Shown: positions 1-64,000 of the stretch, piece by piece | Layout of the letters: each line of letters opens with the position of its first letter | Numbering within the stretch: the stretch's first letter is position 1 | NCBI GenBank assembly: GCA_964439905.1 | Contig: CAYTPK010000017.1 | Coordinates: 72,039 to 136,038, forward strand | Origin: an uncultured Dehalococcoidia bacterium | GTDB taxonomy: Bacteria; Chloroflexota; Dehalococcoidia; Lucifugimonadales; GCA-2712585 | Length of the DNA stretch: 64,000 bases | Direction: 5' to 3' | Notes under the pieces: model-generated | Databases searched by the model: none | What the model was told of the DNA's origin: nothing | Seen by the model: the letters and a program-made list of their open reading frames with translations, nothing else | Made by a program: the position numbers and the translations under genes

Positions 1-7
1 CCACCTC

Positions 8-352
8 CTAGAGTGATCCCTGTATTTCCAATAGGGTTTTCAGTCGACTGTTTTCGGTTTTAAGCTCTGTAATGTCTTTTTGCATACGGTTGATCTGATT
101 GATTAGTTTTAGTGCCACCTCTACTCCAGTTAAATTCAATCCCATCTCTTCCGTGAGCTCTCGTATTCTACGCACCCTTTCTATATCTCCCCTAGAATAG
201 AGGCGTTGTCTCCCTATGGAACGAGATGGTTCTAATAGTCCTGCTCGTTCATAGTACCGAAGGGTCTGCGCATGAAGTCCAACCATGCGGGCTGCTACGC
301 TGATGACAAATAAAGGTTCGCTTATGTGATCCTCTCTAAACACTGTTGGCAC
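8..352 (-). CDS. MerR-family transcriptional regulator, HspR-like
   Basis: 114-aa ORF with GTG start. It has a MerR winged-HTH ('ISVAARMVGLHAQTLRYYERAGLLEPSRS..RQRLYS..DIERVRRIRELT') followed by a coiled-coil tail. The HspR resemblance is from memory. Confidence 0.7.
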   Translation of the reverse strand: MPTVFREDHISEPLFVISVAARMVGLHAQTLRYYERAGLLEPSRSIGRQRLYSRGDIERVRRIRELTEEMGLNLTGVEVALKLINQINRMQKDITELKTENSRLKTLLEIQGSL

Positions 353-636
353 TCCGTTTTTTGAATTCCTTTATATAATTGATATATGGCAGTAAAACAC
401 GTCTAAATAATATGGCATAATTAGCGATATGCGCTCAGGATATATATATTGAATCTATGCATATAATTATAATATAGTTGTTAACTTTATTGCAATAACA
501 ATACAAGTATGGACTAAAACTATAAGGGATGCTTGAAGCCATAACATAGCCATTGACCTATGGGTTATTGGATTCATTAGGTGGATATTGGGTATGATGA
601 CTGATATTTGCGTGTCTTATATCTGGGGCCGATTTA

Positions 637-665
637 TTGACACAGATTCATCGTTCTGTTAGGCT
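637..665 (+). promoter_or_regulatory. Candidate sigma70-type promoter for the 731-2560 operon (TTGACA-17 nt-TAGGCT)
   Basis: TTGACA at 637-642, 17-nt spacer, TAGGCT at 660-665, about 65 nt upstream of the ATG at 731. Sequence pattern only. Confidence 0.35.
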
Positions 666-730
666 CTCGCCCTTATTCAGTGTACATGAATTAAGGATTG
701 TAGAAGAGTTTCGCACTAGGAGTTCTGGCC

Positions 731-1972
731 ATGGGATTTGCCTTGGGTTTAAAGTGTAGGGAATGTCACAGAAAGTACGAGTTGGAACCGATCAACGCTT
801 GCGATTTTTGTTTTGGACCTTTAGGTGTATATTATGACTATGATCTTATGGCTCGAACTGTCAGCCGAAAGAGCATCTTAGAGGGGCCTCACACTATATG
901 GAGATACCATGAAATGCTACCGGTCGACCCTGAAAATGCAGTCGATATCGGAGCAGGCTTTACCCCTCTGATCAAGGCTAATAATTTGGGAAGAATGTTA
1001 GGTTTAGAAAACCTCTACATAAAAAATGATAGCGTCAACCCATCGTATTCCTTTAAAGATAGAGTTGTATCTGTCGCTGCAACCAAGGCCTTGGAATTTG
1101 GGTTTGATACTTTGAGCTGCGCTTCAACAGGGAATCTAGCGTGTGCAGTTGGTGCTCATGCTGCTCGGGCTGGAATGAAGTCAGTTGTGTTTATCCCTGC
1201 TGATTTAGAAGCCGGGAAAATTGTAGGTGCAGCGATATATGGTAGTGATATATTTGCTATCGATGGTGGCTATGATCAAGTAAATCGACTGTGCAGCGAA
1301 ATTGCCGAAATATACCCCTGGGCGTTTGTTAACATTAACATGCGTCCCTACTATGCAGAAGGAAGTAAGACCTTGGGCTTCGAAGTTGTTGAACAGCTGG
1401 GATGGTCAGTTCCTCATCACGTAGTTGTTCCAATAGCGTCAGGAGCTTTGTTGACTAAGATAAACGCCGGGTTTACACAAATGGACGACCTAGGACTCGT
1501 AGACGCTGCCGTAAAAACAAAGTTCTATGGAGCTCAGGCTGAAGGTTGTAGCCCTGTTGTTGATGCTTACTTGAAAGGGGATACCAAAGTGAAGCCAGTG
1601 CGACCTCACTCTGTTGCCAAATCATTGGCAATTGGCAATCCGGCTGACGGTGTTTATGCTTTACGTACTATGAAAGAATCTCAGGGTGCGGCCTGCAAAG
1701 TCACTGAGGAAGAAGTACACCTAGGAATAGAATTATTGGCCCAGACCGAAGGTATTTTTACCGAGACAGCTGGGGGAGTAGTTATATCAGCGTTAAAGAA
1801 TTTGGCGGATCAGGGCACATTTGGATATGATGAGACGGTAGTGGTTTATGTAACAGGTAATGGACTAAAAACACAAGAAGCTGTTAACCATGTCGTTAAC
1901 CCCTACTCTATTCGACCGACAATTACCGATTTCGAAAGTGCGTTAAGTATGCCAGGGGTGGGAGTTAAATAA
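731..1972 (+). CDS. Threonine-synthase-fold PLP enzyme with N-terminal Cys4 ribbon (ThrC paralog; MetM-like candidate)
   Basis: 413 aa. AGGAG lies 8 nt upstream of the ATG. PLP-lysine motif 'NPSYSFKDR'. N-terminal 'CRECH..(13)..CDFC' ribbon. A second, canonical thrC is present at 37356-38417. Confidence 0.85.
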   Translation: MGFALGLKCRECHRKYELEPINACDFCFGPLGVYYDYDLMARTVSRKSILEGPHTIWRYHEMLPVDPENAVDIGAGFTPLIKANNLGRMLGLENLYIKNDSVNPSYSFKDRVVSVAATKALEFGFDTLSCASTGNLACAVGAHAARAGMKSVVFIPADLEAGKIVGAAIYGSDIFAIDGGYDQVNRLCSEIAEIYPWAFVNINMRPYYAEGSKTLGFEVVEQLGWSVPHHVVVPIASGALLTKINAGFTQMDDLGLVDAAVKTKFYGAQAEGCSPVVDAYLKGDTKVKPVRPHSVAKSLAIGNPADGVYALRTMKESQGAACKVTEEEVHLGIELLAQTEGIFTETAGGVVISALKNLADQGTFGYDETVVVYVTGNGLKTQEAVNHVVNPYSIRPTITDFESALSMPGVGVK

Positions 1973-1976
1973 TATT

Positions 1977-2219
1977 GTGGCAATTCAAAGAGTTAAGTTT
2001 ACGTTTCCGGATGACCTAGTTGTTCGTCCTATAATCTATGAACTGGGACGAGATTTTGACATTATTCCAAATATCCGTAGAGCAGATATAAGGGATTATG
2101 AGGGATGGGTTATATTGGAATTAGATGGTATGGTATCTGAGATAGAAAAAGGATTGTTGTGGATAGATAGCATTGGTATAAGAGTGGATCTGTTGCCAGG
2201 TGATGTACTAGAAGGATAA
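1977..2219 (+). CDS. Stand-alone NIL-domain protein (ferredoxin-like fold as at the C-terminus of MetN)
   Basis: 80 aa. GTG start 4 nt after the upstream stop. The pattern 'VKFTFPDD.VVRPIIYELGRDFDIIPNIRRADI...GWVILELDG....IEKGL.WIDSIGIRVDLL' matches my memory of the NIL domain. Confidence 0.6.
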   Translation: MAIQRVKFTFPDDLVVRPIIYELGRDFDIIPNIRRADIRDYEGWVILELDGMVSEIEKGLLWIDSIGIRVDLLPGDVLEG

Positions 2220-2254
2220 TAAATTATTTAATCTATAGGAGATAGTGATTCAAA

Positions 2255-2560
2255 ATGGGTGTAATGGTGAGGGTTCCTACGCCTCTTCGAAAGTTGACAG
2301 ATGGATTAGATAAATTAGAAATCGATGCTACATCGATTTCTGGATTGATTGACCATCTCGAGGCAAGTTACCCTGGTTTTCACGATAGGCTTTTGGATGA
2401 GGCCGGTGATCTGCGGTATTTTGTCAATATATATGTTAACGGTGAAGATGTTCGTTTTTTGGAAGGGCTGGAAACTGTTTTGAATATGGGCGATGAAGTA
2501 AGTATAGTCCCTGCCGTGGCTGGTGGAGCACCCGAGACATTTCACTCACTGGATCGGTGA
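2255..2560 (+). CDS. MoaD/ThiS-family ubiquitin-fold sulfur-carrier protein with C-terminal extension after Gly-Gly
   Basis: 101 aa. '...EVSIVPAVAGG' (GG at 2522-2527) is followed by 'APETFHSLDR'. The size and the beta-grasp-like pattern 'VRVPTPLRKLT....' fit the family. Confidence 0.7.
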   Translation: MGVMVRVPTPLRKLTDGLDKLEIDATSISGLIDHLEASYPGFHDRLLDEAGDLRYFVNIYVNGEDVRFLEGLETVLNMGDEVSIVPAVAGGAPETFHSLDR

Positions 2561-3714
2561 TTCCCACGCCTAATGTGTTCGCTCTTTTGGGCTAATCTCT
2601 CTGATTCAAGTGTGGGTTTGTAGTTCTGAAGAAAATCTGCGGCGAAATCTCCGAATGTACGGGTTTTGATATGGGATCGCATTTCTTCCATCAGCTTTTG
2701 GTAAAAATGCAAATTGTGCATGGTAGCTAATCTTAATCCTAGGATCTCTTTGGCCTTGAATAGATGGTGTAAGTAAGCTGGAGAAAAGTTCCCACAGGTA
2801 AAACACGAGCACATTTTGTCTATAGGGCTTTCTGAATTCTTGAATTTCTTTGAAGTTATGTTTATGCGACCAAATCGGGTAAATAGTGCTCCGTTTCTAG
2901 CCACTCTGGTTGGAAGAACACAGTCAAAAAGATCTATACCGGCATCAACACTTTTTACCAAGTCTTCTGGAGACCCTACTCCCATTAAATAGCGAGGTTT
3001 ATCTGTTGGCAAGATGCTCGATACCAATTCTACAATCTTGTGCATTTCAGCTTTGCTTTCCCCGACAGCTAGCCCTCCGATTGCGTAACCTGGAAAGTCA
3101 AGATCTGTGATATAACGGACCGATTGTTCTCGTAATTGTTTTGAAATCCCGCCTTGAATTATCCCGAAGAGAATTTGATTACTGGAACGCTGTGCAGTCC
3201 TTGATCTAAGTGCCCATAAATGAGTACGATCCATGGCTTCCTTAATATTTCCCAAGGTAGCATTTGTGGCAATACATTGATCTAAGCACATCATGAAATT
3301 AACACCTAGTTGCTCTTGGAACTTTACCACTTTCTCTGGGGTGAAAAAGTGAAGGCTTCCATCTATATGTGATTTGAACGTAATACCGTCATCGGTTACA
3401 CGATTCCGTTCCTTTAGGCTAAATGCTTGAAACCCACCACTATCCGTGAGTATTGGACCTTCCCAAGCCATAAATTTATGAATGCCGCCTAATTCCTGGA
3501 CGATATTTATGCCAGGGCGTAAATACAAATGGTAGGTATTGGTAAGAATCATTTGATAACCAAGCGTCTTTACCTCTTCTGTTGTGAGTGTCTTTATACT
3601 TGCTTGTGTGGCGACAGGCATAAAAGCTGGTGTAATCACAGGGCCATGTGTAGTGGTTAGTAGACCCGTCCGGGCCTTCCCACACTTCTCTAATACATCG
3701 AAATTGTAGTCCAT
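2542..3714 (-). CDS. tgt: Queuine tRNA-ribosyltransferase
   Basis: 390 aa. Motifs 'LTDSGGFQ' and Zn site 'CSCFTCGNFSPAYLHHL'. Its 3' end overlaps the MoaD-like gene by 19 nt (convergent). Confidence 0.93.
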   Translation of the reverse strand: MDYNFDVLEKCGKARTGLLTTTHGPVITPAFMPVATQASIKTLTTEEVKTLGYQMILTNTYHLYLRPGINIVQELGGIHKFMAWEGPILTDSGGFQAFSLKERNRVTDDGITFKSHIDGSLHFFTPEKVVKFQEQLGVNFMMCLDQCIATNATLGNIKEAMDRTHLWALRSRTAQRSSNQILFGIIQGGISKQLREQSVRYITDLDFPGYAIGGLAVGESKAEMHKIVELVSSILPTDKPRYLMGVGSPEDLVKSVDAGIDLFDCVLPTRVARNGALFTRFGRINITSKKFKNSESPIDKMCSCFTCGNFSPAYLHHLFKAKEILGLRLATMHNLHFYQKLMEEMRSHIKTRTFGDFAADFLQNYKPTLESERLAQKSEHIRRGNHRSSE

Positions 3715-4581
3715 TTAAAAAAGATTAACTCCAGAAATTATTAGATAGGTAGAAATCAGGAGTGAGGATAAAGCCAAGAATCGCATGATAACTAATTCTC
3801 CTAACATTCTGGCCAACTTTACTGCAATTTGGGCTCCGATTATCATGCCAAGCCCGAGAATCACCGCACTGTTTAAATCAACGTTACCCTCAAGAATGTG
3901 TGTTAGAGACCCTATAGTTGCAATACCGATTTGAGAAAGTAGTGATGTCGCGATCGCTACGTAAATAGGAAATCCAAATAGATAAACTAAAGCGGGAGTT
4001 CGAATAGGGCCGCCTCCGATCCCCATAAATCCTGATATAAATCCGATTAGACCGTTCGTAATGACTGCCAGTAGTTCATTATAGGTAAATTTATAGCTCC
4101 CTCTATCAGCTGTGTGTACACTTGCAGTATGAGAAACAAAAGAATCATAGATTCTGATATTCTTGTCTTCCTCTTGGATTTTAGTGAAATCACGTCTCGC
4201 ATTACGTGAATTGATGAATACGTATAATCCTAACAGACCTAAAAGAATACCGTAGAAAAACTCGAATACTTCCCCAGAAACTAGCCTTAATCCGAATGCT
4301 CCGAGTATAGTTCCTGGTATAGCGACAATACCGAAGAGTAAGGCAGCCCTCAGGTATACATAGCCAAGACGCAAATAGGTGATGGAACCAGAGACAGAGG
4401 AAAGAGCTACGGTAACCAACGAAGTGCCGGCTGCCACATTATAATCGAAGTCAAAAAGAATAATTAATAGGGGGGCGGTTATGAATCCCCCGCCGGATCC
4501 AATCGATACCCCGTAAATTCCTACGACAATCCCTAATACAAACAGAGATAGAACTATCCACAAGGTAATGTCTATCATCAT
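3715..4581 (-). CDS. TauE/SafE-family anion (sulfite/sulfonate-type) exporter permease
   Basis: 288 aa, polytopic. Two Gly-rich hydrophobic halves are separated by a charged loop. Its stop abuts the tgt start (3714/3715). Confidence 0.65.
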   Translation of the reverse strand: MMIDITLWIVLSLFVLGIVVGIYGVSIGSGGGFITAPLLIILFDFDYNVAAGTSLVTVALSSVSGSITYLRLGYVYLRAALLFGIVAIPGTILGAFGLRLVSGEVFEFFYGILLGLLGLYVFINSRNARRDFTKIQEEDKNIRIYDSFVSHTASVHTADRGSYKFTYNELLAVITNGLIGFISGFMGIGGGPIRTPALVYLFGFPIYVAIATSLLSQIGIATIGSLTHILEGNVDLNSAVILGLGMIIGAQIAVKLARMLGELVIMRFLALSSLLISTYLIISGVNLF

Positions 4582-4845
4582 CTCCGTTATAAATCTATTT
4601 TCTTAAGTGCTACTATACAGTAGTAACTATTTCCACACTACGAACGTCTTACCAAACTCCTAAAAACTAAACTTGAGATAGCCAATTTCACTCACATTAG
4701 GCTAGAATCATATTGGTTTAGGGAGGTAAAATAGAGTCACGTTACTAATTGAGGGGAGTGTTTTAGGTGAGTGTGCTGTTAACTGATACACATGAAGCCC
4801 TCACATCTAATAGCAGAACATAGAATATTAAGGAAAGTAAAACTA

Positions 4846-5950
4846 ATGCAGGAATTTCGTCAACAATTACAGGGTAAAGCGATTAGAGTATCCGAGATTA
4901 TGGAGCGTCTTTGACTTAGCACGTAAAGAAAAAGAAATCATACGACTCGAAAATGCTAGCTATGATCCTACATTCTGGGATGACCCTAAAGCAGCCCAGT
5001 CCGTGATGAAAAACATAACTCGATTAAGAGAGATTGTGTCAAAATGGCGGATGTTAGAGTCTCAGAGTGCTTCATTATTAGATTTGTTGGACTTAGCAAT
5101 AGATGAAGATGATAACGAACTTTCCGGCGAGATCCATAGCGAAGCCCAAGTTTTCTACCATGCATTGGAAAAAGGTGAGATTGAGCTTACTCTGTCTGGA
5201 ATTTATGACCAGCGTCCGGCGATTCTATCTATTCATGCCGGTGCCGGAGGAGTGGACTCACAGGATTGGAGCAAAATTCTGCTTAGGATGTATACAAGAT
5301 GGGCGGAAAACCAAGGATATAACGCTCGCATTTTGGACCTAACTCCGGGGGAAGAAGGGGGTGTCAAAAATGTCGTCTTGGAGTTTATTGGTAAATCACC
5401 GTATGGTTATTTAAAGTCCGAGAAAGGCGTTCATAGACTTGTGAGGCTTTCTCCATTTAATTCCGATCATCTAAGGCATACCTCTTTTGCCCACGTTGAG
5501 GTTCTGCCTGCGGCGGATAACGAAGATGTAGAAATCCAGATTCGGCCAGAAGATATAAAGAGCGAATTTTTCAGAGCAAGTGGTCCTGGCGGGCAAAATG
5601 TTAATAAGTTGTCTTCTGCTGTTAGGATCACCCATATTAGTACTGGAATAGTCGTAGCGTGTCAAACGGAAAGATCCCAGCATCAAAATCGGGAATATGC
5701 GATGATGATTTTGAAGGCGCGTTTGCTTCAAAATATGATGGACGAAAGGGCTAAAACCGAGGCCGAAATCAAGGGTGCGAGAGTTTCTGCAGACTTTGGC
5801 AACCAAATTAGAAGTTATGTTTTACATCCGTACAAAATGGTAAAGGATCATAGGACTAACTACCAGACATCCGATGCCGAGGGAGTGCTGGAGGGGAATT
5901 TAGATGATTTCTTAAATGCGTACTTGATACATTCAGTGAAGCAGCAATAA
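4846..5950 (+). CDS. prfB: Peptide chain release factor 2, requires programmed +1 frameshift (join 4846..4911, 4913..5950)
   Basis: Frame 0 reads 'MQEFRQQLQGKAIRVSEIMERL' then TGA at 4912-4914. The +1 frame continues 'DLARKEKEI...' into the 5003-5950 ORF. SPF ('RLSPFNS') and GGQ ('SGPGGQNVNK') motifs are present. Confidence 0.93.
4902..4915 (+). promoter_or_regulatory. prfB autoregulatory +1 frameshift cassette (internal SD GGAG, 3 nt, CTT TGA C)
   Basis: 'GGAGcgtCTTTGAC' has the same architecture and spacing as the classical E. coli prfB site. Confidence 0.9.
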
Positions 5951-5991
5951 TACGAGGCTATTTGTTAACCTAAAGAAATCGCTAGTCTAGT

Positions 5992-7197
5992 TTAATCATC
6001 GAAAGACATTATATGTCCAAGTTTCTGTTGTTTGGTTTTCAGATACTCTTTGTTTTGTTCTGTCGTACATATTTTCATAGGCACTCTGTCTATTACTTCT
6101 ATGCCCCACGAACTAAGCCCGACGATTTTTTCAGGGTTGTTAGTCAATAATTTCATCTTTCCTATACCCAGGTCAGCTAGGATTTGGGCTCCTACGCCAT
6201 AGTGTCTGAGATCTGGAGCAAAACCAAGCTTTTGGTTAGCTTCCACCGTGTCCAGTCCTATGTCTTGCAAATGATAAGCCTTTATTTTGTTATGGAGTCC
6301 AATGCCACGTCCTTCTTGTCGCATGTAGACGAGGACACCTCTCCCTTCTTCTGCAATAGCGTTAAGTGACCATTCCAGCTGAAGTCCGCAGTCACATCTG
6401 AGACTTCCGAGAATGTCCCCTGTCAAACACTCACTATGAACTCTGACCAGGACATGATCATCTTTAGTCCATTGGCCCAATGTCAACACGACATGTTGGT
6501 CGGTGTCATATTTATTACTGTAACCTATAACTGTGAACTCTCCGTATTTAGTCGGGAGTTTGGCAGAATCGACACGCGCCACTAGGGCTTCTGTTTTTCG
6601 TCTAAAGGCTATTAATTGAGGAATAGAGACAATCTTTATATTGTGTTCTTCGGAGAATTCTTGGAGCTCTGGAAATCGAGCCATTGAACCATCATCGCTC
6701 ATGATTTCGCAAATTGCAGCGACAGGATTTAGACCTGCCATTTTGGCCATGTCAACACTGGCTTCTGTGTGCCCAGGCCTCACCAATACTCCGCCGTTTC
6801 GCGACCGGAGTGGGAATGTGTGTCCGGGTCGGGCGAAGTCCTCAGGTCTAGACGTGGGATCAATTACAGCCTTTATAGTTGCTGATCTGTCTTGAGCTGA
6901 TATACCCGTAGACGTACCTACTGAATAGTCAATTGAAACGGTAAAGGATGTCTGATGGGCAGAAGTGTTTAATTGGCCTAATAGAGGTATGTTTAATCTG
7001 TCGAGGTACTCTCCTGAGGCCGGCATACAAAGTAAGCCGCGAGCGTGTTTGGTCATGAAATTGATCGATTCCGGAGTGGCGTGGTCTCCCGCGATGACTA
7101 GATCACCCTCGTTTTCACGGTTGGCATCATCAACGATAATGAGGAATTTGCCGTCCTTCAGGTCTTCAATAGCTTCTTCAATTGTTGCCAGGGCCAT
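5992..7197 (-). CDS. ribBA: Bifunctional 3,4-dihydroxy-2-butanone-4-phosphate synthase / GTP cyclohydrolase II
   Basis: 401 aa. DHBPS motif 'DDANRENEGDLV'. GCHII zinc motif 'RCDCGLQ' plus 'RQEGRGIGL'. Confidence 0.93.
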   Translation of the reverse strand: MALATIEEAIEDLKDGKFLIIVDDANRENEGDLVIAGDHATPESINFMTKHARGLLCMPASGEYLDRLNIPLLGQLNTSAHQTSFTVSIDYSVGTSTGISAQDRSATIKAVIDPTSRPEDFARPGHTFPLRSRNGGVLVRPGHTEASVDMAKMAGLNPVAAICEIMSDDGSMARFPELQEFSEEHNIKIVSIPQLIAFRRKTEALVARVDSAKLPTKYGEFTVIGYSNKYDTDQHVVLTLGQWTKDDHVLVRVHSECLTGDILGSLRCDCGLQLEWSLNAIAEEGRGVLVYMRQEGRGIGLHNKIKAYHLQDIGLDTVEANQKLGFAPDLRHYGVGAQILADLGIGKMKLLTNNPEKIVGLSSWGIEVIDRVPMKICTTEQNKEYLKTKQQKLGHIMSFDD

Positions 7198-7226
7198 TAG
7201 TGTCCTTTTATCGGTGGTTTCTTCTA

Positions 7227-7805
7227 TTAGTGTTTAGTAAAGAGACTCTCTAAGTACTTGGCTAAAATGTCGACTTCCAAGTTAACCGAGTCACCTTCAC
7301 CTCTCTCTCTCAAATTTGTGTTTGAGAGAGTATATGGTATCACAGAGATCGAGAAAGATGAACCAGATTTTTTCATTACGGTGAGGCTAATGCCGTCTAT
7401 AGCAACGAATCCCTTCTCAACAATGTACTTAGATAGAGATTGTGGGGCTTCGATGGTAAAGACAGAGGAATTCAGATTTTTTGTTATAGATTTTATGTAT
7501 CCTTTTCCATCAATATGCCCTTGGACAAAATGACCGCCCATTCGGCCATTTGAGCTTATTGCTCTCTCGAGGTTAACATGAAAACCCTTTTGTAGATCGC
7601 CAAAATTGGTCCTGCTTATAGTTTCTTCGCTGAGATCTGTTTGTAACGTTAATGTGCTCAAGCTTACGACAGTAAGGCATGCCCCGTTTATCGCCACGCT
7701 ATCTCCCGTATTGATATCGTCAAAAATTCTTTCTGCCCCAATCGACAAGCGTCCTTCACTAATCGAAAGGACCTTTCCTGTTTCCTCTATTATTCCTGTG
7801 AACAT
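7227..7805 (-). CDS. ribE: Riboflavin synthase
   Basis: The true start is probably the ATG at 7805-7803 ('MFTGIIEETGKV'), sharing one nt with the ribD TAA. The two-repeat lumazine-binding pattern includes 'GDSVAINGACLTV' and 'GFVAIDGISLTV'. The ORF track extends to 7889, but that extension overlaps ribD. Confidence 0.9.
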   Translation of the reverse strand: MFTGIIEETGKVLSISEGRLSIGAERIFDDINTGDSVAINGACLTVVSLSTLTLQTDLSEETISRTNFGDLQKGFHVNLERAISSNGRMGGHFVQGHIDGKGYIKSITKNLNSSVFTIEAPQSLSKYIVEKGFVAIDGISLTVMKKSGSSFSISVIPYTLSNTNLRERGEGDSVNLEVDILAKYLESLFTKH

Positions 7806-8896
7806 TAGGTAATTCTCTGATGAGGATATGCTTTTAGCATTAAATCTGATCCTATCCGTTTGACCGATATGTGTGAAAGGTCTAGACATTGAGACATGTC
7901 TTTTGCACCCAAGCCTTCTACAGGGGAGAGTGAGTCTCGACCTCCGATGACTATGGGAGCTAAGAATGCGTGAATCTTGTCAACTAATCCCTTATCAAAG
8001 AAAGAACCAATAAGAGTCCCGCCTCCTTCAACCAATAGATTAACTATGCCTGATGATCCAAGAAACTCTAGCAACTTTATGAGTGATACACCAGTGTCAT
8101 CTTGGGGTATAGTTATTACAGCTATACCTTGGTTGGTAAGTCTGTCAACCTTTGACGTAGACATATTTGTTGTCGCTATAAGCGTTTCTCCAGGCTCTTT
8201 GAATATTGAGCTATCTTCGGGAATGATTCCATTGGTGTCTACTACAACCTTGAGAGGTTGATTTTCTAGAGGGATTCCTTTTTTGTCCCTGGCCGTCAGG
8301 CGTGGCCGATCTCTGAGAATGGTATTAGTTCCAACCATTACAGCGTCTGAGATCCTGCGAAGATCACGAGCGATGGTCCTAGAAGATTCCCCAGTGATCC
8401 ATTTTGAATCACCTGATGTGGTTGATATTTTCCCATCTAGACTCATGGCGAATTTCACGGTAACAAATGGCATATTGGTTCTAATGTGCTTAGCAAAACC
8501 CTCCGTAATTTCTAAGGCCTCATTATTTTCCTCGAATATTACCTTTAATCCAGCACTTTCTAATTCTTTTTTTCCTAAACCATTCACTTTTGGGTTAGGA
8601 TCGAGTGCAGCTATGTGAACCTCATTTATTCCTGCTTCTATTATTGCTGTTGTACACGAAGGGGTATTACCTTGAAAACAGTGAGGCTCCAACGTGACAT
8701 ATAACGTTGAATTCTTGGATTTAGTCCCGGCTTGTCTTAGTGCTTCTATTTCGGCGTGGGGTCCGCCGTAAGGTTGAGTAAATCCTTCACCGACTACCTT
8801 ATTATTGTTCACTATGACTGCCCCGACCGATGGATTGGGACTAGTAGTGCCACGGGCACGGCGGGCGAGCTTTAAAGCCCGGTTCATATATTTCAT
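7805..8896 (-). CDS. ribD: Bifunctional diaminohydroxyphosphoribosylaminopyrimidine deaminase / 5-amino-6-(5-phosphoribosylamino)uracil reductase
   Basis: 363 aa. Deaminase motifs 'HAEIEAL' and 'LEPHCFQGNTPSC', followed by a C-terminal reductase domain. Confidence 0.9.
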   Translation of the reverse strand: MKYMNRALKLARRARGTTSPNPSVGAVIVNNNKVVGEGFTQPYGGPHAEIEALRQAGTKSKNSTLYVTLEPHCFQGNTPSCTTAIIEAGINEVHIAALDPNPKVNGLGKKELESAGLKVIFEENNEALEITEGFAKHIRTNMPFVTVKFAMSLDGKISTTSGDSKWITGESSRTIARDLRRISDAVMVGTNTILRDRPRLTARDKKGIPLENQPLKVVVDTNGIIPEDSSIFKEPGETLIATTNMSTSKVDRLTNQGIAVITIPQDDTGVSLIKLLEFLGSSGIVNLLVEGGGTLIGSFFDKGLVDKIHAFLAPIVIGGRDSLSPVEGLGAKDMSQCLDLSHISVKRIGSDLMLKAYPHQRIT

Positions 8897-8898
8897 AA

Positions 8899-9468
8899 CT
8901 AGTGGTTCTTATTAAAATTTTCGTGCATCCTACTAGCAGTTGGTAACGTTTGACCTTGGTATTTGCTTCCTAAGGAAGGCGTTCCATATACACGATCTGC
9001 TGCTGTAGTAAGTTTCAGAAAAGAAATTTGGCCTATTTTCATCCCGGCGTACATTGTGATTGGTAGGCGAGCAATATTTGTTAGTTCTAGCGTAAGATTG
9101 CCTTTCCATCCAGGGTCCACATATCCGGCTGTGGAATGAATTACTAGGCCGATTCTGCCGAGAGAACTCTTTCCTTCCAGCCTAGCAACAAGGTCATCAG
9201 GAACTTCGATGTGTTCTAGCGTGCTAGCTAGCACGAACTCACCAGGGTGGAGTATGAATGGTTGTTCGTCAATTTCTACCAACTCTGTTAGCCCTTCCAT
9301 TGGCTCTTTAACATCTATGTAGGCCCTAGTTGTATTTCTAAAAACCAATAATTTTTTGTCCATGTGGACATCGACGCTTGCCGGCTGTATATCCTCCAGA
9401 TTTATGGGATCTATAACTATGCGTCCTTTGGTTAATTCTTCCTTGATGCTCCTGTCACTGAGAACCAT
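8899..9468 (-). CDS. dcd: dCTP deaminase
   Basis: 189 aa. 'MVLSDRSIKE....I.P......QPASVD' N-terminus and 'GWKG.LTLELTN' pattern. Lies 2 nt upstream of ribD. Confidence 0.85.
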   Translation of the reverse strand: MVLSDRSIKEELTKGRIVIDPINLEDIQPASVDVHMDKKLLVFRNTTRAYIDVKEPMEGLTELVEIDEQPFILHPGEFVLASTLEHIEVPDDLVARLEGKSSLGRIGLVIHSTAGYVDPGWKGNLTLELTNIARLPITMYAGMKIGQISFLKLTTAADRVYGTPSLGSKYQGQTLPTASRMHENFNKNH

Positions 9469-9709
9469 AGTACTCCTGTTTCTACTTTAAGGATTTGGGG
9501 CCCTAGGCGGATTTTAGCAGCCTAAATCAGGTGACACAACTAAAATACCGGAAACAAAAACATCATAATTTAAAAGCGCCTAGATTACCTATGCTCTCAA
9601 AATAAGTACGTGTTATATGGAGTTATGATTATATAAGCCGATGGTGGTTTATGATGTATTTACTTTATTTTCCTGGAGGCGTAAATGATACATATCCTTG
9701 GTTCTAAAT

Positions 9710-9738
9710 GTGACGATGTCGTAATATGTGGGTATAAT
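9710..9738 (+). promoter_or_regulatory. Candidate promoter (GTGACG-17 nt-TATAAT) for the 9774-12634 genes
   Basis: Perfect TATAAT at 9733-9738 and a partial -35 at 9710-9715. Pattern only. Confidence 0.3.
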
Positions 9739-9773
9739 GCCTGGAAAATAGCAAGTGTATTTGGAGTACTTTT

Positions 9774-11003
9774 ATGCCGCGTCAATATTATGGTGGGGAG
9801 CTTCCAGATTATTTCATAGTCGATTCAGATTCCCATGTAGATGAGAGTAAGTGTGAGCTTTGGAAACGATTTCCCATAGAGCTACAACATCTGGCGCCGC
9901 GTCAATTTCAAGACCCGAATTGGCAAGACATAGAACATGTTGCAAGAGGTAGTGGATTAGGATCTACCCGTAAGTATGACAATATCTGGGTGCTCGAGCA
10001 TTCAAAAGTTTTTCCGAACTCTGATTACCGTACTGGCCCTCATGGAAAGTTAGCTACATTTGCCCCGCATAGCGCAGATCAGTGGTTTAATCGAGAAGGT
10101 GAGAGAGATCCCAAGGAACGTGTTAAAGATTTGGACGAAGAAGGATTTGATTTAACTTTTGTTTTCTGCGTGTTACACCAAAATTTGTTAAATACTATAG
10201 ATAATCCTGAAGTAGCGTTGCATTTTGCTAGAGGATGGAACGATTGGATTTCAGAATGGACCGATGGATATAGGGATAGGATACGTGGAACTGCAATACT
10301 CCCATTGCATGATGTTGACCTTGCTTTGGAAGAATTGCGCCGGGCTGCTGACATGGGACTGGGCGGTGCATACTTGCCGTGCCAGTTTAAGGGAGAATGG
10401 TTGTATAAAGAAAAATTCCACCCGGTTTTAGAAGAATGTCAGAGGCTAGGATTCCCTGTTTCGATTCATCAGCAGCTTCATATGTCTGTTGGTATGAAAC
10501 GCTTGGATAATGAATTTCTTAAACACTTGTTTATGGGTATAGATGCCCCGTTTTCTGTGTGCGGATTTATAGCGAGTGGAATTCTCGACAAACTGCCCGA
10601 TTTGAAAATTGCGTGGATTGAGCAGGGAGCTGGTTGGCTTCCATATTTTCTTGACCGTTTGGAAGAACATTACGAGATTATGCCAGGCATGGTGCCTGAA
10701 CCTAGATTTGCAGAGCCGAGGGATTATTTTGGGGAGCAATTATTTATAGCATTTGAACCAGAAGAGGCAGATTACTTGCCCTTTTTAGTATCCAAGGTAG
10801 GGGCCGGAGGATTGCTAATTGGATCTGATTACTCGCACTTTGACTGTCTTTCTCCTTTAACAGTTCAGAAGGTTCTGGATCATCCAGAAGTAAATGACAT
10901 AGATAAGAAGAAGATTCTCTCTGATAATGGGATTAAGTTTTGGAATCTGGACCCATCTTCTTATCGTAGAAAGATTCCTCGCATTATTAGAAATACAAGT
11001 TGA
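9774..11003 (+). CDS. Amidohydrolase-2 (ACMSD-like TIM-barrel metal-dependent hydrolase/decarboxylase) family protein
   Basis: 409 aa. N-terminal metal motif 'VDSDSHV'. Later 'GSDYSHFD'. GGAG SD 8 nt upstream. Confidence 0.7.
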   Translation: MPRQYYGGELPDYFIVDSDSHVDESKCELWKRFPIELQHLAPRQFQDPNWQDIEHVARGSGLGSTRKYDNIWVLEHSKVFPNSDYRTGPHGKLATFAPHSADQWFNREGERDPKERVKDLDEEGFDLTFVFCVLHQNLLNTIDNPEVALHFARGWNDWISEWTDGYRDRIRGTAILPLHDVDLALEELRRAADMGLGGAYLPCQFKGEWLYKEKFHPVLEECQRLGFPVSIHQQLHMSVGMKRLDNEFLKHLFMGIDAPFSVCGFIASGILDKLPDLKIAWIEQGAGWLPYFLDRLEEHYEIMPGMVPEPRFAEPRDYFGEQLFIAFEPEEADYLPFLVSKVGAGGLLIGSDYSHFDCLSPLTVQKVLDHPEVNDIDKKKILSDNGIKFWNLDPSSYRRKIPRIIRNTS

Positions 11004-11052
11004 TGATATATATTTGGAATCCAAGGAGAAGCTATCGAAGAGGCCTAATGTA

Positions 11053-11640
11053 ATGGTTGAAAAAGGACGGCTTGAATCCATTCTTTTGTGTTTAGATGAT
11101 CCTGATGATCTATCGTTGTTACAGGGAAGCATAAAGTTTGCTCCGGGACTCCTTCCTGGGGTTGAAAACGACGGCATGAAAGCAAACAGCTGTGTCCGAG
11201 CACAGCCCAGACTCGCTTCCTATAATGATTCCAACTGGGAAGACGTTTCTAATTTGCGTAGAGTAGTGGGAAAGGGTCTCACATGTGCTTGGTACAGATT
11301 CACTATTACCCTACCATTGAGCATAAAAGGACTGGATGTAAGGGGAGCTCAGATTTGGTTTTCCACGTCTATAGATGATTATGGAGAGATCTGGGTAGAT
11401 TATCCAGATGATAGTACATATAAACCTGCTCAAGGCATAGCTGATAACAAACTGTCTCCAGTTTTAGGATATAACACTGAAAATCGCATTCTCATATCCG
11501 AATCAGCTATTCCTAGTAGAACTCACGTAATTGCGTGTTTAGCGATCAATGGACCCTTAGCACAGCCATTGGGCGGTGTATTCCTCAGGTACGCAAGGCT
11601 TGAGGTCAGTCAGGGATTCGCGAAAATACCAATTAGTTAG
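11053..11640 (+). CDS. Hypothetical protein, possible galactose-binding-like beta-sandwich
   Basis: The ORF runs 10927-11640, but the first ATG clear of the upstream gene is 11053 ('MVEKGRLES'). The segment 'CAWYRFTITLP....GAQIWFSTSIDDYGEIWVDY' is reminiscent of GH2-type sugar-binding jelly rolls. This is a weak call. Confidence 0.4.
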   Translation: MVEKGRLESILLCLDDPDDLSLLQGSIKFAPGLLPGVENDGMKANSCVRAQPRLASYNDSNWEDVSNLRRVVGKGLTCAWYRFTITLPLSIKGLDVRGAQIWFSTSIDDYGEIWVDYPDDSTYKPAQGIADNKLSPVLGYNTENRILISESAIPSRTHVIACLAINGPLAQPLGGVFLRYARLEVSQGFAKIPIS

Positions 11641-11677
11641 GTAGGACATTTTCAACAATCAGGATACAGGAGGAATT

Positions 11678-12634
11678 ATGGATAGGAATTTGCCAACTGC
11701 TTCCCAGATTCGGGAGTGGCACAAAACATTGAGTAATTGGGGGCGCTGGGGTCGTGATGATGAACTAGGTACTATGAATCTCATAACCCCGGAAAAGCGA
11801 CTTCAAGCCATGAGTTTAGTGGAAAAAGGTGAGACTGTGACTCTGGCAAGGCCCGTTGTCGCGGAGCCATCAGCAGATGGACCGATCCCGCCTCAGATGT
11901 ATATGGTAGAAAGTGGTGAGGGTTGGGATTCTACGCCTGGTAAGAAAGACCTTGTGGCACATAACGCATCGGAATATGTTGGTTATATATATCATGGGTT
12001 TGTAATGACCCATGTAGACGCATTATCCCACTGGTTTGATGGGGATAAAATGTACAATGGACACTCTGCTGACGCAGTTAGAACCAAAGGCGGTGCTACG
12101 AAAGAGAGCATTGACCTTCTTAAAAATGGTGTAGTGACAAGAGGTGTTCTAATGGATATAGCTGACATGAAAGGGGTTCCCTACATGAATGAAGGCGAAG
12201 CTGTTTTCCCAGAGGATTTGGATGCGGCTGAGGCTAAGTACAATGTAAAGGTACAACCAGGTGATCTCATGTTGATTAGGACTGGGAATTGGGAAAGACG
12301 TCAAGCGCAAGGTCCAAAACATCCAATGCTACCTGGGAATGGGGCATCTGGTCTTCATGCTGCTTGTCTTCCTTGGATTAAGGAAAGGGATATTGCTATG
12401 CTGGGTGGAGATCTTGCTCAGGATGTTATACCAAGTGGTTACTCCGAGTTCAACCTCCCTGTCCACCAAGTCATTCTCACTGCAATGGGGTGTTGGATAC
12501 TTGATAATTGCAATCTTGAGGATCTACATAAGAAATGCAAGAGCGAAGGTCGGTGGGAATTCTTGGTAGTTGTCTGTCCATTAAGAATGGCAAATGGTAC
12601 TGGGGCTCCGGTCAATCCTATCGCCATTTTTTAG
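11678..12634 (+). CDS. Putative cyclase / kynurenine-formamidase-like metal hydrolase
   Basis: 318 aa. AGGAGG SD. 'HGFVMTHVDALSHW' resembles the HxGTHxDxPxH cyclase-family motif. Confidence 0.65.
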   Translation: MDRNLPTASQIREWHKTLSNWGRWGRDDELGTMNLITPEKRLQAMSLVEKGETVTLARPVVAEPSADGPIPPQMYMVESGEGWDSTPGKKDLVAHNASEYVGYIYHGFVMTHVDALSHWFDGDKMYNGHSADAVRTKGGATKESIDLLKNGVVTRGVLMDIADMKGVPYMNEGEAVFPEDLDAAEAKYNVKVQPGDLMLIRTGNWERRQAQGPKHPMLPGNGASGLHAACLPWIKERDIAMLGGDLAQDVIPSGYSEFNLPVHQVILTAMGCWILDNCNLEDLHKKCKSEGRWEFLVVVCPLRMANGTGAPVNPIAIF

Positions 12635-12683
12635 CTAGGAAAGTTTAATTGGCGTATTTTAGCGATATAAGTACTGTTTAGAA

Positions 12684-13280
12684 ATGTTTAACCTGGTAAA
12701 GGAAATCTTGGAAGCAGCGATAGTAGCATTGGTTGTATTTTTTCTAATAGATACTAGCGTTCAGAGTTTTAAAGTAGAAGGGGTTAGTATGGCGCCCACC
12801 CTTCAGCCAGGCCAATACCTTGTCGTAAATAAATTGGCATACTTTGAACTGGATACGCATAAACTTTCTACCCTGATTCCGTTTTGGGACCTGCCACCTA
12901 ATGGAAACAAGAATAGATTATTGGCGAGAGAAGGTCCTGTGGTCGGCGATTTGGTTGTGTTTAGACAAGATTCAGATTCGGGTAGGAAATTTGTCAAAAG
13001 GATAATCGGAGGTCCCGGCGATCAGGTTTCTATTATTGGTGGCGTTACGTATGTAAATGGTGACATCCTTAGAGAGGCGTATTTGCCTAGTTCGGATTAT
13101 GATCAGTATTATGAATACGATGCTTTGGGGGTGGAAGAATTTTTCGTAATGGGAGATAACCGTGGAGCGAGCAGTGACTCAAGGCATTGGGGTCCCATAA
13201 GGATGGATAATGTAATAGGGAAAGTGTTAGCTGATTATAACCTTCCATTTGATGTTGGTTTTATAAAAGAAACTGAGTAG
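12684..13280 (+). CDS. lepB: Signal peptidase I
   Basis: 198 aa. N-terminal TM segment, catalytic Ser box 'GVSMAPTL', Lys box 'FVKRIIGGPGD', and 'GDNRGASSDSRHWG'. Confidence 0.9.
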   Translation: MFNLVKEILEAAIVALVVFFLIDTSVQSFKVEGVSMAPTLQPGQYLVVNKLAYFELDTHKLSTLIPFWDLPPNGNKNRLLAREGPVVGDLVVFRQDSDSGRKFVKRIIGGPGDQVSIIGGVTYVNGDILREAYLPSSDYDQYYEYDALGVEEFFVMGDNRGASSDSRHWGPIRMDNVIGKVLADYNLPFDVGFIKETE

Positions 13281-13332
13281 TATAAATATATGGTTCTGGT
13301 TGGGGATTCGCTATAAACTGAATTACATGGTC

Positions 13333-13361
13333 TTGAGAGGGCTAATAAGAATTGCTACAAT
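13333..13361 (+). promoter_or_regulatory. Candidate promoter (TTGAGA-17 nt-TACAAT) for ino1 operon
   Basis: TTGAGA at 13333-13338, TACAAT at 13356-13361, about 50 nt upstream of the start codon. Confidence 0.4.
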
Positions 13362-13414
13362 TCGACCCCCGGATTTTTAAAATACGTCAAGTGTATTAAG
13401 CAAGGAGTTTGTGC

Positions 13415-14506
13415 TTGGGAAAGATTAAGGTAGCTATTATAGGTGTAGGTAATTGTGCCTCGTCTCTAGTTCAGGGTCTTCATATGTATAAGGAGGTTCC
13501 GGAGGGAGATATCGTTCCGGGATTAATGCATCCATCCTTGGGTGGTTACGAGATAGGAGATATCGAAATCGTGGCAGCTTTTGATATCGATGTTAATAAA
13601 GTGGGTAAGGATCTTTCAGAGGCAGTTTTCGCTCAGCCCAACAATACTATGAAATTTTCTGATGTTCCACACATGGGGGTAACTGTTGATCGAGGTATGA
13701 CGCATGATGGTATTGGTAAGTACCTGTCTGATGTCGTAATAAAATCTCCTGGATCTACTGCAGATGTAGCTGGTATTTTACATGATCGCAATGTGGATGT
13801 TGTTATTAACTATTTACCTGTAGGGAGCGACCAAGCCACCAAATGGTATGTGGAACAGGTTCTATCAGCTGGATGCGGATTTATTAATTGTGTTCCAGTT
13901 TTTATAGCTCGTGAGGAATATTGGCAGAAACGGTTCGAGTCTCGTGGTTTACCCATGATAGGTGATGATATTAAATCTCAGCTTGGTGCTACCATTACGC
14001 ATAGAGTACTGACAAAGCTTTTTAGGGATAGGGGTGTGGTGATTGATAACACATACCAGCTGAATTTTGGGGGAAACACCGATTTTTTGAACATGTTGGA
14101 AAGAGAAAGATTAGTATCCAAAAAAATATCCAAAACCAACTCGGTTACCTCACAACTCGATTATGATATGGGATCTGATAACATTCACATAGGTCCAAGT
14201 GACCATATACCATGGTTGAAGGATAGAAAATGGTGCTACATCCGAATGGAAGGGCATTCTTTCGGAGGAGCTCCAATTAATATCGAGCTCAAGTTGGAGG
14301 TTTGGGATAGCCCCAACTCCGCCGGGGTAGTTGTAGATGCGATTAGGTGTTGCAAGTTAGCTAAAGATCGTGGGGATACAGGAACCGTTAAGGGACCTAG
14401 TGCATACTTCATGAAGTCCCCACCAGTGCAATATAGCGATGACGAAGCTCGGCAGATGGTAGAAACCTTTATTGATGGGGATAACCCTGACCTAGATGAG
14501 GAATAG
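13415..14506 (+). CDS. ino1: myo-Inositol-1-phosphate synthase (short bacterial/archaeal type)
   Basis: The ORF opens at 13409. TTG at 13415 lies 7 nt after AAGGAG. Rossmann N-terminus '[17 protein letters not shown]'. About 363 aa, the same size class as the mycobacterial and archaeal enzymes. Confidence 0.85.
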
Positions 14507-14536
14507 ACACATTTAGCCACTGAAAAGGATAGATGT

Positions 14537-15694
14537 ATGAAAATTGCGCTAGTTTCTCCTTATGACATCACTTGGCCTGGGGGAGTAACAGCCCACATTT
14601 CGTACCTGGCAAGAGAGTTTGTAAATATGGGGCATAAAGTAAAGATACTTGCCCCGGATACGCCCTCAAGAGCAGTAGAGATAGGTAGTAACAACTACTT
14701 TTCTTTGGGAAGGTCGGTTCCTATACCAACTGGAGGTTCTATAGCTAGGCTTTCCCTATCAGTTTGGATGTATCCAAAGGTGCGAAGATATCTAGCCGAG
14801 GAAAATTTTGATGTAGTCCACTTTCACGAACCCCTCGCTCCATATCTTTTCATGCCGTTAGCTATGTTACAAAACAACAACTCTGTGAATATTGGAACGT
14901 TTCATGCTTTTCACGAAAGTACAAAGCTATACAAGATGCTAACACCGTTTATTCGACAGTGGTTTGATCGACTAGATGGTCGAATAGTTGTATCACCTAT
15001 GGCTAAATTACATGTAACAAGACTTTTTCCAGGGAATAACGAGTTTTCCGAAATCCCTAACGGGATAGACTTAGGCCAGTTTTCAGAAAATACGGATTTC
15101 ATACCAGAGTTTATGGATGGGAAAGTTAATATACTTTTCGTTGGTCGATTGGAGAAGCGGAAGGGTCTCAATGTTCTTTTAGATGCCTATGCTAGGCTAA
15201 AATGGAATCACCCCTCCGTTAGATTACTGATTGTAGGGCCAGGGAATCCAGACAAGAAGACCTACAGGATTATGACGGAACGTAATTTAAAAGATGTTAT
15301 TTTTGTGGGTGGGGTATCACCAACAGAATTGATCAGATACTATCAGAGTGCTCATATTTTCTGTTCTCCTGCTACCGGCAAAGAGAGCTTTGGGATTGTA
15401 CTATTGGAAGCTATGGCGACTGGCAAGCCAATCGTTGCGTCTAGAATAGGAGGGTATTCCTTTCTTTTAAAGGATGGACATCAAGGTCTACTAGTTCCTC
15501 CTAATGACGGTCCAGCTTTGGCTGACGCCCTCTCGGTTCTAATAAAGAATCCTGAATTACGACATGATATGGGTGAGCGAGGACTCCAGTCGGTGCAACA
15601 ATATAGCTGGACTCGAGTTGCACACAGGATTATGCAATATTATCTTGAAGTCATAAGGTTACAGAATCGTGCAGAAGCTAAGAGACTATCTTAG
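14537..15694 (+). CDS. GT4 glycosyltransferase, PimA-like (phosphatidylinositol alpha-mannosyltransferase type)
   Basis: 385 aa. Colinear with my memory of mycobacterial PimA: 'MKIALVSPYD..PGGV..H', 'VPIPTGGSIARL', 'FDVVHFHEPLAP', 'EIPNGID', 'FVGRLEKRKG', 'GKESFGIVLLEAMA.G'. Confidence 0.75.
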   Translation: MKIALVSPYDITWPGGVTAHISYLAREFVNMGHKVKILAPDTPSRAVEIGSNNYFSLGRSVPIPTGGSIARLSLSVWMYPKVRRYLAEENFDVVHFHEPLAPYLFMPLAMLQNNNSVNIGTFHAFHESTKLYKMLTPFIRQWFDRLDGRIVVSPMAKLHVTRLFPGNNEFSEIPNGIDLGQFSENTDFIPEFMDGKVNILFVGRLEKRKGLNVLLDAYARLKWNHPSVRLLIVGPGNPDKKTYRIMTERNLKDVIFVGGVSPTELIRYYQSAHIFCSPATGKESFGIVLLEAMATGKPIVASRIGGYSFLLKDGHQGLLVPPNDGPALADALSVLIKNPELRHDMGERGLQSVQQYSWTRVAHRIMQYYLEVIRLQNRAEAKRLS

Positions 15695-16280
15695 GGATAG
15701 AATACATAAATATATAGAAGGGCCTATAGTTCGGTTGTTGAATCGGCTGGGTGTTTCACCTAATTTCATTACAATACTAGGGTTATTGGTTTCAGTGGTA
15801 GGGGCAATTTTTGTGGGAATGGGACATATGTCTACTGGTGGAGTACTCTTTTTGCTGGGTGGTTCCATGGATTTATTAGACGGGGGTCTTGCCCGTTTGA
15901 GTGGGCGTATTACGAAATTTGGTAGTCTTATGGATTCTCTTGCTGACAGAATTGGTGAAGCGGCTTTATATCTTGGTTTAGTCATATATGGCATCCAACA
16001 TTTTTCAGGATCGATTAATCTGATGACGTATACCATTGTCTTATTTGCGGCACTGGTAAGTTCTCAAATGGTGAGTTATTTACGAGCGAAAGGAGAATCT
16101 CTGGGTCTCAAGATGAAAGAAGGAATTATGACGAGACCAGAAAGAGTGATACTACTTTCTGTAGGATTATTAGCGGGTGATAGTATTTTGGTGGTTATAA
16201 TCGGGGTTATAGGGGGACTGTCTTTGCTCACTGTGTGTTCCAGATTATGGTTGATTTGGAAGAGCCTTGAAGCTGGCTAA
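15669..16280 (+). CDS. CDP-alcohol phosphatidyltransferase (phosphatidylinositol-phosphate synthase-like)
   Basis: 203 aa. GTG start overlaps the upstream gene by 26 nt. Signature 'DLLDGGLARLSGRITKFGSLMDSLADRIGE' fits D(x2)DG(x2)AR(x8)G(x3)D(x3)D. Confidence 0.8.
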   Translation: MQKLRDYLRDRIHKYIEGPIVRLLNRLGVSPNFITILGLLVSVVGAIFVGMGHMSTGGVLFLLGGSMDLLDGGLARLSGRITKFGSLMDSLADRIGEAALYLGLVIYGIQHFSGSINLMTYTIVLFAALVSSQMVSYLRAKGESLGLKMKEGIMTRPERVILLSVGLLAGDSILVVIIGVIGGLSLLTVCSRLWLIWKSLEAG

Positions 16281-16344
16281 CCGCCATGGCCTGATGTAAA
16301 CTGGGTTCGTGGTATTTGGAAGCTAATGGAGCGATGGTAGTAGA

Positions 16345-17046
16345 ATGGTCCTTCTCACGGATCAAAATAGAAAAGAATTAAAGAGGAGATTCAGAAAAGA
16401 CCTCAAGAGCGACATAGTATTTAGCTTGTTTACTACAAATCCATCTCTCCTGACCATACCCGGACGAGAATGTCACGATTGCCCCCAAGCCCAGGTGTTC
16501 TTAGAAGAGATATCCTCGCTTTCGCCAAAGATTCAGTTCAAGACATACAACTTCTTTGATGACCTAGAATCGAAACGTGAATACGATATAGACAAAATAC
16601 CTGCGATTGTCACCGAATCTGAAAGTTCTAATCGCCTAGTATTTTATGGTATACCGCAAGGGCATCAGTTCCCAGTGTTTTTGGAAGGAATGGAAAGGAT
16701 GTCCAGAGGAGTCAGTAGCTTGACCAACACGACTAGGAAAGGATTTAGCAGGCTTGACCGATTGGTTTCATTGCGTGTTTTTGTATCTTCTAATTCGATA
16801 ACTGCTGCAGCAGTAGCTAAATTGGCACAGGCTGCGGCATTGCAAAGCCGTTTAATTCGGACTGAGATAATTGATGTTAACGGGTTCCCTGAGTTAAGTC
16901 GAGCCTATAATGTTTCTGCGGTTCCTAAAACTATTATAAATAATATCGTTCACATTGATGGTATGATTTCTGAGGCAGTATTGTTAGAAAGAGTTCTTGA
17001 ATCAGGAATAAGCTCTATAGAAACCTCAGGCCAGAGATTTAAATAA
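16345..17046 (+). CDS. Two-domain thioredoxin-fold protein (glutaredoxin-like / PDO-like), only first CxxC retained
   Basis: 233 aa. 'GRECHDCPQAQ' in domain 1. Domain 2 has 'VFVSSNSITAAAVAKLA' where PDO-type proteins carry CPYC, then 'VSAVPKTIIN' (cis-Pro loop). Confidence 0.55.
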   Translation: MVLLTDQNRKELKRRFRKDLKSDIVFSLFTTNPSLLTIPGRECHDCPQAQVFLEEISSLSPKIQFKTYNFFDDLESKREYDIDKIPAIVTESESSNRLVFYGIPQGHQFPVFLEGMERMSRGVSSLTNTTRKGFSRLDRLVSLRVFVSSNSITAAAVAKLAQAAALQSRLIRTEIIDVNGFPELSRAYNVSAVPKTIINNIVHIDGMISEAVLLERVLESGISSIETSGQRFK

Positions 17047-17528
17047 TGACAAGAGAAATTGTTGGTTCCACATATGGTAAGGAATTGCGAATTGGGATAG
17101 TTGCATCACGTTTTAATGAGCCGGTCACCCGAAGATTGTTGAAAGGAGCTTTGAATGGGCTCGAATTTCATGACATGTCGGAGGAAAGAATTTCGGTTGT
17201 TTGGGTCCCCGGCTCTTTGGAATTAGCTATGGTTGTTCGGGAGATGGCACTTTCCGGGAAGTATGATGGATTAATAGCTTTAGGATGTGTAATACGAGGC
17301 GAGACCACACACTACGACGTTGTGGTTGAACAAAGTTATTCAGCCTTGAGCAAGATCCCACTTGAAACAGGGATTCCAGTCACTATCGGTGTTCTCACGG
17401 TAGAAAACTTGCAACAGGCCTTGTTTAGGTCTGCTGATGACAGGTCCAACAAAGGATATTATTGTTCTGAGGCCGTACTAGAAATGGCAAATTTGATGAG
17501 GACTATAAAGGCTATAAGGAGCTCATAA
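17046..17528 (+). CDS. ribH: 6,7-dimethyl-8-ribityllumazine synthase
   Basis: 160 aa. 'RIGIVASRFNE.VT..LL.GA', 'VVWVPGSLELA', 'ALGCVIRGET.HYD'. TAATG overlap with the upstream gene. Confidence 0.92.
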   Translation: MTREIVGSTYGKELRIGIVASRFNEPVTRRLLKGALNGLEFHDMSEERISVVWVPGSLELAMVVREMALSGKYDGLIALGCVIRGETTHYDVVVEQSYSALSKIPLETGIPVTIGVLTVENLQQALFRSADDRSNKGYYCSEAVLEMANLMRTIKAIRSS

Positions 17529-17983
17529 TGCTGAAAGAGAAAATTATAGAAGATCTTTATCTTGCTATGCGCAACAAGGATAAAACCCGAGTATCTACCC
17601 TGAGGTTAATGAAAAGCAATATTGAATATGAAGAAATTGACAAGAAAGAGGCGCTCAGCGACGAGGATATTATTAAGTTGATGTTTAGGAGTGTTCGTCA
17701 GCGTAAAGAGAGTATAAATTTATATAAACAGGGAGCTAGACCAGACTTGGTGGAAAAAGAAGAACTTGAGCTGGCCATTATTACGGAATATTTGCCCGAG
17801 CAGATGGAGTCCAAGCAGATAAAGGACGTTGTCCTTCAGGCTATGACCCAATTGAATGTCGCTGGTGTTTCCGATAAGGGTAAGTTGATGGGAATTGTTA
17901 TGCCTCAGCTTAAGGGTAAAGCAGAGGGATCTCTGGTTAATTCTGTGGTGGACGACCTCTTATCAGGAAAAGAAAATCCATGA
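17528..17983 (+). CDS. GatB/YqeY-domain protein
   Basis: 151 aa. 'LKEKIIEDLYLAMRNKDK.RVSTLRL....IEYEEI' is the typical YqeY N-terminus. TAATG overlap with ribH. Confidence 0.75.
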   Translation: MLKEKIIEDLYLAMRNKDKTRVSTLRLMKSNIEYEEIDKKEALSDEDIIKLMFRSVRQRKESINLYKQGARPDLVEKEELELAIITEYLPEQMESKQIKDVVLQAMTQLNVAGVSDKGKLMGIVMPQLKGKAEGSLVNSVVDDLLSGKENP

Positions 17984-18058
17984 GCACTGTTGGGTCTAAT
18001 CGAGTTGGTTGGGATGGCTTAAAACTTAGACACCTATGTTTTTGGTTGACATAAACAT

Positions 18059-18754
18059 ATGCGTTTTGGCATTCTAGTTTTTCCTGGAACTTGGAGTGAC
18101 ACCGATTGTCATCACGCTCTCGGTACAATTGTAAAAGAAGAGGCGTTTTATATTTGGCATAAAGATGCTGATTTGTCAGATGCCGACTGTATAGTGATCC
18201 CCGGAGGATTCTCCTATGGTGACTACCTACGTTGTGGGGCTATAGCGAGATTTTCTCCTGTTATGGATGCTGTACGCGAATTTGCTGGGAAGGGTGGCCT
18301 GGTAATTGGCATATGTAACGGATTTCAAATCCTCTGCGAAGCGGGACTGTTACCTGGTGTTTTGATGCGAAATGAAACTCTTGAATTTAGGTGTCAGGAC
18401 GTCAATCTAAAAGTAGAGAATGCTGCCACCCCCTTTAGTATGTGTTGTAAACAAGACCAGGTAATTACGATACCAATATCCCATGGAGAAGGTAATTATT
18501 ACGCAGACCAACCCACGTTAGATCGTTTGGAAAATCAAGGTAGAGTAGTTTTTAGATATACTGATTCCAGAGGAGTCCCCACTCCAGCATCGAATCCTAA
18601 TGGATCATCTAGAAATATAGCGGGTATAGTCAACAAGAATGGTAATGTTTTAGGAATGATGCCGCACCCTGAACGGGCTGTGGAGTCACTCTTGGGTGGA
18701 GATGATGGAATTTACCTATTCGAATCCATAGTGACGTTTCTTAAGAACCGCTAA
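18059..18754 (+). CDS. purQ: Phosphoribosylformylglycinamidine synthase, glutaminase subunit
   Basis: 231 aa. '[11 protein letters not shown]', catalytic 'ICNGFQIL', 'MMPHPER'. Confidence 0.93.
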
Positions 18755-19195
18755 ATGAGCGGCGGAATTATATTAGCGTGTTTAGCCCTATGTGGGTTTG
18801 GGTGCTCCACAATTCTTGTTAGGATTGGACTTCAAAAGGTAGGTTCTAAGATGGCTGCCACCATTTCGATTACAAGCAGCTGCTTATTATTGTTCGTATT
18901 AGTTATGATTTTTTCCCCAAAAGAGTTGGCATCCGTTGAACCGGTAGGACTTGTTTGGGCACTGGCTTATGGAATGGTTACTTTTTCTTTTGCGCGAGTT
19001 ATTCTCTATACGGCTTTTGGTCTGGCTGGAGCTACTAGAGTAGCCCCAATCGTATCCGTGATGCCCATATTCGCGGCCATTTTCGCTATGATCGTACTGG
19101 GTGAAAAACCTAACCTTTTAATCATTACGGGAATTTGCTTAAGTGTTTTGGGAATGATTCTTATACTAGGCGATAGGAATACCAATGTGGAATAA
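18755..19195 (+). CDS. Half-size EamA-domain (DMT superfamily) membrane protein
   Basis: 146 aa, about 4-5 TM segments. Ends with the EamA-like 'FAAIFAMIVLGEKPN....GI.L.V.G'. Starts directly after the purQ stop. Confidence 0.6.
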   Translation: MSGGIILACLALCGFGCSTILVRIGLQKVGSKMAATISITSSCLLLFVLVMIFSPKELASVEPVGLVWALAYGMVTFSFARVILYTAFGLAGATRVAPIVSVMPIFAAIFAMIVLGEKPNLLIITGICLSVLGMILILGDRNTNVE

Positions 19196-19655
19196 CGTTG
19201 GTCGAGATAGAAAGTTTCTATTAGGCGCTGGTTTAGCTTTTTTTGCGGCTATGCTCTACGGTATCAGTCAGGTCATAGCCAAAAAAGGTGTGACGGAACA
19301 CGGAGTACCTCCAATTGTGTTCCTTTTTGTAGCTCTTTTTTTTGCCACATTTTTGATGTTTATCACAGGATGGAGCGGAATTAAATCCATTAAATACCTG
19401 CCTCGTAGGGAAGTAATACTATTGGGGTGTGCGGGTTTAACTTCTGGTCTCTCTGTTACACTGTTAGTAAGCGCTCTTGATAGAGCTCCTGTAGTGGTGG
19501 TGACTCCGATAGTAGCGCTTAATCCAATAGTGAGTTTAACCCTTATTTATTTTTTCTTACGGCGCCTGGAAAAAGTCACCAAGAGGGTGGCATTGGGGAC
19601 TGTTATAGCATTGGGTGGAGCAATATTTGTGATTATAGGTAGTACAAAACTATGA
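19185..19655 (+). CDS. Half-size EamA-domain (DMT superfamily) membrane protein
   Basis: 156 aa, about 5 TM segments. Overlaps the preceding half-gene by 11 nt and purL by 4 nt (ATGA). Confidence 0.6.
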   Translation: MWNNVGRDRKFLLGAGLAFFAAMLYGISQVIAKKGVTEHGVPPIVFLFVALFFATFLMFITGWSGIKSIKYLPRREVILLGCAGLTSGLSVTLLVSALDRAPVVVVTPIVALNPIVSLTLIYFFLRRLEKVTKRVALGTVIALGGAIFVIIGSTKL

Positions 19656-21868
19656 ATTCCATATCTAAAACTATACTTGATGAAATAGCGCTTAGCAGGG
19701 AAGAGTATGATCTTATTACAGATCGATTAGGGCGTGAGCCTAATCCACTTGAACTTGGAATGTTTGGAGCCCTTTGGAGTGAACATTGTGGATATAAGCA
19801 TTCTAAACCACTACTAAAACTTTTTCCGTCCACGAGCCCCAAAGTTTTATTTCCTCCTGGGTCCGAAAACGCTGGTGCTATTGATATTGGAGATGGCCTA
19901 GCCGTAGTTTTTAAAATAGAATCTCATAATCATCCTTCCGCAATCGAACCTTTACAGGGGGCGGCTACGGGGGTTGGCGGCATAGTGCGAGATATATTGG
20001 CTATGGGTGCAAGGCCGATAGCATTACTAAATTCGTTAAGATTCGGTCCATTAGCAGAGTTGAATAATAGACATTTGGTTAAGGGAGTGGTGAGTGGCAT
20101 CTCGTGGTACGGTAATTGTATAGGGGTTCCGGATGTTGGTGGAGAGATCTTCTTTTCTGAAAGCTATTCGGGTAATCCCATAGTTAATGCCCTTTGTGTT
20201 GGTTTGGTTGAGAAGGAAAAATTGATTAGAGCTACAGTTGGAGAACCGGGTAATTTGTTGTTATTGATTGGATCAGAGACTGGTCGTGATGGTATTCATG
20301 GGGCGTCTGGGCTTGCTTCTAGAACGTTCGAAGATGAAAGAGAAATGAGGCCAGCCGTACAAGTGGGGAATCCATTTTTAGAGAAAGTTCTGATTGAAGC
20401 TTGCTTGGAAGTAGTTGACTTTGACGGTTTGATTGGAATGCAGGATCTGGGAGCGGCAGGTTTAACGAGCTCTACGGTTGAATGCGCAGAGAAAGGGGGA
20501 AACGGTATCGTTATTGATGTTAGCAAGATCTCCCGTCGAGAACAGGGTATGACACCATACGAGATCATGTTGTCAGAATCGCAGGAACGGATGTTGTTAA
20601 TAGTGAAACCAGGAGAAAAGGATAGGCTTAACGAGATGCTTGCGAAATGGAATTTATCTTCTATGGAAATTGGATATGTAATACCAGAGAACAACGTAGA
20701 AGTTTACGACGGCGAGAAAAAGGAAGCATCACTACCAGTTGAAATTCTTACTCACCCAAAGCTTTATCGACTAAAAGGAAAACTGTCAGAAAAATCCATA
20801 GAATTAAGAAAATTTCCTTTATCTGAAGTCAAACTATTAGATATTAGTATAAATCAAATACTTTTATCTTTATTGAAGTCTCCTAATATTGCCAGTAAAG
20901 CCATGATTTACCGGCAATATGACCATCAGGTACAGACCAATACTGTACAAAAGCCTGGGGCGAGTGACGCTGCCTTGATTCGCATAAAGGGCACCCAAAG
21001 AGCCTTGGCTTTGAGCACTGATGGAAATAGTAGATTTTGCTATCTTGATCCCTACCATGGCGGGATGATAGCGGTAGCTGAAGCTTGTAGAAACGTTTCG
21101 TGTGTCGGAGCGCTGCCCGTAGCTCTGACTGACTGCCTGAATTTTGGAAATCCGGAGAACCCTGAGATATATTATCAACTGGAATGGGTCATTCGGGGAA
21201 TATCGAAAGCTTGCAAAGTTTTAGGTATTCCGGTAGTTGGCGGAAACGTTAGTCTTTACAATGAGGCACAGGGTAATCCTATCGACCCTACTCCTGTTAT
21301 TGGCGTTCTTGGCGTTTTAGAAGAATTGTCAAAGGCTACTGATATGGCTTTCAAAAACATTGGAGACTTAGTAGTGATGTTTGGGGATAATCGACTTAGG
21401 GGTCGGGCTCGTGACTTGGCTGGAAGTGAATATATAAAACTGTTTCATGGACTAGTGGTTGGACGTCCGGCAATAGATTTGAATCTGGAAGCGAAAGTAC
21501 AATTGCTGTGTAGAACGGCGATAGATCAAGGACTAATCCAGTCAGCACACGACTGCTCTGAGGGAGGGCTTGCCGTGGCCATAGCCGAATCGTCAATAGC
21601 AAGTGGCCTAGGGTTCCGGTCTAGTGTTGATATAAACGGGAGATATGATGCAGCATTTTTTGGTGAAGCACAGTCACGAATTGTAACTTCTATTAAACCT
21701 CAAAACTTGGAATCAATCCGGTGCATGGCGAGAGATCTGGAGGTTCCCATCATAGAATTAGGGTGTGTTGATGAGTCTTATTTTCGATTTGGGGATATAG
21801 ATATTCCAGTTACTTGTTTGGAAGAGGCGTGGAAACAAGGAATTGGCTGGCCAGAGTTTGGTGGGTAG
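19652..21868 (+). CDS. purL: Phosphoribosylformylglycinamidine synthase, synthetase subunit (small PurL)
   Basis: 738 aa. 'EPNPLELGMFGALWSEHCGYKHS', 'KIESHNHPSAIEP', 'GA.TGVGGI.RD'. Confidence 0.95.
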   Translation: MNSISKTILDEIALSREEYDLITDRLGREPNPLELGMFGALWSEHCGYKHSKPLLKLFPSTSPKVLFPPGSENAGAIDIGDGLAVVFKIESHNHPSAIEPLQGAATGVGGIVRDILAMGARPIALLNSLRFGPLAELNNRHLVKGVVSGISWYGNCIGVPDVGGEIFFSESYSGNPIVNALCVGLVEKEKLIRATVGEPGNLLLLIGSETGRDGIHGASGLASRTFEDEREMRPAVQVGNPFLEKVLIEACLEVVDFDGLIGMQDLGAAGLTSSTVECAEKGGNGIVIDVSKISRREQGMTPYEIMLSESQERMLLIVKPGEKDRLNEMLAKWNLSSMEIGYVIPENNVEVYDGEKKEASLPVEILTHPKLYRLKGKLSEKSIELRKFPLSEVKLLDISINQILLSLLKSPNIASKAMIYRQYDHQVQTNTVQKPGASDAALIRIKGTQRALALSTDGNSRFCYLDPYHGGMIAVAEACRNVSCVGALPVALTDCLNFGNPENPEIYYQLEWVIRGISKACKVLGIPVVGGNVSLYNEAQGNPIDPTPVIGVLGVLEELSKATDMAFKNIGDLVVMFGDNRLRGRARDLAGSEYIKLFHGLVVGRPAIDLNLEAKVQLLCRTAIDQGLIQSAHDCSEGGLAVAIAESSIASGLGFRSSVDINGRYDAAFFGEAQSRIVTSIKPQNLESIRCMARDLEVPIIELGCVDESYFRFGDIDIPVTCLEEAWKQGIGWPEFGG

Positions 21869-21870
21869 AT

Positions 21871-22473
21871 ATGAAAATTTGTGAAAGCTGCGGTACCAGT
21901 AACAATGAATCATATGAGAATTGTGATTCATGTGATCACCCGCTCTATTCTGGTGAGGTAATATATTGCCTGAAGTGTGAGCATCCGAGTCCATCAGAAG
22001 CTCTTTATTGTAATGAATGTGGCAAATTATTTGATGAGCCTGTTTCGACAAAACAAGAGTATGATGAACCTGAGGCCAAGAAAACCATAAACTATATGGG
22101 GTTTTGGGTCCGATTGGGCGCCTATTCGGTTGACGTCCTAATATTTTTGAGCTTGTCCTTTGCTATTTTCCCGACCATCGGCATTCAATCAAATGAGTTG
22201 AATACAAACCTGTTTGTTACCATAGCTGGTGGTATTTACAGGTCAGTTTTTACCGGATTATTGGGACAAACCATTGGAAAGATGTTGTTCAGAATTAGAG
22301 TCGTTAACCTTGATGGTACTCAACCGAGTTTGAAGACGGCGTTTTTGAGAGAAATCCCCTGTAAAATCCTGGCTGAATTCCTATTATTTATTGGTTTTAT
22401 ATGGGTAGCGTTTGATCGTAAAAAGCAAGGTTTGCACGACAAAATTGCAGGCACACATGTGATCAGAGGCTAG
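21871..22473 (+). CDS. Zinc-ribbon + RDD-domain membrane protein
   Basis: The ATG at 21871 ('MKICESCGTSN..CDSC....CLKCEHP....CNECG') lies 2 nt after the purL stop. C-terminal RDD-like TM domain ending 'FDRKKQGLHDKIAGTHV'. Confidence 0.65.
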   Translation: MKICESCGTSNNESYENCDSCDHPLYSGEVIYCLKCEHPSPSEALYCNECGKLFDEPVSTKQEYDEPEAKKTINYMGFWVRLGAYSVDVLIFLSLSFAIFPTIGIQSNELNTNLFVTIAGGIYRSVFTGLLGQTIGKMLFRIRVVNLDGTQPSLKTAFLREIPCKILAEFLLFIGFIWVAFDRKKQGLHDKIAGTHVIRG

Positions 22474-22618
22474 GGTTTACGTTGGTAGACCGGAGTTTTC
22501 GAGAAAAGATTTCTGGTTCCAAGGTGAATCAAAAGCATCCTAGGACTGCATGGATCGAATGTGCCAATCGGTGTTTTATATCGAATGATTATACTGCTTA
22601 AATATTTTCTGTAATCAG

Positions 22619-22647
22619 TTGGTCCGTCATCCAATTGTGTTTATAAT
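22619..22647 (+). promoter_or_regulatory. Candidate promoter for ppdK (TTGGTC-17 nt-TATAAT)
   Basis: TTGGTC at 22619-22624 and TATAAT at 22642-22647, about 70 nt upstream of the ATG. Confidence 0.4.
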
Positions 22648-22716
22648 AGGCGGGTGTGTTATCTTTAATGAGCCCTTCATTTAGGCTAAATCTTTTGGGG
22701 AGAGACCTGATGCACA

Positions 22717-25503
22717 ATGGTTGAAACTAAAGGTTCTATAGCGGCGAACAAATATATCTTTCGCTTCAGTGAAGGAAAGGCTGGGATGGAAGATATCTTG
22801 GGTGGTAAGGGTGCCAATCTGTCCGAAATGGTAAATCTTGGATTACCGGTTCCTCCTGGTTTTATAGTTAGTACTGAGGCTTGTCTTAAATACTACTCTT
22901 TAGAAAAAAAGATGCCATCTGGGCTGTGGGATGATATTTTGAAACATGTGGGGTATCTTGAAAAAGATGTAGGTAAGGGCTTTGGTGATTCCCAGAACCC
23001 GCTTTTACTTTCCGTAAGATCTGGTGCTCGAGTATCGATGCCAGGAATGATGGACACAATTCTGAATCTTGGGATTAACGAAGAGAATGTAGAAGGCTTG
23101 GCTAAGGTTATGGGAGATCGTCGTCCCGCTTTAGATGCATATAGAAGATTCCTCCAAATTTTTGGAAACGTGGCCATGAATGTTCCGTTAAAATATTTTG
23201 AGGAGTTTCTCGAGAATACCAAGCTTTCGGCTGGGGTTCGTATGGATCATCAGCTTGACCAGAATCACCTGGAATCTGTGATATTAGGATATAAGGGTAT
23301 TATTGAGTCATATGCTGGAAGGCCAGTTCCCAGCAAAGCCACGGATCAGTTGAAACAAGCTGTTTTAGCGGTGTTCGGGAGTTGGAATAACCCTAGAGCG
23401 ATTGAATATCGCAACCACATGGGATTTTCCCATGACTTAGGCACAGCTGTGAATGTTATGGTTATGGTATTTGGAAATACTGGACCTGATAGTGGTACCG
23501 GGGTCCTTTTTACTAGGGATCCAGCTTCGGGTACTCCTGCCATCTATGGGGAATATTTACCCAATGCTCAAGGAGAAGATGTGGTAGCTGGGCTAAGAAC
23601 CCCGTCTCCAGTCTCAAGTTTGTCCATTACTAAACCATTCTTATACACGAAGTTGGAATCTCTGGCGCAACTATTGGAAACGCACTACAAGGATGTCCAG
23701 GATGTGGAATTTACTATAGAGAACGAGAGACTTTTCCTATTACAAACTCGTAGTGCGCAAAGGACGACTTTGGCTGCTATCAGAATTGCTGTGGATTTAG
23801 TATCAGAAGGTATCATAACAAAAGATGAGGCACTTTTAAGAATTGACCCAGAGGATTTAACAAAGTTATTTATGCCTAGGTTTAGCGTTAAGTCTAGAAA
23901 CCATGCAGTGACGATGGATCGGCTATTAACCAAAGGATCACCTGCCTCTCCAGGAGCGGCTACAGGCGAGGTTTGTTTTGAGGCAGTCGAAGCGTCTAAG
24001 GCTGCACAATTGGGGAAAGATGTCATTTTGGTTAGGCCTGAAACTAGTCCTGATGACATAGGCGGCGTTTTGGTATCTAAAGGTGTTCTTACTAGCAGGG
24101 GAGGTACAACTAGCCATGCTGCTGTTGTGACCAGAGGATTAGGCAAACCTTGCATAGTCGGGGCCGAACAATTGGAGTTTGATAAATCAGGCGGATATTT
24201 TTCTGTGAATGGTCAGATTGTGAAAAAAGGCGAGACCATTAGTATGGATGGTACAACGGGAGAGGTATTCTTAGGGAAGATAGAAACGGTGGATCCTGAC
24301 CTTGAGGATCTTGGGGAAGCTGAGCTATTGTTGTCTTGGGCCGATGATCGTAGGGAACTTGGTGTATGGGCAAATGCAGACACTCGCGACGACGCAAGTA
24401 AGGCATTGGACATGGGTGCAGAAGGGATCGGTCTTTGTCGGACAGAACATATGTTTCTTGGTTCTGAGCGTGTAAATGTAGTACAGCAAGTTTTATTGAA
24501 TGCTGCAGAAACTGACAAGTGGCAGCTCGAACATCCGGATATATCATTGACATACGTTAAAGGATCAATGCCACCTGATCTTCCAGCAAGTGTGCGCATA
24601 TTCTGTTCTGGCCTGGCTGAACTCGAAGCTTTGCAAGTAGCAGATTTTGAAAACATTTTGCGGGTAATGGAAGGGCGACCTGTCATCATTCGACTTATGG
24701 ATGCCCCGTTGCATGAATTTCTTCCCAACTACGAAAAACTTGTGGAGGAAATTGCAGAGTTAAGGGCGACTAAGGGATCCTCCGACATATTGAAGGAAAG
24801 GGAGAGTCTTTTAGATCTTCTTGAAAGATCCAGAGAATCCAACCCGATGTTGGGACACCGGGGTTGCAGGCTCGGAATTACATTCCCATCAATCTACGAG
24901 ATGCAAGTGAAGGCGATAATAACGGCTTGTTGTAAGCTATTGGATGAACGCATCAAAGTTTCCCCCGAGATCATGATCCCTCTGACATCACATGTAAACG
25001 AATTTGGTATCCTTAAAAATATGCTTACCAAGGTTGCTGATAAGGTCCAAGAAGAAAATGGTCATAAATTCAGTTATAAATTTGGCACCATGATTGAGGT
25101 TCCTAGGGCCGCGCTAACAGCCGATGCCATAGGAGAATTGGCCGATTTCTTTAGTTTTGGTACTAATGATCTAACTCAGACCACATTCGGATATAGCCGC
25201 GATGACGCTGAAGGTAAGTTCTTAAGACATTACGTAGATAAGGGTATTCTAGCAAATGACCCATTTGTATCTTTGGATACGGATGGTGTTGGTCAGTTGA
25301 TTTCTATGGGCGTTGTAAAGGGGCGACAGGCTAGGACAAATATGGAGATAGGTATTTGTGGGGAGCACGGCGGAGATCCGAAAAGCATATTGTTTTGCCA
25401 TGAAATTGGGCTAGACTACGTGAGTTCTTCACCATTTAGAGTGCCTGTCGCAAGATTAGCGGCCGCACAGGCTGCCATAAATACTATTAGATACATTGGT
25501 TAG
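22717..25503 (+). CDS. ppdK: Pyruvate, phosphate dikinase
   Basis: 928 aa. 'LGGKGANLSEM', phospho-His loop 'RGGTTSHAAVVTRGLGKPCIVG', C-terminal PEP-utilising 'FFSFGTNDLTQ', 'ICGEHGGDP'. Confidence 0.95.
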   Translation: MVETKGSIAANKYIFRFSEGKAGMEDILGGKGANLSEMVNLGLPVPPGFIVSTEACLKYYSLEKKMPSGLWDDILKHVGYLEKDVGKGFGDSQNPLLLSVRSGARVSMPGMMDTILNLGINEENVEGLAKVMGDRRPALDAYRRFLQIFGNVAMNVPLKYFEEFLENTKLSAGVRMDHQLDQNHLESVILGYKGIIESYAGRPVPSKATDQLKQAVLAVFGSWNNPRAIEYRNHMGFSHDLGTAVNVMVMVFGNTGPDSGTGVLFTRDPASGTPAIYGEYLPNAQGEDVVAGLRTPSPVSSLSITKPFLYTKLESLAQLLETHYKDVQDVEFTIENERLFLLQTRSAQRTTLAAIRIAVDLVSEGIITKDEALLRIDPEDLTKLFMPRFSVKSRNHAVTMDRLLTKGSPASPGAATGEVCFEAVEASKAAQLGKDVILVRPETSPDDIGGVLVSKGVLTSRGGTTSHAAVVTRGLGKPCIVGAEQLEFDKSGGYFSVNGQIVKKGETISMDGTTGEVFLGKIETVDPDLEDLGEAELLLSWADDRRELGVWANADTRDDASKALDMGAEGIGLCRTEHMFLGSERVNVVQQVLLNAAETDKWQLEHPDISLTYVKGSMPPDLPASVRIFCSGLAELEALQVADFENILRVMEGRPVIIRLMDAPLHEFLPNYEKLVEEIAELRATKGSSDILKERESLLDLLERSRESNPMLGHRGCRLGITFPSIYEMQVKAIITACCKLLDERIKVSPEIMIPLTSHVNEFGILKNMLTKVADKVQEENGHKFSYKFGTMIEVPRAALTADAIGELADFFSFGTNDLTQTTFGYSRDDAEGKFLRHYVDKGILANDPFVSLDTDGVGQLISMGVVKGRQARTNMEIGICGEHGGDPKSILFCHEIGLDYVSSSPFRVPVARLAAAQAAINTIRYIG

Positions 25504-25525
25504 TGGTATGCGATATGGACTGATC

Positions 25526-26041
25526 TTAGTCATCATAAAGAGCACAATTCGATCGAATGTTGTTGGGTAACGGTTGTGTTGGAGTTTTAGTGGTTGTTTC
25601 TGATGCCTTGCGGATTTCCTCAGAGATCATATAAAAGTCAGACTTAGAGATGAGGTGCAAGCTGCCTTCAAATGCCATGAACCACATCTCAGGAACCCAT
25701 CGTTTTACATAATCCATGCGGGGTGCGATGTGGGAAGCGTCCAAGTATTGTGTTGGTTCTAGAACCAGATCAGGTTTAATCCCAATGCGATAAGGGAAAT
25801 TGCTTTCTCCTTCTTTCTCCCAAATAGGTGAGGCATCTTCGAAAAATGGCTTTTCAACCGTGGCAGTTAAGCTGAAGACTCTTAGATGTGTGATGTAGAG
25901 AAGTAGTTGGTCTCCATTTTCTATACGCTGTACTTTCCGTTTGTGTTGGGCACGTAGGCCAAGGAGGTCAAATTTTCTACTTTTGGCTATCTGGAAGTTG
26001 TCTGGGTTTGTTGTTACTATCCAATAGCTTTTTGGCATCAA
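25526..26041 (-). CDS. PUA-like EVE/UPF0310-type domain protein
   Basis: 171 aa. 'YWIVTTNPDNFQIAK.....LGL........V..I..GD.LLLY' and 'FED.SPIW.......FPYRIGIKP' resemble archaeal UPF0310/EVE proteins. From memory. Confidence 0.5.
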   Translation of the reverse strand: MMPKSYWIVTTNPDNFQIAKSRKFDLLGLRAQHKRKVQRIENGDQLLLYITHLRVFSLTATVEKPFFEDASPIWEKEGESNFPYRIGIKPDLVLEPTQYLDASHIAPRMDYVKRWVPEMWFMAFEGSLHLISKSDFYMISEEIRKASETTTKTPTQPLPNNIRSNCALYDD

Positions 26042-26160
26042 GGTTCCTATAGACCTGGAAGTCGGACCACATCATTATCACACAGACCTAATCTTAATAC
26101 CAAATTGCGACATAGTTGGCTTCAAAATCGATTTGTGCAACTAGATGATGTGGAAAATTC

Positions 26161-26189
26161 TTGCGTGCTATTAGTCCCTTAGATAGAAT
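26161..26189 (+). promoter_or_regulatory. Candidate promoter for metH (TTGCGT-17 nt-TAGAAT)
   Basis: Pattern match only. It would give a leader of about 105 nt containing a 7-bp hairpin GCTATCC...GGATAGC. Confidence 0.3.
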
Positions 26190-26300
26190 GCGACGGCAAG
26201 CTATCCTCATATGAAATATATATGGATAGCCTAAATGTTAATAATAACGATTCATATATCAAATGCATAGATTGGTAACCAATATACGGTCTGTCTAAAA

Positions 26301-29300
26301 ATGAACTTGTCAAAACGGATAAATAAATTAAAGGAGCTTCTTGAACAAAGGATTGTCATTGTCGATGGGGCGATGGGGACTGCTATTCAGAACTTAGCAT
26401 TATCGGCAAAAGATTTTGATGGAGAGGAATATGAAGGCTGTAATGAGATTTTGAATCTTGTTAATCCTGGACTTATTTCTGGAATTCATCAGGCTCATTT
26501 ACAGGAACTACCAGATATAATTGAGACTAACTCATTTGGCAGTACTCCATTAGTTTTAAATGAATTTGGATTGGGGACACAGGCATATGATATCAGTAGG
26601 GCGGCTGCGAGAATCGCCAGAGATGCGACTTCCGAATTCGAAACGCCAGAAAAGACCATTTTTGTGGCAGGTTCAATGGGTCCCACGACTCGTGCTATAT
26701 CTGTTACTGGTGGTATCACTTGGGATGAATTAATAAAGCATTATCACGTACAAGCGATGGGCCTTATAGATGGGGGGGCTGACTTTCTGCTTCTAGAAAC
26801 CGCACAAGATACACTTAATGTGAAAGCGGGCCTCGCTGCTATAGATCAATTGAGCATGGAAATGGATAGGATAATTCCGGTGGCTGTCCAAAGCACTATT
26901 GAGATTATGGGTACTATGCTTGGTGGGCAGGATATCGAAGGCTTCTATAATTCTTTGGCACATAGAGATCTATTATGGATTGGCATAAATTGTTCGACTG
27001 GGCCAAGTTTTATGAGAGATCACGTCCGCACACTTTCGCAGATCTCCCGATTTCCGATAGCGGTTATTCCAAATGCTGGACTCCCTGACGAAGACGGTAA
27101 TTATAACGAAACTCCGGAATCTCTGTCCTCCACACTCGAGGGTTTTATTGATGAGGGCTGGGTTAATGTATTAGGGGGATGTTGTGGTACTACCCCAGAC
27201 CACATAAAGCAAATCCGCAGGATGGCGCAAAAAAGGATAGTTAGAGTCCCGGTCCTTCGAAATGACACATTTGTTTCAGGTCTAGAACCTTTTGTCATAG
27301 ACGACGATACACGGCCAGTCTTGGTTGGTGAAAGAACTAATGTTTTGGGTAGTAGAAAATTCAAGAAGCTTGTAGCAGAGGAAAACTGGGAAGCAGGTGT
27401 AGAGATAGGTCGGAAGCAAGTGCGTGACGGGGCTCAGATTTTGGACATTTGTCTTCAGGATCCTGATCGGGACGAGACTAGAGATGTCAGTACATTCCTG
27501 GAATTTTTAAACGGTAGAGTAAAAGTTCCGCTCATGTTGGATTCGACGGACTCCGTTGTGTTAAAAGAAGCTTTAAAACGTACTCCGGGGAAATCGATCA
27601 TAAATTCCATAAACTTGGAAGATGGAGAAGATCGGCTAAGGATTATCGTGCCTCTAATTAAAGAGTTTGGGGCTGCGGTTGTGGTTGGATGTATAGACGA
27701 TGACCGTGTTCAGGGTCAAGCTGTTACTAAAGAAAGAAAATTATCGATAGCTAAAAGAGTTTTCAAATTGCTTACTGAGAAATATGGTATTGCTTCTCAG
27801 GATATTATATTTGACCCTTTGGTCTTTCCTATAGCTACGGGAGATTCTAACTATATTGGATCAGGGCTTGAAACTATTGAAGGTGTTCGTTTAATAAAAA
27901 AAGCGTTTCCTACTGCTAAAACCATTTTGGGGATATCCAATGTATCCTTTGGTTTACCTATGGCAGGGAGGGAAGTTTTGAACTCGGTCTTCTTCTACCA
28001 TTGCGTCAAGGCTGGTCTAGATATGGCTATCGTAAATTCCCAACAACTCCGACGCTACGCATCTATTCCACAAGATGAAAAAAAACTTGCCGAAGATTTG
28101 ATCTGGTCACGTGGGGTAAACCCTATAGCGGCTTTTGCTGACCATTTCAGAGACATACGTCCAACCAAAACCGATGAAACTAGAAAAACTTTACCTCTTA
28201 ACGAACGTATAAGCAGTTGTATTGTCGATGGAACTAAAGAAGGCCTTTTTCAAGATTTGGATGAAGCTTTGACTGGTTCTACCCCTTTGGAAATTGTAAA
28301 TGGCCCTCTTATGGATGGCATGGATGAGGTAGGGCGACTCTTTGGCCAAAATGAGTTGATCGTTGCTGAAGTCCTAAGTTCCGCCGAGGCTATGAAGGCA
28401 GCTGTATCCTACCTGGAACCTCATATGGATAAAGATGCCACTGTTAACAAAGGCAAGATGTTGTTGGCTACAGTCAAAGGGGATGTACATGATATTGGGA
28501 AAAATTTGGTCGATATTATATTTACTAACAACGGTTTTACAGTGATTAACTTAGGGATCAAAGTTCCACCCAGAGAGCTAATAGATGCGTTTCATAAACA
28601 TAAGCCTGATGTTATTGGACTTTCGGGGCTTTTGGTAAAGTCTGCCCGGATGATGGTGGAGACTGCTCACGAACTTAAAGAAGCTAGTATAGAAATACCA
28701 ATTATTGTCGGAGGTGCAGCGCTTACCAATCGGTTTACACGTCTCAGGATAGCCCCGGAATATCCCGGGTTAGTTGTTTATGCTGGCGATGCTATGAGCG
28801 GACTAGCTTCAATGAACATCCTCAGAGATCCAACCAAACTGGAAAACCTGAAATCTAAACTGCATTTAGAGACAGATCAAATAGTTGCTGCCGACCAATC
28901 CAGACTATCCGATCATAGAACAAGCGGCAGGGCTAAAACCCCAGGTACAGTAGTCGAAACATTGCAAGAAGTTCCGATTCCGCCGGATTTAAAATTGCAT
29001 ACAATAAATGACTTCGACCTATCCGAGATCTTTAAATATATTAATCCGGTAATGTTATATGTTAGGCATCTAGGGTACAGAGGCAAATTTGAACACGCCC
29101 TAAAAAATGGCGAAAGAAAGGCCCTTGAACTTCGATCTAAGGTCCGGGAGATCGAGGATGTGATGTTGAGTAGGTCGGATATCAAAGCCAAGGCTGTGTA
29201 TAAGTTTTTCAGAGCGGCATCAGTAGAGAACGATCTTTTGATCTTGTCTCCTAATGGACAAGAAGTTTTGTCCAGATTTCGATTCGGCCGACAACAGGAA

Positions 29301-29834
29301 GGAGAAAGGCTTTGTATCTCCGACTATATTAGACCTTTATCTTTGGGCAAGAGTGATTACATAGGTTCGTTGGTAACGACGATAGGTCCCGGGGTAAGGG
29401 ATTTGGCAAACGATTGGATGACAAAAGGGGAATACTTGAATAGCCATGTTCTTCAAGCTATTGCTTTGGAATCTGCAGAAGCCTTTGCTGAACTACTGCA
29501 TAAGCGAATGAGGAGTATGTGGGGGCTCGGGGATTCTGCCAATGTGACTATACAGGATATTCTCAAGGCTAAATATCAAGGATGTAGGTATTCCTTTGGA
29601 TATCCGGCATGTCCTAGATTGGAAGATCAAACTCAAATATGGCAGCTTTTGAATCCTGAAGAGAATATAGGAGTTAGCCTAACAGAAGAGTTTATGATGG
29701 ATCCTGAAGGATCGGTCAGCGCCCTGGTGTTCCATCATCCGATGGCCAAGTATTTTAGTTTAAGTTCGTCTGACATTGAATCATTAGAAACACGGCTGGT
29801 TGGTGCTCCTGAAGAAAATAGTATCGGTTTTTGA
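26301..29834 (+). CDS. metH: Cobalamin-dependent methionine synthase (all modules incl. reactivation domain)
   Basis: 1177 aa. Hcy-binding 'GGCCGTTP', pterin-binding module, B12 motif 'GDVHDIGKN', C-terminal AdoMet-binding domain. Confidence 0.95.
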   Translation: MNLSKRINKLKELLEQRIVIVDGAMGTAIQNLALSAKDFDGEEYEGCNEILNLVNPGLISGIHQAHLQELPDIIETNSFGSTPLVLNEFGLGTQAYDISRAAARIARDATSEFETPEKTIFVAGSMGPTTRAISVTGGITWDELIKHYHVQAMGLIDGGADFLLLETAQDTLNVKAGLAAIDQLSMEMDRIIPVAVQSTIEIMGTMLGGQDIEGFYNSLAHRDLLWIGINCSTGPSFMRDHVRTLSQISRFPIAVIPNAGLPDEDGNYNETPESLSSTLEGFIDEGWVNVLGGCCGTTPDHIKQIRRMAQKRIVRVPVLRNDTFVSGLEPFVIDDDTRPVLVGERTNVLGSRKFKKLVAEENWEAGVEIGRKQVRDGAQILDICLQDPDRDETRDVSTFLEFLNGRVKVPLMLDSTDSVVLKEALKRTPGKSIINSINLEDGEDRLRIIVPLIKEFGAAVVVGCIDDDRVQGQAVTKERKLSIAKRVFKLLTEKYGIASQDIIFDPLVFPIATGDSNYIGSGLETIEGVRLIKKAFPTAKTILGISNVSFGLPMAGREVLNSVFFYHCVKAGLDMAIVNSQQLRRYASIPQDEKKLAEDLIWSRGVNPIAAFADHFRDIRPTKTDETRKTLPLNERISSCIVDGTKEGLFQDLDEALTGSTPLEIVNGPLMDGMDEVGRLFGQNELIVAEVLSSAEAMKAAVSYLEPHMDKDATVNKGKMLLATVKGDVHDIGKNLVDIIFTNNGFTVINLGIKVPPRELIDAFHKHKPDVIGLSGLLVKSARMMVETAHELKEASIEIPIIVGGAALTNRFTRLRIAPEYPGLVVYAGDAMSGLASMNILRDPTKLENLKSKLHLETDQIVAADQSRLSDHRTSGRAKTPGTVVETLQEVPIPPDLKLHTINDFDLSEIFKYINPVMLYVRHLGYRGKFEHALKNGERKALELRSKVREIEDVMLSRSDIKAKAVYKFFRAASVENDLLILSPNGQEVLSRFRFGRQQEGERLCISDYIRPLSLGKSDYIGSLVTTIGPGVRDLANDWMTKGEYLNSHVLQAIALESAEAFAELLHKRMRSMWGLGDSANVTIQDILKAKYQGCRYSFGYPACPRLEDQTQIWQLLNPEENIGVSLTEEFMMDPEGSVSALVFHHPMAKYFSLSSSDIESLETRLVGAPEENSIGF

Positions 29835-29919
29835 CATTCGACTAATTTCCAGCTATTAAACTCTTATAGGCTAGTATTCCTGTAGACTAATTTCGTGAAT
29901 TTGACGCTATCTAGTCGTA

Positions 29920-30903
29920 ATGGTACATTGCAGAACCAATTACCCCGGCCTATGGAATGCTGTGATCCAACTTTTGAAGCAGATCAGTCAGGGAGATCGA
30001 CGGGCTCTTGCGAAGGCTATATCTTTGGTAGAGTCAGATGATCCTTTTGGTATAGATGTTTTAAGAGCCTGCCACCCTGAGAATTGGCAGGCATTTGTAA
30101 TTGGTGTAACTGGGGCTCCAGGAGTTGGGAAAAGCACATTAATTTCCCAGCTAACAGAACGATATCTATACGATGATTTATCGGTTGGGATTATAGGGGT
30201 TGATCCTACTAGTCCTTTCTCAGGTGGTGCTGTCTTGGGAGATAGAGTTCGTATGAGCAATCATAACCTTGATCCAAGAGTTTTTATTAGAAGTATGGCC
30301 ACCCGTGATCGAACTGTTAGCCTACCCAAGAGAATCAGAGGTATTACGCGTCTGTTAAATTTATCAGGGAAGAATATTGTTATTGTTGAATCGGTTGGGG
30401 TGGGTCAGGCAGATTTGCATATACAAAATGTGGCCGATTTAGTGCTTGTGGTGCTTGCACCAGATATGGGCGATTCCATTCAATTCATGAAATCAGGCCT
30501 TATGGAGATAGCAGATATTTTTGTGGTTAACAAGTCGGATCATTTTGGGCTTGATAACATTCTTAGAGATCTTAAAGAGGTTGTGGATTCGGCGGATGAT
30601 ATATGTCCCGGCCGACGTGTTGTAATTACTACGCAATCATTAAATGGAGAAGGTATTGTAAAACTTAAGGAATCTATCCAAACCTATAGAGATCTGTTGG
30701 AATCCAATGGTGTCCTGAACGTGAGGCGTGAACATCATCGGTCAGTAGAATTTTCCGAGCTTGTGTTGCAGGAATTGAAGCTTCGACTAGAAAAGGATAT
30801 GTATCACGATCCTAGATTCGAATCCATACTTCAGAAAGTAAAAGATGGAGATATAGAACCCTATTCGGCTGCAATGTCATTTTTAAAACCGGGATTCCAC
30901 TAA
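29920..30903 (+). CDS. MeaB/ArgK-type G3E-family GTPase
   Basis: 327 aa. 'RRALAKAISLVES', Walker A 'GVTGAPGVGKSTLI', 'GGAVLGDRVRM', 'VESVGVGQ', 'VVNKSD'. Confidence 0.85.
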   Translation: MVHCRTNYPGLWNAVIQLLKQISQGDRRALAKAISLVESDDPFGIDVLRACHPENWQAFVIGVTGAPGVGKSTLISQLTERYLYDDLSVGIIGVDPTSPFSGGAVLGDRVRMSNHNLDPRVFIRSMATRDRTVSLPKRIRGITRLLNLSGKNIVIVESVGVGQADLHIQNVADLVLVVLAPDMGDSIQFMKSGLMEIADIFVVNKSDHFGLDNILRDLKEVVDSADDICPGRRVVITTQSLNGEGIVKLKESIQTYRDLLESNGVLNVRREHHRSVEFSELVLQELKLRLEKDMYHDPRFESILQKVKDGDIEPYSAAMSFLKPGFH

Positions 30904-31030
30904 GCCAATCATGGAGAGCAATCCTAAATTGGTGTGTGTAAAGATCTCAGGCGTAGTCATTTGCTAACTGTATTCTTCGAGCTCCCCACATATTTTAAGC
31001 ACTGGATAATATCACCAGACCCTCCGTAGG

Positions 31031-31891
31031 TTATTCGGGCCGAGTTTCATCCCTCTTTTTTCCGAGATTTAGGAATGGTTTCAGCATTGATGTGAATTCC
31101 ATTGGGAAAATGAATTTGGTCGATGGACTCGAACCCATGGATTTCAAGGTTTCAAAGTATTGTAAGCTCATAGTTTTTTCATCGATGGTATTTGCGACTT
31201 GGTATATCTTGTCTAGCGCTGTGCTGAATCCTTCTGCTCTCAATATTGTAGCCTGTTGATCTCCTTCAGCGGTAAGTATTTCTGACTGTCTTTTTCCCTC
31301 TGCTGTGAGAATTGCTGATTGCTTTTCCCCTTCAGCCCTGTTAATTGCAGCTTGTCTTTGACCTTCAGATTCTGTTATTTCGGCAGTTTTTATAGCTTCG
31401 GCAGATTTTTCCCGCTCCATAGCTGATTTCACGTTGGGGGGCGGATCAATTTCATTAATAGCTACTTGGGTTACTTTTACTGCCCACCGATCGGTAACCT
31501 CATCCAAAGATACTTGCAAGGTTTCCCGCATTCTTTCTCTGTCTGCTAGGGCAGAGGCTAATGTTGTTGCCCCGATAACCGTGCGGAGGGTTGCAACTGC
31601 CATATTCACCACTGCGGATTCAAAGTTCCGGACATTCAACACCGCTCTTTCGGCAATATCTTCTACGACACGGTAATAAATTACAAAATCCATATCCACT
31701 ACAACGTTATCGCTCGTTATGTATTTTTGAGTGGGTACTCGTTGGACTCGCTCGCGCAAATCTACTTTCCTTCCGTCTTCCATTATAGGGATCACAAATC
31801 TAAATCCTGGATGACTTATTCGGTTAAGCTGTCCCCAACGTAGAACTACTAATTTCTCGAATTGTTTCACCACCATTATTCCAAAACCCAT
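31031..31891 (-). CDS. SPFH/band-7 (stomatin/prohibitin-like) protein
   Basis: 286 aa. 'VVLRWG.L.R...PGFRFVIP', followed by an Ala/Glu/Gln-rich coiled coil with AEG repeats. Confidence 0.85.
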   Translation of the reverse strand: MGFGIMVVKQFEKLVVLRWGQLNRISHPGFRFVIPIMEDGRKVDLRERVQRVPTQKYITSDNVVVDMDFVIYYRVVEDIAERAVLNVRNFESAVVNMAVATLRTVIGATTLASALADRERMRETLQVSLDEVTDRWAVKVTQVAINEIDPPPNVKSAMEREKSAEAIKTAEITESEGQRQAAINRAEGEKQSAILTAEGKRQSEILTAEGDQQATILRAEGFSTALDKIYQVANTIDEKTMSLQYFETLKSMGSSPSTKFIFPMEFTSMLKPFLNLGKKRDETRPE

Positions 31892-32216
31892 ATCTTTACT
31901 CCTTTTGTCCTAGGTAGTAGTACTGTCATTCTCTAGTCCCCGGCAGGTATGTATTGGAAGGTGTCATTGCCAATGGTATACCGTGATTTTTGGGGGGACT
32001 TTTGGATTGTGGATATCATCTTGCCATACCTCTGTATCCATGTCCATGGTCCTCGTTGCGATAGGCTTTATTCACTAAAGATTGGAAATCTCTCAGCATT
32101 ATCCATTATATCAAAGAGGCATATTAATCTGACTCGATCACCGGATTATATTAGTGTATATATCATTTTGACATGTAAGTTTAGAGTTGTTTGGATGTTT
32201 AGGCAATTCATATTTA

Positions 32217-32246
32217 TTGACATCTTTTGAGGTGTAAACGTAGACT
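32217..32246 (+). promoter_or_regulatory. Candidate promoter for glyA (TTGACA-18 nt-TAGACT)
   Basis: TTGACA at 32217-32222 and TAGACT at 32241-32246. Confidence 0.35.
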
Positions 32247-32294
32247 GATAATCCTGATTCTGGTTATTCATTAAAGTTCGTACGGAGTTCATAC

Positions 32295-33548
32295 TTGGAA
32301 CTTATGAAGGCTACTAAGTCCTCAGACCCTGATGTTTATAGAGTGCTTGCCCGTGAGGAAGAGCGACAGCGTAATTCAATTGTTCTAATTGCTTCTGAAA
32401 ATTATGCCAGCAAGGCCGTGCTGCAAGCTCAGGCTTCCATCATAACTAATAAATATGCTGAAGGGTACCCTGGAAAGAGATATTATGCTGGTTGTGAAAA
32501 TGCAGATGAATTGGAAAATTTGGCTATAGAACGTGCTAAAAAATTATTCGGATCGGATCACGTAAATGTGCAAGCCCACAGCGGTGCTCAGGCAAATATG
32601 GCGGCTTATTTTGCTCTTTTGAACCCCGGTGACACAGTGATGGGTATGAAGTTAGACCAGGGCGGGCATTTGACACATGGGAGTCCAGCGAATTTTTCCG
32701 GTCGACTTTACAACTTTGTGAGCTATGGAGTTGATCCTGAATCAGAAGTGATCGATTACGATGATGTTTTGCAACAGGCGAAAAAATATAAACCAAAGTT
32801 GATTGTTGCCGGATTTACCGCATATCCAAGAATTATAGACTTTGAACGTTTTGGCAAAATTGCCCAAGAAACTGAATCTATGTTAATGGTAGATATGGCA
32901 CATATATCTGGGCTTATAGCAGGGGGTGTGCATCCTTCGCCGGTTCCGTACGCTGATATTGTTACAACGACTACACAGAAAACATTGAGGGGACCTAGAG
33001 GAGGAATGATATTAAGTAAAGGGAGGTTGGGAAAACTGGTTGATCGCGCAGTTTTTCCTATGGTACAGGGGGGGCCATTCATGCATGTTATAGCTGCAAA
33101 GGCAGTTTGTTTCGGGGAAGCCCTTAAACCATCTTTTAAAAAATATGCTAGCAAGATTGTGGAGAACTCGCGAACATTGGCTGAATCGCTTTCTTCAGGG
33201 GGACTGAGGATGGTTTCAGGAGGTACTGACACTCATCTGTGCTTAGTGGATCTTAGGCCACTTGGTATAAAAGGAAACGAAGCAGTTGAAGTTTTGGGCA
33301 AAGTTGGAATTATTGTAAACAAGAATGTTATACCAAACGATACGGAATCACCGCGTATAACAAGCGGGCTTAGATTGGGTACTGCGGCTGTAACTAGCCG
33401 TGGTATGGGACCTCAGGAATTATGGCAGATTGGTCAGATTATTGTCCGATCTCTTGCGGAACCTGATGATAAATGCTTGTTAAGAAATATTAGAATTGAG
33501 GCCAATGGCTTGGCTTCACGGTTTCCGGTCCCAGGGATTGATGAGTAA
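32295..33548 (+). CDS. glyA: Serine hydroxymethyltransferase
   Basis: 417 aa. TTG start 7 nt after ACGGAG. 'ASENY.S.AV', PLP site '[15 protein letters not shown]' (Gln where E. coli has His228). Confidence 0.93.
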
Positions 33549-33554
33549 CGTTGG

Positions 33555-33584
33555 TTGAGCGTGGGAATCGCCCGGTGCTATAAT
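33555..33584 (+). promoter_or_regulatory. Candidate extended -10 promoter for rpsF-ssb-rpsR (TTGAGC-18 nt-TGcTATAAT)
   Basis: TATAAT at 33579-33584 preceded by TGc at 33576-33578. -35-like TTGAGC at 33555-33560. Confidence 0.45.
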
Positions 33585-33609
33585 TAGTCAAATTACATTG
33601 AGTAGGTAT

Positions 33610-34035
33610 ATGAAAAAAGATTTTGAAATCATGTTGATACTTAACCCCGCTCTTAGCGACGAGGAAAGTGCAACATCAATTAATAATATTAAAGAATTGG
33701 TAGGAAGAGGCGGGGGCACGGTCTCACAAGAGGATAAGTGGGGAACTAGGCATTTGGCCTATCCGATAAAAAAACGTGGTCAGAGGTATTTAGAAGGAAC
33801 ATATCATTTGATGTATGCTGAGATTGAATCATCTGAACTACAGTCGCTTGATAGGCAACTTAGATTGTCAGACGCTCTTCTAAGATTCATGATCGTAAGA
33901 GGAGAAAAACCCACAAAGGAAGAACCGGCAAAAAAGATTAGGAAAAAGACTACTGAGGAAGCTCCTAGTGATACAGTAGCCACTGAGGAAGCTCAGGAAG
34001 ATCATGCTCAGGTGTCCGACAAAGATAAGGAATAA
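33610..34035 (+). CDS. rpsF: 30S ribosomal protein S6 (with acidic/charged C-terminal tail)
   Basis: The ORF opens at 33598, but the ATG at 33610 ('MKKDFEIMLILNP.LSDEE') is the typical S6 start. 'WGTRHLAYPIKK' motif. Confidence 0.88.
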   Translation: MKKDFEIMLILNPALSDEESATSINNIKELVGRGGGTVSQEDKWGTRHLAYPIKKRGQRYLEGTYHLMYAEIESSELQSLDRQLRLSDALLRFMIVRGEKPTKEEPAKKIRKKTTEEAPSDTVATEEAQEDHAQVSDKDKE

Positions 34036-34069
34036 TATAGCTAAGTAGAAAAAGGAAGGATCGCTTTAT

Positions 34070-34495
34070 ATGGCCGGCTTAAATAAGATAATGATAATAG
34101 GGAATCTAGGTAGGGATCCAGAGATGCGATACACGCCTAGTGGTGTACCGGTTACGTCTTTTAGCATTGCCGTAAGTAGGACTTTTCGTGACCGTGATGG
34201 AGAACGACAGGATGAAACCGAATGGTTTAACGTGGTAGCTTGGGAGCGATTGGCCGAACGAGTCAATCAGTATCTTGCAAAAGGCCGGCAAGCTTACATT
34301 GAGGGCCGATTTAAGAGTCGTAGGTGGGAAGGTCAGGATGGCCAATCCAGAGTTACGAATGAAATCATAGCGCAATCGGTTGTGTTTTTAGGCGGGAGTG
34401 GTGATTCAGGTAGGGATGGTGATTCGGTCGGTGGAGGTCTATCTGAAGGAAATGACTTCTCGATGCCTACCGAAGCTGAGGACCTGCCTTTTTAA
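34070..34495 (+). CDS. ssb: Single-stranded DNA-binding protein
   Basis: 141 aa. 'LNKIMIIGNLGRDPEMRYTPSG', Gly-rich linker, C-terminal 'EDLPF' tip. Confidence 0.93.
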   Translation: MAGLNKIMIIGNLGRDPEMRYTPSGVPVTSFSIAVSRTFRDRDGERQDETEWFNVVAWERLAERVNQYLAKGRQAYIEGRFKSRRWEGQDGQSRVTNEIIAQSVVFLGGSGDSGRDGDSVGGGLSEGNDFSMPTEAEDLPF

Positions 34496-34520
34496 TTGAT
34501 TAATTATAGGAGACCAATTC

Positions 34521-34796
34521 ATGACTAGTCTTCCCAAAAGAGACGCTGGCGTACGTCCACGACGTAGATTTGTATCCCGTCGCAAGGTATGTACTTTTTG
34601 TGTAGAGAAGGTTACGCACATAGATTATAAGGACGTGGGCCGTCTACGGCGATTTATGTCGGACAGATCTAAAATAGATCCCAGCCGTAAGTCTGGTACG
34701 TGTGCGCTTCACCAAAGAGCTCTGACCAGAGCGATAAAAAGAGCTAGAATGATAGCTTTGCTTCCGTTCAGTCCAAATCACCTTGGAGCGAATTAG
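34521..34796 (+). CDS. rpsR: 30S ribosomal protein S18
   Basis: 91 aa. '[14 protein letters not shown]...IDYKDV..LRRF.S.R.KI', 'TG.CA.HQR.L..AIKRAR'. Confidence 0.92.
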
Positions 34797-34877
34797 AAGG
34801 TATCGTTTGAGATAGATTTTTGATCCGCCTATGAGAGTGTTCTGAGCTCTACGGCGACACCATGTAAGGATTCGTTT

Positions 34878-36041
34878 ATGGATACAACCCCCAAAAATCG
34901 ATTAAGTGGAGATTCCCAACAACCAAAGGATCGACGTGTTCGGCTATCCCGTTTACGTATGAACCCAAGGAGAAAAAGGTTTCTTCTAATTTTTATTGCA
35001 GTGTTTTTGCTAACTATAGGCGGCATTGTGACCAGTGCGTGGTATCTGAATTTTTATTTACCTCCGAGAGTTGAAGCTGCAGTAGTTAACGAAACAAAGT
35101 TTGATCAGGGAGACTTGGTGAAACGTGTTCGTATGATACAGGCAGCTACAGGATATTCAGAGACCAATATTACTCTTACGGATGTTTTGCGTATCTTATA
35201 CAATCCTGACCTTGATGTAAGTGCAGGACCATTTAATTTGGGAATGGTCCAATTGGAACTGTTGATACAAGCGTCAGATGAATTCAATGTTAAGATTACC
35301 GAGAACGATATAGATACTTTTGTTAGCACGGTCTTCGAGGCTGACGTGCCTCCAGGGCAGGAAACCACTCAAGATCAATTAGACAGGGAGTTCGAGGAGA
35401 GATATCTTAGCTATTTGAACTTTAATAGAATAACCGAAGCTGAATTTAGACGGTTGGCCTTAGAACAGCTTACTTTTCTGGAAATGGTCCGGGCAATGGA
35501 CGAAAATATCTCAGAAGAAATGGAACATGTTGACGTTTCTTGGATAAGGGTTCCGTTAATGCCTGATCCTATTGCATCTAGCTCCGACACTTTTGAGGAC
35601 GTTAGGGCAGTTCGGGAAAGAGCATTAATTCAGGGATTTGAAACTGTCGCCGCGGACTACTCTAAGAACTTTGTGTATGCTCTTCCAAATGGAAGTGTCG
35701 GTTGGATACCTAAAGGTGCTTTCCCAGATTTAGATCCATGGTTATTTGGAACGGAAGATTTTCCTGGAATCGATTCCGGAGATCTAACCGAAGGTATACA
35801 GAGTGGAGACCACTTTGTAATAGCTAAGGTAAATGACGGCCCTAAAGTGATGGAAGTAGGGGCTAGATGGAGATCCAAACTACGCGAACAGTTATTGGAA
35901 AGTTGGGTTGAGGATAGATTTGAAAAGGGGACATCAGAAGGATGGGTTGGGATTAACTTTGATAGTAGTCTTTATGAATGGACTGTTGAACAATTAATGC
36001 AAACTGCTGGCCAAAAACGAGGAATGTCCCTAGGTGAGTAA
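34878..36041 (+). CDS. Membrane-anchored SurA/PrsA-like chaperone (degenerate parvulin-type PPIase domain)
   Basis: 387 aa. Basic N-terminus plus a single TM segment ('FLLIFIAVFLLTIGGIV'), a long helical region, and C-terminal 'GSVGWIPKGAFPDLDPWLF'. This is a weak family call. Confidence 0.4.
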   Translation: MDTTPKNRLSGDSQQPKDRRVRLSRLRMNPRRKRFLLIFIAVFLLTIGGIVTSAWYLNFYLPPRVEAAVVNETKFDQGDLVKRVRMIQAATGYSETNITLTDVLRILYNPDLDVSAGPFNLGMVQLELLIQASDEFNVKITENDIDTFVSTVFEADVPPGQETTQDQLDREFEERYLSYLNFNRITEAEFRRLALEQLTFLEMVRAMDENISEEMEHVDVSWIRVPLMPDPIASSSDTFEDVRAVRERALIQGFETVAADYSKNFVYALPNGSVGWIPKGAFPDLDPWLFGTEDFPGIDSGDLTEGIQSGDHFVIAKVNDGPKVMEVGARWRSKLREQLLESWVEDRFEKGTSEGWVGINFDSSLYEWTVEQLMQTAGQKRGMSLGE

Positions 36042-37347
36042 CAATAATCCACCTATCGGTGTAGGTTTATTGGGGCTTGGTTCTGTAGGTGCTGGAGTCG
36101 CAGAAGCTCTGTTCTGTCATTCCGAGAGATTGTTATCTCAATCAGGTATAGAATTCGATCTGAAGCATATATTGGTTAGGAATGTTGAAAAGAATCGTCC
36201 AATTAATATACCGTCTGGGGTTCTGACACAGAACCCAGATAAAGTTCTTGCTGATTCGGAAATCCAGATTATTATTGAACTAATCGGGGGCATACATCCG
36301 GCATCCGAATATGTAAGACAGGCGTTGCGTTCTGGGAAAGATGTCATTACTGCTAATAAAGATTTAGTTGCACGGGAAGGCCCAGAACTTTTTGAATTGG
36401 CGCGCAAATATGGTAGAAGTTTTAGATTCGAGGCTGCGGTTTGTGGAGGAATGCCTATTATTGGCCCAATTACCAGAGACCTGCAGGCAAATGACTTCAG
36501 ATCTATACACGCTATATTAAATGGGACAACCAACTTTATCATCACGTCTATAGAAGAGCAGGGTACGGGATTCGACGAGGCTTTAGATTTGGCACGAACA
36601 TTAGGATATGCAGAAAGTGACTCATCTAACGATATTTCAGGATTAGATGCTGCTAATAAACTCGCGATAATTGCAACTCTGGCGTTTAGGAACTATGTTG
36701 ATCCAGCTGACATATATTGCGAAGGTATACAGAAATTGGAATCCAGGGACTTTCTGTACGCAAAGGAACTTGGATATGGAATAAAATTATTAGCTATGGC
36801 GGAAGCGCAAGAGGATGGGATATTAGTTAGAGTCCATCCTTCACTGGTTCCGGAGTCGCATTTGTTAGCAAAAGTCTCTGGAATATATAACGCAGTTCAA
36901 CTCGATGGGAATTATTCCGGTAGTATAGTCTTCCATGCTCAAGGAGCTGGTAGATGGCCCACCACGAGCGCGATTTTGGGGGAACTATTGGATGTTGGTA
37001 AGGGCATTTTGACAGTTCAAGCTCCTCATTTACCATTACCAGTGATAGAACGAAACAAAACTTTGAAGAATATACTTGATTTGAAGACTAGTTATTATTT
37101 TAGAATGACTGTATCTGATGAGGCGGGAGTATTTGGACAGATAGCAGCAGTACTAGGTTCGATGGAGATTAGTATCGCCTCGGTTATTCAGAAGGATGCA
37201 GATACAGAGAAAGGTACGGCGGAAATTGTAATAACTACACATTCATCAAGGGAATACCAAATCCAGCAATCACTTGCAATTTTGTCAGATCTTCCAGTTG
37301 TAGTTATGGTTAATAATGTGATAAGGATAGAAGAGTTATCTAGTTAG
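36034..37347 (+). CDS. hom: Homoserine dehydrogenase (with C-terminal ACT domain)
   Basis: 437 aa. 'IGVGLLGLGSVGAGV', 'VITANKDL', 'FEAAVCGGMPII', 'ILNGTTNFI', 'AE.D.S.DI.G.DAA.KL'. Confidence 0.92.
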   Translation: MSNNNPPIGVGLLGLGSVGAGVAEALFCHSERLLSQSGIEFDLKHILVRNVEKNRPINIPSGVLTQNPDKVLADSEIQIIIELIGGIHPASEYVRQALRSGKDVITANKDLVAREGPELFELARKYGRSFRFEAAVCGGMPIIGPITRDLQANDFRSIHAILNGTTNFIITSIEEQGTGFDEALDLARTLGYAESDSSNDISGLDAANKLAIIATLAFRNYVDPADIYCEGIQKLESRDFLYAKELGYGIKLLAMAEAQEDGILVRVHPSLVPESHLLAKVSGIYNAVQLDGNYSGSIVFHAQGAGRWPTTSAILGELLDVGKGILTVQAPHLPLPVIERNKTLKNILDLKTSYYFRMTVSDEAGVFGQIAAVLGSMEISIASVIQKDADTEKGTAEIVITTHSSREYQIQQSLAILSDLPVVVMVNNVIRIEELSS

Positions 37348-37355
37348 GAGGTTTT

Positions 37356-38417
37356 GTGGCTGGAACAGGTATATTAAATTTGTACCGCGAATTCTTGCCG
37401 GTTGCAGAAAAAACTCCTCTTATTACCCTTGGGGAGGGGCAAACTCCCTTGGTCCGTTCGACAGCAGTGTCTAAATTAGTTCAATGTGAGGACCTGTTTT
37501 TCAAGCTAGAAGGTTCGAACCCAACGGGATCATTTAAGGATCGAGGTATGGTTGTCGCTGTTGCTAAAGCTATGGAAGCAGAGAGTACGGGGATTATATG
37601 TGCTTCTACAGGTAACACCAGCGCCTCCGCCGCTGCATATGGAGCTCGATTCAAATTACCCGTTACAGTAGTAGTTCCAGCTGGCGGTGTTTCCTCTAGT
37701 AAGCTTGCCCAAGTACGGGCTCATGGAGCCCGAATAGTCTCAGTATACGGGAATTTTGATGACGCATTATCACTGGTTCAGTTGATTGCTAAGAATCACC
37801 CTATCACTTTAGTGAATTCAGTTAATCCGTACAGATTACAAGGCCAGAAAACGGCGGCCTTTGAAATAATAGACGAACTAGGGTTTTCTCCTGATTACGT
37901 CGCTATACCTGTTGGTAATGCGGGGAATATATCAGCGTATTGGAGAGGGTTTTCAGAATATAGTAATCGAGGACTCGTCCAATCCGTTCCCAGAATGATG
38001 GGATTTCAAGCTAAGGGAGCATCTCCATTAGTTCAGAATAGGCCCTTTGAAAATCCCGACACTATCGCTTCGGCTATACGGATCGGGAATCCGGTTAATT
38101 GGGAAAGTGCTCTAAGCGTTGTAAAAGAGTCGAAAGGTTTAATAGAGGCTGTAACTGATGAGGAAATAGCAGATGCGTGTGGCAAATTGGCATCACTGGA
38201 GGGAATTTTTTGTGAACTTGCTTCGGCAGCTTCATTAGCTGGGATCTTGAAATTATACAAAGCGGGCTGGAATTTTCATGGTAAGCGAGTTATATGTATT
38301 ATTACCGGTTCCGGGTTAAAGCAACCAGAATTGGTCGAACATTTGTCTTTGCCAAATGTTGTAGAAGTACCAGCTACTTTAGAAGAATTAGAATCCGCTA
38401 TGTTCGGATCTCATTGA
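37356..38417 (+). CDS. thrC: Threonine synthase (canonical short form)
   Basis: 353 aa. AGGAGG SD, GTG start. 'LGEGQTPL', PLP 'NPTGSFKDRGM', 'ASTGNTSASAAAY'. Directly follows hom. Confidence 0.92.
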   Translation: MAGTGILNLYREFLPVAEKTPLITLGEGQTPLVRSTAVSKLVQCEDLFFKLEGSNPTGSFKDRGMVVAVAKAMEAESTGIICASTGNTSASAAAYGARFKLPVTVVVPAGGVSSSKLAQVRAHGARIVSVYGNFDDALSLVQLIAKNHPITLVNSVNPYRLQGQKTAAFEIIDELGFSPDYVAIPVGNAGNISAYWRGFSEYSNRGLVQSVPRMMGFQAKGASPLVQNRPFENPDTIASAIRIGNPVNWESALSVVKESKGLIEAVTDEEIADACGKLASLEGIFCELASAASLAGILKLYKAGWNFHGKRVICIITGSGLKQPELVEHLSLPNVVEVPATLEELESAMFGSH

Positions 38418-38458
38418 TAATGATTTAGTGACGAGTTAATTTTCCTTGAGAGGCATAC

Positions 38459-39436
38459 ATGACTGAAATCTTCTCTGAGCGTTCGTTCTGTGATATATCT
38501 GGAACTTGGTCAAAGCTTCTTTCAAAAACCGCAATAAATACGCCGTTCCAATTAATTGAATTTCTTGAGACTTGGTTTTCGGAGCTTGGTTCTGGTAGCG
38601 ATACACATATTCTTCATGCCACTTCGAAGCCAATGGAAGGAATTGCTCCGTTGAGAAGTCGAGGGCCAAGTTTCACGTTTTTAGGAGATCAAGATGTATG
38701 TGATTTCGCCGATTTCCTCATTACCCCAGGGAATGAAATAGGATTCTTTGGTGCATTATTGGATTACTTGGAGGACATCCAATGTAGAGATTTGAAATTA
38801 TTCTCCATTCCGGAAGAATCGTTGACCTTAAAAATTCTGCCTGCAGTTGCTAGGGAAAGAGGGTATAAGGTTGATGTAGCGAAAAGTGATGTGGTTCCAG
38901 GCATGGGATTACCCGATTCTTGGGATCAATTCTTATCAAGTCTATCAAAAAAGAATCGCCATGAATTACGGCGTAAATTCAGAAGATTAGGAGCAGTTGA
39001 AGGGGTAGCCTGGTTGGAACTGACTCATCCCGATGAGGTTCAGTTGTCGATGGATGACTTCTTACGATTACTTAAACTGAGCGGTCAACATAAGGAGGAA
39101 TTTCTTACACCGGATAGAGATAGATTTTTTCGAGAGGTGGCTTATAAGTTCGCATCTGGGGGCTTTCTTAGGTTGTTTTTTTTGGAGATCAATGGCCAGA
39201 AAGTAGCTGCAGTCATGTGTTTTGATTATGGGAATTCGAGATTCTTGTATAACAGTGGATACGATCCAGAATTTAGATACTATAGTGTCGGTCTTCTGTT
39301 AAAAGCATTTTCTATTCAAAATGCTATTGAGTCAGGTTTAAACTATTATGATTTTCTCAGAGGTGGTGAGCCATACAAATATGATTTGGGGGGTATAGAT
39401 AGACTAGTTTTTAATTTAAATGTGGAAATTTACTGA
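38459..39436 (+). CDS. GNAT-fold protein of the BioF2-like/CelD/FemAB-like acetyltransferase type (Acetyltransf_6-like)
   Basis: 325 aa. 'KKNRHELRRKFRRL', C-terminal 'FLYNSGYDPEF..YSVG.LL....I..AIE.G...YDFLRG.E.YKY..G'. Stop shares one nt with the next ATG (TGATG). Confidence 0.55.
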   Translation: MTEIFSERSFCDISGTWSKLLSKTAINTPFQLIEFLETWFSELGSGSDTHILHATSKPMEGIAPLRSRGPSFTFLGDQDVCDFADFLITPGNEIGFFGALLDYLEDIQCRDLKLFSIPEESLTLKILPAVARERGYKVDVAKSDVVPGMGLPDSWDQFLSSLSKKNRHELRRKFRRLGAVEGVAWLELTHPDEVQLSMDDFLRLLKLSGQHKEEFLTPDRDRFFREVAYKFASGGFLRLFFLEINGQKVAAVMCFDYGNSRFLYNSGYDPEFRYYSVGLLLKAFSIQNAIESGLNYYDFLRGGEPYKYDLGGIDRLVFNLNVEIY

Positions 39437-40647
39437 TGGCTTTAAGAGTAGCTATGGTAAGTTTTCATTCATGTCCTGCTCTAGCTCCAGGATCGGGAAA
39501 AGTGGGTGGTATGAATGTTTATATAATTGAATTAGCCAGAGAACTCAGTTTATTGGGGCTAGAAATCGATATTTTTACCAGAAATCATTTGGAATCGGAT
39601 CAGGATGTCTCTTTTCTTGGACATGGCGTCAGAATAGTACATCTTTACGGTGGACCGCCAGATGCTGAACTACATGTTTTTAGAAGTTATATAGATGGAT
39701 TCTATAAAAAAGTGTTACGCTTCCAATCCGAACACAAAATTACATATGACGTGGTTCATTCACATTATTGGATGTCTGGCTTGATTGGTCAGAAATTTTC
39801 TCAGAAAAATAAGATACCTCATATATTGAATTTCCATACCTTGGAGCATTTGAAGCGGAAGGCTATCGGGCCTACAGATGCTTTTAGTGATAGAGAAGCT
39901 ATAGAGATGGACTTAATAGGGTTAGCAGATCTTATAGTGACCTCGAGCGGCCATGAAATGCAGGCTATCATTAATTTACACCCTTCTGCTAGGAGAAAAA
40001 TAGTCGTGATTCCGTGTGGAGTCAATCTTTCAACGTTCAAGCCGATTGAGCGGCAAGTCGCACGAGACAGATTGAGAATTTACGATGATAAAATAATTTT
40101 GTTTGTCGGTAGGTTGGAACCCCTAAAGGGTATAGATTTTCTGTTTAAAGTCGTGGAGGCTTTGGGGACAGATCGGGGATTTAAATTGTTAGTTGTAGGC
40201 GGTCAGTCGGAGCACGATCCAGAAGTTTTACGTTTAAAAGCTCTTTCGGAAACGATGGGATTGTCAAAATCAGTGGTTTTTATTGACCGAGTTGACAGGG
40301 AGGATTTGGCCGTATTTTTCTCAGCGGCCGACGTATGTCTTGTGCCCTCTTACTACGAGAGTTTTGGCCTGGTAGCTCTCGAATCTATGGCCTGCGGAAC
40401 TCCGGTAATAGCCTCTCGAGTAGGCGGGTTGTCTTCGCTGATAAAACATGGTAAAACGGGATTCTTGATGCCATGGAGGTGTCCAGAATCCTACGCGGAT
40501 AGATTGATGATGATTTTTCACTGTAGACAACTTAGTGAGAGTATGAAGACTGCCTCTATTCGCAATGCGACTTCGTTCTCTTGGAATCGGATAGCTCCCT
40601 TGGTGCTTTCATCCTACGAATCATTACTCCCAACTCGTGGGTCCTGA
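39436..40647 (+). CDS. GT4 glycosyltransferase, MshA-like (D-inositol-3-phosphate N-acetylglucosaminyltransferase type)
   Basis: 403 aa. N-terminus 'LRVAMVSFHSCPALAPGSGKVGGMNVYIIELARELS..G.EIDIFTR' closely follows the MshA signature as I remember it. C-terminal 'YYESFGLVALESMACGTPVIASRVGGL'. Confidence 0.7.
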   Translation: MALRVAMVSFHSCPALAPGSGKVGGMNVYIIELARELSLLGLEIDIFTRNHLESDQDVSFLGHGVRIVHLYGGPPDAELHVFRSYIDGFYKKVLRFQSEHKITYDVVHSHYWMSGLIGQKFSQKNKIPHILNFHTLEHLKRKAIGPTDAFSDREAIEMDLIGLADLIVTSSGHEMQAIINLHPSARRKIVVIPCGVNLSTFKPIERQVARDRLRIYDDKIILFVGRLEPLKGIDFLFKVVEALGTDRGFKLLVVGGQSEHDPEVLRLKALSETMGLSKSVVFIDRVDREDLAVFFSAADVCLVPSYYESFGLVALESMACGTPVIASRVGGLSSLIKHGKTGFLMPWRCPESYADRLMMIFHCRQLSESMKTASIRNATSFSWNRIAPLVLSSYESLLPTRGS

Positions 40648-41330
40648 TGGATAACTTTTGGGATAGATTGCACCCCCGGCAGGCATTCAAAAGCATGGGC
40701 CAGCATTTTAGGCGCAAAATAGTTTCGGGATTCCTTATTGTTTTACCCCTCATGGCTACGATACTGGTCATGAAGTTCTTTTTCGACATTATAGACCCAA
40801 TACCGCGGGATTTTCTTGAAGGTATTATTGGCCGAGAACTACCTGGTGTTGGAATCGCCTTTTTTATTATTTTTATCTATCTATCAGGGTTGGTAGGCAG
40901 TTATGTAATTGGGGTACGTCTAATATCTGTTGGACATAAATTAGCAGATAGAATACCTTTTGTAAGGGCTATCTATAGAACTGCAAAACAGACCGTTGAT
41001 TCACTCATGATTTCTAACTGGTCTGAAAAATATAGCCGTGTAGTGTTGTTGGAGTTTCCAAGATTGAATGTTTTATCAATTGGATTTGTTACTGCGAACT
41101 TTAACACTAAAGACGGTATACCGATGATAGCTGTTTACATTCCTACAGCACCTGTGCCCACATCAGGATTCTTGGTTATTGTACCTGAATCCAATTCTGT
41201 CTCAACCGATTTAAACGTGGATGAAACTATGAGAATGGTCATATCAGGAGGAGTTCTGACTCCAGAGGGAATATTTGATAATATGAACTCTTCTGATCTT
41301 TATGAAGCGTTGAAGGAAAAAGAAGCCTAA
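40647..41330 (+). CDS. DUF502-family membrane protein
   Basis: The ATG at 40647 shares one nt with the upstream TGA. 'GFLIVLPLMATILV..FFFD.ID', 'IPFVRAIY...KQ', 'LLEFPR.....IGFVT', 'VYIPTAP.PTSGFL..VP'. Confidence 0.7.
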   Translation: MDNFWDRLHPRQAFKSMGQHFRRKIVSGFLIVLPLMATILVMKFFFDIIDPIPRDFLEGIIGRELPGVGIAFFIIFIYLSGLVGSYVIGVRLISVGHKLADRIPFVRAIYRTAKQTVDSLMISNWSEKYSRVVLLEFPRLNVLSIGFVTANFNTKDGIPMIAVYIPTAPVPTSGFLVIVPESNSVSTDLNVDETMRMVISGGVLTPEGIFDNMNSSDLYEALKEKEA

Positions 41331-42259
41331 GGCTTGATAGGCAAATGGAACCAATGAAGTCGATGTATGGATTCGAATCCCATTGATTTGTAGAGTCTTA
41401 TAGCAGCCTCATTTGATTCATCTACTTCAAGTTCTACAAAGCTGGCACCAATGGATACAAGGTGTTTTAAACCAGCCACCAAAAGCGGCTTTCCCAATCC
41501 CTGTCCTCTATAGAAAGGGTCAATTCCAATCATAGATATGATCCCTTTAATTCCGTTAATAATTGGCATGGTCAATGTCCAGTTGTATCCAGCTATATTA
41601 TCCTGATGTATTAAGAATATTATTCCCGAATGTGATGTATTGCTCATGTTGGCACGGTAGCTAATTTCTTCTAGTGAATTCGGTGAGAAATTAAAGCTTC
41701 CACCAAAGGATGAATTTTGTATGGTTGTAAGAGCCTGATCATCCCCCGGGCTGCCATAGCTTCTCATACTGTAGTTTCCAGGCAGCGTTGGTTCCAGTAA
41801 ATTCCTAGGGGCCCATCGCATTTTAAGATAGGTATGTTCTCTATAGAAGTTACATTTATCGGTTAAAATTTCTATTGGTATTTGAGGAGGTGGTAGAAAG
41901 TCTAAGGTTGAAACCTCTAGATTTTTAACCTTTTCTAAAGCGGCGGCCAATAGGTCGTATACAAGGTTTGATCCTAGAAACCCACTCGTGCCTTTTATAT
42001 CCAATATGGCTCTATCTATCCTCGGCTCGTAGCATATTAGACTGGTTGCTCTTAGTTGGTTATCTTGTAGACATAGCAAGATATCTCGGTCTACGTCAAC
42101 GTGAGGCTGTCTTAACTGTTCCGCAAGTGCAGTCTTTGTAATGGGCCCTGTTTCTCCGTCCGCTATTCTAAGTTGATTTTCCAAGCCCAAGAGGATATCT
42201 AGGTCTTTCCACTCAAAAGATTTGATTATCAAAGATTTGCTTTGTGGAGGGTTAACCAC
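41327..42259 (-). CDS. Tandem-GNAT acetyltransferase, MshD-like (mycothiol synthase type)
   Basis: The ORF runs to 42415, but its first 52 codons are Cys/Thr/Ser-rich and overlap the divergent gene. GTG at 42259 follows AGAGGAAG. This gives about 310 aa with two GNAT halves. C-terminal 'IGIDPFYRGQGLGKPLLVAGLKHL...G...VELEVDESNEAAIRLYKSMGF'. Confidence 0.6.
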   Translation of the reverse strand: MVNPPQSKSLIIKSFEWKDLDILLGLENQLRIADGETGPITKTALAEQLRQPHVDVDRDILLCLQDNQLRATSLICYEPRIDRAILDIKGTSGFLGSNLVYDLLAAALEKVKNLEVSTLDFLPPPQIPIEILTDKCNFYREHTYLKMRWAPRNLLEPTLPGNYSMRSYGSPGDDQALTTIQNSSFGGSFNFSPNSLEEISYRANMSNTSHSGIIFLIHQDNIAGYNWTLTMPIINGIKGIISMIGIDPFYRGQGLGKPLLVAGLKHLVSIGASFVELEVDESNEAAIRLYKSMGFESIHRLHWFHLPIKP

Positions 42260-42373
42260 TAATTGTCTTCTTCCTCTGGCTTGGTCACAATAATATTGAC
42301 CCGCATTGACACACATGTGGGATTGTAGCAGAGTAGTTGTGCACGAACAATCAGTAGATAGGGAGGTTGCAGA

Positions 42374-43069
42374 TTGCTTAAGGCGCCCAAGAGGGCATTG
42401 GTCATTACCCCGCACCCGGACGATGCGGAAATTTCTTGTGGAGGAACAGTTGCTAAGTGGATCAACTCGGGGACTCAGGTTTTCTACGTGCTATGTACAG
42501 ATGGTAGCAAGGGGACTGATGATCCTAATCTAGAAGCTGAATCATTAAGGACTATCCGGAAATTGGAGCAGATAGAAGCGGCAGATACATTGGGAGTTAA
42601 AAAAGTTGTCATGCTGGGCTACCCTGATGGAGAGCTTGAGGATAGTAGAGAATTCAGAGGTAGACTAGTTAGAGAAATACGAAGATTTAAACCGGATATT
42701 GTTTTATGTCCGGACCCGCATCGTAGGACATTTTATTTTCATAGAGATCACCGTATAACAGGTATTGTGGCACAGGACGCTGTTTTCCCATATGCCAGAG
42801 ATAGATTGCATTTTAACGAGCATGAATTAGAAGGACTAACCCCCCATAAAACTGGCATGATTCTGTTTTGGGGAGCAGAGGAACCTGATGTAGTCATTGA
42901 TATTTCCGAGTTTATGGATCTCAAGTTGGATTCGTTGGGTTGCCATAAAAGCCAACTTTCGGGCCTAGATCAGGCCTTCCAACGTATTCGTGCATCAGGT
43001 GAACAAGCTGGAAAACATCTTGGTTTAAAATACGCGGAAGCCTTTCGAAAGGTTGTCTTTAGAACTTAA
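42374..43069 (+). CDS. LmbE/PIG-L-family N-acetylglucosaminyl deacetylase (MshB/BshB-like)
   Basis: 231 aa. TTG start 7 nt after AGGGAGG. 'ALVITPHPDDAEISCGGT', 'GY.DGEL', 'HRDH' metal and catalytic motifs. Confidence 0.8.
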   Translation: MLKAPKRALVITPHPDDAEISCGGTVAKWINSGTQVFYVLCTDGSKGTDDPNLEAESLRTIRKLEQIEAADTLGVKKVVMLGYPDGELEDSREFRGRLVREIRRFKPDIVLCPDPHRRTFYFHRDHRITGIVAQDAVFPYARDRLHFNEHELEGLTPHKTGMILFWGAEEPDVVIDISEFMDLKLDSLGCHKSQLSGLDQAFQRIRASGEQAGKHLGLKYAEAFRKVVFRT

Positions 43070-43142
43070 AAATCCTTGTACTCGTGAGTTTGATGTACGA
43101 TTCCGGTAGGGGAATGACCAAAATGAAAGCTTCAACTCTAAT

Positions 43143-43838
43143 ATGATCAAAGCAATATTCTTTGACTTTTATAATACGCTTGTTCATTTTTACCCCACCG
43201 TGGAAGATATTCAACTGTGCGCATGCAAAGAAATTGGTCTTACAGTAACTAAAGAAGGAGTGATGAGGGGTTACGAAAAAGCTGATGGATTTTTCAATTT
43301 AGAAAACAGCAGAAAACCTATCATATATAGGTCCGAACAAGAGAGGAAGGAGTTCTTCGCTGTTTATGAAAAAATGATACTAGAGGGGGCTGGTATAACT
43401 GTGAGCTTTGCCCTAGCGGCTCAAGCCTGGGAACTCACTACATTAATTCCCAGGAGATTTAGATTATTTGGAGATGTGCGACCTACTCTGAAAAAGCTTA
43501 AGGAACTAGGTCTTACATTAGGTATAATCACCAACTTGAACCAGGATATGGAGGTTTTATTGAATGAATTGGACCTAGAGGAAGTTATAGATGTCATAGT
43601 CACGCCCAGAGAGGCGGGAGCAGAAAAACCACATCCATCCATATTTCTGCGAGCTTTGGAAAAAGCGGGAGTGACTCCTCAAGAGGCAATTCATGTGGGG
43701 GACCAAGTTTTATCCGACGCGCAAGGGGCGAAATCTGTGGGTATCAACCCGATTCTTATAATTCGAGATATTCACGTAGGTAGAGAGAATGACGTGAAGA
43801 TCATCAGAACTATGGAGGAGATATTATTCCTAACATAA
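43143..43838 (+). CDS. HAD-superfamily hydrolase, subfamily IA; motif I reads D-F-Y (haloacid-dehalogenase-like rather than D-x-D)
   Basis: 231 aa. 'IKAIFFDFYNTLV', 'GIITN', 'KP.P.IF', 'HVGDQVLSDAQGAKSVG'. Confidence 0.7.
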   Translation: MIKAIFFDFYNTLVHFYPTVEDIQLCACKEIGLTVTKEGVMRGYEKADGFFNLENSRKPIIYRSEQERKEFFAVYEKMILEGAGITVSFALAAQAWELTTLIPRRFRLFGDVRPTLKKLKELGLTLGIITNLNQDMEVLLNELDLEEVIDVIVTPREAGAEKPHPSIFLRALEKAGVTPQEAIHVGDQVLSDAQGAKSVGINPILIIRDIHVGRENDVKIIRTMEEILFLT

Positions 43839-43969
43839 TGCAATAAACCTATAGGGTTTCGTATATCAAGTCGGAGCTTCTGAATTGCTTAGACTTAGTT
43901 ATTCCCAAATAGATGATTGTTGTGAAAATATTGGTCCTCCAAGCTATCCCTATGCTTTTCATGGTTGAT

Positions 43970-46900
43970 CTATGGTTCTTGAGCCAATTTTGATAGATCC
44001 CGTTGGAATTGTATTATCGAGCCCAATATATTCAGTAATACTGTCCTCCAATCGGTTCCCATTAAAGATCTGTTCAAAGTTATTTTATGGTGACCTACAG
44101 ATGCTAAATCTCCGAGGATTTTTGACAAGGCCATCCGAGCGCCACCTGTTGGGTATTTTAGAGTCAGCGTAATAGAGTTTGTTTGCGTAGACAAAGATTC
44201 AATGCCCGCATCTGCTGCTATTAGTTTAATCTTTATTGTATACAAAAGATCGTTGGTCTGAGTTGGAATGGGTCCGAATCGGTCAGTGAGTTCTTCAACC
44301 ATTTCCATAATTTCGTTTTTAGTTCGCAAGCTCGCAAGTCTTTTGTATATTCCTAGCCTGTCCGGAAGATGTGAAATATACCCTTCAGGTATATGGGCAG
44401 AAACTGGAAGATCGATTCGAATATCACTCAGGAAATTAGCTGCACCAATTGATGTGTTTTCGCGGGCAAGTTTTTGTTCAGTGATGGCTTGCTTTAATAG
44501 CCTGGTATATAAATCGAAACCAACTGCTGATATTTGACCGCTTTGCTCTGAACCCAGAATGTTACCAGCTCCACGTATTTCTAAGTCTCTTAAAGCTATT
44601 CTCAGCCCGGATCCCAGGTCAGATGCTTCAAGTATGGCCTGCAGTCTTTTGTTTGCATTGGAAGAAATATTTTGTTTCTTTGATATTAGCAGATAGCAAT
44701 ATGCTTTGGTGTTTCGACGACCTACTCTACCTCTTATTTGGTACAGTTGGGCGAGTCCTAATCTATCAGCTTTGTTTACAATCAGGGTATTTGCATTTGG
44801 AATGTCCAATCCAGATTCAATTATTGTGGTGCAGACTAGGATGTCTGTTTCACCATCCGTGAACTTAAGCATTTCAGCATTTAATTCTGGTTCTGCCATG
44901 CTCCCATGGGCAATTCCTATATGAGCTTGAGGGACGAGCGCTTTCAATTGGTTAGCCATTTTCCAAATAGAATCTATATGGTTGTGAAGGAAGAATATTT
45001 TACCATCGCGATCTAGTTCTCTAAGGATTGCATTCCTGATCATTTGCATGTTGTATTCACCGACATACGTAGTCACAGGCCAGCGATTTTCTGGTGCGGT
45101 GTTCATGGTACTCATGTCTCTTATCCCGGATAGAGCCATGTATAATGTTCTTGGTATAGGGGTGGCACTAAGAGTCAGGATATCCACACCTTTTTTGATT
45201 CTCTTAAGTTTTTCTTTGTGATTCACCCCAAATCGTTGCTCTTCGTCGACAATTACAAGGCCCAAATCCTTAAACCTGACGTCGTTTTGCAAAAGTCTAT
45301 GTGTGCCTATGACAATATCAGTTAGTCCTAACTCCAATCGCGCGAGTAATTCCTTCTGTTGTTTAGCGCTATTGAAACGACTAACTACGGCAATTTCCAG
45401 CGGAAATGGCCGTAGTCTGTTGCTGAAGGTCTCATAATGTTGCTGGGCTAATACTGTAGTTGGTACTACTATAGCCACTTGCTTATTGTCTGTAGCGGCC
45501 TTAAAGGCCGCTCTTAGGGCTACTTCCGTTTTGCCGTATCCCACATCTCCACAGACCAGACGATCCATTGGTTTACTTAGTTCCATATCTTGTTTAACTT
45601 CTACAATGGTACGGGCTTGATCGGGAGTTTCTTCGAATTGAAATGAACCTTCGAGCTCTTCTTGCCAGACCGTGTCTTGGCTGAAACTATGTCCTTGGGA
45701 CGTTTCCCGGTCGGCATATAAGCCTAGCAACTCTTTGGCCATTTGTTGTGTTGATTCCCTCACCCTGGCTTTCGCTCTTGACCAATCGGCTGAATGCAGA
45801 CGACTTAGCCGAGGAGGATCATCGTTAGTGGTCAAATATGCGCTTATAAGATCCAGATGATCCGTTGGCAAATAAAGTTTGTCGTTTTCCGCATATTGTA
45901 GAACTATATATTCCCGTATTTCTCCATTTGTCTCTATATTGGAAGTGCCCGTGAATTGGGCTATTCCGTGATTTTCGTGAACTATGTAGTCGCCTATGCG
46001 TAGTTCCAGAGGAAGAGGAGTTTTCTTGAATTGCTTTCGTCTCTTGTAAGTAGGCTCCTTTACTGTTCCGAATAGTTCCAAATCTGTTAGAAGAATAGTC
46101 TTATTCTTATTTGAGTCGAAACTCCACCCTTGATTTAAGGATCCTTCAATAATGTGAACCGCCCTTTTATCCAAAAAATTGGTCGACGTAGTGTCTATGA
46201 TATTGGGTATAGCATGATCGGAAAGAATTTCCCGAATACGTTTGGGTGATCGGGTTACTACTATAGTTAGAAAGTTTTTTCCCATAGATCTACTCAGTGC
46301 ATCAACAATGTCATCCGTTTTGCTGAATAGTTCAGGGGATGATCTAAATCCCATGTGACTAGCTGTAGAATCGGGGGAGTTTAGATCAATTTGTTGGTAA
46401 TTCCCTAAAACCTTTTCTATCTTGCTCCATAAAAAATACGGGTCTGGAAAGTTCCTTGGAATGTCACCTCGGAGTTCGCGATCACGTTTTAACCTTTCGT
46501 TCCGCTGATCAAGTGAGTTTCCCGATAATGAGATGTGGGTTTCGTTATCTAAAATTACCATATGATTATCATCTATGTGATTAAGGAGAGACTCAGAATT
46601 GATGAAACCGTTGTAAAGATATGATTGACTACCCGTGGTACCAGAAAATATTTCTGTGATATCTTCCATAACTCGATACTTCGTGGATGTACTACATCGA
46701 TTAAAATCCATCTTAGAAATGTAGGACTCAAGTAGTTCGTGGCCTGATGCTATTGGCAATATTTCTACAGCTGGGCTAATAAGAACTGTTTCTACAGGTT
46801 TTATAGATCGTTGGGTTGATGGATCAAAATGATTCAATATATCTACCTTGTTTCCAAACAATTCCAGTCGTATTGGCAAACTTAAATTGGCTGGAAAGAT

Positions 46901-47476
46901 GTCCAGAATTCCACCACGTTGACTGAAGGTTCCAGGTATTTGTACAGAGTCATCCTTTCTATAACCCATTCGTGCCCATTGTTCTTGTATATCTGTTGCT
47001 CGAATCTCTGCCCCTTTATCTAATTGCATAGAACATTTTGTTAAGAGAGTTTTTGAAATAGTTTTAAATGTTAGGCCTTCAACTGACGTAACAATTAGTG
47101 ATGGAAACTTAGGTCCTGTATCGATCAGTGAAGTTAAGACCTTCAGCCTGTCGTTACTAGTGGAGTTGTCGGCCCATAGTCGATCATAAGGTGTAAGATT
47201 TGTTTCTGGGAAAATCGAAATATAGGAGTCGTTTTCAAGGTATTTGCTGATCTGTTCCGAAAGTTTTTCTGACTCATTACCATTTGTAGTAACGACCAAT
47301 ATGGGTCGATTTAGACGTTTCCACAATGAGGCTATGAAAAGTGGTTTTGCTCCAACAGGTAATCTAATGGGCGTGCGGGATTGCTGGGTTATCCTCTCAG
47401 CGAGGGATACGAACCCAGGAGTTTCTTCTAATATTTTAGAGAGGCTGTGTAGAATGGGTAAAGCTCCTCTTTCCAA
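43970..47476 (-). CDS. mfd: Transcription-repair coupling factor
   Basis: 1168 aa. 'GDYIVHENHGI', Walker A 'GDVGYGKTEVALRAAF', 'VDEEQRFGV', helicase C and TRG region 'LYQIRGRVGR'. Confidence 0.95.
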   Translation of the reverse strand: MERGALPILHSLSKILEETPGFVSLAERITQQSRTPIRLPVGAKPLFIASLWKRLNRPILVVTTNGNESEKLSEQISKYLENDSYISIFPETNLTPYDRLWADNSTSNDRLKVLTSLIDTGPKFPSLIVTSVEGLTFKTISKTLLTKCSMQLDKGAEIRATDIQEQWARMGYRKDDSVQIPGTFSQRGGILDIFPANLSLPIRLELFGNKVDILNHFDPSTQRSIKPVETVLISPAVEILPIASGHELLESYISKMDFNRCSTSTKYRVMEDITEIFSGTTGSQSYLYNGFINSESLLNHIDDNHMVILDNETHISLSGNSLDQRNERLKRDRELRGDIPRNFPDPYFLWSKIEKVLGNYQQIDLNSPDSTASHMGFRSSPELFSKTDDIVDALSRSMGKNFLTIVVTRSPKRIREILSDHAIPNIIDTTSTNFLDKRAVHIIEGSLNQGWSFDSNKNKTILLTDLELFGTVKEPTYKRRKQFKKTPLPLELRIGDYIVHENHGIAQFTGTSNIETNGEIREYIVLQYAENDKLYLPTDHLDLISAYLTTNDDPPRLSRLHSADWSRAKARVRESTQQMAKELLGLYADRETSQGHSFSQDTVWQEELEGSFQFEETPDQARTIVEVKQDMELSKPMDRLVCGDVGYGKTEVALRAAFKAATDNKQVAIVVPTTVLAQQHYETFSNRLRPFPLEIAVVSRFNSAKQQKELLARLELGLTDIVIGTHRLLQNDVRFKDLGLVIVDEEQRFGVNHKEKLKRIKKGVDILTLSATPIPRTLYMALSGIRDMSTMNTAPENRWPVTTYVGEYNMQMIRNAILRELDRDGKIFFLHNHIDSIWKMANQLKALVPQAHIGIAHGSMAEPELNAEMLKFTDGETDILVCTTIIESGLDIPNANTLIVNKADRLGLAQLYQIRGRVGRRNTKAYCYLLISKKQNISSNANKRLQAILEASDLGSGLRIALRDLEIRGAGNILGSEQSGQISAVGFDLYTRLLKQAITEQKLARENTSIGAANFLSDIRIDLPVSAHIPEGYISHLPDRLGIYKRLASLRTKNEIMEMVEELTDRFGPIPTQTNDLLYTIKIKLIAADAGIESLSTQTNSITLTLKYPTGGARMALSKILGDLASVGHHKITLNRSLMGTDWRTVLLNILGSIIQFQRDLSKLAQEP

Positions 47477-47650
47477 GAAAGAAGTATAAATCGGTTAGCA
47501 AACAAGCATCTCTGGAACCAATTTTATACGTATTATAAGGATTAGTTCAATGCTCTTTTACCTGGGATACAGCACTGGTAAAATTGAAATCGCTCTGAAA
47601 TGGCACTTTAGGGTACGGAACATTGTATAAAAGGATTAGAGGATATTTCT

Positions 47651-48433
47651 TTGGGACGTTATAAAAGATTGGTTGTGAAGGCTGGAACCACCGTTTTGAC
47701 TGGTGGGACTAACAAACTAGACGAAACAATAATGGGAGGGCTAGTCAAACAAATCGCTTCGCTGCATCGAAGTGGCGGAGAGATATTGTTAGTAACGTCT
47801 GGTGCCATTGCCGCTGGCAGGGAATCACTTAGAGATATAGGAAATCTGCCAGATATTCATCACCGGCAGGTCTTGGCTGCTGTGGGGCAAAACCATCTCA
47901 TGAACACGTACACTGAACTTTTTGGCAAACATGGACTGGGGATAGCGCAGGTGTTGCTTACCCGAGATGATTTATATGATAAACAAAGATCCAAATATGT
48001 GTTAGATACCTTGCAAACGTTGCTTAAACGAAGGATAGTCCCAATCATTAACGAAAATGACGTTGTTGCCATAGATGAGATTGGTGATGTATTTGGAGAT
48101 AATGATATGCTTTCTGCTATCGTATCGAGCCTTGTAAGAGCTGATCTGCTGGCAATTCTCACTGATTCGGATGGGTTAATGACTAAGGATCCGAGGTTAG
48201 ATTCTAATGCCAAGCGTGTGCCGATTGTAGAGGTGATAGATAGGATAGATGAATCAGTAGTAGGTGAACATACTAATCCATGGTCACGAGGAGGCATGCG
48301 TACCAAGATAGAAGCAGCTAAGATAGCGACACAGGCAGGTACCACGGTAATAATCTGTGACGGCCGTATGCCTGATGTGGTTTGCAAATTGGATAATGGA
48401 GAAGATATAGGAACAATTTTCGTTCCTAGTTGA
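47651..48433 (+). CDS. proB: Glutamate 5-kinase (no PUA domain)
   Basis: 260 aa, TTG start. 'LVVKAGT.VLT', 'VTSGAIAAG', 'INENDVVA..E...GDND.LSA', 'GGM.TKI.AAK.A...G'. Confidence 0.9.
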   Translation: MGRYKRLVVKAGTTVLTGGTNKLDETIMGGLVKQIASLHRSGGEILLVTSGAIAAGRESLRDIGNLPDIHHRQVLAAVGQNHLMNTYTELFGKHGLGIAQVLLTRDDLYDKQRSKYVLDTLQTLLKRRIVPIINENDVVAIDEIGDVFGDNDMLSAIVSSLVRADLLAILTDSDGLMTKDPRLDSNAKRVPIVEVIDRIDESVVGEHTNPWSRGGMRTKIEAAKIATQAGTTVIICDGRMPDVVCKLDNGEDIGTIFVPS

Positions 48434-48518
48434 TGGAGTTGTCATGCTGTGTTACTACTTTATACAGGTCATGATTTTATAAGTACTATAAGAATTCTTT
48501 CGAAGGAGATTGGTTGGT

Positions 48519-49796
48519 ATGGGAAGTTTATCGGCGAAGTCAAACGATTACGGTAGACGAGCTCGTTCTGTTTCAAAGGAAATCGCAAGAGCTACAACAG
48601 AGCAAAAAAATGAGGCACTTTATGGGATTGTTGACAGCCTACTGAACAACAAGGAAGCTATCAAGGAGCAGAATGCGAAGGATATTCAAACTGGGCTGTC
48701 ACTTCAACTCTCAGCATCCGAGCGGGACCGAATTGTCCTGACTGATACTCGTATAGATTCCATGGCACGGGGTGTACAACAAATTGCCAGTTTATCAGAC
48801 CCAATAGGAGAATTGTTTGACATGGATACTCGGCCCAACGGGATGATAATAGGGAAAAGGAGGGTTCCTCTAGGCGTGATTTGCTCGATTTTTGAAAATC
48901 GGCCCAATGTTACAATCGATATTTCCGCTTTGAGTTTAAAGGCTGGTAACGCTTGTATATTGAGGGGAGGTAAAGAGGCGATTAACTCTAACAGGATATT
49001 GACAAGTCTAATTCAGGAGGGAGTCTCTCGGGCTGGATTATCTAAAGACATCGTGCAATTTGTCGATAGTACAGATCGTTTAATGGTAGATGAATTGCTG
49101 GCAATGAGTGACTATATAGATCTTATGGTGCCAAGAGGTGGAAGCGAATTTATAAATTTTGTTAAAAATAGTGCTAGGATGCCGGTGCTTCTGGGGGGTA
49201 TTGGGGTTTGTCACACATATGTCGATAAAATAGTAGATGAAGATAAGGCTGCAAATATTATCATAAATGCCAAGGTTAAGAGGCCCTCTGTATGCAATGC
49301 AATTGACACGTTATTAGTACACACGAAATCTGCTTCAACCTTTCTCCCGGTTATTGCAAAAAGATTAGGAGAAGCAGGGGTTGAAATGCGTTGTGATAAT
49401 AGATCGTTGGCGGTAATAGGACCACAGAACGATGAAAGTCGTATAAGCGAAGCGCAACCAGAGGACTTTGGCAAGGAATTCTTGGACCTAATAATAGCAA
49501 TCAAAGTGGTGGATTCTTTAGAAGAAGCCATCGGGCATATAGATGACTTTGGGTCAGGCCATTCAGAAGCTATTGTTACTGAAGATTATAGTGCAGCGAT
49601 GAAATTCCTGGATCAGGTTGACGCTGCGGCTGTATTCGTTAATGTAAGCACCTATTTTCATGATGGCGGACAGTTTGGTTTGGGAGCAGAAGTTGGGATT
49701 AGCACCCAAAAACTTCATGCAAGAGGTCCACTAGGATTGAAGGAAATTACTAGCTACAAATGGATAATTTTTGGCGATGGTCAGGTGAGAGATTAG
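48519..49796 (+). CDS. proA: Gamma-glutamyl phosphate reductase
   Basis: The ORF opens at 48510. The ATG at 48519 lies 10 nt after AAGGAG. 'RRVPLGV...IFE.RPNVT.D', 'LRGGKEA', catalytic 'PSVCNA..TLLVH', 'GSGHSEAIVT'. Confidence 0.92.
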   Translation: MGSLSAKSNDYGRRARSVSKEIARATTEQKNEALYGIVDSLLNNKEAIKEQNAKDIQTGLSLQLSASERDRIVLTDTRIDSMARGVQQIASLSDPIGELFDMDTRPNGMIIGKRRVPLGVICSIFENRPNVTIDISALSLKAGNACILRGGKEAINSNRILTSLIQEGVSRAGLSKDIVQFVDSTDRLMVDELLAMSDYIDLMVPRGGSEFINFVKNSARMPVLLGGIGVCHTYVDKIVDEDKAANIIINAKVKRPSVCNAIDTLLVHTKSASTFLPVIAKRLGEAGVEMRCDNRSLAVIGPQNDESRISEAQPEDFGKEFLDLIIAIKVVDSLEEAIGHIDDFGSGHSEAIVTEDYSAAMKFLDQVDAAAVFVNVSTYFHDGGQFGLGAEVGISTQKLHARGPLGLKEITSYKWIIFGDGQVRD

Positions 49797-49964
49797 CAAA
49801 AATTACCACCAAAAGTCAGCAGGGTATCATCAAATTGCTCCTCTGTAGTCCGTCAGAATAAGGAGCAAGATAGCTGCCTAGCTGTGTTGGTTAAATAACT
49901 GAAACTTTCATCGGCCCACGGCCTAGTTCTTTGACATTTCTTGAGGTACAGTGTGCGCATGGAT

Positions 49965-50567
49965 ATGAATATTCCAGCTCCGAAACCGGTAATAAAGCTA
50001 ATTGAAGCGTTTAACAGGCTGCCTGGTATTGGTCCCAAAAGCGCCCAACGCCTTGCTTATTACATCATAAGAATGCCGAAAGAGGAGGCCCGCCTGTTGG
50101 CTGATGCTGTTTTAGGTGTGAAACAAACCATTATTTTTTGTTCCAGATGTCAAAACCTGACCGAAATAGATCCGTGTGTTATTTGCAGTAGTTCCTCTCG
50201 TGATCACAACACAATATGCTTAGTTGAAGAACCCCTGGACGTACTAGCACTGGAACGGGCCGGATTCTATAAAGGTCAATACCACGTTTTGCATGGGCTC
50301 ATATCACCTATCAATGGAATAGGCCCTGATGATCTAAAAATCAAGGATTTGTTGTATCGATTGCAATCTGATCATATATCTGAGGTCATTATAGCGCTAA
50401 ATCCTACTTTGGAAGGTGATGCCACGGCTATGTATATACATCGGTTACTGTCACCTTTCGGTGTTACTATTACTAATTTAGCTCGTGGCCTTCCTGTTGG
50501 TGGCAATTTAGAATATGCCGATGATGTCACACTGAGCAGAGCATTTCATGGCCGTAGAGAGCTTTAA
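49965..50567 (+). CDS. recR: Recombination protein RecR
   Basis: The ORF opens at 49941, but the ATG at 49965 gives the typical 'M....P..KLIEAF.RLPGIGPKSAQRLAYY' start. Cys4 'CSRCQN......CVIC'. Toprim domain. Confidence 0.9.
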   Translation: MNIPAPKPVIKLIEAFNRLPGIGPKSAQRLAYYIIRMPKEEARLLADAVLGVKQTIIFCSRCQNLTEIDPCVICSSSSRDHNTICLVEEPLDVLALERAGFYKGQYHVLHGLISPINGIGPDDLKIKDLLYRLQSDHISEVIIALNPTLEGDATAMYIHRLLSPFGVTITNLARGLPVGGNLEYADDVTLSRAFHGRREL

Positions 50568-50575
50568 GGCTTTAT

Positions 50576-51229
50576 ATGCTAAAAAGACACCACAAAACGG
50601 AAGCCTTAATACTGAAAGCTTCGCCCTATGGAGAGGGACATACAATTATAACGGCGCTTGCCTCGGGAGGATCTCAACTTAAGGCTATGGCTTATGGGTC
50701 CAGGAAGCTCACAAGTAGGATAGGCGGGCATTTGAGTCCTTTGACTAGGGTCGAGCTTGCTTTATATAAATCAAGAGATATGGATATTATTAAACAGGCT
50801 CAAAACTTAGAAAGTTTTGCCGAATTAAAGAATAATCTCTCACTCATGACAAAGGCCATTTTCATCATGGAGCTGATAGAGGGTTTTTCGAATACTGGAG
50901 TTGGTAACCGCCCTCTATTCGATCTGAGCATCACCAGCCTGAGAAGGTTGCAATTATGTAGCAACAAAGATATGGAGGATTTGACCGTTTCATGTTTTCA
51001 ACTCAATTTGCTTAAAGTTACTGGATTTATGCCTGAGTTATATTCCTGTGTGGAATGTCGTGCTAGTTTAAATAGTGATGATTACAATTTTATTATTGAT
51101 ATTGGTGGGCTTTGTTGCCCTAATTGCCTTAGGGATTATCCACGACGTGCCATTAATGTTTCCTCTAAGTGCGTGGATATCCTTAGACAATTTGATAGAA
51201 GTGGGAATTCCTTTTCGGAATTACCATAG
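50576..51229 (+). CDS. recO: DNA repair protein RecO, apparently truncated by in-frame TAG-AAT-TAA
   Basis: 217 aa. N-terminal OB-fold region 'EALILKASPYGEGH.I', zinc finger 'CVEC......(17)..CPNC'. Ends about 40-50 aa short of the usual RecO length. Confidence 0.8.
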   Translation: MLKRHHKTEALILKASPYGEGHTIITALASGGSQLKAMAYGSRKLTSRIGGHLSPLTRVELALYKSRDMDIIKQAQNLESFAELKNNLSLMTKAIFIMELIEGFSNTGVGNRPLFDLSITSLRRLQLCSNKDMEDLTVSCFQLNLLKVTGFMPELYSCVECRASLNSDDYNFIIDIGGLCCPNCLRDYPRRAINVSSKCVDILRQFDRSGNSFSELP

Positions 51230-51376
51230 AATTAAACTACCGAACTAAGAAGTATTTTAGATAAGTCTACTAGTTTTTGGTTAGATAGAGAGATACGATC
51301 TGGCCGATTTATGGAGCGCATGAACGAACGTGATACTCATCAATCCACGGGTTCTATAGATTTGGAACGTGTATAA
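51230..51376 (+). other. Same-frame continuation of the recO reading frame after two stop codons (possible lost or recoded C-terminus)
   Basis: Reading on in the recO frame gives ...SELP * N * TTELRSILDKSTSFWLDREIRSGRFMERMNERDTHQSTGSIDLERV *. That is 48 stop-free codons ending 8 nt before the next gene. Confidence 0.45.
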
Positions 51377-51384
51377 TCTATCCG

Positions 51385-52926
51385 ATGTTCAAAAAAATAC
51401 TGATTGCTAATAGAGGAGAAATAGCCTGTCGGATAATCCGAACTTGCAAAAAGTTAGGAATCAATACGGTAGCCATTTTTTCTGAAGCGGATACTAATGC
51501 GATGCATGTTCGAATGGCCGATGAATCCTATCTTATTGGTCCGGCCCCACCATCAGAGAGCTATCTAAATATTGTTAAGGTTATAGAAATAGCGCTCTTG
51601 GCTCAAGCTGATGCTATTCATCCCGGATATGGGTTTTTGTCAGAAAATGCTGCTTTTGCGGTTGCTTGTAGGGATAATGATATAAAGTTTATAGGACCTA
51701 CTCCTGAAGTCTTAGAGAAATTGAAAGATAAGGTTATAGCTAGGCAGATAGCTAAAAAGGCAGGAATACCCGTATTGCCAGGAACAAATACCTCGGTCGG
51801 AGATAAAAGTGCCCTGAAGCGTGCAATTAAAGTAGGATTTCCGCTAATGGTAAAGGCTGCTGCTGGTGGTGGGGGTATCGGTATGCAGATTGTCAGATCC
51901 CCACAAGAGCTGGAAAATACCATACAGAGAGCTAGGTCTCAGGCTGCTAGTTCTTTCGGAAGTACAAGGTTGTATTTTGAGAGATATCTGGAGCATGCTT
52001 CTCATATAGAGGTTCAGATTCTGGCTGATGAAAGAAAGAATACGGTGCATTTTTTTGAAAGAGATTGTTCCGTGCAGCGACGTAACCAAAAAATTGTTGA
52101 AGTAGCTCCTACGGTGAAAATTAAGTCCAAACAACGCAAGGGATTGATAAAGAATGCGTTGAAGTTGGCCAAGCATGTGGGATATACAAATGCAGGTACA
52201 GTAGAATTTTTGGTTTCCACTGAAGGGGACATTTATTTTCTCGAGCTAAATAAACGTTTGCAGGTAGAGCATGGTATAACCGAAATGATCACAGGATTTG
52301 ATCTTGTTGAATTGCAAATTTGGATTGCTACCGGGGAGAGACTTCCTTTTAAACAAAAGGCCATACAGGAGCGGGGTTTTGCAATGGAAGCGCGGATAAA
52401 CGCTGAAAATCCCGTAACATTCTTTCCCTCTCCAGGGATAATCTCGAAAGTTAACCAACCAAAAGAGAACCATAAGGTTAGAATTGATGGTAGCATAACT
52501 CGTGATCACGAAGTGAGCCCTTTCTACGATCCACTTTTAGCTAAATTGATGTGTTGGGGTGCCAGTAGAGAAGAAGCCAGATTGGAATTGCTTAAGGCTC
52601 TCGGGAAATTCAGGGTAGAAGGTGTGGAGACAAATATACCTTTCCTGAAACGTGTTTTGGTGAGCACAGATTTCGTAGATGGTATTTACGATACAGGGTT
52701 GGTTGAGAAACTCTTGTCCGAAGCTGCTGGAGGAACTGAAGATAGCAGTAACATATATGAAAAACGAGATAAAGAGATTGCTGCTGCGACTGCTGTTGCG
52801 ATGGTTACGGCCCAAAATGGGAACCAATTGAGATATAATGAATTTAATGGGTCAAGTCCGTGGAAAATCTTTGCTCGTTCGCAACAGTTGTCGGACCGTG
52901 TCGGACTGAGGAGGGGGTGGCGTTGA
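51385..52926 (+). CDS. Biotin carboxylase subunit of a biotin-dependent carboxylase
   Basis: 513 aa. 'KILIANRGEIA.RIIRT', ATP-grasp 'MVKAAAGGGGIGMQIV', 'FLELN.RLQVEHGITE', plus about 60 aa of C-terminal extension. Confidence 0.9.
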   Translation: MFKKILIANRGEIACRIIRTCKKLGINTVAIFSEADTNAMHVRMADESYLIGPAPPSESYLNIVKVIEIALLAQADAIHPGYGFLSENAAFAVACRDNDIKFIGPTPEVLEKLKDKVIARQIAKKAGIPVLPGTNTSVGDKSALKRAIKVGFPLMVKAAAGGGGIGMQIVRSPQELENTIQRARSQAASSFGSTRLYFERYLEHASHIEVQILADERKNTVHFFERDCSVQRRNQKIVEVAPTVKIKSKQRKGLIKNALKLAKHVGYTNAGTVEFLVSTEGDIYFLELNKRLQVEHGITEMITGFDLVELQIWIATGERLPFKQKAIQERGFAMEARINAENPVTFFPSPGIISKVNQPKENHKVRIDGSITRDHEVSPFYDPLLAKLMCWGASREEARLELLKALGKFRVEGVETNIPFLKRVLVSTDFVDGIYDTGLVEKLLSEAAGGTEDSSNIYEKRDKEIAAATAVAMVTAQNGNQLRYNEFNGSSPWKIFARSQQLSDRVGLRRGWR

Positions 52927-53348
52927 AACAGATTAAAGTAAAAATTGGAGATAGATGGTACACAGTAGATATTGAAGAGCCTATTGGATCTGTTGCCAAG
53001 GTGACCGTTGAGGGAGAAATCTTTGAGGTCGAGGTAGCTCAACTAGAATCTGCACCACAAAGAGTTTCAGGAGATATGCCCATGATATCTTCACAGCCAA
53101 GACTGAAAGAATCTCAGACCATCGCAAAGAATGATTCTGTCCTAATTACTTCCCCTATGTCCGGAAAAATTTTGTCTATTAGTGTCAAACCGGGCGATTC
53201 AGTAAATGCAGGGGATGAAATATGTGTTATAGAAGCTATGAAGATGGAGCAAACGATTAAATCGCATAGGGATGGAGTGATAAAAGAGGTATTGGTTAAG
53301 CCATTGGATCAAGTGGTTATTAGCACAACATTGGTGCAACTAGAATAA
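52923..53348 (+). CDS. Biotin carboxyl carrier (biotinyl/lipoyl-domain) protein
   Basis: The ORF opens at 52860. TTG at 52923 lies 7 nt after GGAGG and overlaps the upstream TGA (TTGA). Biotinylation motif 'VIEAMKMEQ'. Confidence 0.8.
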   Translation: MKQIKVKIGDRWYTVDIEEPIGSVAKVTVEGEIFEVEVAQLESAPQRVSGDMPMISSQPRLKESQTIAKNDSVLITSPMSGKILSISVKPGDSVNAGDEICVIEAMKMEQTIKSHRDGVIKEVLVKPLDQVVISTTLVQLE

Positions 53349-53398
53349 GATTATACAGGAATTCGTAATCAAAGTTATGATCAGCGGTCTAACCAAAA

Positions 53399-54427
53399 TC
53401 AGATAGTCAGTACTATTTTACCGAACACTTTTCGTTTATCCAGTCGTTCATGCGCTGCCCCAGCGTTCTTCAAAGGGAAATTCTTTTCTATGATCGCCTT
53501 TAGCTTGCCGCGGTTAAGTAGAGTGACGATCTGATGCATATCTGTGTTTGTGCCCATAAATATTCCATGTATGCTTATTTGTTTTGTAAAGATCAATCCC
53601 ATTTGCAATGACACTTGATATCCGTCTGTTACTCCACAGTTTCCATACCTGCCATGAGGCTTTAACGATTGTAATGCGGGTTTGAAAAACTTACCTGCTA
53701 CATGATCGACGACGACGTCTACACCTTTTCCTTGGGTGAAGTTTTTAACCTCGCCTAAAATATCATCCTGGCTGTAATTGATTACGTAATCTGCTCCGAG
53801 ATCTCTAGCCTTTGCTGACTTAAAGATATCACTAGTAGTAGCTATTACAGTAGCACCTATTATGTTTTTGGCTACTTGAATTGCTGCGGTTCCCACGCCG
53901 GATGAACCAGATAGAATTAGCACAGTCTCCCAAGGCTTCAACTTGGCTTTATGGTACAACATGTTCCAGATTGGCAAGAAAACGGTAGGTATGCTGGCAG
54001 CTTCCTCAAACGATATTTCATTACCGATATGATGTACGTTTTCCTGATTGACAACTAGATATTCGGCATAACTTCCCTGTAAATCACTACCTATAAATTG
54101 AAATCTGGGTAGAGTGTTTGAAAGAACATTATTATGGTGCCAGTTATCTATTAATGGATTGACTAACACTCTTTTACCTAACAGTTCGTGGCCAACATGT
54201 TCACCCACCTCCACAATTTCACCTGAACAATCGCCACCTAATATATGTGCGGGGGGAAATGTTTTCTGTTGGCCACGAATGCCAGCTCTGGTATATAGGT
54301 CTAGTCTATTAACCCCTGCACTTCTAACTCGCAGTTTTACCTGGCCTGCACCTGTTACTGGTTCAGGTTGGTCTCCGAACTTGATAACATCAGGTCCACC
54401 GTGTTGCTCTATGAATGATGCTTTCAA
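53399..54427 (-). CDS. MDR-superfamily NAD(P)H quinone oxidoreductase / zinc-type alcohol dehydrogenase-like protein
   Basis: 342 aa. 'V.V...GVN..D...R.G', 'LILSGSSGVGTAAIQVAK', 'GKIVLT' C-terminus. Confidence 0.8.
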   Translation of the reverse strand: MKASFIEQHGGPDVIKFGDQPEPVTGAGQVKLRVRSAGVNRLDLYTRAGIRGQQKTFPPAHILGGDCSGEIVEVGEHVGHELLGKRVLVNPLIDNWHHNNVLSNTLPRFQFIGSDLQGSYAEYLVVNQENVHHIGNEISFEEAASIPTVFLPIWNMLYHKAKLKPWETVLILSGSSGVGTAAIQVAKNIIGATVIATTSDIFKSAKARDLGADYVINYSQDDILGEVKNFTQGKGVDVVVDHVAGKFFKPALQSLKPHGRYGNCGVTDGYQVSLQMGLIFTKQISIHGIFMGTNTDMHQIVTLLNRGKLKAIIEKNFPLKNAGAAHERLDKRKVFGKIVLTI

Positions 54428-54432
54428 TTAGA

Positions 54433-54627
54433 TTATTCCTCAGTTTCCTTTAAACAGTTATGGCATATGTACGCAATAGCAAGCATTTCTCCCAAACTCA
54501 TTATACGTCCACAATTTATAGCATTTGTGTTTTGACTTGGTTGATGAAATCTATTTCCACAGTAATGACAAGTGGCTGTTTGTAGTGATCCAATATTTTC
54601 TGTGCATACAGAGCAAGAAGTTTCCAT
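54433..54627 (-). CDS. Small Cys-rich zinc-ribbon protein
   Basis: 64 aa. 'CSVC...(11)..CHYCG' and 'CG....(17)..CHNC'. Packed between cca and the oxidoreductase (1-nt and 5-nt gaps). Confidence 0.45.
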   Translation of the reverse strand: METSCSVCTENIGSLQTATCHYCGNRFHQPSQNTNAINCGRIMSLGEMLAIAYICHNCLKETEE

Positions 54628-54628
54628 T

Positions 54629-55891
54629 CTATGTCCTTTTTTGTAATTTCAGGTAAGTTTCCGCGAGCTGTATCTCTTCTGAAAGTGTTGATATAGTTCC
54701 CTCCAACCTGCGTGCCAATATTTGCTGGAGTATTATTTTAATATCAGGGCCTTTTGAGGCTCCTAGATTTTTCAGAGTATTGCTGCTAATAGATGGGTGA
54801 ATGTCTCTGTATTCATCTAGGTATAAACAAATATTCTTACGGGTGTGTTTAAGGTCGGTTAAGTATTTGAAAGCGTTTAAACTATGTATAGAAACATTTT
54901 TCAAGAGTAGGTATACATCTATGGGCGGTAGTGATGGCTTGTTTAACAACGTTTCTTTTTGAGAAAGGTATGACATATCTCTTAGGACTCCAGCCCAGGG
55001 TTTAGGGGCGTTAATCAGCGATATCAAACTGGCAGTTTCTTCTGATGACAACTTATATGCCAGCGTTGATAAATATGCCAGCTTATCCTCGCCGCCTTTT
55101 TTCAGATATTTGCCCCAATTTCTGTGGAATAAGGAGCTGTGCATAGAAGATAGAATACCTAGAGAAGACGCTCTAAGGAACATTGATGCGCGTTCTGGTT
55201 CATCCAGCATTAAAGCTATCTCGTTACGTACCCTGTCACCGCTGATTGTAGACAGTGCCTTGGTTTTTATAGCTTTTAGAAGCAAACTGCGAGTATTGGT
55301 TTCAATCTTAAATTTGAGTCGTTGTTCGTATCTTATGGCTCGAAGGATTCTGGTTGGATCATCTAGAAAGCTTCGAGTATGTAATATTCGAACTACTTTA
55401 TTGGAGATATCTACAAGTCCACCAGTTGGGTCTAGTATGGACGGGTTATTAACATCGGTTAGCTCGATTGCTATCGAGTTGATAGAGAAATCCCTTCTCC
55501 ATAAATCTTGTTCCACGGACGCGTCGAAAACCATTGGTAGTACACCAGGCCTTTCGTAAGTTTCAGTACGAGCACGTGCGAAATCGAATTTTAGTCCATC
55601 TACGGTTATCTTTGAGGTCTTGAATTGCACGTAATAAGATGATTTAGCTCCAAGTTTTACCGCAAGTTCATCAATAAAATCCCTTGGATCAGTTTCAATT
55701 ATAAAATCAAAGTCACGTGGTTCGGATTTGAGGAGTAGATCTCTTACGGTACCGCCCACTAAAAATATCCTCGAGCCATGCCTTTGGGATAATTCAATAG
55801 CTCCGTCTATGATATCTCTGGTTCTTTCGGTTGTAGAAGCTTGCAGAAGAAACAGGAGATCTTCAGCCATGTGTTTGGACAGATTAGGCAT
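54629..55891 (-). CDS. cca: CCA-adding enzyme / poly(A) polymerase-family tRNA nucleotidyltransferase
   Basis: 420 aa. 'IFLVGGTVRDLLL', 'RDFDF', 'RRDFSINSIA', 'DP.RILRA.RY'. Confidence 0.8.
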   Translation of the reverse strand: MPNLSKHMAEDLLFLLQASTTERTRDIIDGAIELSQRHGSRIFLVGGTVRDLLLKSEPRDFDFIIETDPRDFIDELAVKLGAKSSYYVQFKTSKITVDGLKFDFARARTETYERPGVLPMVFDASVEQDLWRRDFSINSIAIELTDVNNPSILDPTGGLVDISNKVVRILHTRSFLDDPTRILRAIRYEQRLKFKIETNTRSLLLKAIKTKALSTISGDRVRNEIALMLDEPERASMFLRASSLGILSSMHSSLFHRNWGKYLKKGGEDKLAYLSTLAYKLSSEETASLISLINAPKPWAGVLRDMSYLSQKETLLNKPSLPPIDVYLLLKNVSIHSLNAFKYLTDLKHTRKNICLYLDEYRDIHPSISSNTLKNLGASKGPDIKIILQQILARRLEGTISTLSEEIQLAETYLKLQKRT

Positions 55892-55923
55892 ACTCGGAAT
55901 TGTATCATGTTAATGATATACCT

Positions 55924-55953
55924 TTGACACTGGAATGTTATCGAGCATACAAT
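55924..55953 (+). promoter_or_regulatory. Candidate promoter (TTGACA-18 nt-TACAAT) for the DsbA-like gene
   Basis: Perfect -35 at 55924-55929 and TACAAT at 55948-55953. Followed by SD AAGGGAGG (55961-55968) and the ATG at 55974. Confidence 0.5.
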
Positions 55954-55973
55954 TTTCCCGAAGGGAGGTAATT

Positions 55974-56606
55974 ATGGATCACAAGAAGATTACAATTTTT
56001 TTCGACTATACCTGACCATTCGTATATAACGTGACTGTTTGGTTGCGAAGAGTTAGGGAATCTGGTGTAACCTTGCCCATTATTGACTGGCGACCTTTTA
56101 TGCTTGCTCAGATAAACCATAACGATGAGGATTCTGAGTGGAAGGCTTGGGAACAATCGGATGAACATACCCGAGGATTGCTTGCGTTTAAGGTCGGCAT
56201 ATCAGCTATGAAACAGGGTGGCAATTTGTATGATCAATTCCATATAAATGTCTTGGAAGCAAAGCATGTCGCCAGGAAAGATATTGGGAACTTGGACGTT
56301 CTCATGGATTGCGCGGAACGTGCTGGGTTGGATACGGAAAAACTACAGACTGATATATATGACCCCAGTTTGATTGAATTCATAGGTAGTAGTCATGTTG
56401 AAGCCGTTACTAGGTATGGAGCATTTGGGGTTCCCACTTTTGCTTTCGATAACGGCAACTCCGCATTCCTGAAATTAATCTATCCGCCTAAGGAGAGAGC
56501 GGCAGATATTTATAAAGACCTCATGAACATGATGTCTAATTGGGATAATATCGGTGAAGTAAAGAGGCCACAGCCTCCTTGGCCATCAGGTGTCAAGAGG
56601 GATTAA
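55974..56606 (+). CDS. DsbA-like thioredoxin-fold protein with in-frame TGA (56013-56015) at the catalytic Cys position; selenoprotein candidate (or pseudogene)
   Basis: ATG at 55974 with a strong SD. Reads 'MDHKKITIFFDYT-TGA-PFVYNVTVWLRRV...', where DsbA/FrnE-type proteins carry 'F.D..CP(F/W)..'. The stop-free ORF from GTG 56031 lacks the active-site strand and helix. C-terminal 'FGVPTFAF' cis-Pro loop. Confidence 0.55.
56030..56047 (+). promoter_or_regulatory. Candidate bacterial SECIS-like hairpin (7 bp, GUUU loop) 15 nt downstream of the TGA
   Basis: CGUGACU-GUUU-GGUUGCG. Pairs are C30-G47, G31-C46, U32.G45, G33.U44, A34-U43, C35-G42, U36.G41. Loop G/U sits about 22-25 nt after the UGA, similar to E. 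coli fdhF geometry. An alternative longer hairpin at 56041-56072 has an AGGG loop. Confidence 0.3.
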
Positions 56607-56619
56607 TGGAAAGGTGTTA

Positions 56620-57303
56620 ATGGCTGATCGTCTTGAAGGAAAATTAGGAGTGCAATTTGCAAATCGCAGATTGTTGGATGAGGCTCTAACGCATTCGTCT
56701 TATTTCCATGAGTTTCCAGATCACGACATACCATGTAATGAAAGGTTGGAATTTCTCGGAGATTCGGTTCTAGGTTTTGTGATTGCCGACGAGTTATTCC
56801 GACGATTCCCTCTAATGAAAGAAGGCCAACTCACCGAACTCCGTGCCCACCTTGTACGAAGAGAAACGCTTGCTACGCTGGCCAACAGACTTTGTTTAGG
56901 TTCATTCTTATTGATGGGACGAGGGGAAGATCTAAGTGGGGGCCGTAAACGAGATTCGAATCTTTCATCAGCGCTTGAAGCTGTTATAGGGGCAGTTTAT
57001 TTGGATAAAGGTCATCATATATCCAGGGAATTAGTTTTGCGTTTGTGGTCTGATCATGTGCAAAACATTGATGATAAGGGAATTCCTAAGGATCCGAAGT
57101 CAGAATTACAGGAGCTGATTCAAGCTCAAGGGTCCGATGCCCCAATATACAATCTGGTGACTGAGGATGGACCACCCCATGACCGTTACTTTACGATAGA
57201 AGTTTACGTTAATGGAGAATCTTTGGGTATAGGCGTTGGTAAACGTAAATTAGATGCGGAACGTGGCGCTGCTAGGGATGCACTCTCCAATTTGAGACAT
57301 TGA
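56620..57303 (+). CDS. rnc: Ribonuclease III
   Basis: The ORF opens at 56590. The ATG at 56620 ('MADRLEGKLG') clears the upstream gene. Signature 'NERLEFLGDSVL'. C-terminal dsRBD 'DPKSELQE......P.Y.......GP.H...F...V.V'. Confidence 0.92.
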   Translation: MADRLEGKLGVQFANRRLLDEALTHSSYFHEFPDHDIPCNERLEFLGDSVLGFVIADELFRRFPLMKEGQLTELRAHLVRRETLATLANRLCLGSFLLMGRGEDLSGGRKRDSNLSSALEAVIGAVYLDKGHHISRELVLRLWSDHVQNIDDKGIPKDPKSELQELIQAQGSDAPIYNLVTEDGPPHDRYFTIEVYVNGESLGIGVGKRKLDAERGAARDALSNLRH

Positions 57304-57397
57304 ATAAGTGAAGAGCTATTTGGGCGCATAATTATTATGTGCATCCATTGTTAAGAAAAGCGGGTGAATTTGTAAAAGGAAGGCTTAGTGCTAGATT

Positions 57398-58357
57398 ATG
57401 CGGAAGTTTCTTAATCATAAAAAGGAAGAAATTCGTTCTAAAACTAAAGAGTCTACACAGAAAAGTCGACTCGCTTGGTTCGGTCGTATAATGAGTATAG
57501 TTGCCTCTGATAGGCCCAAAGAGAACCTTTGGGAAGATTTGGAAGAAATCTTGATTTCTGCAGATGTCGGCGTGGAAACTTCTATTGATCTAATAGAAAG
57601 CCTGAAGAAATGTTGTAGCAAAGAGTCCTTAACCGATTCAGATAACATCTATGAAACTCTGAAATCAATGCTTTTTACGCATCTTTCTTATCCTTCACTG
57701 GAGGTCCCTCTCGGCTCGAGCAGTTCCTCCGCGTCTTCTCCGTACGTCATACTTGTCGTGGGGGTTAATGGGGTTGGTAAAACCACAACTATAGCTAAAT
57801 TGGCCCACTACTACAAAAGCGCAGGAAACAAGGTGATATTGGGAGCAGCGGATACCTTTAGGGCTGCGGCCATAGAACAATTGCAATACCACGGTAGTGT
57901 GATAGGAGTGGATGTTATCGCTCATCAGCATGGAGCAGATCCGGGTGCTGTAGCGTTCGATGCCTATCGAGCTAGTACAGCCCGGTCGGCTGATGTTTTG
58001 ATCATAGACACTGCTGGCAGATTGCACACAAAAAATAATCTGATGAAAGAAATTATTAAAATAAAGTCTGTTATAACTAAACTAGACAATAGTGCCCCTC
58101 ACGAAACTCTTTTAGTTTTGGACGCGACCACAGGAGTTAATGGTCTATATCAGGCAAAAGCTTTTACAGAAGCTCTGCAATGTCAGGGTGTTATATTAAG
58201 TAAAATGGATGGTACTTCTAGGGGCGGAATTGCAATTCCCATTCAGAGAGAACTGGGATTACCAATTCTCTATCTAGGTACCGGAGAAAGCATTGACGAT
58301 CTTGTCGGGTTTGACGCATGGGAGTTTATAGAAGCTTTATTGGGGCCCGTTAACTAA
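57398..58357 (+). CDS. ftsY: Signal recognition particle receptor FtsY
   Basis: 319 aa. 'LEE.LI.ADVG', 'VVGVNGVGKTTTIAKLA', 'DTFRAAA.EQL', 'IDTAGRLH', 'LSKMDGT.RGG'. Confidence 0.93.
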   Translation: MRKFLNHKKEEIRSKTKESTQKSRLAWFGRIMSIVASDRPKENLWEDLEEILISADVGVETSIDLIESLKKCCSKESLTDSDNIYETLKSMLFTHLSYPSLEVPLGSSSSSASSPYVILVVGVNGVGKTTTIAKLAHYYKSAGNKVILGAADTFRAAAIEQLQYHGSVIGVDVIAHQHGADPGAVAFDAYRASTARSADVLIIDTAGRLHTKNNLMKEIIKIKSVITKLDNSAPHETLLVLDATTGVNGLYQAKAFTEALQCQGVILSKMDGTSRGGIAIPIQRELGLPILYLGTGESIDDLVGFDAWEFIEALLGPVN

Positions 58358-58378
58358 ATTAACGGAGGCAGCAGTTTT

Positions 58379-60718
58379 TTGGATAATATTGTCCTCTGGA
58401 TCCTCTCAGTTTATTTTATAGGGCTGATTTTCTTTCCATTCGCGTTTTTCCTTCTTAAACGATTACCCGATAGAGGTGCATCTTTAAGTAAAATAGTTGG
58501 ACTCCTCCTTTTTACTTATATCTTATGGATTGTTGGGCATAGCCAAGTAGTTCCCTTGGTACAGACCACAATATTTTGTGTCGCGTTTGTTCTCGCGGTC
58601 CTTGCGTTTATAGCTTTTAGAGTCCAAAGATTAGAAATTGCAAGTTTTCTCAAAACCGAATGGCTACATTTGTTGTTATCGGAAATTGTTTTCATAAGCG
58701 TATTCTTTGGTTGGGTTTGGGTAGTATCTCAGGTGCCTGATATTAACCATACAGAAAAGCCGATGGACTTCGGTTTTCTAAATGCCATTATACAGAGTAA
58801 TTCGTTTCCTCCTGATGATATGTGGTTATCTGGGGAATCTATAAGTTACTACTACTTTGGCCACATGATTATGGCCAATCTATCCGAACTGACTGCTATT
58901 TCATCGAACGTAACTTACAATCTTTCCTTAGTTTTGGTGCCTGCTTTAGCATCCGTTGGGATTTATGGCTTGGTGTACAATTTGATAAGGATATCGGGAG
59001 CAACTAGAACCAGGGCAGTAATATTCGCGTTATTGGGGCCAATTTTCCTGGGCTTCTTTGGACATTTAGTAGGCGGTCTGGATTTTTTGCAAGCAATGGG
59101 CTGGGGTTCCCATAGTTTTTGGGAATGGGTGAACATCGATGGGTTAGTTAGGTCTGCTCGAGACTTCAGTTTTTTCCCCCAAGAAGCTAACTGGTGGTGG
59201 CGAGATACTCGGGTAATAAACACGATTGTGAATGGTGAAAGCTTAGATTATACGATAACGGAGTTTCCCTTCTTTAGCTTCTTGCTGGGAGATCTTCATG
59301 CGCATGTTATATCTCTTCCTTTTTTGATCTTGGTAATTTCCTTAGCGCTTAATGTCTATTTGGGAAGAGATGCTTTGGGATTAGGTTGGTTTAGAGCTAA
59401 CTATTTGGAATTCGTTTTTCTTTCTCTAGCACTGGGTTCTTTGGCAATTTTGAACGCATCTGATTTCCCAGTTTTCACTACAGTAGTTTTTTGCATTTTA
59501 TTGATACGAGGATTGAAACAAAATCAGTTAAGTTTATCGAAGGCCACTGTCCAATCTCTTATGGTAATGACACCGATTTTAATTCTTTCTATTATAATGT
59601 TCCTGCCATTCTATTTCACTTTTCATAGTCAGATCTCTGGAATTTCCCCTCTTATAGAGGTTAGTACTAGACCGTTGCATTTCCTCTTGATCTGGGGGTT
59701 TTTCTTGGTAGTTGGTGTAATATTCCTCGTCAAGCAATTCAGTTCGTTGCCATCTGACCGGAAAGATAAAGTCCACTTGTTGAGATCAGGCATTATCCTT
59801 ACATTGGCCCCATTTGTTTTATGGATATTTGTGGCTGTCCTCGTTAGTTTTGATGAATATGACCTTACTTATATCCTATCAACAATTATTATACGGTCTG
59901 TAACGTTGTTACCCCTATTTATTATAGTCTGGGTCGCGAGTTTTAGTGGGTTAGTGAGATGTCTAACCGGCTCAAGTGGGACAGGATTTGCATTGATTCT
60001 AATGGGTTTAGGTTTCTATTTATTGATAGGTGTGGAAATCTTTTATGTAGAGGATTTTCTATTCTTGAGAATGAACACAATTTTTAAGTTATATTATCAA
60101 GTTTGGGTCTTACTTTCGGTGGCTGTTACCTACGGGATATATTATATGCTTTCAAATCCAATCACATGGCGTTTCCCTCTTAGCCCATGGAAGTATGGAT
60201 TAGTTGCCTTTGTGATTGTTTTGTTTATTACTTCGCTTTATTATCCAATAGCTGCGACGAAAAACAGGATAGAAAGCGCTGATGCAACGCCTACTCTAGA
60301 TGGACTGGCTTTCCTAAAGAACAGTGATCGGGCAGATGAATATGAGGCTATTCGCATTCTTAGAGACGAAATGCCAAGAGGGCACTTATTGGAGGCAGTT
60401 GGTGGAGGATATACTGAGTTTGGTAGGGTTTCCGCTGCGACAGGGTTTCCGTCTCCGTTGAATTGGCCTGGCCACGAACTTCAATGGAGGGGTTCCACAG
60501 GCCCGTTGGGCAATAGAGAAGAGGACGTTAAGACAATATATACCAGTAATGATTTGGTAGAGGTCTCGGCTCTCTTGGATAAGTACGATATTAGGTATGT
60601 TTATGTAGGATCTAGAGAGAAATATAGATACGGTACAGAAGGTTTGAATAAATTCCAAGATTTGTTGTCGGTGTCTTTTGAATTAGATGAAGTGGTAGTT
60701 TACGAGAGGCTAGATTGA
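58379..60718 (+). CDS. Chlor_Arch_YYY-type (DUF2298-like) polytopic membrane protein
   Basis: 779 aa, more than 15 predicted TM stretches, TTG start. Diagnostic 'SYYYFGH' (YYYFG at 58847-58861). Soluble C-terminal domain. Confidence 0.7.
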   Translation: MDNIVLWILSVYFIGLIFFPFAFFLLKRLPDRGASLSKIVGLLLFTYILWIVGHSQVVPLVQTTIFCVAFVLAVLAFIAFRVQRLEIASFLKTEWLHLLLSEIVFISVFFGWVWVVSQVPDINHTEKPMDFGFLNAIIQSNSFPPDDMWLSGESISYYYFGHMIMANLSELTAISSNVTYNLSLVLVPALASVGIYGLVYNLIRISGATRTRAVIFALLGPIFLGFFGHLVGGLDFLQAMGWGSHSFWEWVNIDGLVRSARDFSFFPQEANWWWRDTRVINTIVNGESLDYTITEFPFFSFLLGDLHAHVISLPFLILVISLALNVYLGRDALGLGWFRANYLEFVFLSLALGSLAILNASDFPVFTTVVFCILLIRGLKQNQLSLSKATVQSLMVMTPILILSIIMFLPFYFTFHSQISGISPLIEVSTRPLHFLLIWGFFLVVGVIFLVKQFSSLPSDRKDKVHLLRSGIILTLAPFVLWIFVAVLVSFDEYDLTYILSTIIIRSVTLLPLFIIVWVASFSGLVRCLTGSSGTGFALILMGLGFYLLIGVEIFYVEDFLFLRMNTIFKLYYQVWVLLSVAVTYGIYYMLSNPITWRFPLSPWKYGLVAFVIVLFITSLYYPIAATKNRIESADATPTLDGLAFLKNSDRADEYEAIRILRDEMPRGHLLEAVGGGYTEFGRVSAATGFPSPLNWPGHELQWRGSTGPLGNREEDVKTIYTSNDLVEVSALLDKYDIRYVYVGSREKYRYGTEGLNKFQDLLSVSFELDEVVVYERLD

Positions 60719-60731
60719 TAATCTTGTTTTA

Positions 60732-63131
60732 ATGAAGTCGATAATCTCAAAATATATGATCCTACAAAAAGACCGTGTGTTACACATGTCCTATAGGCCT
60801 ACGCGGGATCAAGGAATATTTTCTGCCCTTGTTATCCTTTCATTAATCCTCAGGTTATGGGAATTGAACGGTCGTCCCTTTCATTATGATGAAAGCCTAC
60901 ACGCCTTCTACTCTTGGGAACTTTTTACTGGGATGGGATATAGACATGAAGCGTGGACTCATGGCCCAATGCAATTTTTCCTAAACGCTCTAAGTTTTTC
61001 TATTTTTTCGGATACTAATTTTAGTGTTCGGCTCCCATATGCATTAGCTGGTTCTCTACTTGTTGGACTGCCTTATTTTATACGTAACAGTATTGGACTA
61101 TTGGGGTCTGTTGTGGCCTCTTTAATGCTAATGTTTTCTCCCGCCTTACTTTATTTCAGCAGATATTCGAGGAATGACATTTATGCAGCTCTTTTTGCAC
61201 TAGCCCTTTTTATTTTGTTGTGGAGATATATACACGAGCGCAAGGATAGGTATCTTTACCTGACCGCGGCTGTTTTAGCGGGTTTGTTCATAACCAAAGA
61301 AACAACGTATATCTTGTTATCAATATTCTTGTTGATGCTGATCGTGATTTCATTGACCGACTTGATCCCGTTAATTCAGAGGAGAATAAGACTAAAGGAT
61401 TTAAATGCTCCTGCTTCGTTCCTAATATTGATCGTTACGTTGACATTGCCTCAATGGTCTGCCATATCTGCAGTTTTTTTCAACGTGTTCGATTCAGGAG
61501 TTGTTTTGGCCAATGATGTTGGGGGTTCTGCTTCTCCTATAGGCCTTCCTCTTTGGCAGTCTCCGTTTTGGAGCATGAATTTAGTGAAATTACCTATATT
61601 TATGGATGTGATCATCATTATTGGGATAATAATTTCCGGCGTAGTCGCCTTGATATTTAGCAGAGATATCCCAGAAATATTTGCTGCGATTTTGATCGGA
61701 ATTCTACTACTCTTGATAGGATACGGATTCCTGGCTTTTATGGAGACAGCCATTCCACGCAATTATTGGATCGCTGGATCTGTCATAAGTGGGTCATTTC
61801 TGTTGTGTGCGTTAATTGGAATTACTTGGCGTCTAAAGGTGTGGGCGATTAGTACTGGAATTTTTTATGGTATATGGCTGACTTTTTACACTAGTTTTTT
61901 TGGCATATTTTCCAAACCGTATACCGACTGTCCTAACGCCCTTAGTGGCATGACTGAGCATTTGTGTACTCATCTTGGAGGTGCTTTTACCGGGATTTGG
62001 CAAAGTTTGGGATATTGGATTGTACAACAGGATGTAGCTCGCGGAAATCAGCCTTGGTATTACTATTTCGTATTAGGCAGCCTCTACGAATTTTTGCCTT
62101 TGATTCTTGGTTGTATGGGTCTAGTTTATTACTTGAAGAAAGCGAATATTGCCGGCCTTTTCTTAGGATTTTGGGCCGTAACTACATTTCTAATGTACAC
62201 GTTAGCGGGAGAGAAAATGCCTTGGTTGATTGTTAACATAACGTTGCCATTTATTATCTTAGGGGCTTACTTCATATCTGACGTTTTCAGAAGTGTAATG
62301 TTTAGTAGGCCACGCCTCGTACCATCAATAATTGTTATATTTCTCACCCCGAGCATTTTGGTATTGGCGAGCTTCTTGTTTGAACAATATTTGGATAACA
62401 ACTACTTTGATGGCTTATGGATGTGGGCTGGATCCATGGCTGTAGCAGTTGCAATCATAGCTCTAATATATTCAATGTTTAAAGTGCGGTTAAGAACAGG
62501 GATGAATTTGGTTATCCTAAGTTCATCAATATTGTTATTAATTCTGACAGCATTTGTGGGCTATAGAGTCACGTATAATTATGATGACGAACCTGTGGAA
62601 ATGTTAGTCTACGCAGGTGGGAGCTCGGATGTGAAATTTGTTGCCGAAAAGTTGCGCGATGGTATAGATTCGAGTGATTCAAAGGTAAAGGCCATCATTG
62701 ATTATGACATTTGGTATCCTTTCAATTGGTATGCCAGGAATGATAAATTTATTACGTATCAGTGCTTTAAGGGTATTGGTGACGATGGTTATGCTTCCTA
62801 TTGTGACCCTATACGATCGACTCCTGATGCCTATGCCTTGGTTATGGTGGATACTCATGGGAAGCGAGATGACAGATATTTAGCGGAGGACTATAGTCGT
62901 GAAGGTCCTTACCGCAGTTTAATTTGGTTTCCAGAAGTTTATAGAAGACCAGGGGAGTCCAGAGAAAATACAGGGATATTTGATCAAATGGGACAGGACC
63001 TAGCCTATGGTTGGGATCTAGTTACAGATCAAGATGCTTGGAGAAAGGTGGTCAATTATCTGTTTCACAGAGAACTGGAAGAAGGATGGTTTGACTCGAA
63101 GTTTTACGCATTCTTTGCTAAATCCCCGTAA
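60732..63131 (+). CDS. TIGR03663-like polytopic membrane protein with GT-C/PMT-like (ArnT/dolichyl-P-mannose transferase-like) N-terminus
   Basis: 799 aa. N-terminal 'LRLWEL..RPFHYDESLHA' (DE at 60888-60893) and 'WTHGPMQFF' (HGP at 60960-60968), the invariant residues I recall for that family. Soluble C-terminal domain. Confidence 0.65.
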   Translation: MKSIISKYMILQKDRVLHMSYRPTRDQGIFSALVILSLILRLWELNGRPFHYDESLHAFYSWELFTGMGYRHEAWTHGPMQFFLNALSFSIFSDTNFSVRLPYALAGSLLVGLPYFIRNSIGLLGSVVASLMLMFSPALLYFSRYSRNDIYAALFALALFILLWRYIHERKDRYLYLTAAVLAGLFITKETTYILLSIFLLMLIVISLTDLIPLIQRRIRLKDLNAPASFLILIVTLTLPQWSAISAVFFNVFDSGVVLANDVGGSASPIGLPLWQSPFWSMNLVKLPIFMDVIIIIGIIISGVVALIFSRDIPEIFAAILIGILLLLIGYGFLAFMETAIPRNYWIAGSVISGSFLLCALIGITWRLKVWAISTGIFYGIWLTFYTSFFGIFSKPYTDCPNALSGMTEHLCTHLGGAFTGIWQSLGYWIVQQDVARGNQPWYYYFVLGSLYEFLPLILGCMGLVYYLKKANIAGLFLGFWAVTTFLMYTLAGEKMPWLIVNITLPFIILGAYFISDVFRSVMFSRPRLVPSIIVIFLTPSILVLASFLFEQYLDNNYFDGLWMWAGSMAVAVAIIALIYSMFKVRLRTGMNLVILSSSILLLILTAFVGYRVTYNYDDEPVEMLVYAGGSSDVKFVAEKLRDGIDSSDSKVKAIIDYDIWYPFNWYARNDKFITYQCFKGIGDDGYASYCDPIRSTPDAYALVMVDTHGKRDDRYLAEDYSREGPYRSLIWFPEVYRRPGESRENTGIFDQMGQDLAYGWDLVTDQDAWRKVVNYLFHRELEEGWFDSKFYAFFAKSP

Positions 63132-63214
63132 TGAACTTTGTCTTGTGAAGCTTCTTGTGGCCATGGTTTCCGATAGGTATACTCTGGAACCCAGTTTGGT
63201 AAATAAGGAACAAG

Positions 63215-64000
63215 TTGTTTAAAAATCGTGGGTTTGTCTTCGGGCTTTTTATAAGTTTAACTTTTATAGGCCTATTTTATTTTACGGTGAGCCTTCGCGA
63301 AATGAAAACTGCGTTGGTTCAGGCGGACTACCGTTTTTTAGCTCCAGGAATCGGACTGTATTTTCTGTCGGTTGGCTTTCGAGCCATAAGATGGCAGTAT
63401 CTTTTATATCCACTACGGAAGGTTCCACTTTTACAGCTATATTCCGTAGTAGTCGTGGGATATATGGCGAATAATCTCCTTCCTATGCGTTTGGGTGAAG
63501 TTGTGCGAGCTTATTACCTCTCGAAAAAAACACCGATTAACACTAGTAGTGCTCTTGCAACGATCGGTTTGGAGCGTATTTATGATGGCTTGGTTTTGGT
63601 ATTGTTTGCGGCTATATCTCTAATTTTATTGACAACGTCCAATATTACCGAAAATGTGAGCACAGTTACTGTTTGGACATTGTCAATAACGGCGATTGCA
63701 TCCGCTGCGATTTTCTTAGGTGCCATAGTCATTTTCACTTTAATCGTGGTAAGGCCTGGTTTTTCTTCGATACTGTATAGATTAATTAATAATCTACCGA
63801 TACGAGTGCGACGAAAAATAGAAGATTTCGTAAGGCAATTTATAGAGGGTTTACATAGGCTAAAGTCTCCTAAGAATCAACTAAAACTTTTGGTGCTTTC
63901 CTTGCCCGTTTGGGCGTTCGAAGCAGCAATGTACTTGATACTTGCTTATTCCTTTGATATTCCCGGGCATTTTGATCCACACATATTGATTATTCCTGTT
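63215..64000 (+). CDS. UPF0104 / lysylphosphatidylglycerol-synthase-TM-region-like (flippase-like) membrane protein, 3'-truncated by window end
   Basis: Frame open from 63203 to the window end. TTG at 63215 lies 5 nt after AAGGA. 'FRAIRWQYLL.PL', 'VVGYMANNLLPMRLGEVVRAYYL', 'ATIGLERIYDG'. Confidence 0.7.
   Translation, partial: MFKNRGFVFGLFISLTFIGLFYFTVSLREMKTALVQADYRFLAPGIGLYFLSVGFRAIRWQYLLYPLRKVPLLQLYSVVVVGYMANNLLPMRLGEVVRAYYLSKKTPINTSSALATIGLERIYDGLVLVLFAAISLILLTTSNITENVSTVTVWTLSITAIASAAIFLGAIVIFTLIVVRPGFSSILYRLINNLPIRVRRKIEDFVRQFIEGLHRLKSPKNQLKLLVLSLPVWAFEAAMYLILAYSFDIPGHFDPHILIIPV

What the first reader, a model, noticed from the sequence alone, without database searches (positions are those of the whole stretch)
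55924..56606. DsbA-like oxidoreductase with UGA at the catalytic cysteine position: selenoprotein candidate
Seen:
- A near-consensus promoter (TTGACA-18-TACAAT), a strong SD (AAGGGAGG) and an ATG at 55974 open a frame reading MDHKKITIFFDYT-TGA-PFVYNVTVWLRRV...
- That frame runs straight into the ORF-track protein (56031-56606).
- The stop-free ORF from GTG 56031 would lack the beta1 strand and the active-site helix N-terminus.
- A 7-bp hairpin (56030-56047, GUUU loop) places loop G/U about 22-25 nt after the UGA.
- A longer alternative hairpin (56041-56072, AGGG loop) also exists.

Established:
- DsbA/FrnE-type thioredoxin folds carry the redox Cys in 'F.D..CP(W/F)..' right after beta1.
- Sec replaces that Cys in many Trx-fold selenoproteins.
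- DsbA-like selenoproteins have been reported from marine metagenomes.
- Bacterial Sec insertion needs a SECIS hairpin just 3' of the UGA.
- UGA is otherwise a real stop here (see prfB).

Inference: this is a single-Sec (U-P-F-V, no resolving Cys) DsbA-like enzyme.

Speculation: actinobacterial DsbA-like mycoredoxin-type enzymes work with mycothiol, so a link to the Msh-like genes at 38-43 kb is conceivable.
Basis: partly seen in the sequence, partly recalled or inferred. Interest (0 to 1): 0.65.

Follow-up and report, generated by a model that had tools for sequence, protein, structure and literature searches.

The report
Selenocysteine DsbA-like enzyme gene in SAR202
The in-frame "stop" at 56013-56015 is almost certainly a selenocysteine codon in a small cytoplasmic thioredoxin-fold redox enzyme of a marine Dehalococcoidia (SAR202-type) bacterium; this selenoprotein type is already catalogued, though public databases routinely annotate it as a truncated protein.

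Summary
ATG 55974 opens a 210-codon frame with a single in-frame TGA at codon 14 (56013-56015). With Cys there, the Pfam DSBA match starts at beta1 and rises from 28 to 45 bits.

In 80 species-level Dehalococcoidia/SAR202 genomes, 79 carry a stop at this column. All are TGA; the exception is TGT (Cys). The 13-codon leader, start codon and Shine-Dalgarno are conserved, and no start is conserved downstream.

It is more stable than synonymous-codon controls, and a distant Cys-form ortholog lacks it. UGA is otherwise a normal stop here.

The enzyme has one catalytic residue (U-P-F-V, no resolving Cys). Its closest solved relative is the uncharacterised single-Cys DR2335 of Deinococcus.

The motif matches two catalogue entries: "DsbA 3, UxxV" (GOS 2008) and "DsbA-like form 2, DxxUP" (2026 review). 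So this is a new member of a known kind.

Not shown: selA, selB, selD or tRNA-Sec in this genome (absent from the window and untestable beyond it), the substrate, and any mycothiol link.

The parts
55924..55953 (+). Sigma-70-type promoter, TTGACA-18-TACAAT
   Evidence: 11 of 12 consensus positions. Both hexamers are conserved in the close relatives L081-L088.
55961..55968 (+). Shine-Dalgarno AAGGGAGG, 5 nt upstream of the ATG
   Evidence: Read directly from the sequence. An SD-like purine motif precedes the start in 79 of 80 distinct family sequences.
55974..56606 (+). Full coding sequence of the DsbA-like selenoprotein: 210 codons plus TAA, with Sec at codon 14
   Evidence: Translation. Pfam DSBA 44.7 bits over residues 6-160, against 28.2 bits for the GTG ORF. 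tblastn covers residues 1-207 in about 70 of 80 genomes.
55974..56012 (+). 13-codon N-terminal segment (MDHKKITIFFDYT) encoding beta1, upstream of the Sec codon
   Evidence: Conserved peptide M..(I/V)T.(F/Y)(F/Y)D(Y/F)(T/R) in 79 of 80 species. Entropy at codon positions 1/2/3 is 0.54/0.78/1.14, and the start codon lies exactly 13 codons before the Sec codon in 70 of 80.
56013..56015 (+). In-frame UGA, the proposed selenocysteine codon (catalytic residue, motif D-Y-T-U-P-F-V)
   Evidence: TGA in 80 of 81 sequences and TGT in L012. It aligns with the single Cys of P0015, P0057 and DR2335 Cys24. In the model of the Cys ortholog the residue sits at the N-terminus of helix alpha1.
56030..56047 (+). 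Family-conserved SECIS-like hairpin: 7 bp, GUUU loop, loop starting 21 nt after the UGA
   Evidence: -4.9 kcal/mol, z = -3.4. Column pair 22-31 forms a standard pair in 73 of 73 distinct sequences (GC 43, AU 24, GU 6), and pair 18-36 is CG 35 / UA 24. Synonymous-codon control: mean -9.5 against -5.7 kcal/mol. Close relatives change wobble pairs to Watson-Crick pairs.
56030..56057 (+). Alternative, more stable hairpin in the window copy (loop GUUG, spacing 26 nt) that overlaps the conserved one
   Evidence: -8.9 kcal/mol, and 0 of 200 shuffles fold as well. It meets all four published bSECIS criteria. Among close relatives it is the preferred fold only in L085-L087.
56562..56585 (+). Invariant C-terminal motif K-R-P-Q-P-P-W-P
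   Evidence: Invariant or nearly invariant columns K197-P204. An E(I/V)KRP tail is shared by DR2335 and most distant Cys-form relatives.
56620..57303 (+). rnc (RNase III), starting 14 nt after the selenoprotein stop; likely the same transcription unit
   Evidence: Pfam Ribonuclease_3 + dsrm in syntenic loci. It lies directly downstream on the same strand in 80 of 80 loci.
57398..58357 (+). ftsY (SRP receptor), the next gene in the conserved arrangement
   Evidence: Pfam SRP54_N + SRP54. It lies downstream on the same strand in 68 of 80 loci.
54629..55891 (-). Divergently transcribed CCA-adding/poly(A) polymerase-family gene that shares the intergenic region
   Evidence: Pfam PolyA_pol. It lies upstream on the opposite strand in 57 of 80 loci.

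Best explanation
The gene at 55974-56606 encodes a 210-residue cytoplasmic DsbA-like thioredoxin-fold protein. Codon 14 (UGA, 56013-15) is decoded as selenocysteine.

Shown here:
- One continuous, conserved reading frame crosses the UGA.
- The UGA column is TGA in 79 of 80 related species and Cys in the rest of the wider family.
- The residue sits at the N-terminus of helix alpha1, the canonical thioredoxin-fold active site.
- An RNA hairpin with a G/U-containing loop starting about 20 nt downstream is kept by compensatory and synonymous changes.
- UGA is otherwise a genuine stop in this genome.

Inferred:
- SelB bound to Sec-tRNA(Sec) recognises this hairpin on the translating mRNA and inserts Sec.
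- Chemistry: the enzyme has one nucleophile only (D-x-x-U-P-F-V, no second Cys at +3, no conserved Cys elsewhere). I infer the selenolate attacks a disulfide, a mixed disulfide or another oxidised substrate. That would form a selenenyl-sulfide, which an external low-molecular-weight thiol or partner protein resolves, as in monothiol glutaredoxin- or mycoredoxin-type catalysis.
- The physiological substrate and the thiol partner are unknown.

The gene heads a conserved dsbA-like > rnc > ftsY arrangement in Dehalococcoidia.
For: - Reading frame and domain. Pfam DSBA rises from 28.2 to 44.7 bits and starts at profile position 2 when the N-terminus is included. tblastn matches span residues 1-207.
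- Codon identity. 80 of 81 sequences have TGA, none has TAA or TAG, and one has TGT. Eight independent assemblies of close relatives also have TGA.
- Cys/Sec pairing. P0015 reads YFDYTCPFVYNATVWL and P0057 reads YYDYTCPFVYNVAIWL. All 38 motif-matched full-length distant relatives have a Cys. DR2335 Cys24, mutated to Ser in 7DKA, aligns to the same position.
- Translation of the leader. Third-position bias; the start codon is 13 codons upstream in 70 of 80; an SD-like motif in 79 of 80; no conserved downstream start.
- SECIS. Pair 22-31 is paired in 73 of 73 sequences with a GC/AU switch, and pair 18-36 switches between CG and UA at synonymous third positions. Mean MFE is -9.5 against -5.7 kcal/mol for synonymous resamples, with 48 of 73 sequences in their own lowest 5%. 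The distant Cys form L089 has the same peptide but no hairpin: -3.5 kcal/mol, with 94% of controls at least as stable. Loop position and content fit the published bSECIS model.
- UGA is a stop. 11 of 44 long frames end in TGA, and prfB carries the CTT TGA C frameshift site.
- Structure. AlphaFold pLDDT 85, DsbA architecture, Cys at the alpha1 N-terminus. The top fold match is DR2335, TM 0.80.
- Lineage. Dehalococcoidia MAGs with 46-49 selenoproteins are reported (PMC13326102).
- Catalogue. DsbA 3 / UxxV (PMC2398784) and DsbA-like form 2 / DxxUP (PMC13188914).
Against: - No selA, selB, selD or tRNA-Sec is in the window or in any of the roughly 1.7 Mb of relatives' flanks held. The rest of this genome could not be examined.
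- The one SAR202 genome in Peng 2016 scored negative for all selenium traits, though it is an incomplete single-cell genome.
- The window's copy of the conserved hairpin is weak: -4.9 kcal/mol with three G-U pairs, below the -7.5 threshold on its own. Its synonymous control is only marginal at 9.7%.
- Only 37 of 82 family sequences meet all four bSECIS criteria in my rough implementation.
- No Rfam hit.
- No protein-level evidence of selenium.
- The catalytic mechanism is inferred from motif and fold only. The closest solved homolog has no known function.
Confidence: 0.9

Rival explanations
1. UGA terminates a 13-codon upstream leader peptide. The real DsbA-like protein starts downstream (GTG 56031 or another start), as public annotation has it.
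For: Gene callers annotate all Sec-form homologs this way, at 166-195 aa. A GTG exists at 56031.
Against: - There is no conserved downstream start. The first in-frame ATG ranges from codon +8 to +79, and callers pick different starts in different species.
- The truncated product would lack beta1, the catalytic residue and the start of alpha1.
- The leader peptide is itself the conserved beta1/active-site motif, continuous with Cys-form orthologs.
- Exclusive use of TGA as the stop is unexplained under this reading.
Confidence: 0.04
2. UGA is recoded to something other than Sec. Candidates are Cys through a SelB-dependent or suppressor tRNA, or Trp/Gly through near-cognate read-through or an altered genetic code.
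For: The column is Cys in non-Sec relatives, so Cys insertion would be functional. The Sec machinery was not verified for this genome.
Against: - UGA is a normal stop in the window, and prfB keeps its UGA frameshift site. This excludes a reassigned code.
- The downstream hairpin fits SelB-type recoding.
- Dehalococcoidia are documented Sec users.
- The paper I checked for a Cys-at-UGA mechanism in Chloroflexi does not describe one.
Confidence: 0.04
3. The gene is a pseudogene, or the TGA is an assembly or sequencing error for TGC/TGT.
For: A single in-frame stop in one window could be an error. One relative (L014) has a second stop, TAA, 19 codons downstream of the TGA.
Against: - The same TGA is present in 79 species and in 8 independent assemblies of the window's own clade, from different samples and sources.
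- Promoter, SD, start and leader are conserved under a coding-like substitution pattern.
- Gene order with rnc is conserved in 80 of 80 loci.
Confidence: 0.01

Closest known systems
GOS selenoprotein family 'DsbA 3' (pfam01323, UxxV; Zhang & Gladyshev 2008, PMC2398784) and 'DsbA-like protein form 2' (PF01323, DxxUP; Zhang et al. 2026 review, PMC13188914)
   Same: Same Pfam domain, marine origin, and exactly the same Sec motifs. The window has D-Y-T-U-P-F-V, which is both DxxUP and UxxV. Neither has a resolving Cys.
   Different: I could not compare sequences with the catalogued representatives (MDP6049977.1, GOS reads). [quoted passage not shown] GOS listed only 5 Sec sequences. Here the Sec form is nearly fixed (79 of 80) across Dehalococcoidia species.
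DR2335 of Deinococcus radiodurans (PDB 7DK9; C24S mutant 7DKA)
   Same: It is the closest solved structure: phmmer E = 2e-16 and Foldseek TM 0.80 to the model of the Cys ortholog. It has a single catalytic residue in the same YFD(F/Y)x-C/U-P-(F/Y) context, the same C-terminal (K/R)RP tail, and it is predicted cytoplasmic.
   Different: It has Cys, not Sec. Identity is about 29%. It carries a longer insert after beta2. Its function is unknown (PMC8945050), so it does not settle the substrate.
Classical DsbA-like selenoproteins, 'form 1' / DsbA 1 (UxxC; COG2761 FrnE-like; Sargasso Sea 2005, PMC1088965)
   Same: PF01323 fold. Sec replaces the N-terminal active-site Cys. Marine metagenomic origin. 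A bacterial SECIS lies just 3' of the UGA.
   Different: Form 1 keeps the resolving Cys (UxxC) and can cycle through an intramolecular selenenyl-sulfide. The window protein has Val at +3 and must be resolved by an external partner.
Rv2466c (mycoredoxin-2-type, mycothiol-dependent DsbA-like reductase of M. tuberculosis; PDB 4NXI, 4ZIL)
   Same: Cytoplasmic DsbA-like fold and the next-best functional structural neighbour (TM about 0.69). Several relatives of the window protein hit Pfam PF22234 'Rv2466c-like'.
   Different: Rv2466c has CPWC. The window protein itself shows no PF22234 hit at E <= 0.1. A mycothiol pathway is not established in this genome.
Kappa-class glutathione transferase and HCCA isomerase (PDB 1R4W, 3RPN, 2IMD)
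   Same: DsbA-like fold with a single catalytic residue followed by Pro in an F-D-x-x-(S)-P-x-x-Y-type context. They act with an external thiol (GSH).
   Different: The catalytic residue is Ser, not Cys or Sec. The sequence match is weak (E about 1e-3) and the fold match is lower (TM about 0.6).
Periplasmic DsbA of E. coli and relatives
   Same: Thioredoxin fold with a helical insert, a cis-Pro loop region (GVPT), and the active site at the alpha1 N-terminus.
   Different: DsbA has a signal peptide and a CPHC disulfide, and it oxidises substrates using DsbB. The window protein starts directly with beta1, has one redox residue, and has no DsbB partner nearby.

Membership tests
Bacterial selenoprotein (SelB/SECIS-dependent UGA recoding) | In-frame UGA aligned with Cys in homologs | tested here: met
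   P0015, P0057, L012 (TGT), DR2335 Cys24 and 38 of 38 motif-matched distant relatives have Cys at the column.
Bacterial selenoprotein (SelB/SECIS-dependent UGA recoding) | Coding conservation on both sides of the UGA, and the stop is always UGA | tested here: met
   80 of 81 sequences have TGA and none has TAA or TAG. Leader entropy at codon positions 1/2/3 is 0.54/0.78/1.14. tblastn spans residues 1-207.
Bacterial selenoprotein (SelB/SECIS-dependent UGA recoding) | bSECIS hairpin 3' of the UGA: 3-9 nt loop with G in its first two positions, 4-16 bp stem, 16-37 nt spacing, MFE <= -7.5 kcal/mol (PMC13188914) | tested here: inconclusive
   The family hairpin shows covariation and beats synonymous controls. 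The window's conserved hairpin meets the loop, G and spacing criteria but is only -4.9 kcal/mol. An overlapping hairpin (56030-57, -8.9 kcal/mol) meets all four. 37 of 82 family sequences pass all four in my rough implementation.
Bacterial selenoprotein (SelB/SECIS-dependent UGA recoding) | selA, selB, selD and tRNA-Sec present in the same genome | not testable with these tools
   Absent from the 64-kb window and from the flanks of 88 loci. Only lineage-level literature is available.
Bacterial selenoprotein (SelB/SECIS-dependent UGA recoding) | UGA otherwise functions as a stop codon in the organism | tested here: met
   11 of 44 long frames end in TGA. prfB has the CTT TGA C +1 frameshift site at 4909-15.
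DsbA-like thioredoxin domain (Pfam PF01323) | HMM score above the gathering cut-off over the whole domain | tested here: met
   44.7 bits against a cut-off of 25.6; residues 6-160 match profile positions 2-174.
DsbA-like thioredoxin domain (Pfam PF01323) | beta-alpha-beta, helical insert, beta-beta-alpha architecture with the redox residue at the alpha1 N-terminus | tested here: met
   AlphaFold model of the Cys ortholog P0015: pLDDT 85, with E6-10, H15-31, E37-41, helices 69-148, E155-157, E163-165 and H173-189. All top Foldseek hits are DsbA-like proteins.
Classical DsbA / FrnE / selenoprotein 'DsbA-like form 1' | C(U)-x-x-C dithiol motif | tested here: not met
   The motif is U-P-F-V. No Cys at +3 in any of the 81 sequences. 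The only Cys in the window protein (LMDCAERAG) is not conserved.
Classical periplasmic DsbA | N-terminal signal peptide / periplasmic location | tested here: not met
   beta1 begins at residue 6 of the protein, so there is no room for a signal peptide. No dedicated signal-peptide predictor was available.
Selenoprotein family 'DsbA 3' (GOS) / 'DsbA-like form 2' | PF01323 domain with Sec motif UxxV / DxxUP | tested here: met
   D-Y-T-U-P-F-V in the window. D at -3 and P at +1 are present in all 81 sequences.
Selenoprotein family 'DsbA 3' (GOS) / 'DsbA-like form 2' | Sequence homology to the catalogued representatives (MDP6049977.1, GOS reads) | not testable with these tools
   No tool fetches proteins by accession, and neither paper has supplements held as text.
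DR2335-type single-Cys DsbA-like proteins | Single conserved Cys in (F/Y)D(F/Y)x-C-P-(F/Y) plus a C-terminal (K/R)RP tail; significant sequence and fold similarity | tested here: met
   phmmer E = 1.9e-16 over residues 6-201. Profile E = 6e-22. TM 0.80. The tail is conserved.
Rv2466c-like mycothiol-dependent reductases (PF22234) | CPWC motif and a PF22234 match | tested here: not met
   No PF22234 hit for the window protein at E <= 0.1, and the motif is UPFV. Some relatives carry a weak PF22234 hit.
Rv2466c-like mycothiol-dependent reductases (PF22234) | Mycothiol biosynthesis (MshA, MshB, MshC, MshD) in the genome | tested here: inconclusive
   MshA-like 324 bits against cut-off 462.5. PIG-L scores better as BshB1 (114 against 182.5). 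MshD-like 70 against 163. INO1 510 against 638. No MshC in the window.

The most novel reading that the evidence does not exclude
The most novel reading not excluded has three parts.

- The SAR202/Dehalococcoidia clade is the selenium form of an uncharacterised, widespread family of single-Cys 'DxxCP...EIKRP' DsbA-like enzymes (DR2335 type).
- That family has a redox function not yet described. One candidate is removal of coenzyme-A or another low-molecular-weight thiol from proteins, hinted at by three clusters of CoaE (dephospho-CoA kinase) fusions (P0099, P0104, P0150).
- Because the gene heads the conserved dsbA-like > rnc > ftsY arrangement, termination at the UGA when selenium is scarce could influence expression of RNase III and the SRP receptor through polarity.
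Probability: 0.1. Interest if true: 0.55.

Novelty: new member of a known kind. Interest (0 to 1): 0.3.

Why it matters
Practically, it shows a systematic annotation error. All 57 Sec-form homolog clusters found are stored as N-terminally truncated "DsbA family protein", for example MQF64525.1. These entries lack beta1 and the catalytic residue, and no NCBIfam model rescues them. So SAR202, one of the most abundant deep-ocean lineages, is under-counted for selenium use.

Biologically, the Sec form is nearly fixed (79 of 80 species) and sits in a conserved housekeeping locus. This suggests strong selection for selenium chemistry in a single-nucleophile redox enzyme whose function is still unknown, even for its crystallised Cys relative.

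It does not change what is known about recoding. The family type is already in selenoprotein catalogues.

Tried and rejected
- Rfam at gathering threshold over the whole window: no hit.
- ARAGORN on the window and on 80 loci: no tRNA-Sec.
- Pfam on all window ORFs of 150 aa or more: no SelA, SelB or SelD. The AIRS-domain protein at 19652-21865 is PurL.
- tblastn with E. coli SelA, SelB and SelD written from memory, against all held DNA: only EF-Tu-like G-domain hits.
- A home-made screen for other conserved in-frame TGAs across the held DNA. It recovered the DsbA-like family in 87 of 89 sequences as positive control. Everything else looked like off-frame shadows of real genes. My filter for those also removed the positive control, so the screen adds nothing.
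- The ORF-free gap at 33.5-34.9 kb is just rpsF-ssb-rpsR.
- NCBIfam on the protein: no family.
- A single fixed pairing register for the hairpin fits only about 63-67% of cells, because clades differ by a 1-nt bulge. I therefore relied on per-sequence folding with synonymous-codon controls.
- coaE as a conserved neighbour: 0 hits in any locus.
- Supplements of the 2026 review and of BSepDB are not held as text. No paper describes 7DK9.
- Mukai 2017 (PMC5424206) was checked for a Cys-at-UGA mechanism in Chloroflexi. It concerns SepRS/SepCysS only.
- I ran no further search on SelD, SelA or SelB. Hits would be ranked by similarity to E. coli and would not reach Dehalococcoidia.
Full report
**The observation**

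There is a TTGACA-18-TACAAT promoter at 55924-53 with 11 of 12 consensus positions. AAGGGAGG lies at 55961-68 and ATG at 55974. The frame reads MDHKKITIFFDYT-TGA-PFVYNVTVWLRRV and continues without another stop to TAA at 56604-06, 210 codons in all. The mechanical ORF list starts this gene only at GTG 56031. The 7-bp hairpin 56030-47 (GUUU loop) and the longer hairpin 56041-72 both fold as stated.

**The N-terminus belongs to the protein**

With Cys substituted at the UGA, the Pfam DSBA domain (PF01323) matches residues 6-160 to profile positions 2-174 at 44.7 bits. The GTG ORF alone gives 28.2 bits and starts at profile position 95.

A search of 5.8 billion proteins found 59 homologs. Fifty-seven are 138-195 aa and begin just after the UGA position (MYNATVWL, MWLAKV, VWLSKV, MLAQIN), as expected if gene callers cut them at the same stop. 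The two full-length ones have Cys at that column: P0015 reads YFDYTCPFVYNATVWL and P0057 reads YYDYTCPFVYNVAIWL.

**Comparative test**

A scan of one genome per species (GTDB set) confirmed 369 relatives, and the best 80 were kept. All are Dehalococcoidia, SAR202 or Chloroflexota MAGs and SAGs. tblastn covers query residues 1-207 in most of them, that is, across the stop.

- Translating each locus shows an in-frame stop at exactly the window's column in 79 of 80. The upstream peptide is conserved as M..(I/V)T.(F/Y)(F/Y)D(Y/F)(T/R)-*-P(F/Y)VYNA.
- All 79, plus the window, use TGA and never TAA or TAG. The exception, L012, has TGT.
- The eight codons before the stop evolve like coding sequence, with per-position entropy 0.54/0.78/1.14.
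- A start codon lies exactly 13 codons upstream in 70 of 80 distinct sequences (72 of the 80 use ATG). An SD-like motif precedes it in 79 of 80.
- No in-frame start is conserved downstream.

The window's closest relatives (82-91% protein identity) come from eight independent assemblies. They share gene order, promoter hexamers, GGGAGG, ATG and the TGA. Sequencing error and pseudogene are therefore excluded.

**The recoding signal**

An ungapped alignment of 48 nt from the UGA shows a hairpin at +18 to +35/36.

- Column pair 22-31 forms a standard pair in 73 of 73 distinct sequences, switching between G-C (43), A-U (24) and G-U (6). Pair 18-36 switches between C-G (35) and U-A (24). These two columns are the third positions of an Asn codon and an Ala codon.
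- Clades differ by a 1-nt bulge, so one fixed register fits only about two thirds of cells.
- I therefore folded each sequence and compared it with 300 resamples that keep the peptide but redraw synonymous codons from that locus's usage. Mean MFE is -9.5 against -5.7 kcal/mol. 48 of 73 sequences lie in the lowest 5% of their own controls.
- A distant Cys-form ortholog (L089, TGC) encodes nearly the same peptide but has no hairpin: -3.5 kcal/mol, and 94% of controls fold at least as well. This is a single control.
- Within the window's own clade, substitutions convert wobble pairs to Watson-Crick pairs: U-G to U-A in L085, G-U to A-U in L081, and U-G to C-G in L088.

[quoted passage not shown] The window's conserved hairpin meets everything except the energy (-4.9 kcal/mol). 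An overlapping hairpin, 56030-57, has loop GUUG and spacing 26 at -8.9 kcal/mol and meets all four. In my rough implementation 37 of 82 family sequences pass all four. A large clade with an AUGUG loop fails only the G-position rule. Rfam has no match.

**UGA is otherwise a stop**

Eleven of 44 long frames in the window end in TGA. prfB (5003-5947) carries the classical GGAG...CTT TGA C +1 frameshift site at 4909-15. A reassigned genetic code is excluded.

**Sec machinery**

This is the main gap. No tRNA-Sec, selA, selB or selD is in the window or in about 1.7 Mb of relatives' flanks. I could not reach the rest of any genome.

The literature gives lineage-level support only. BSepDB lists two Dehalococcoidia MAGs with 49 and 46 selenoprotein genes among the ten richest bacteria (PMC13326102). 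Many Chloroflexi have SelA, SelB and SelD (Peng 2016 supplement). The one SAR202 single-cell genome in that study scored negative for every selenium trait, but it is an incomplete SAG.

**What kind of enzyme**

The motif is D-Y-T-U-P-F-V, with no second Cys at +3 in any family member. The window protein's only Cys is not conserved.

An AlphaFold model of the natural Cys ortholog (pLDDT 85, pTM 0.83) has the DsbA architecture. The Cys sits at the N-terminus of alpha1, and beta1 starts at residue 6, which leaves no room for a signal peptide.

The closest solved protein by sequence (E = 2e-16) and fold (TM 0.80) is DR2335 of Deinococcus radiodurans. PDB 7DK9 reads YFDFLCPYAW, and 7DKA is its C24S mutant. 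DR2335 is described as a predicted cytoplasmic DsbA-like protein with a single conserved Cys and no functional data (PMC8945050, PMC6300522). The next neighbours are Rv2466c, HCCA-isomerase-like proteins and kappa GST.

A search of 1.84 billion representatives found 994 related clusters. All 38 full-length ones matched by my motif pattern have one Cys in DxxCP, and most end in E(I/V)KRP. The Dehalococcoidia clade is therefore the Sec form of a broad single-Cys family.

I infer monothiol-type catalysis: the selenolate attacks the substrate, and an external thiol or partner protein resolves the selenenyl-sulfide. This is inference from motif and fold, not shown.

**Context**

rnc follows on the same strand in 80 of 80 loci, ftsY in 68 of 80, and a divergent cca-family gene lies upstream in 57 of 80. 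This points to an old, vertically inherited locus.

Three distant Cys-form clusters are fusions with dephospho-CoA kinase. However, coaE is never a neighbour in the loci held.

- The GT4 at 39436-40644 is MshA-like but below cut-off (324 against 462.5 bits).
- The PIG-L deacetylase scores better as BshB1.
- The GNAT is weakly MshD-like.
- No Cys ligase is present in the window.

**What is known**

DsbA-like selenoproteins with UxxC were reported from the Sargasso Sea (PMC1088965). The GOS study lists "DsbA 3, pfam01323, UxxV" with 5 Sec sequences and 72 Cys homologs (PMC2398784). A 2026 review lists "DsbA-like protein form 2, PF01323, DxxUP" (PMC13188914). Both signatures match the window protein exactly, though I could not compare sequences directly.

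Public protein records for the clade are truncated "DsbA family protein" entries such as MQF64525.1. No NCBIfam model covers them.

**Verdict**

This is a genuine selenoprotein gene (confidence about 0.9) of an already catalogued type, so it is a new member of a known kind. The open points are the Sec machinery in this genome and the enzyme's substrate.

Noticed in passing
window 4909-4915 (prfB, 5003-5947 plus the upstream frame): prfB carries the classical programmed +1 frameshift site GGAG...CTT TGA C. The shifted frame reads DLARKEKEI...FWDDPKAAQ into the RF2 body.
   Followed up: partly
window 13409-16277 and 38459-43835: Two clusters together resemble inositol-based or sugar-thiol biosynthesis. 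The first has inositol-3-phosphate synthase, a GT4 and a phosphatidylinositol-phosphate-synthase-like gene. The second has a FemAB-type GNAT, an MshA-like GT4, DUF502, an MshD-like GNAT, a BshB1-like PIG-L deacetylase and a HAD phosphatase. All score below NCBIfam equivalog cut-offs, and there is no Cys ligase. Which product they make (phosphatidylinositol glycolipid or a low-molecular-weight thiol) is open.
   Followed up: partly
window 16345-17043 (+): A 233-aa protein matches TIGR02187 'PDO_seleno_TRX' over its full length (158 bits, cut-off 185). That family has selenoprotein members. Here it is a Cys form, with CHDC in the first domain and a degenerate second active site (SSNSITAAA).
   Followed up: partly
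L012:10040-10042 compared with L015:10028-10030: L012 has TGT (Cys) where its close relative L015 has TGA. They fall in one >90% identity protein cluster that mixes 209-aa Cys forms with 190-aa truncated forms. L012 still keeps the SECIS-like hairpin (-9.4 kcal/mol), which suggests a very recent Sec-to-Cys switch.
   Followed up: partly
L014:10097-10099: This relative has a second in-frame stop (TAA, KKSYG*EIL) 19 codons after the TGA. It may be a pseudogene or an assembly error in that MAG.
   Followed up: no
proteins P0099, P0104, P0150 (about 415 aa, from the representative search): These are fusions of dephospho-CoA kinase (CoaE, PF01121) with the single-Cys DxxCP DsbA-like domain, forming three 50%-identity clusters. 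They hint at a functional link to coenzyme A. coaE is not a neighbour in any Dehalococcoidia locus held.
   Followed up: partly
window 56562-56585: The C-terminal motif KRPQPPWP is invariant or nearly invariant across the family. A related E(I/V)KRP tail is present in DR2335 and in most distant Cys-form relatives. Its role is unknown, and this part of the model has low pLDDT.
   Followed up: no
window 55974-58357; loci L001-L080: The selenoprotein gene is always immediately upstream of rnc (80 of 80) and usually of ftsY (68 of 80), with only 14 nt between its stop and the rnc start in the window. Termination at the UGA could in principle affect downstream expression.
   Followed up: partly
window 54433-54627 (-): A 64-aa Cys-rich ORF (CSVC...CHYC...CHNC, zinc-ribbon-like) lies between the alcohol dehydrogenase gene and cca. 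It has no Pfam hit on record and is conserved near the locus in about 30 of 80 relatives.
   Followed up: no
L023 and L037, about 10040-10100: Two relatives replace the conserved Trp-Leu (VWL) with Leu-Leu (AAVLLEAA) in the SECIS region. They form a different, longer hairpin, possibly a variant recoding element.
   Followed up: no
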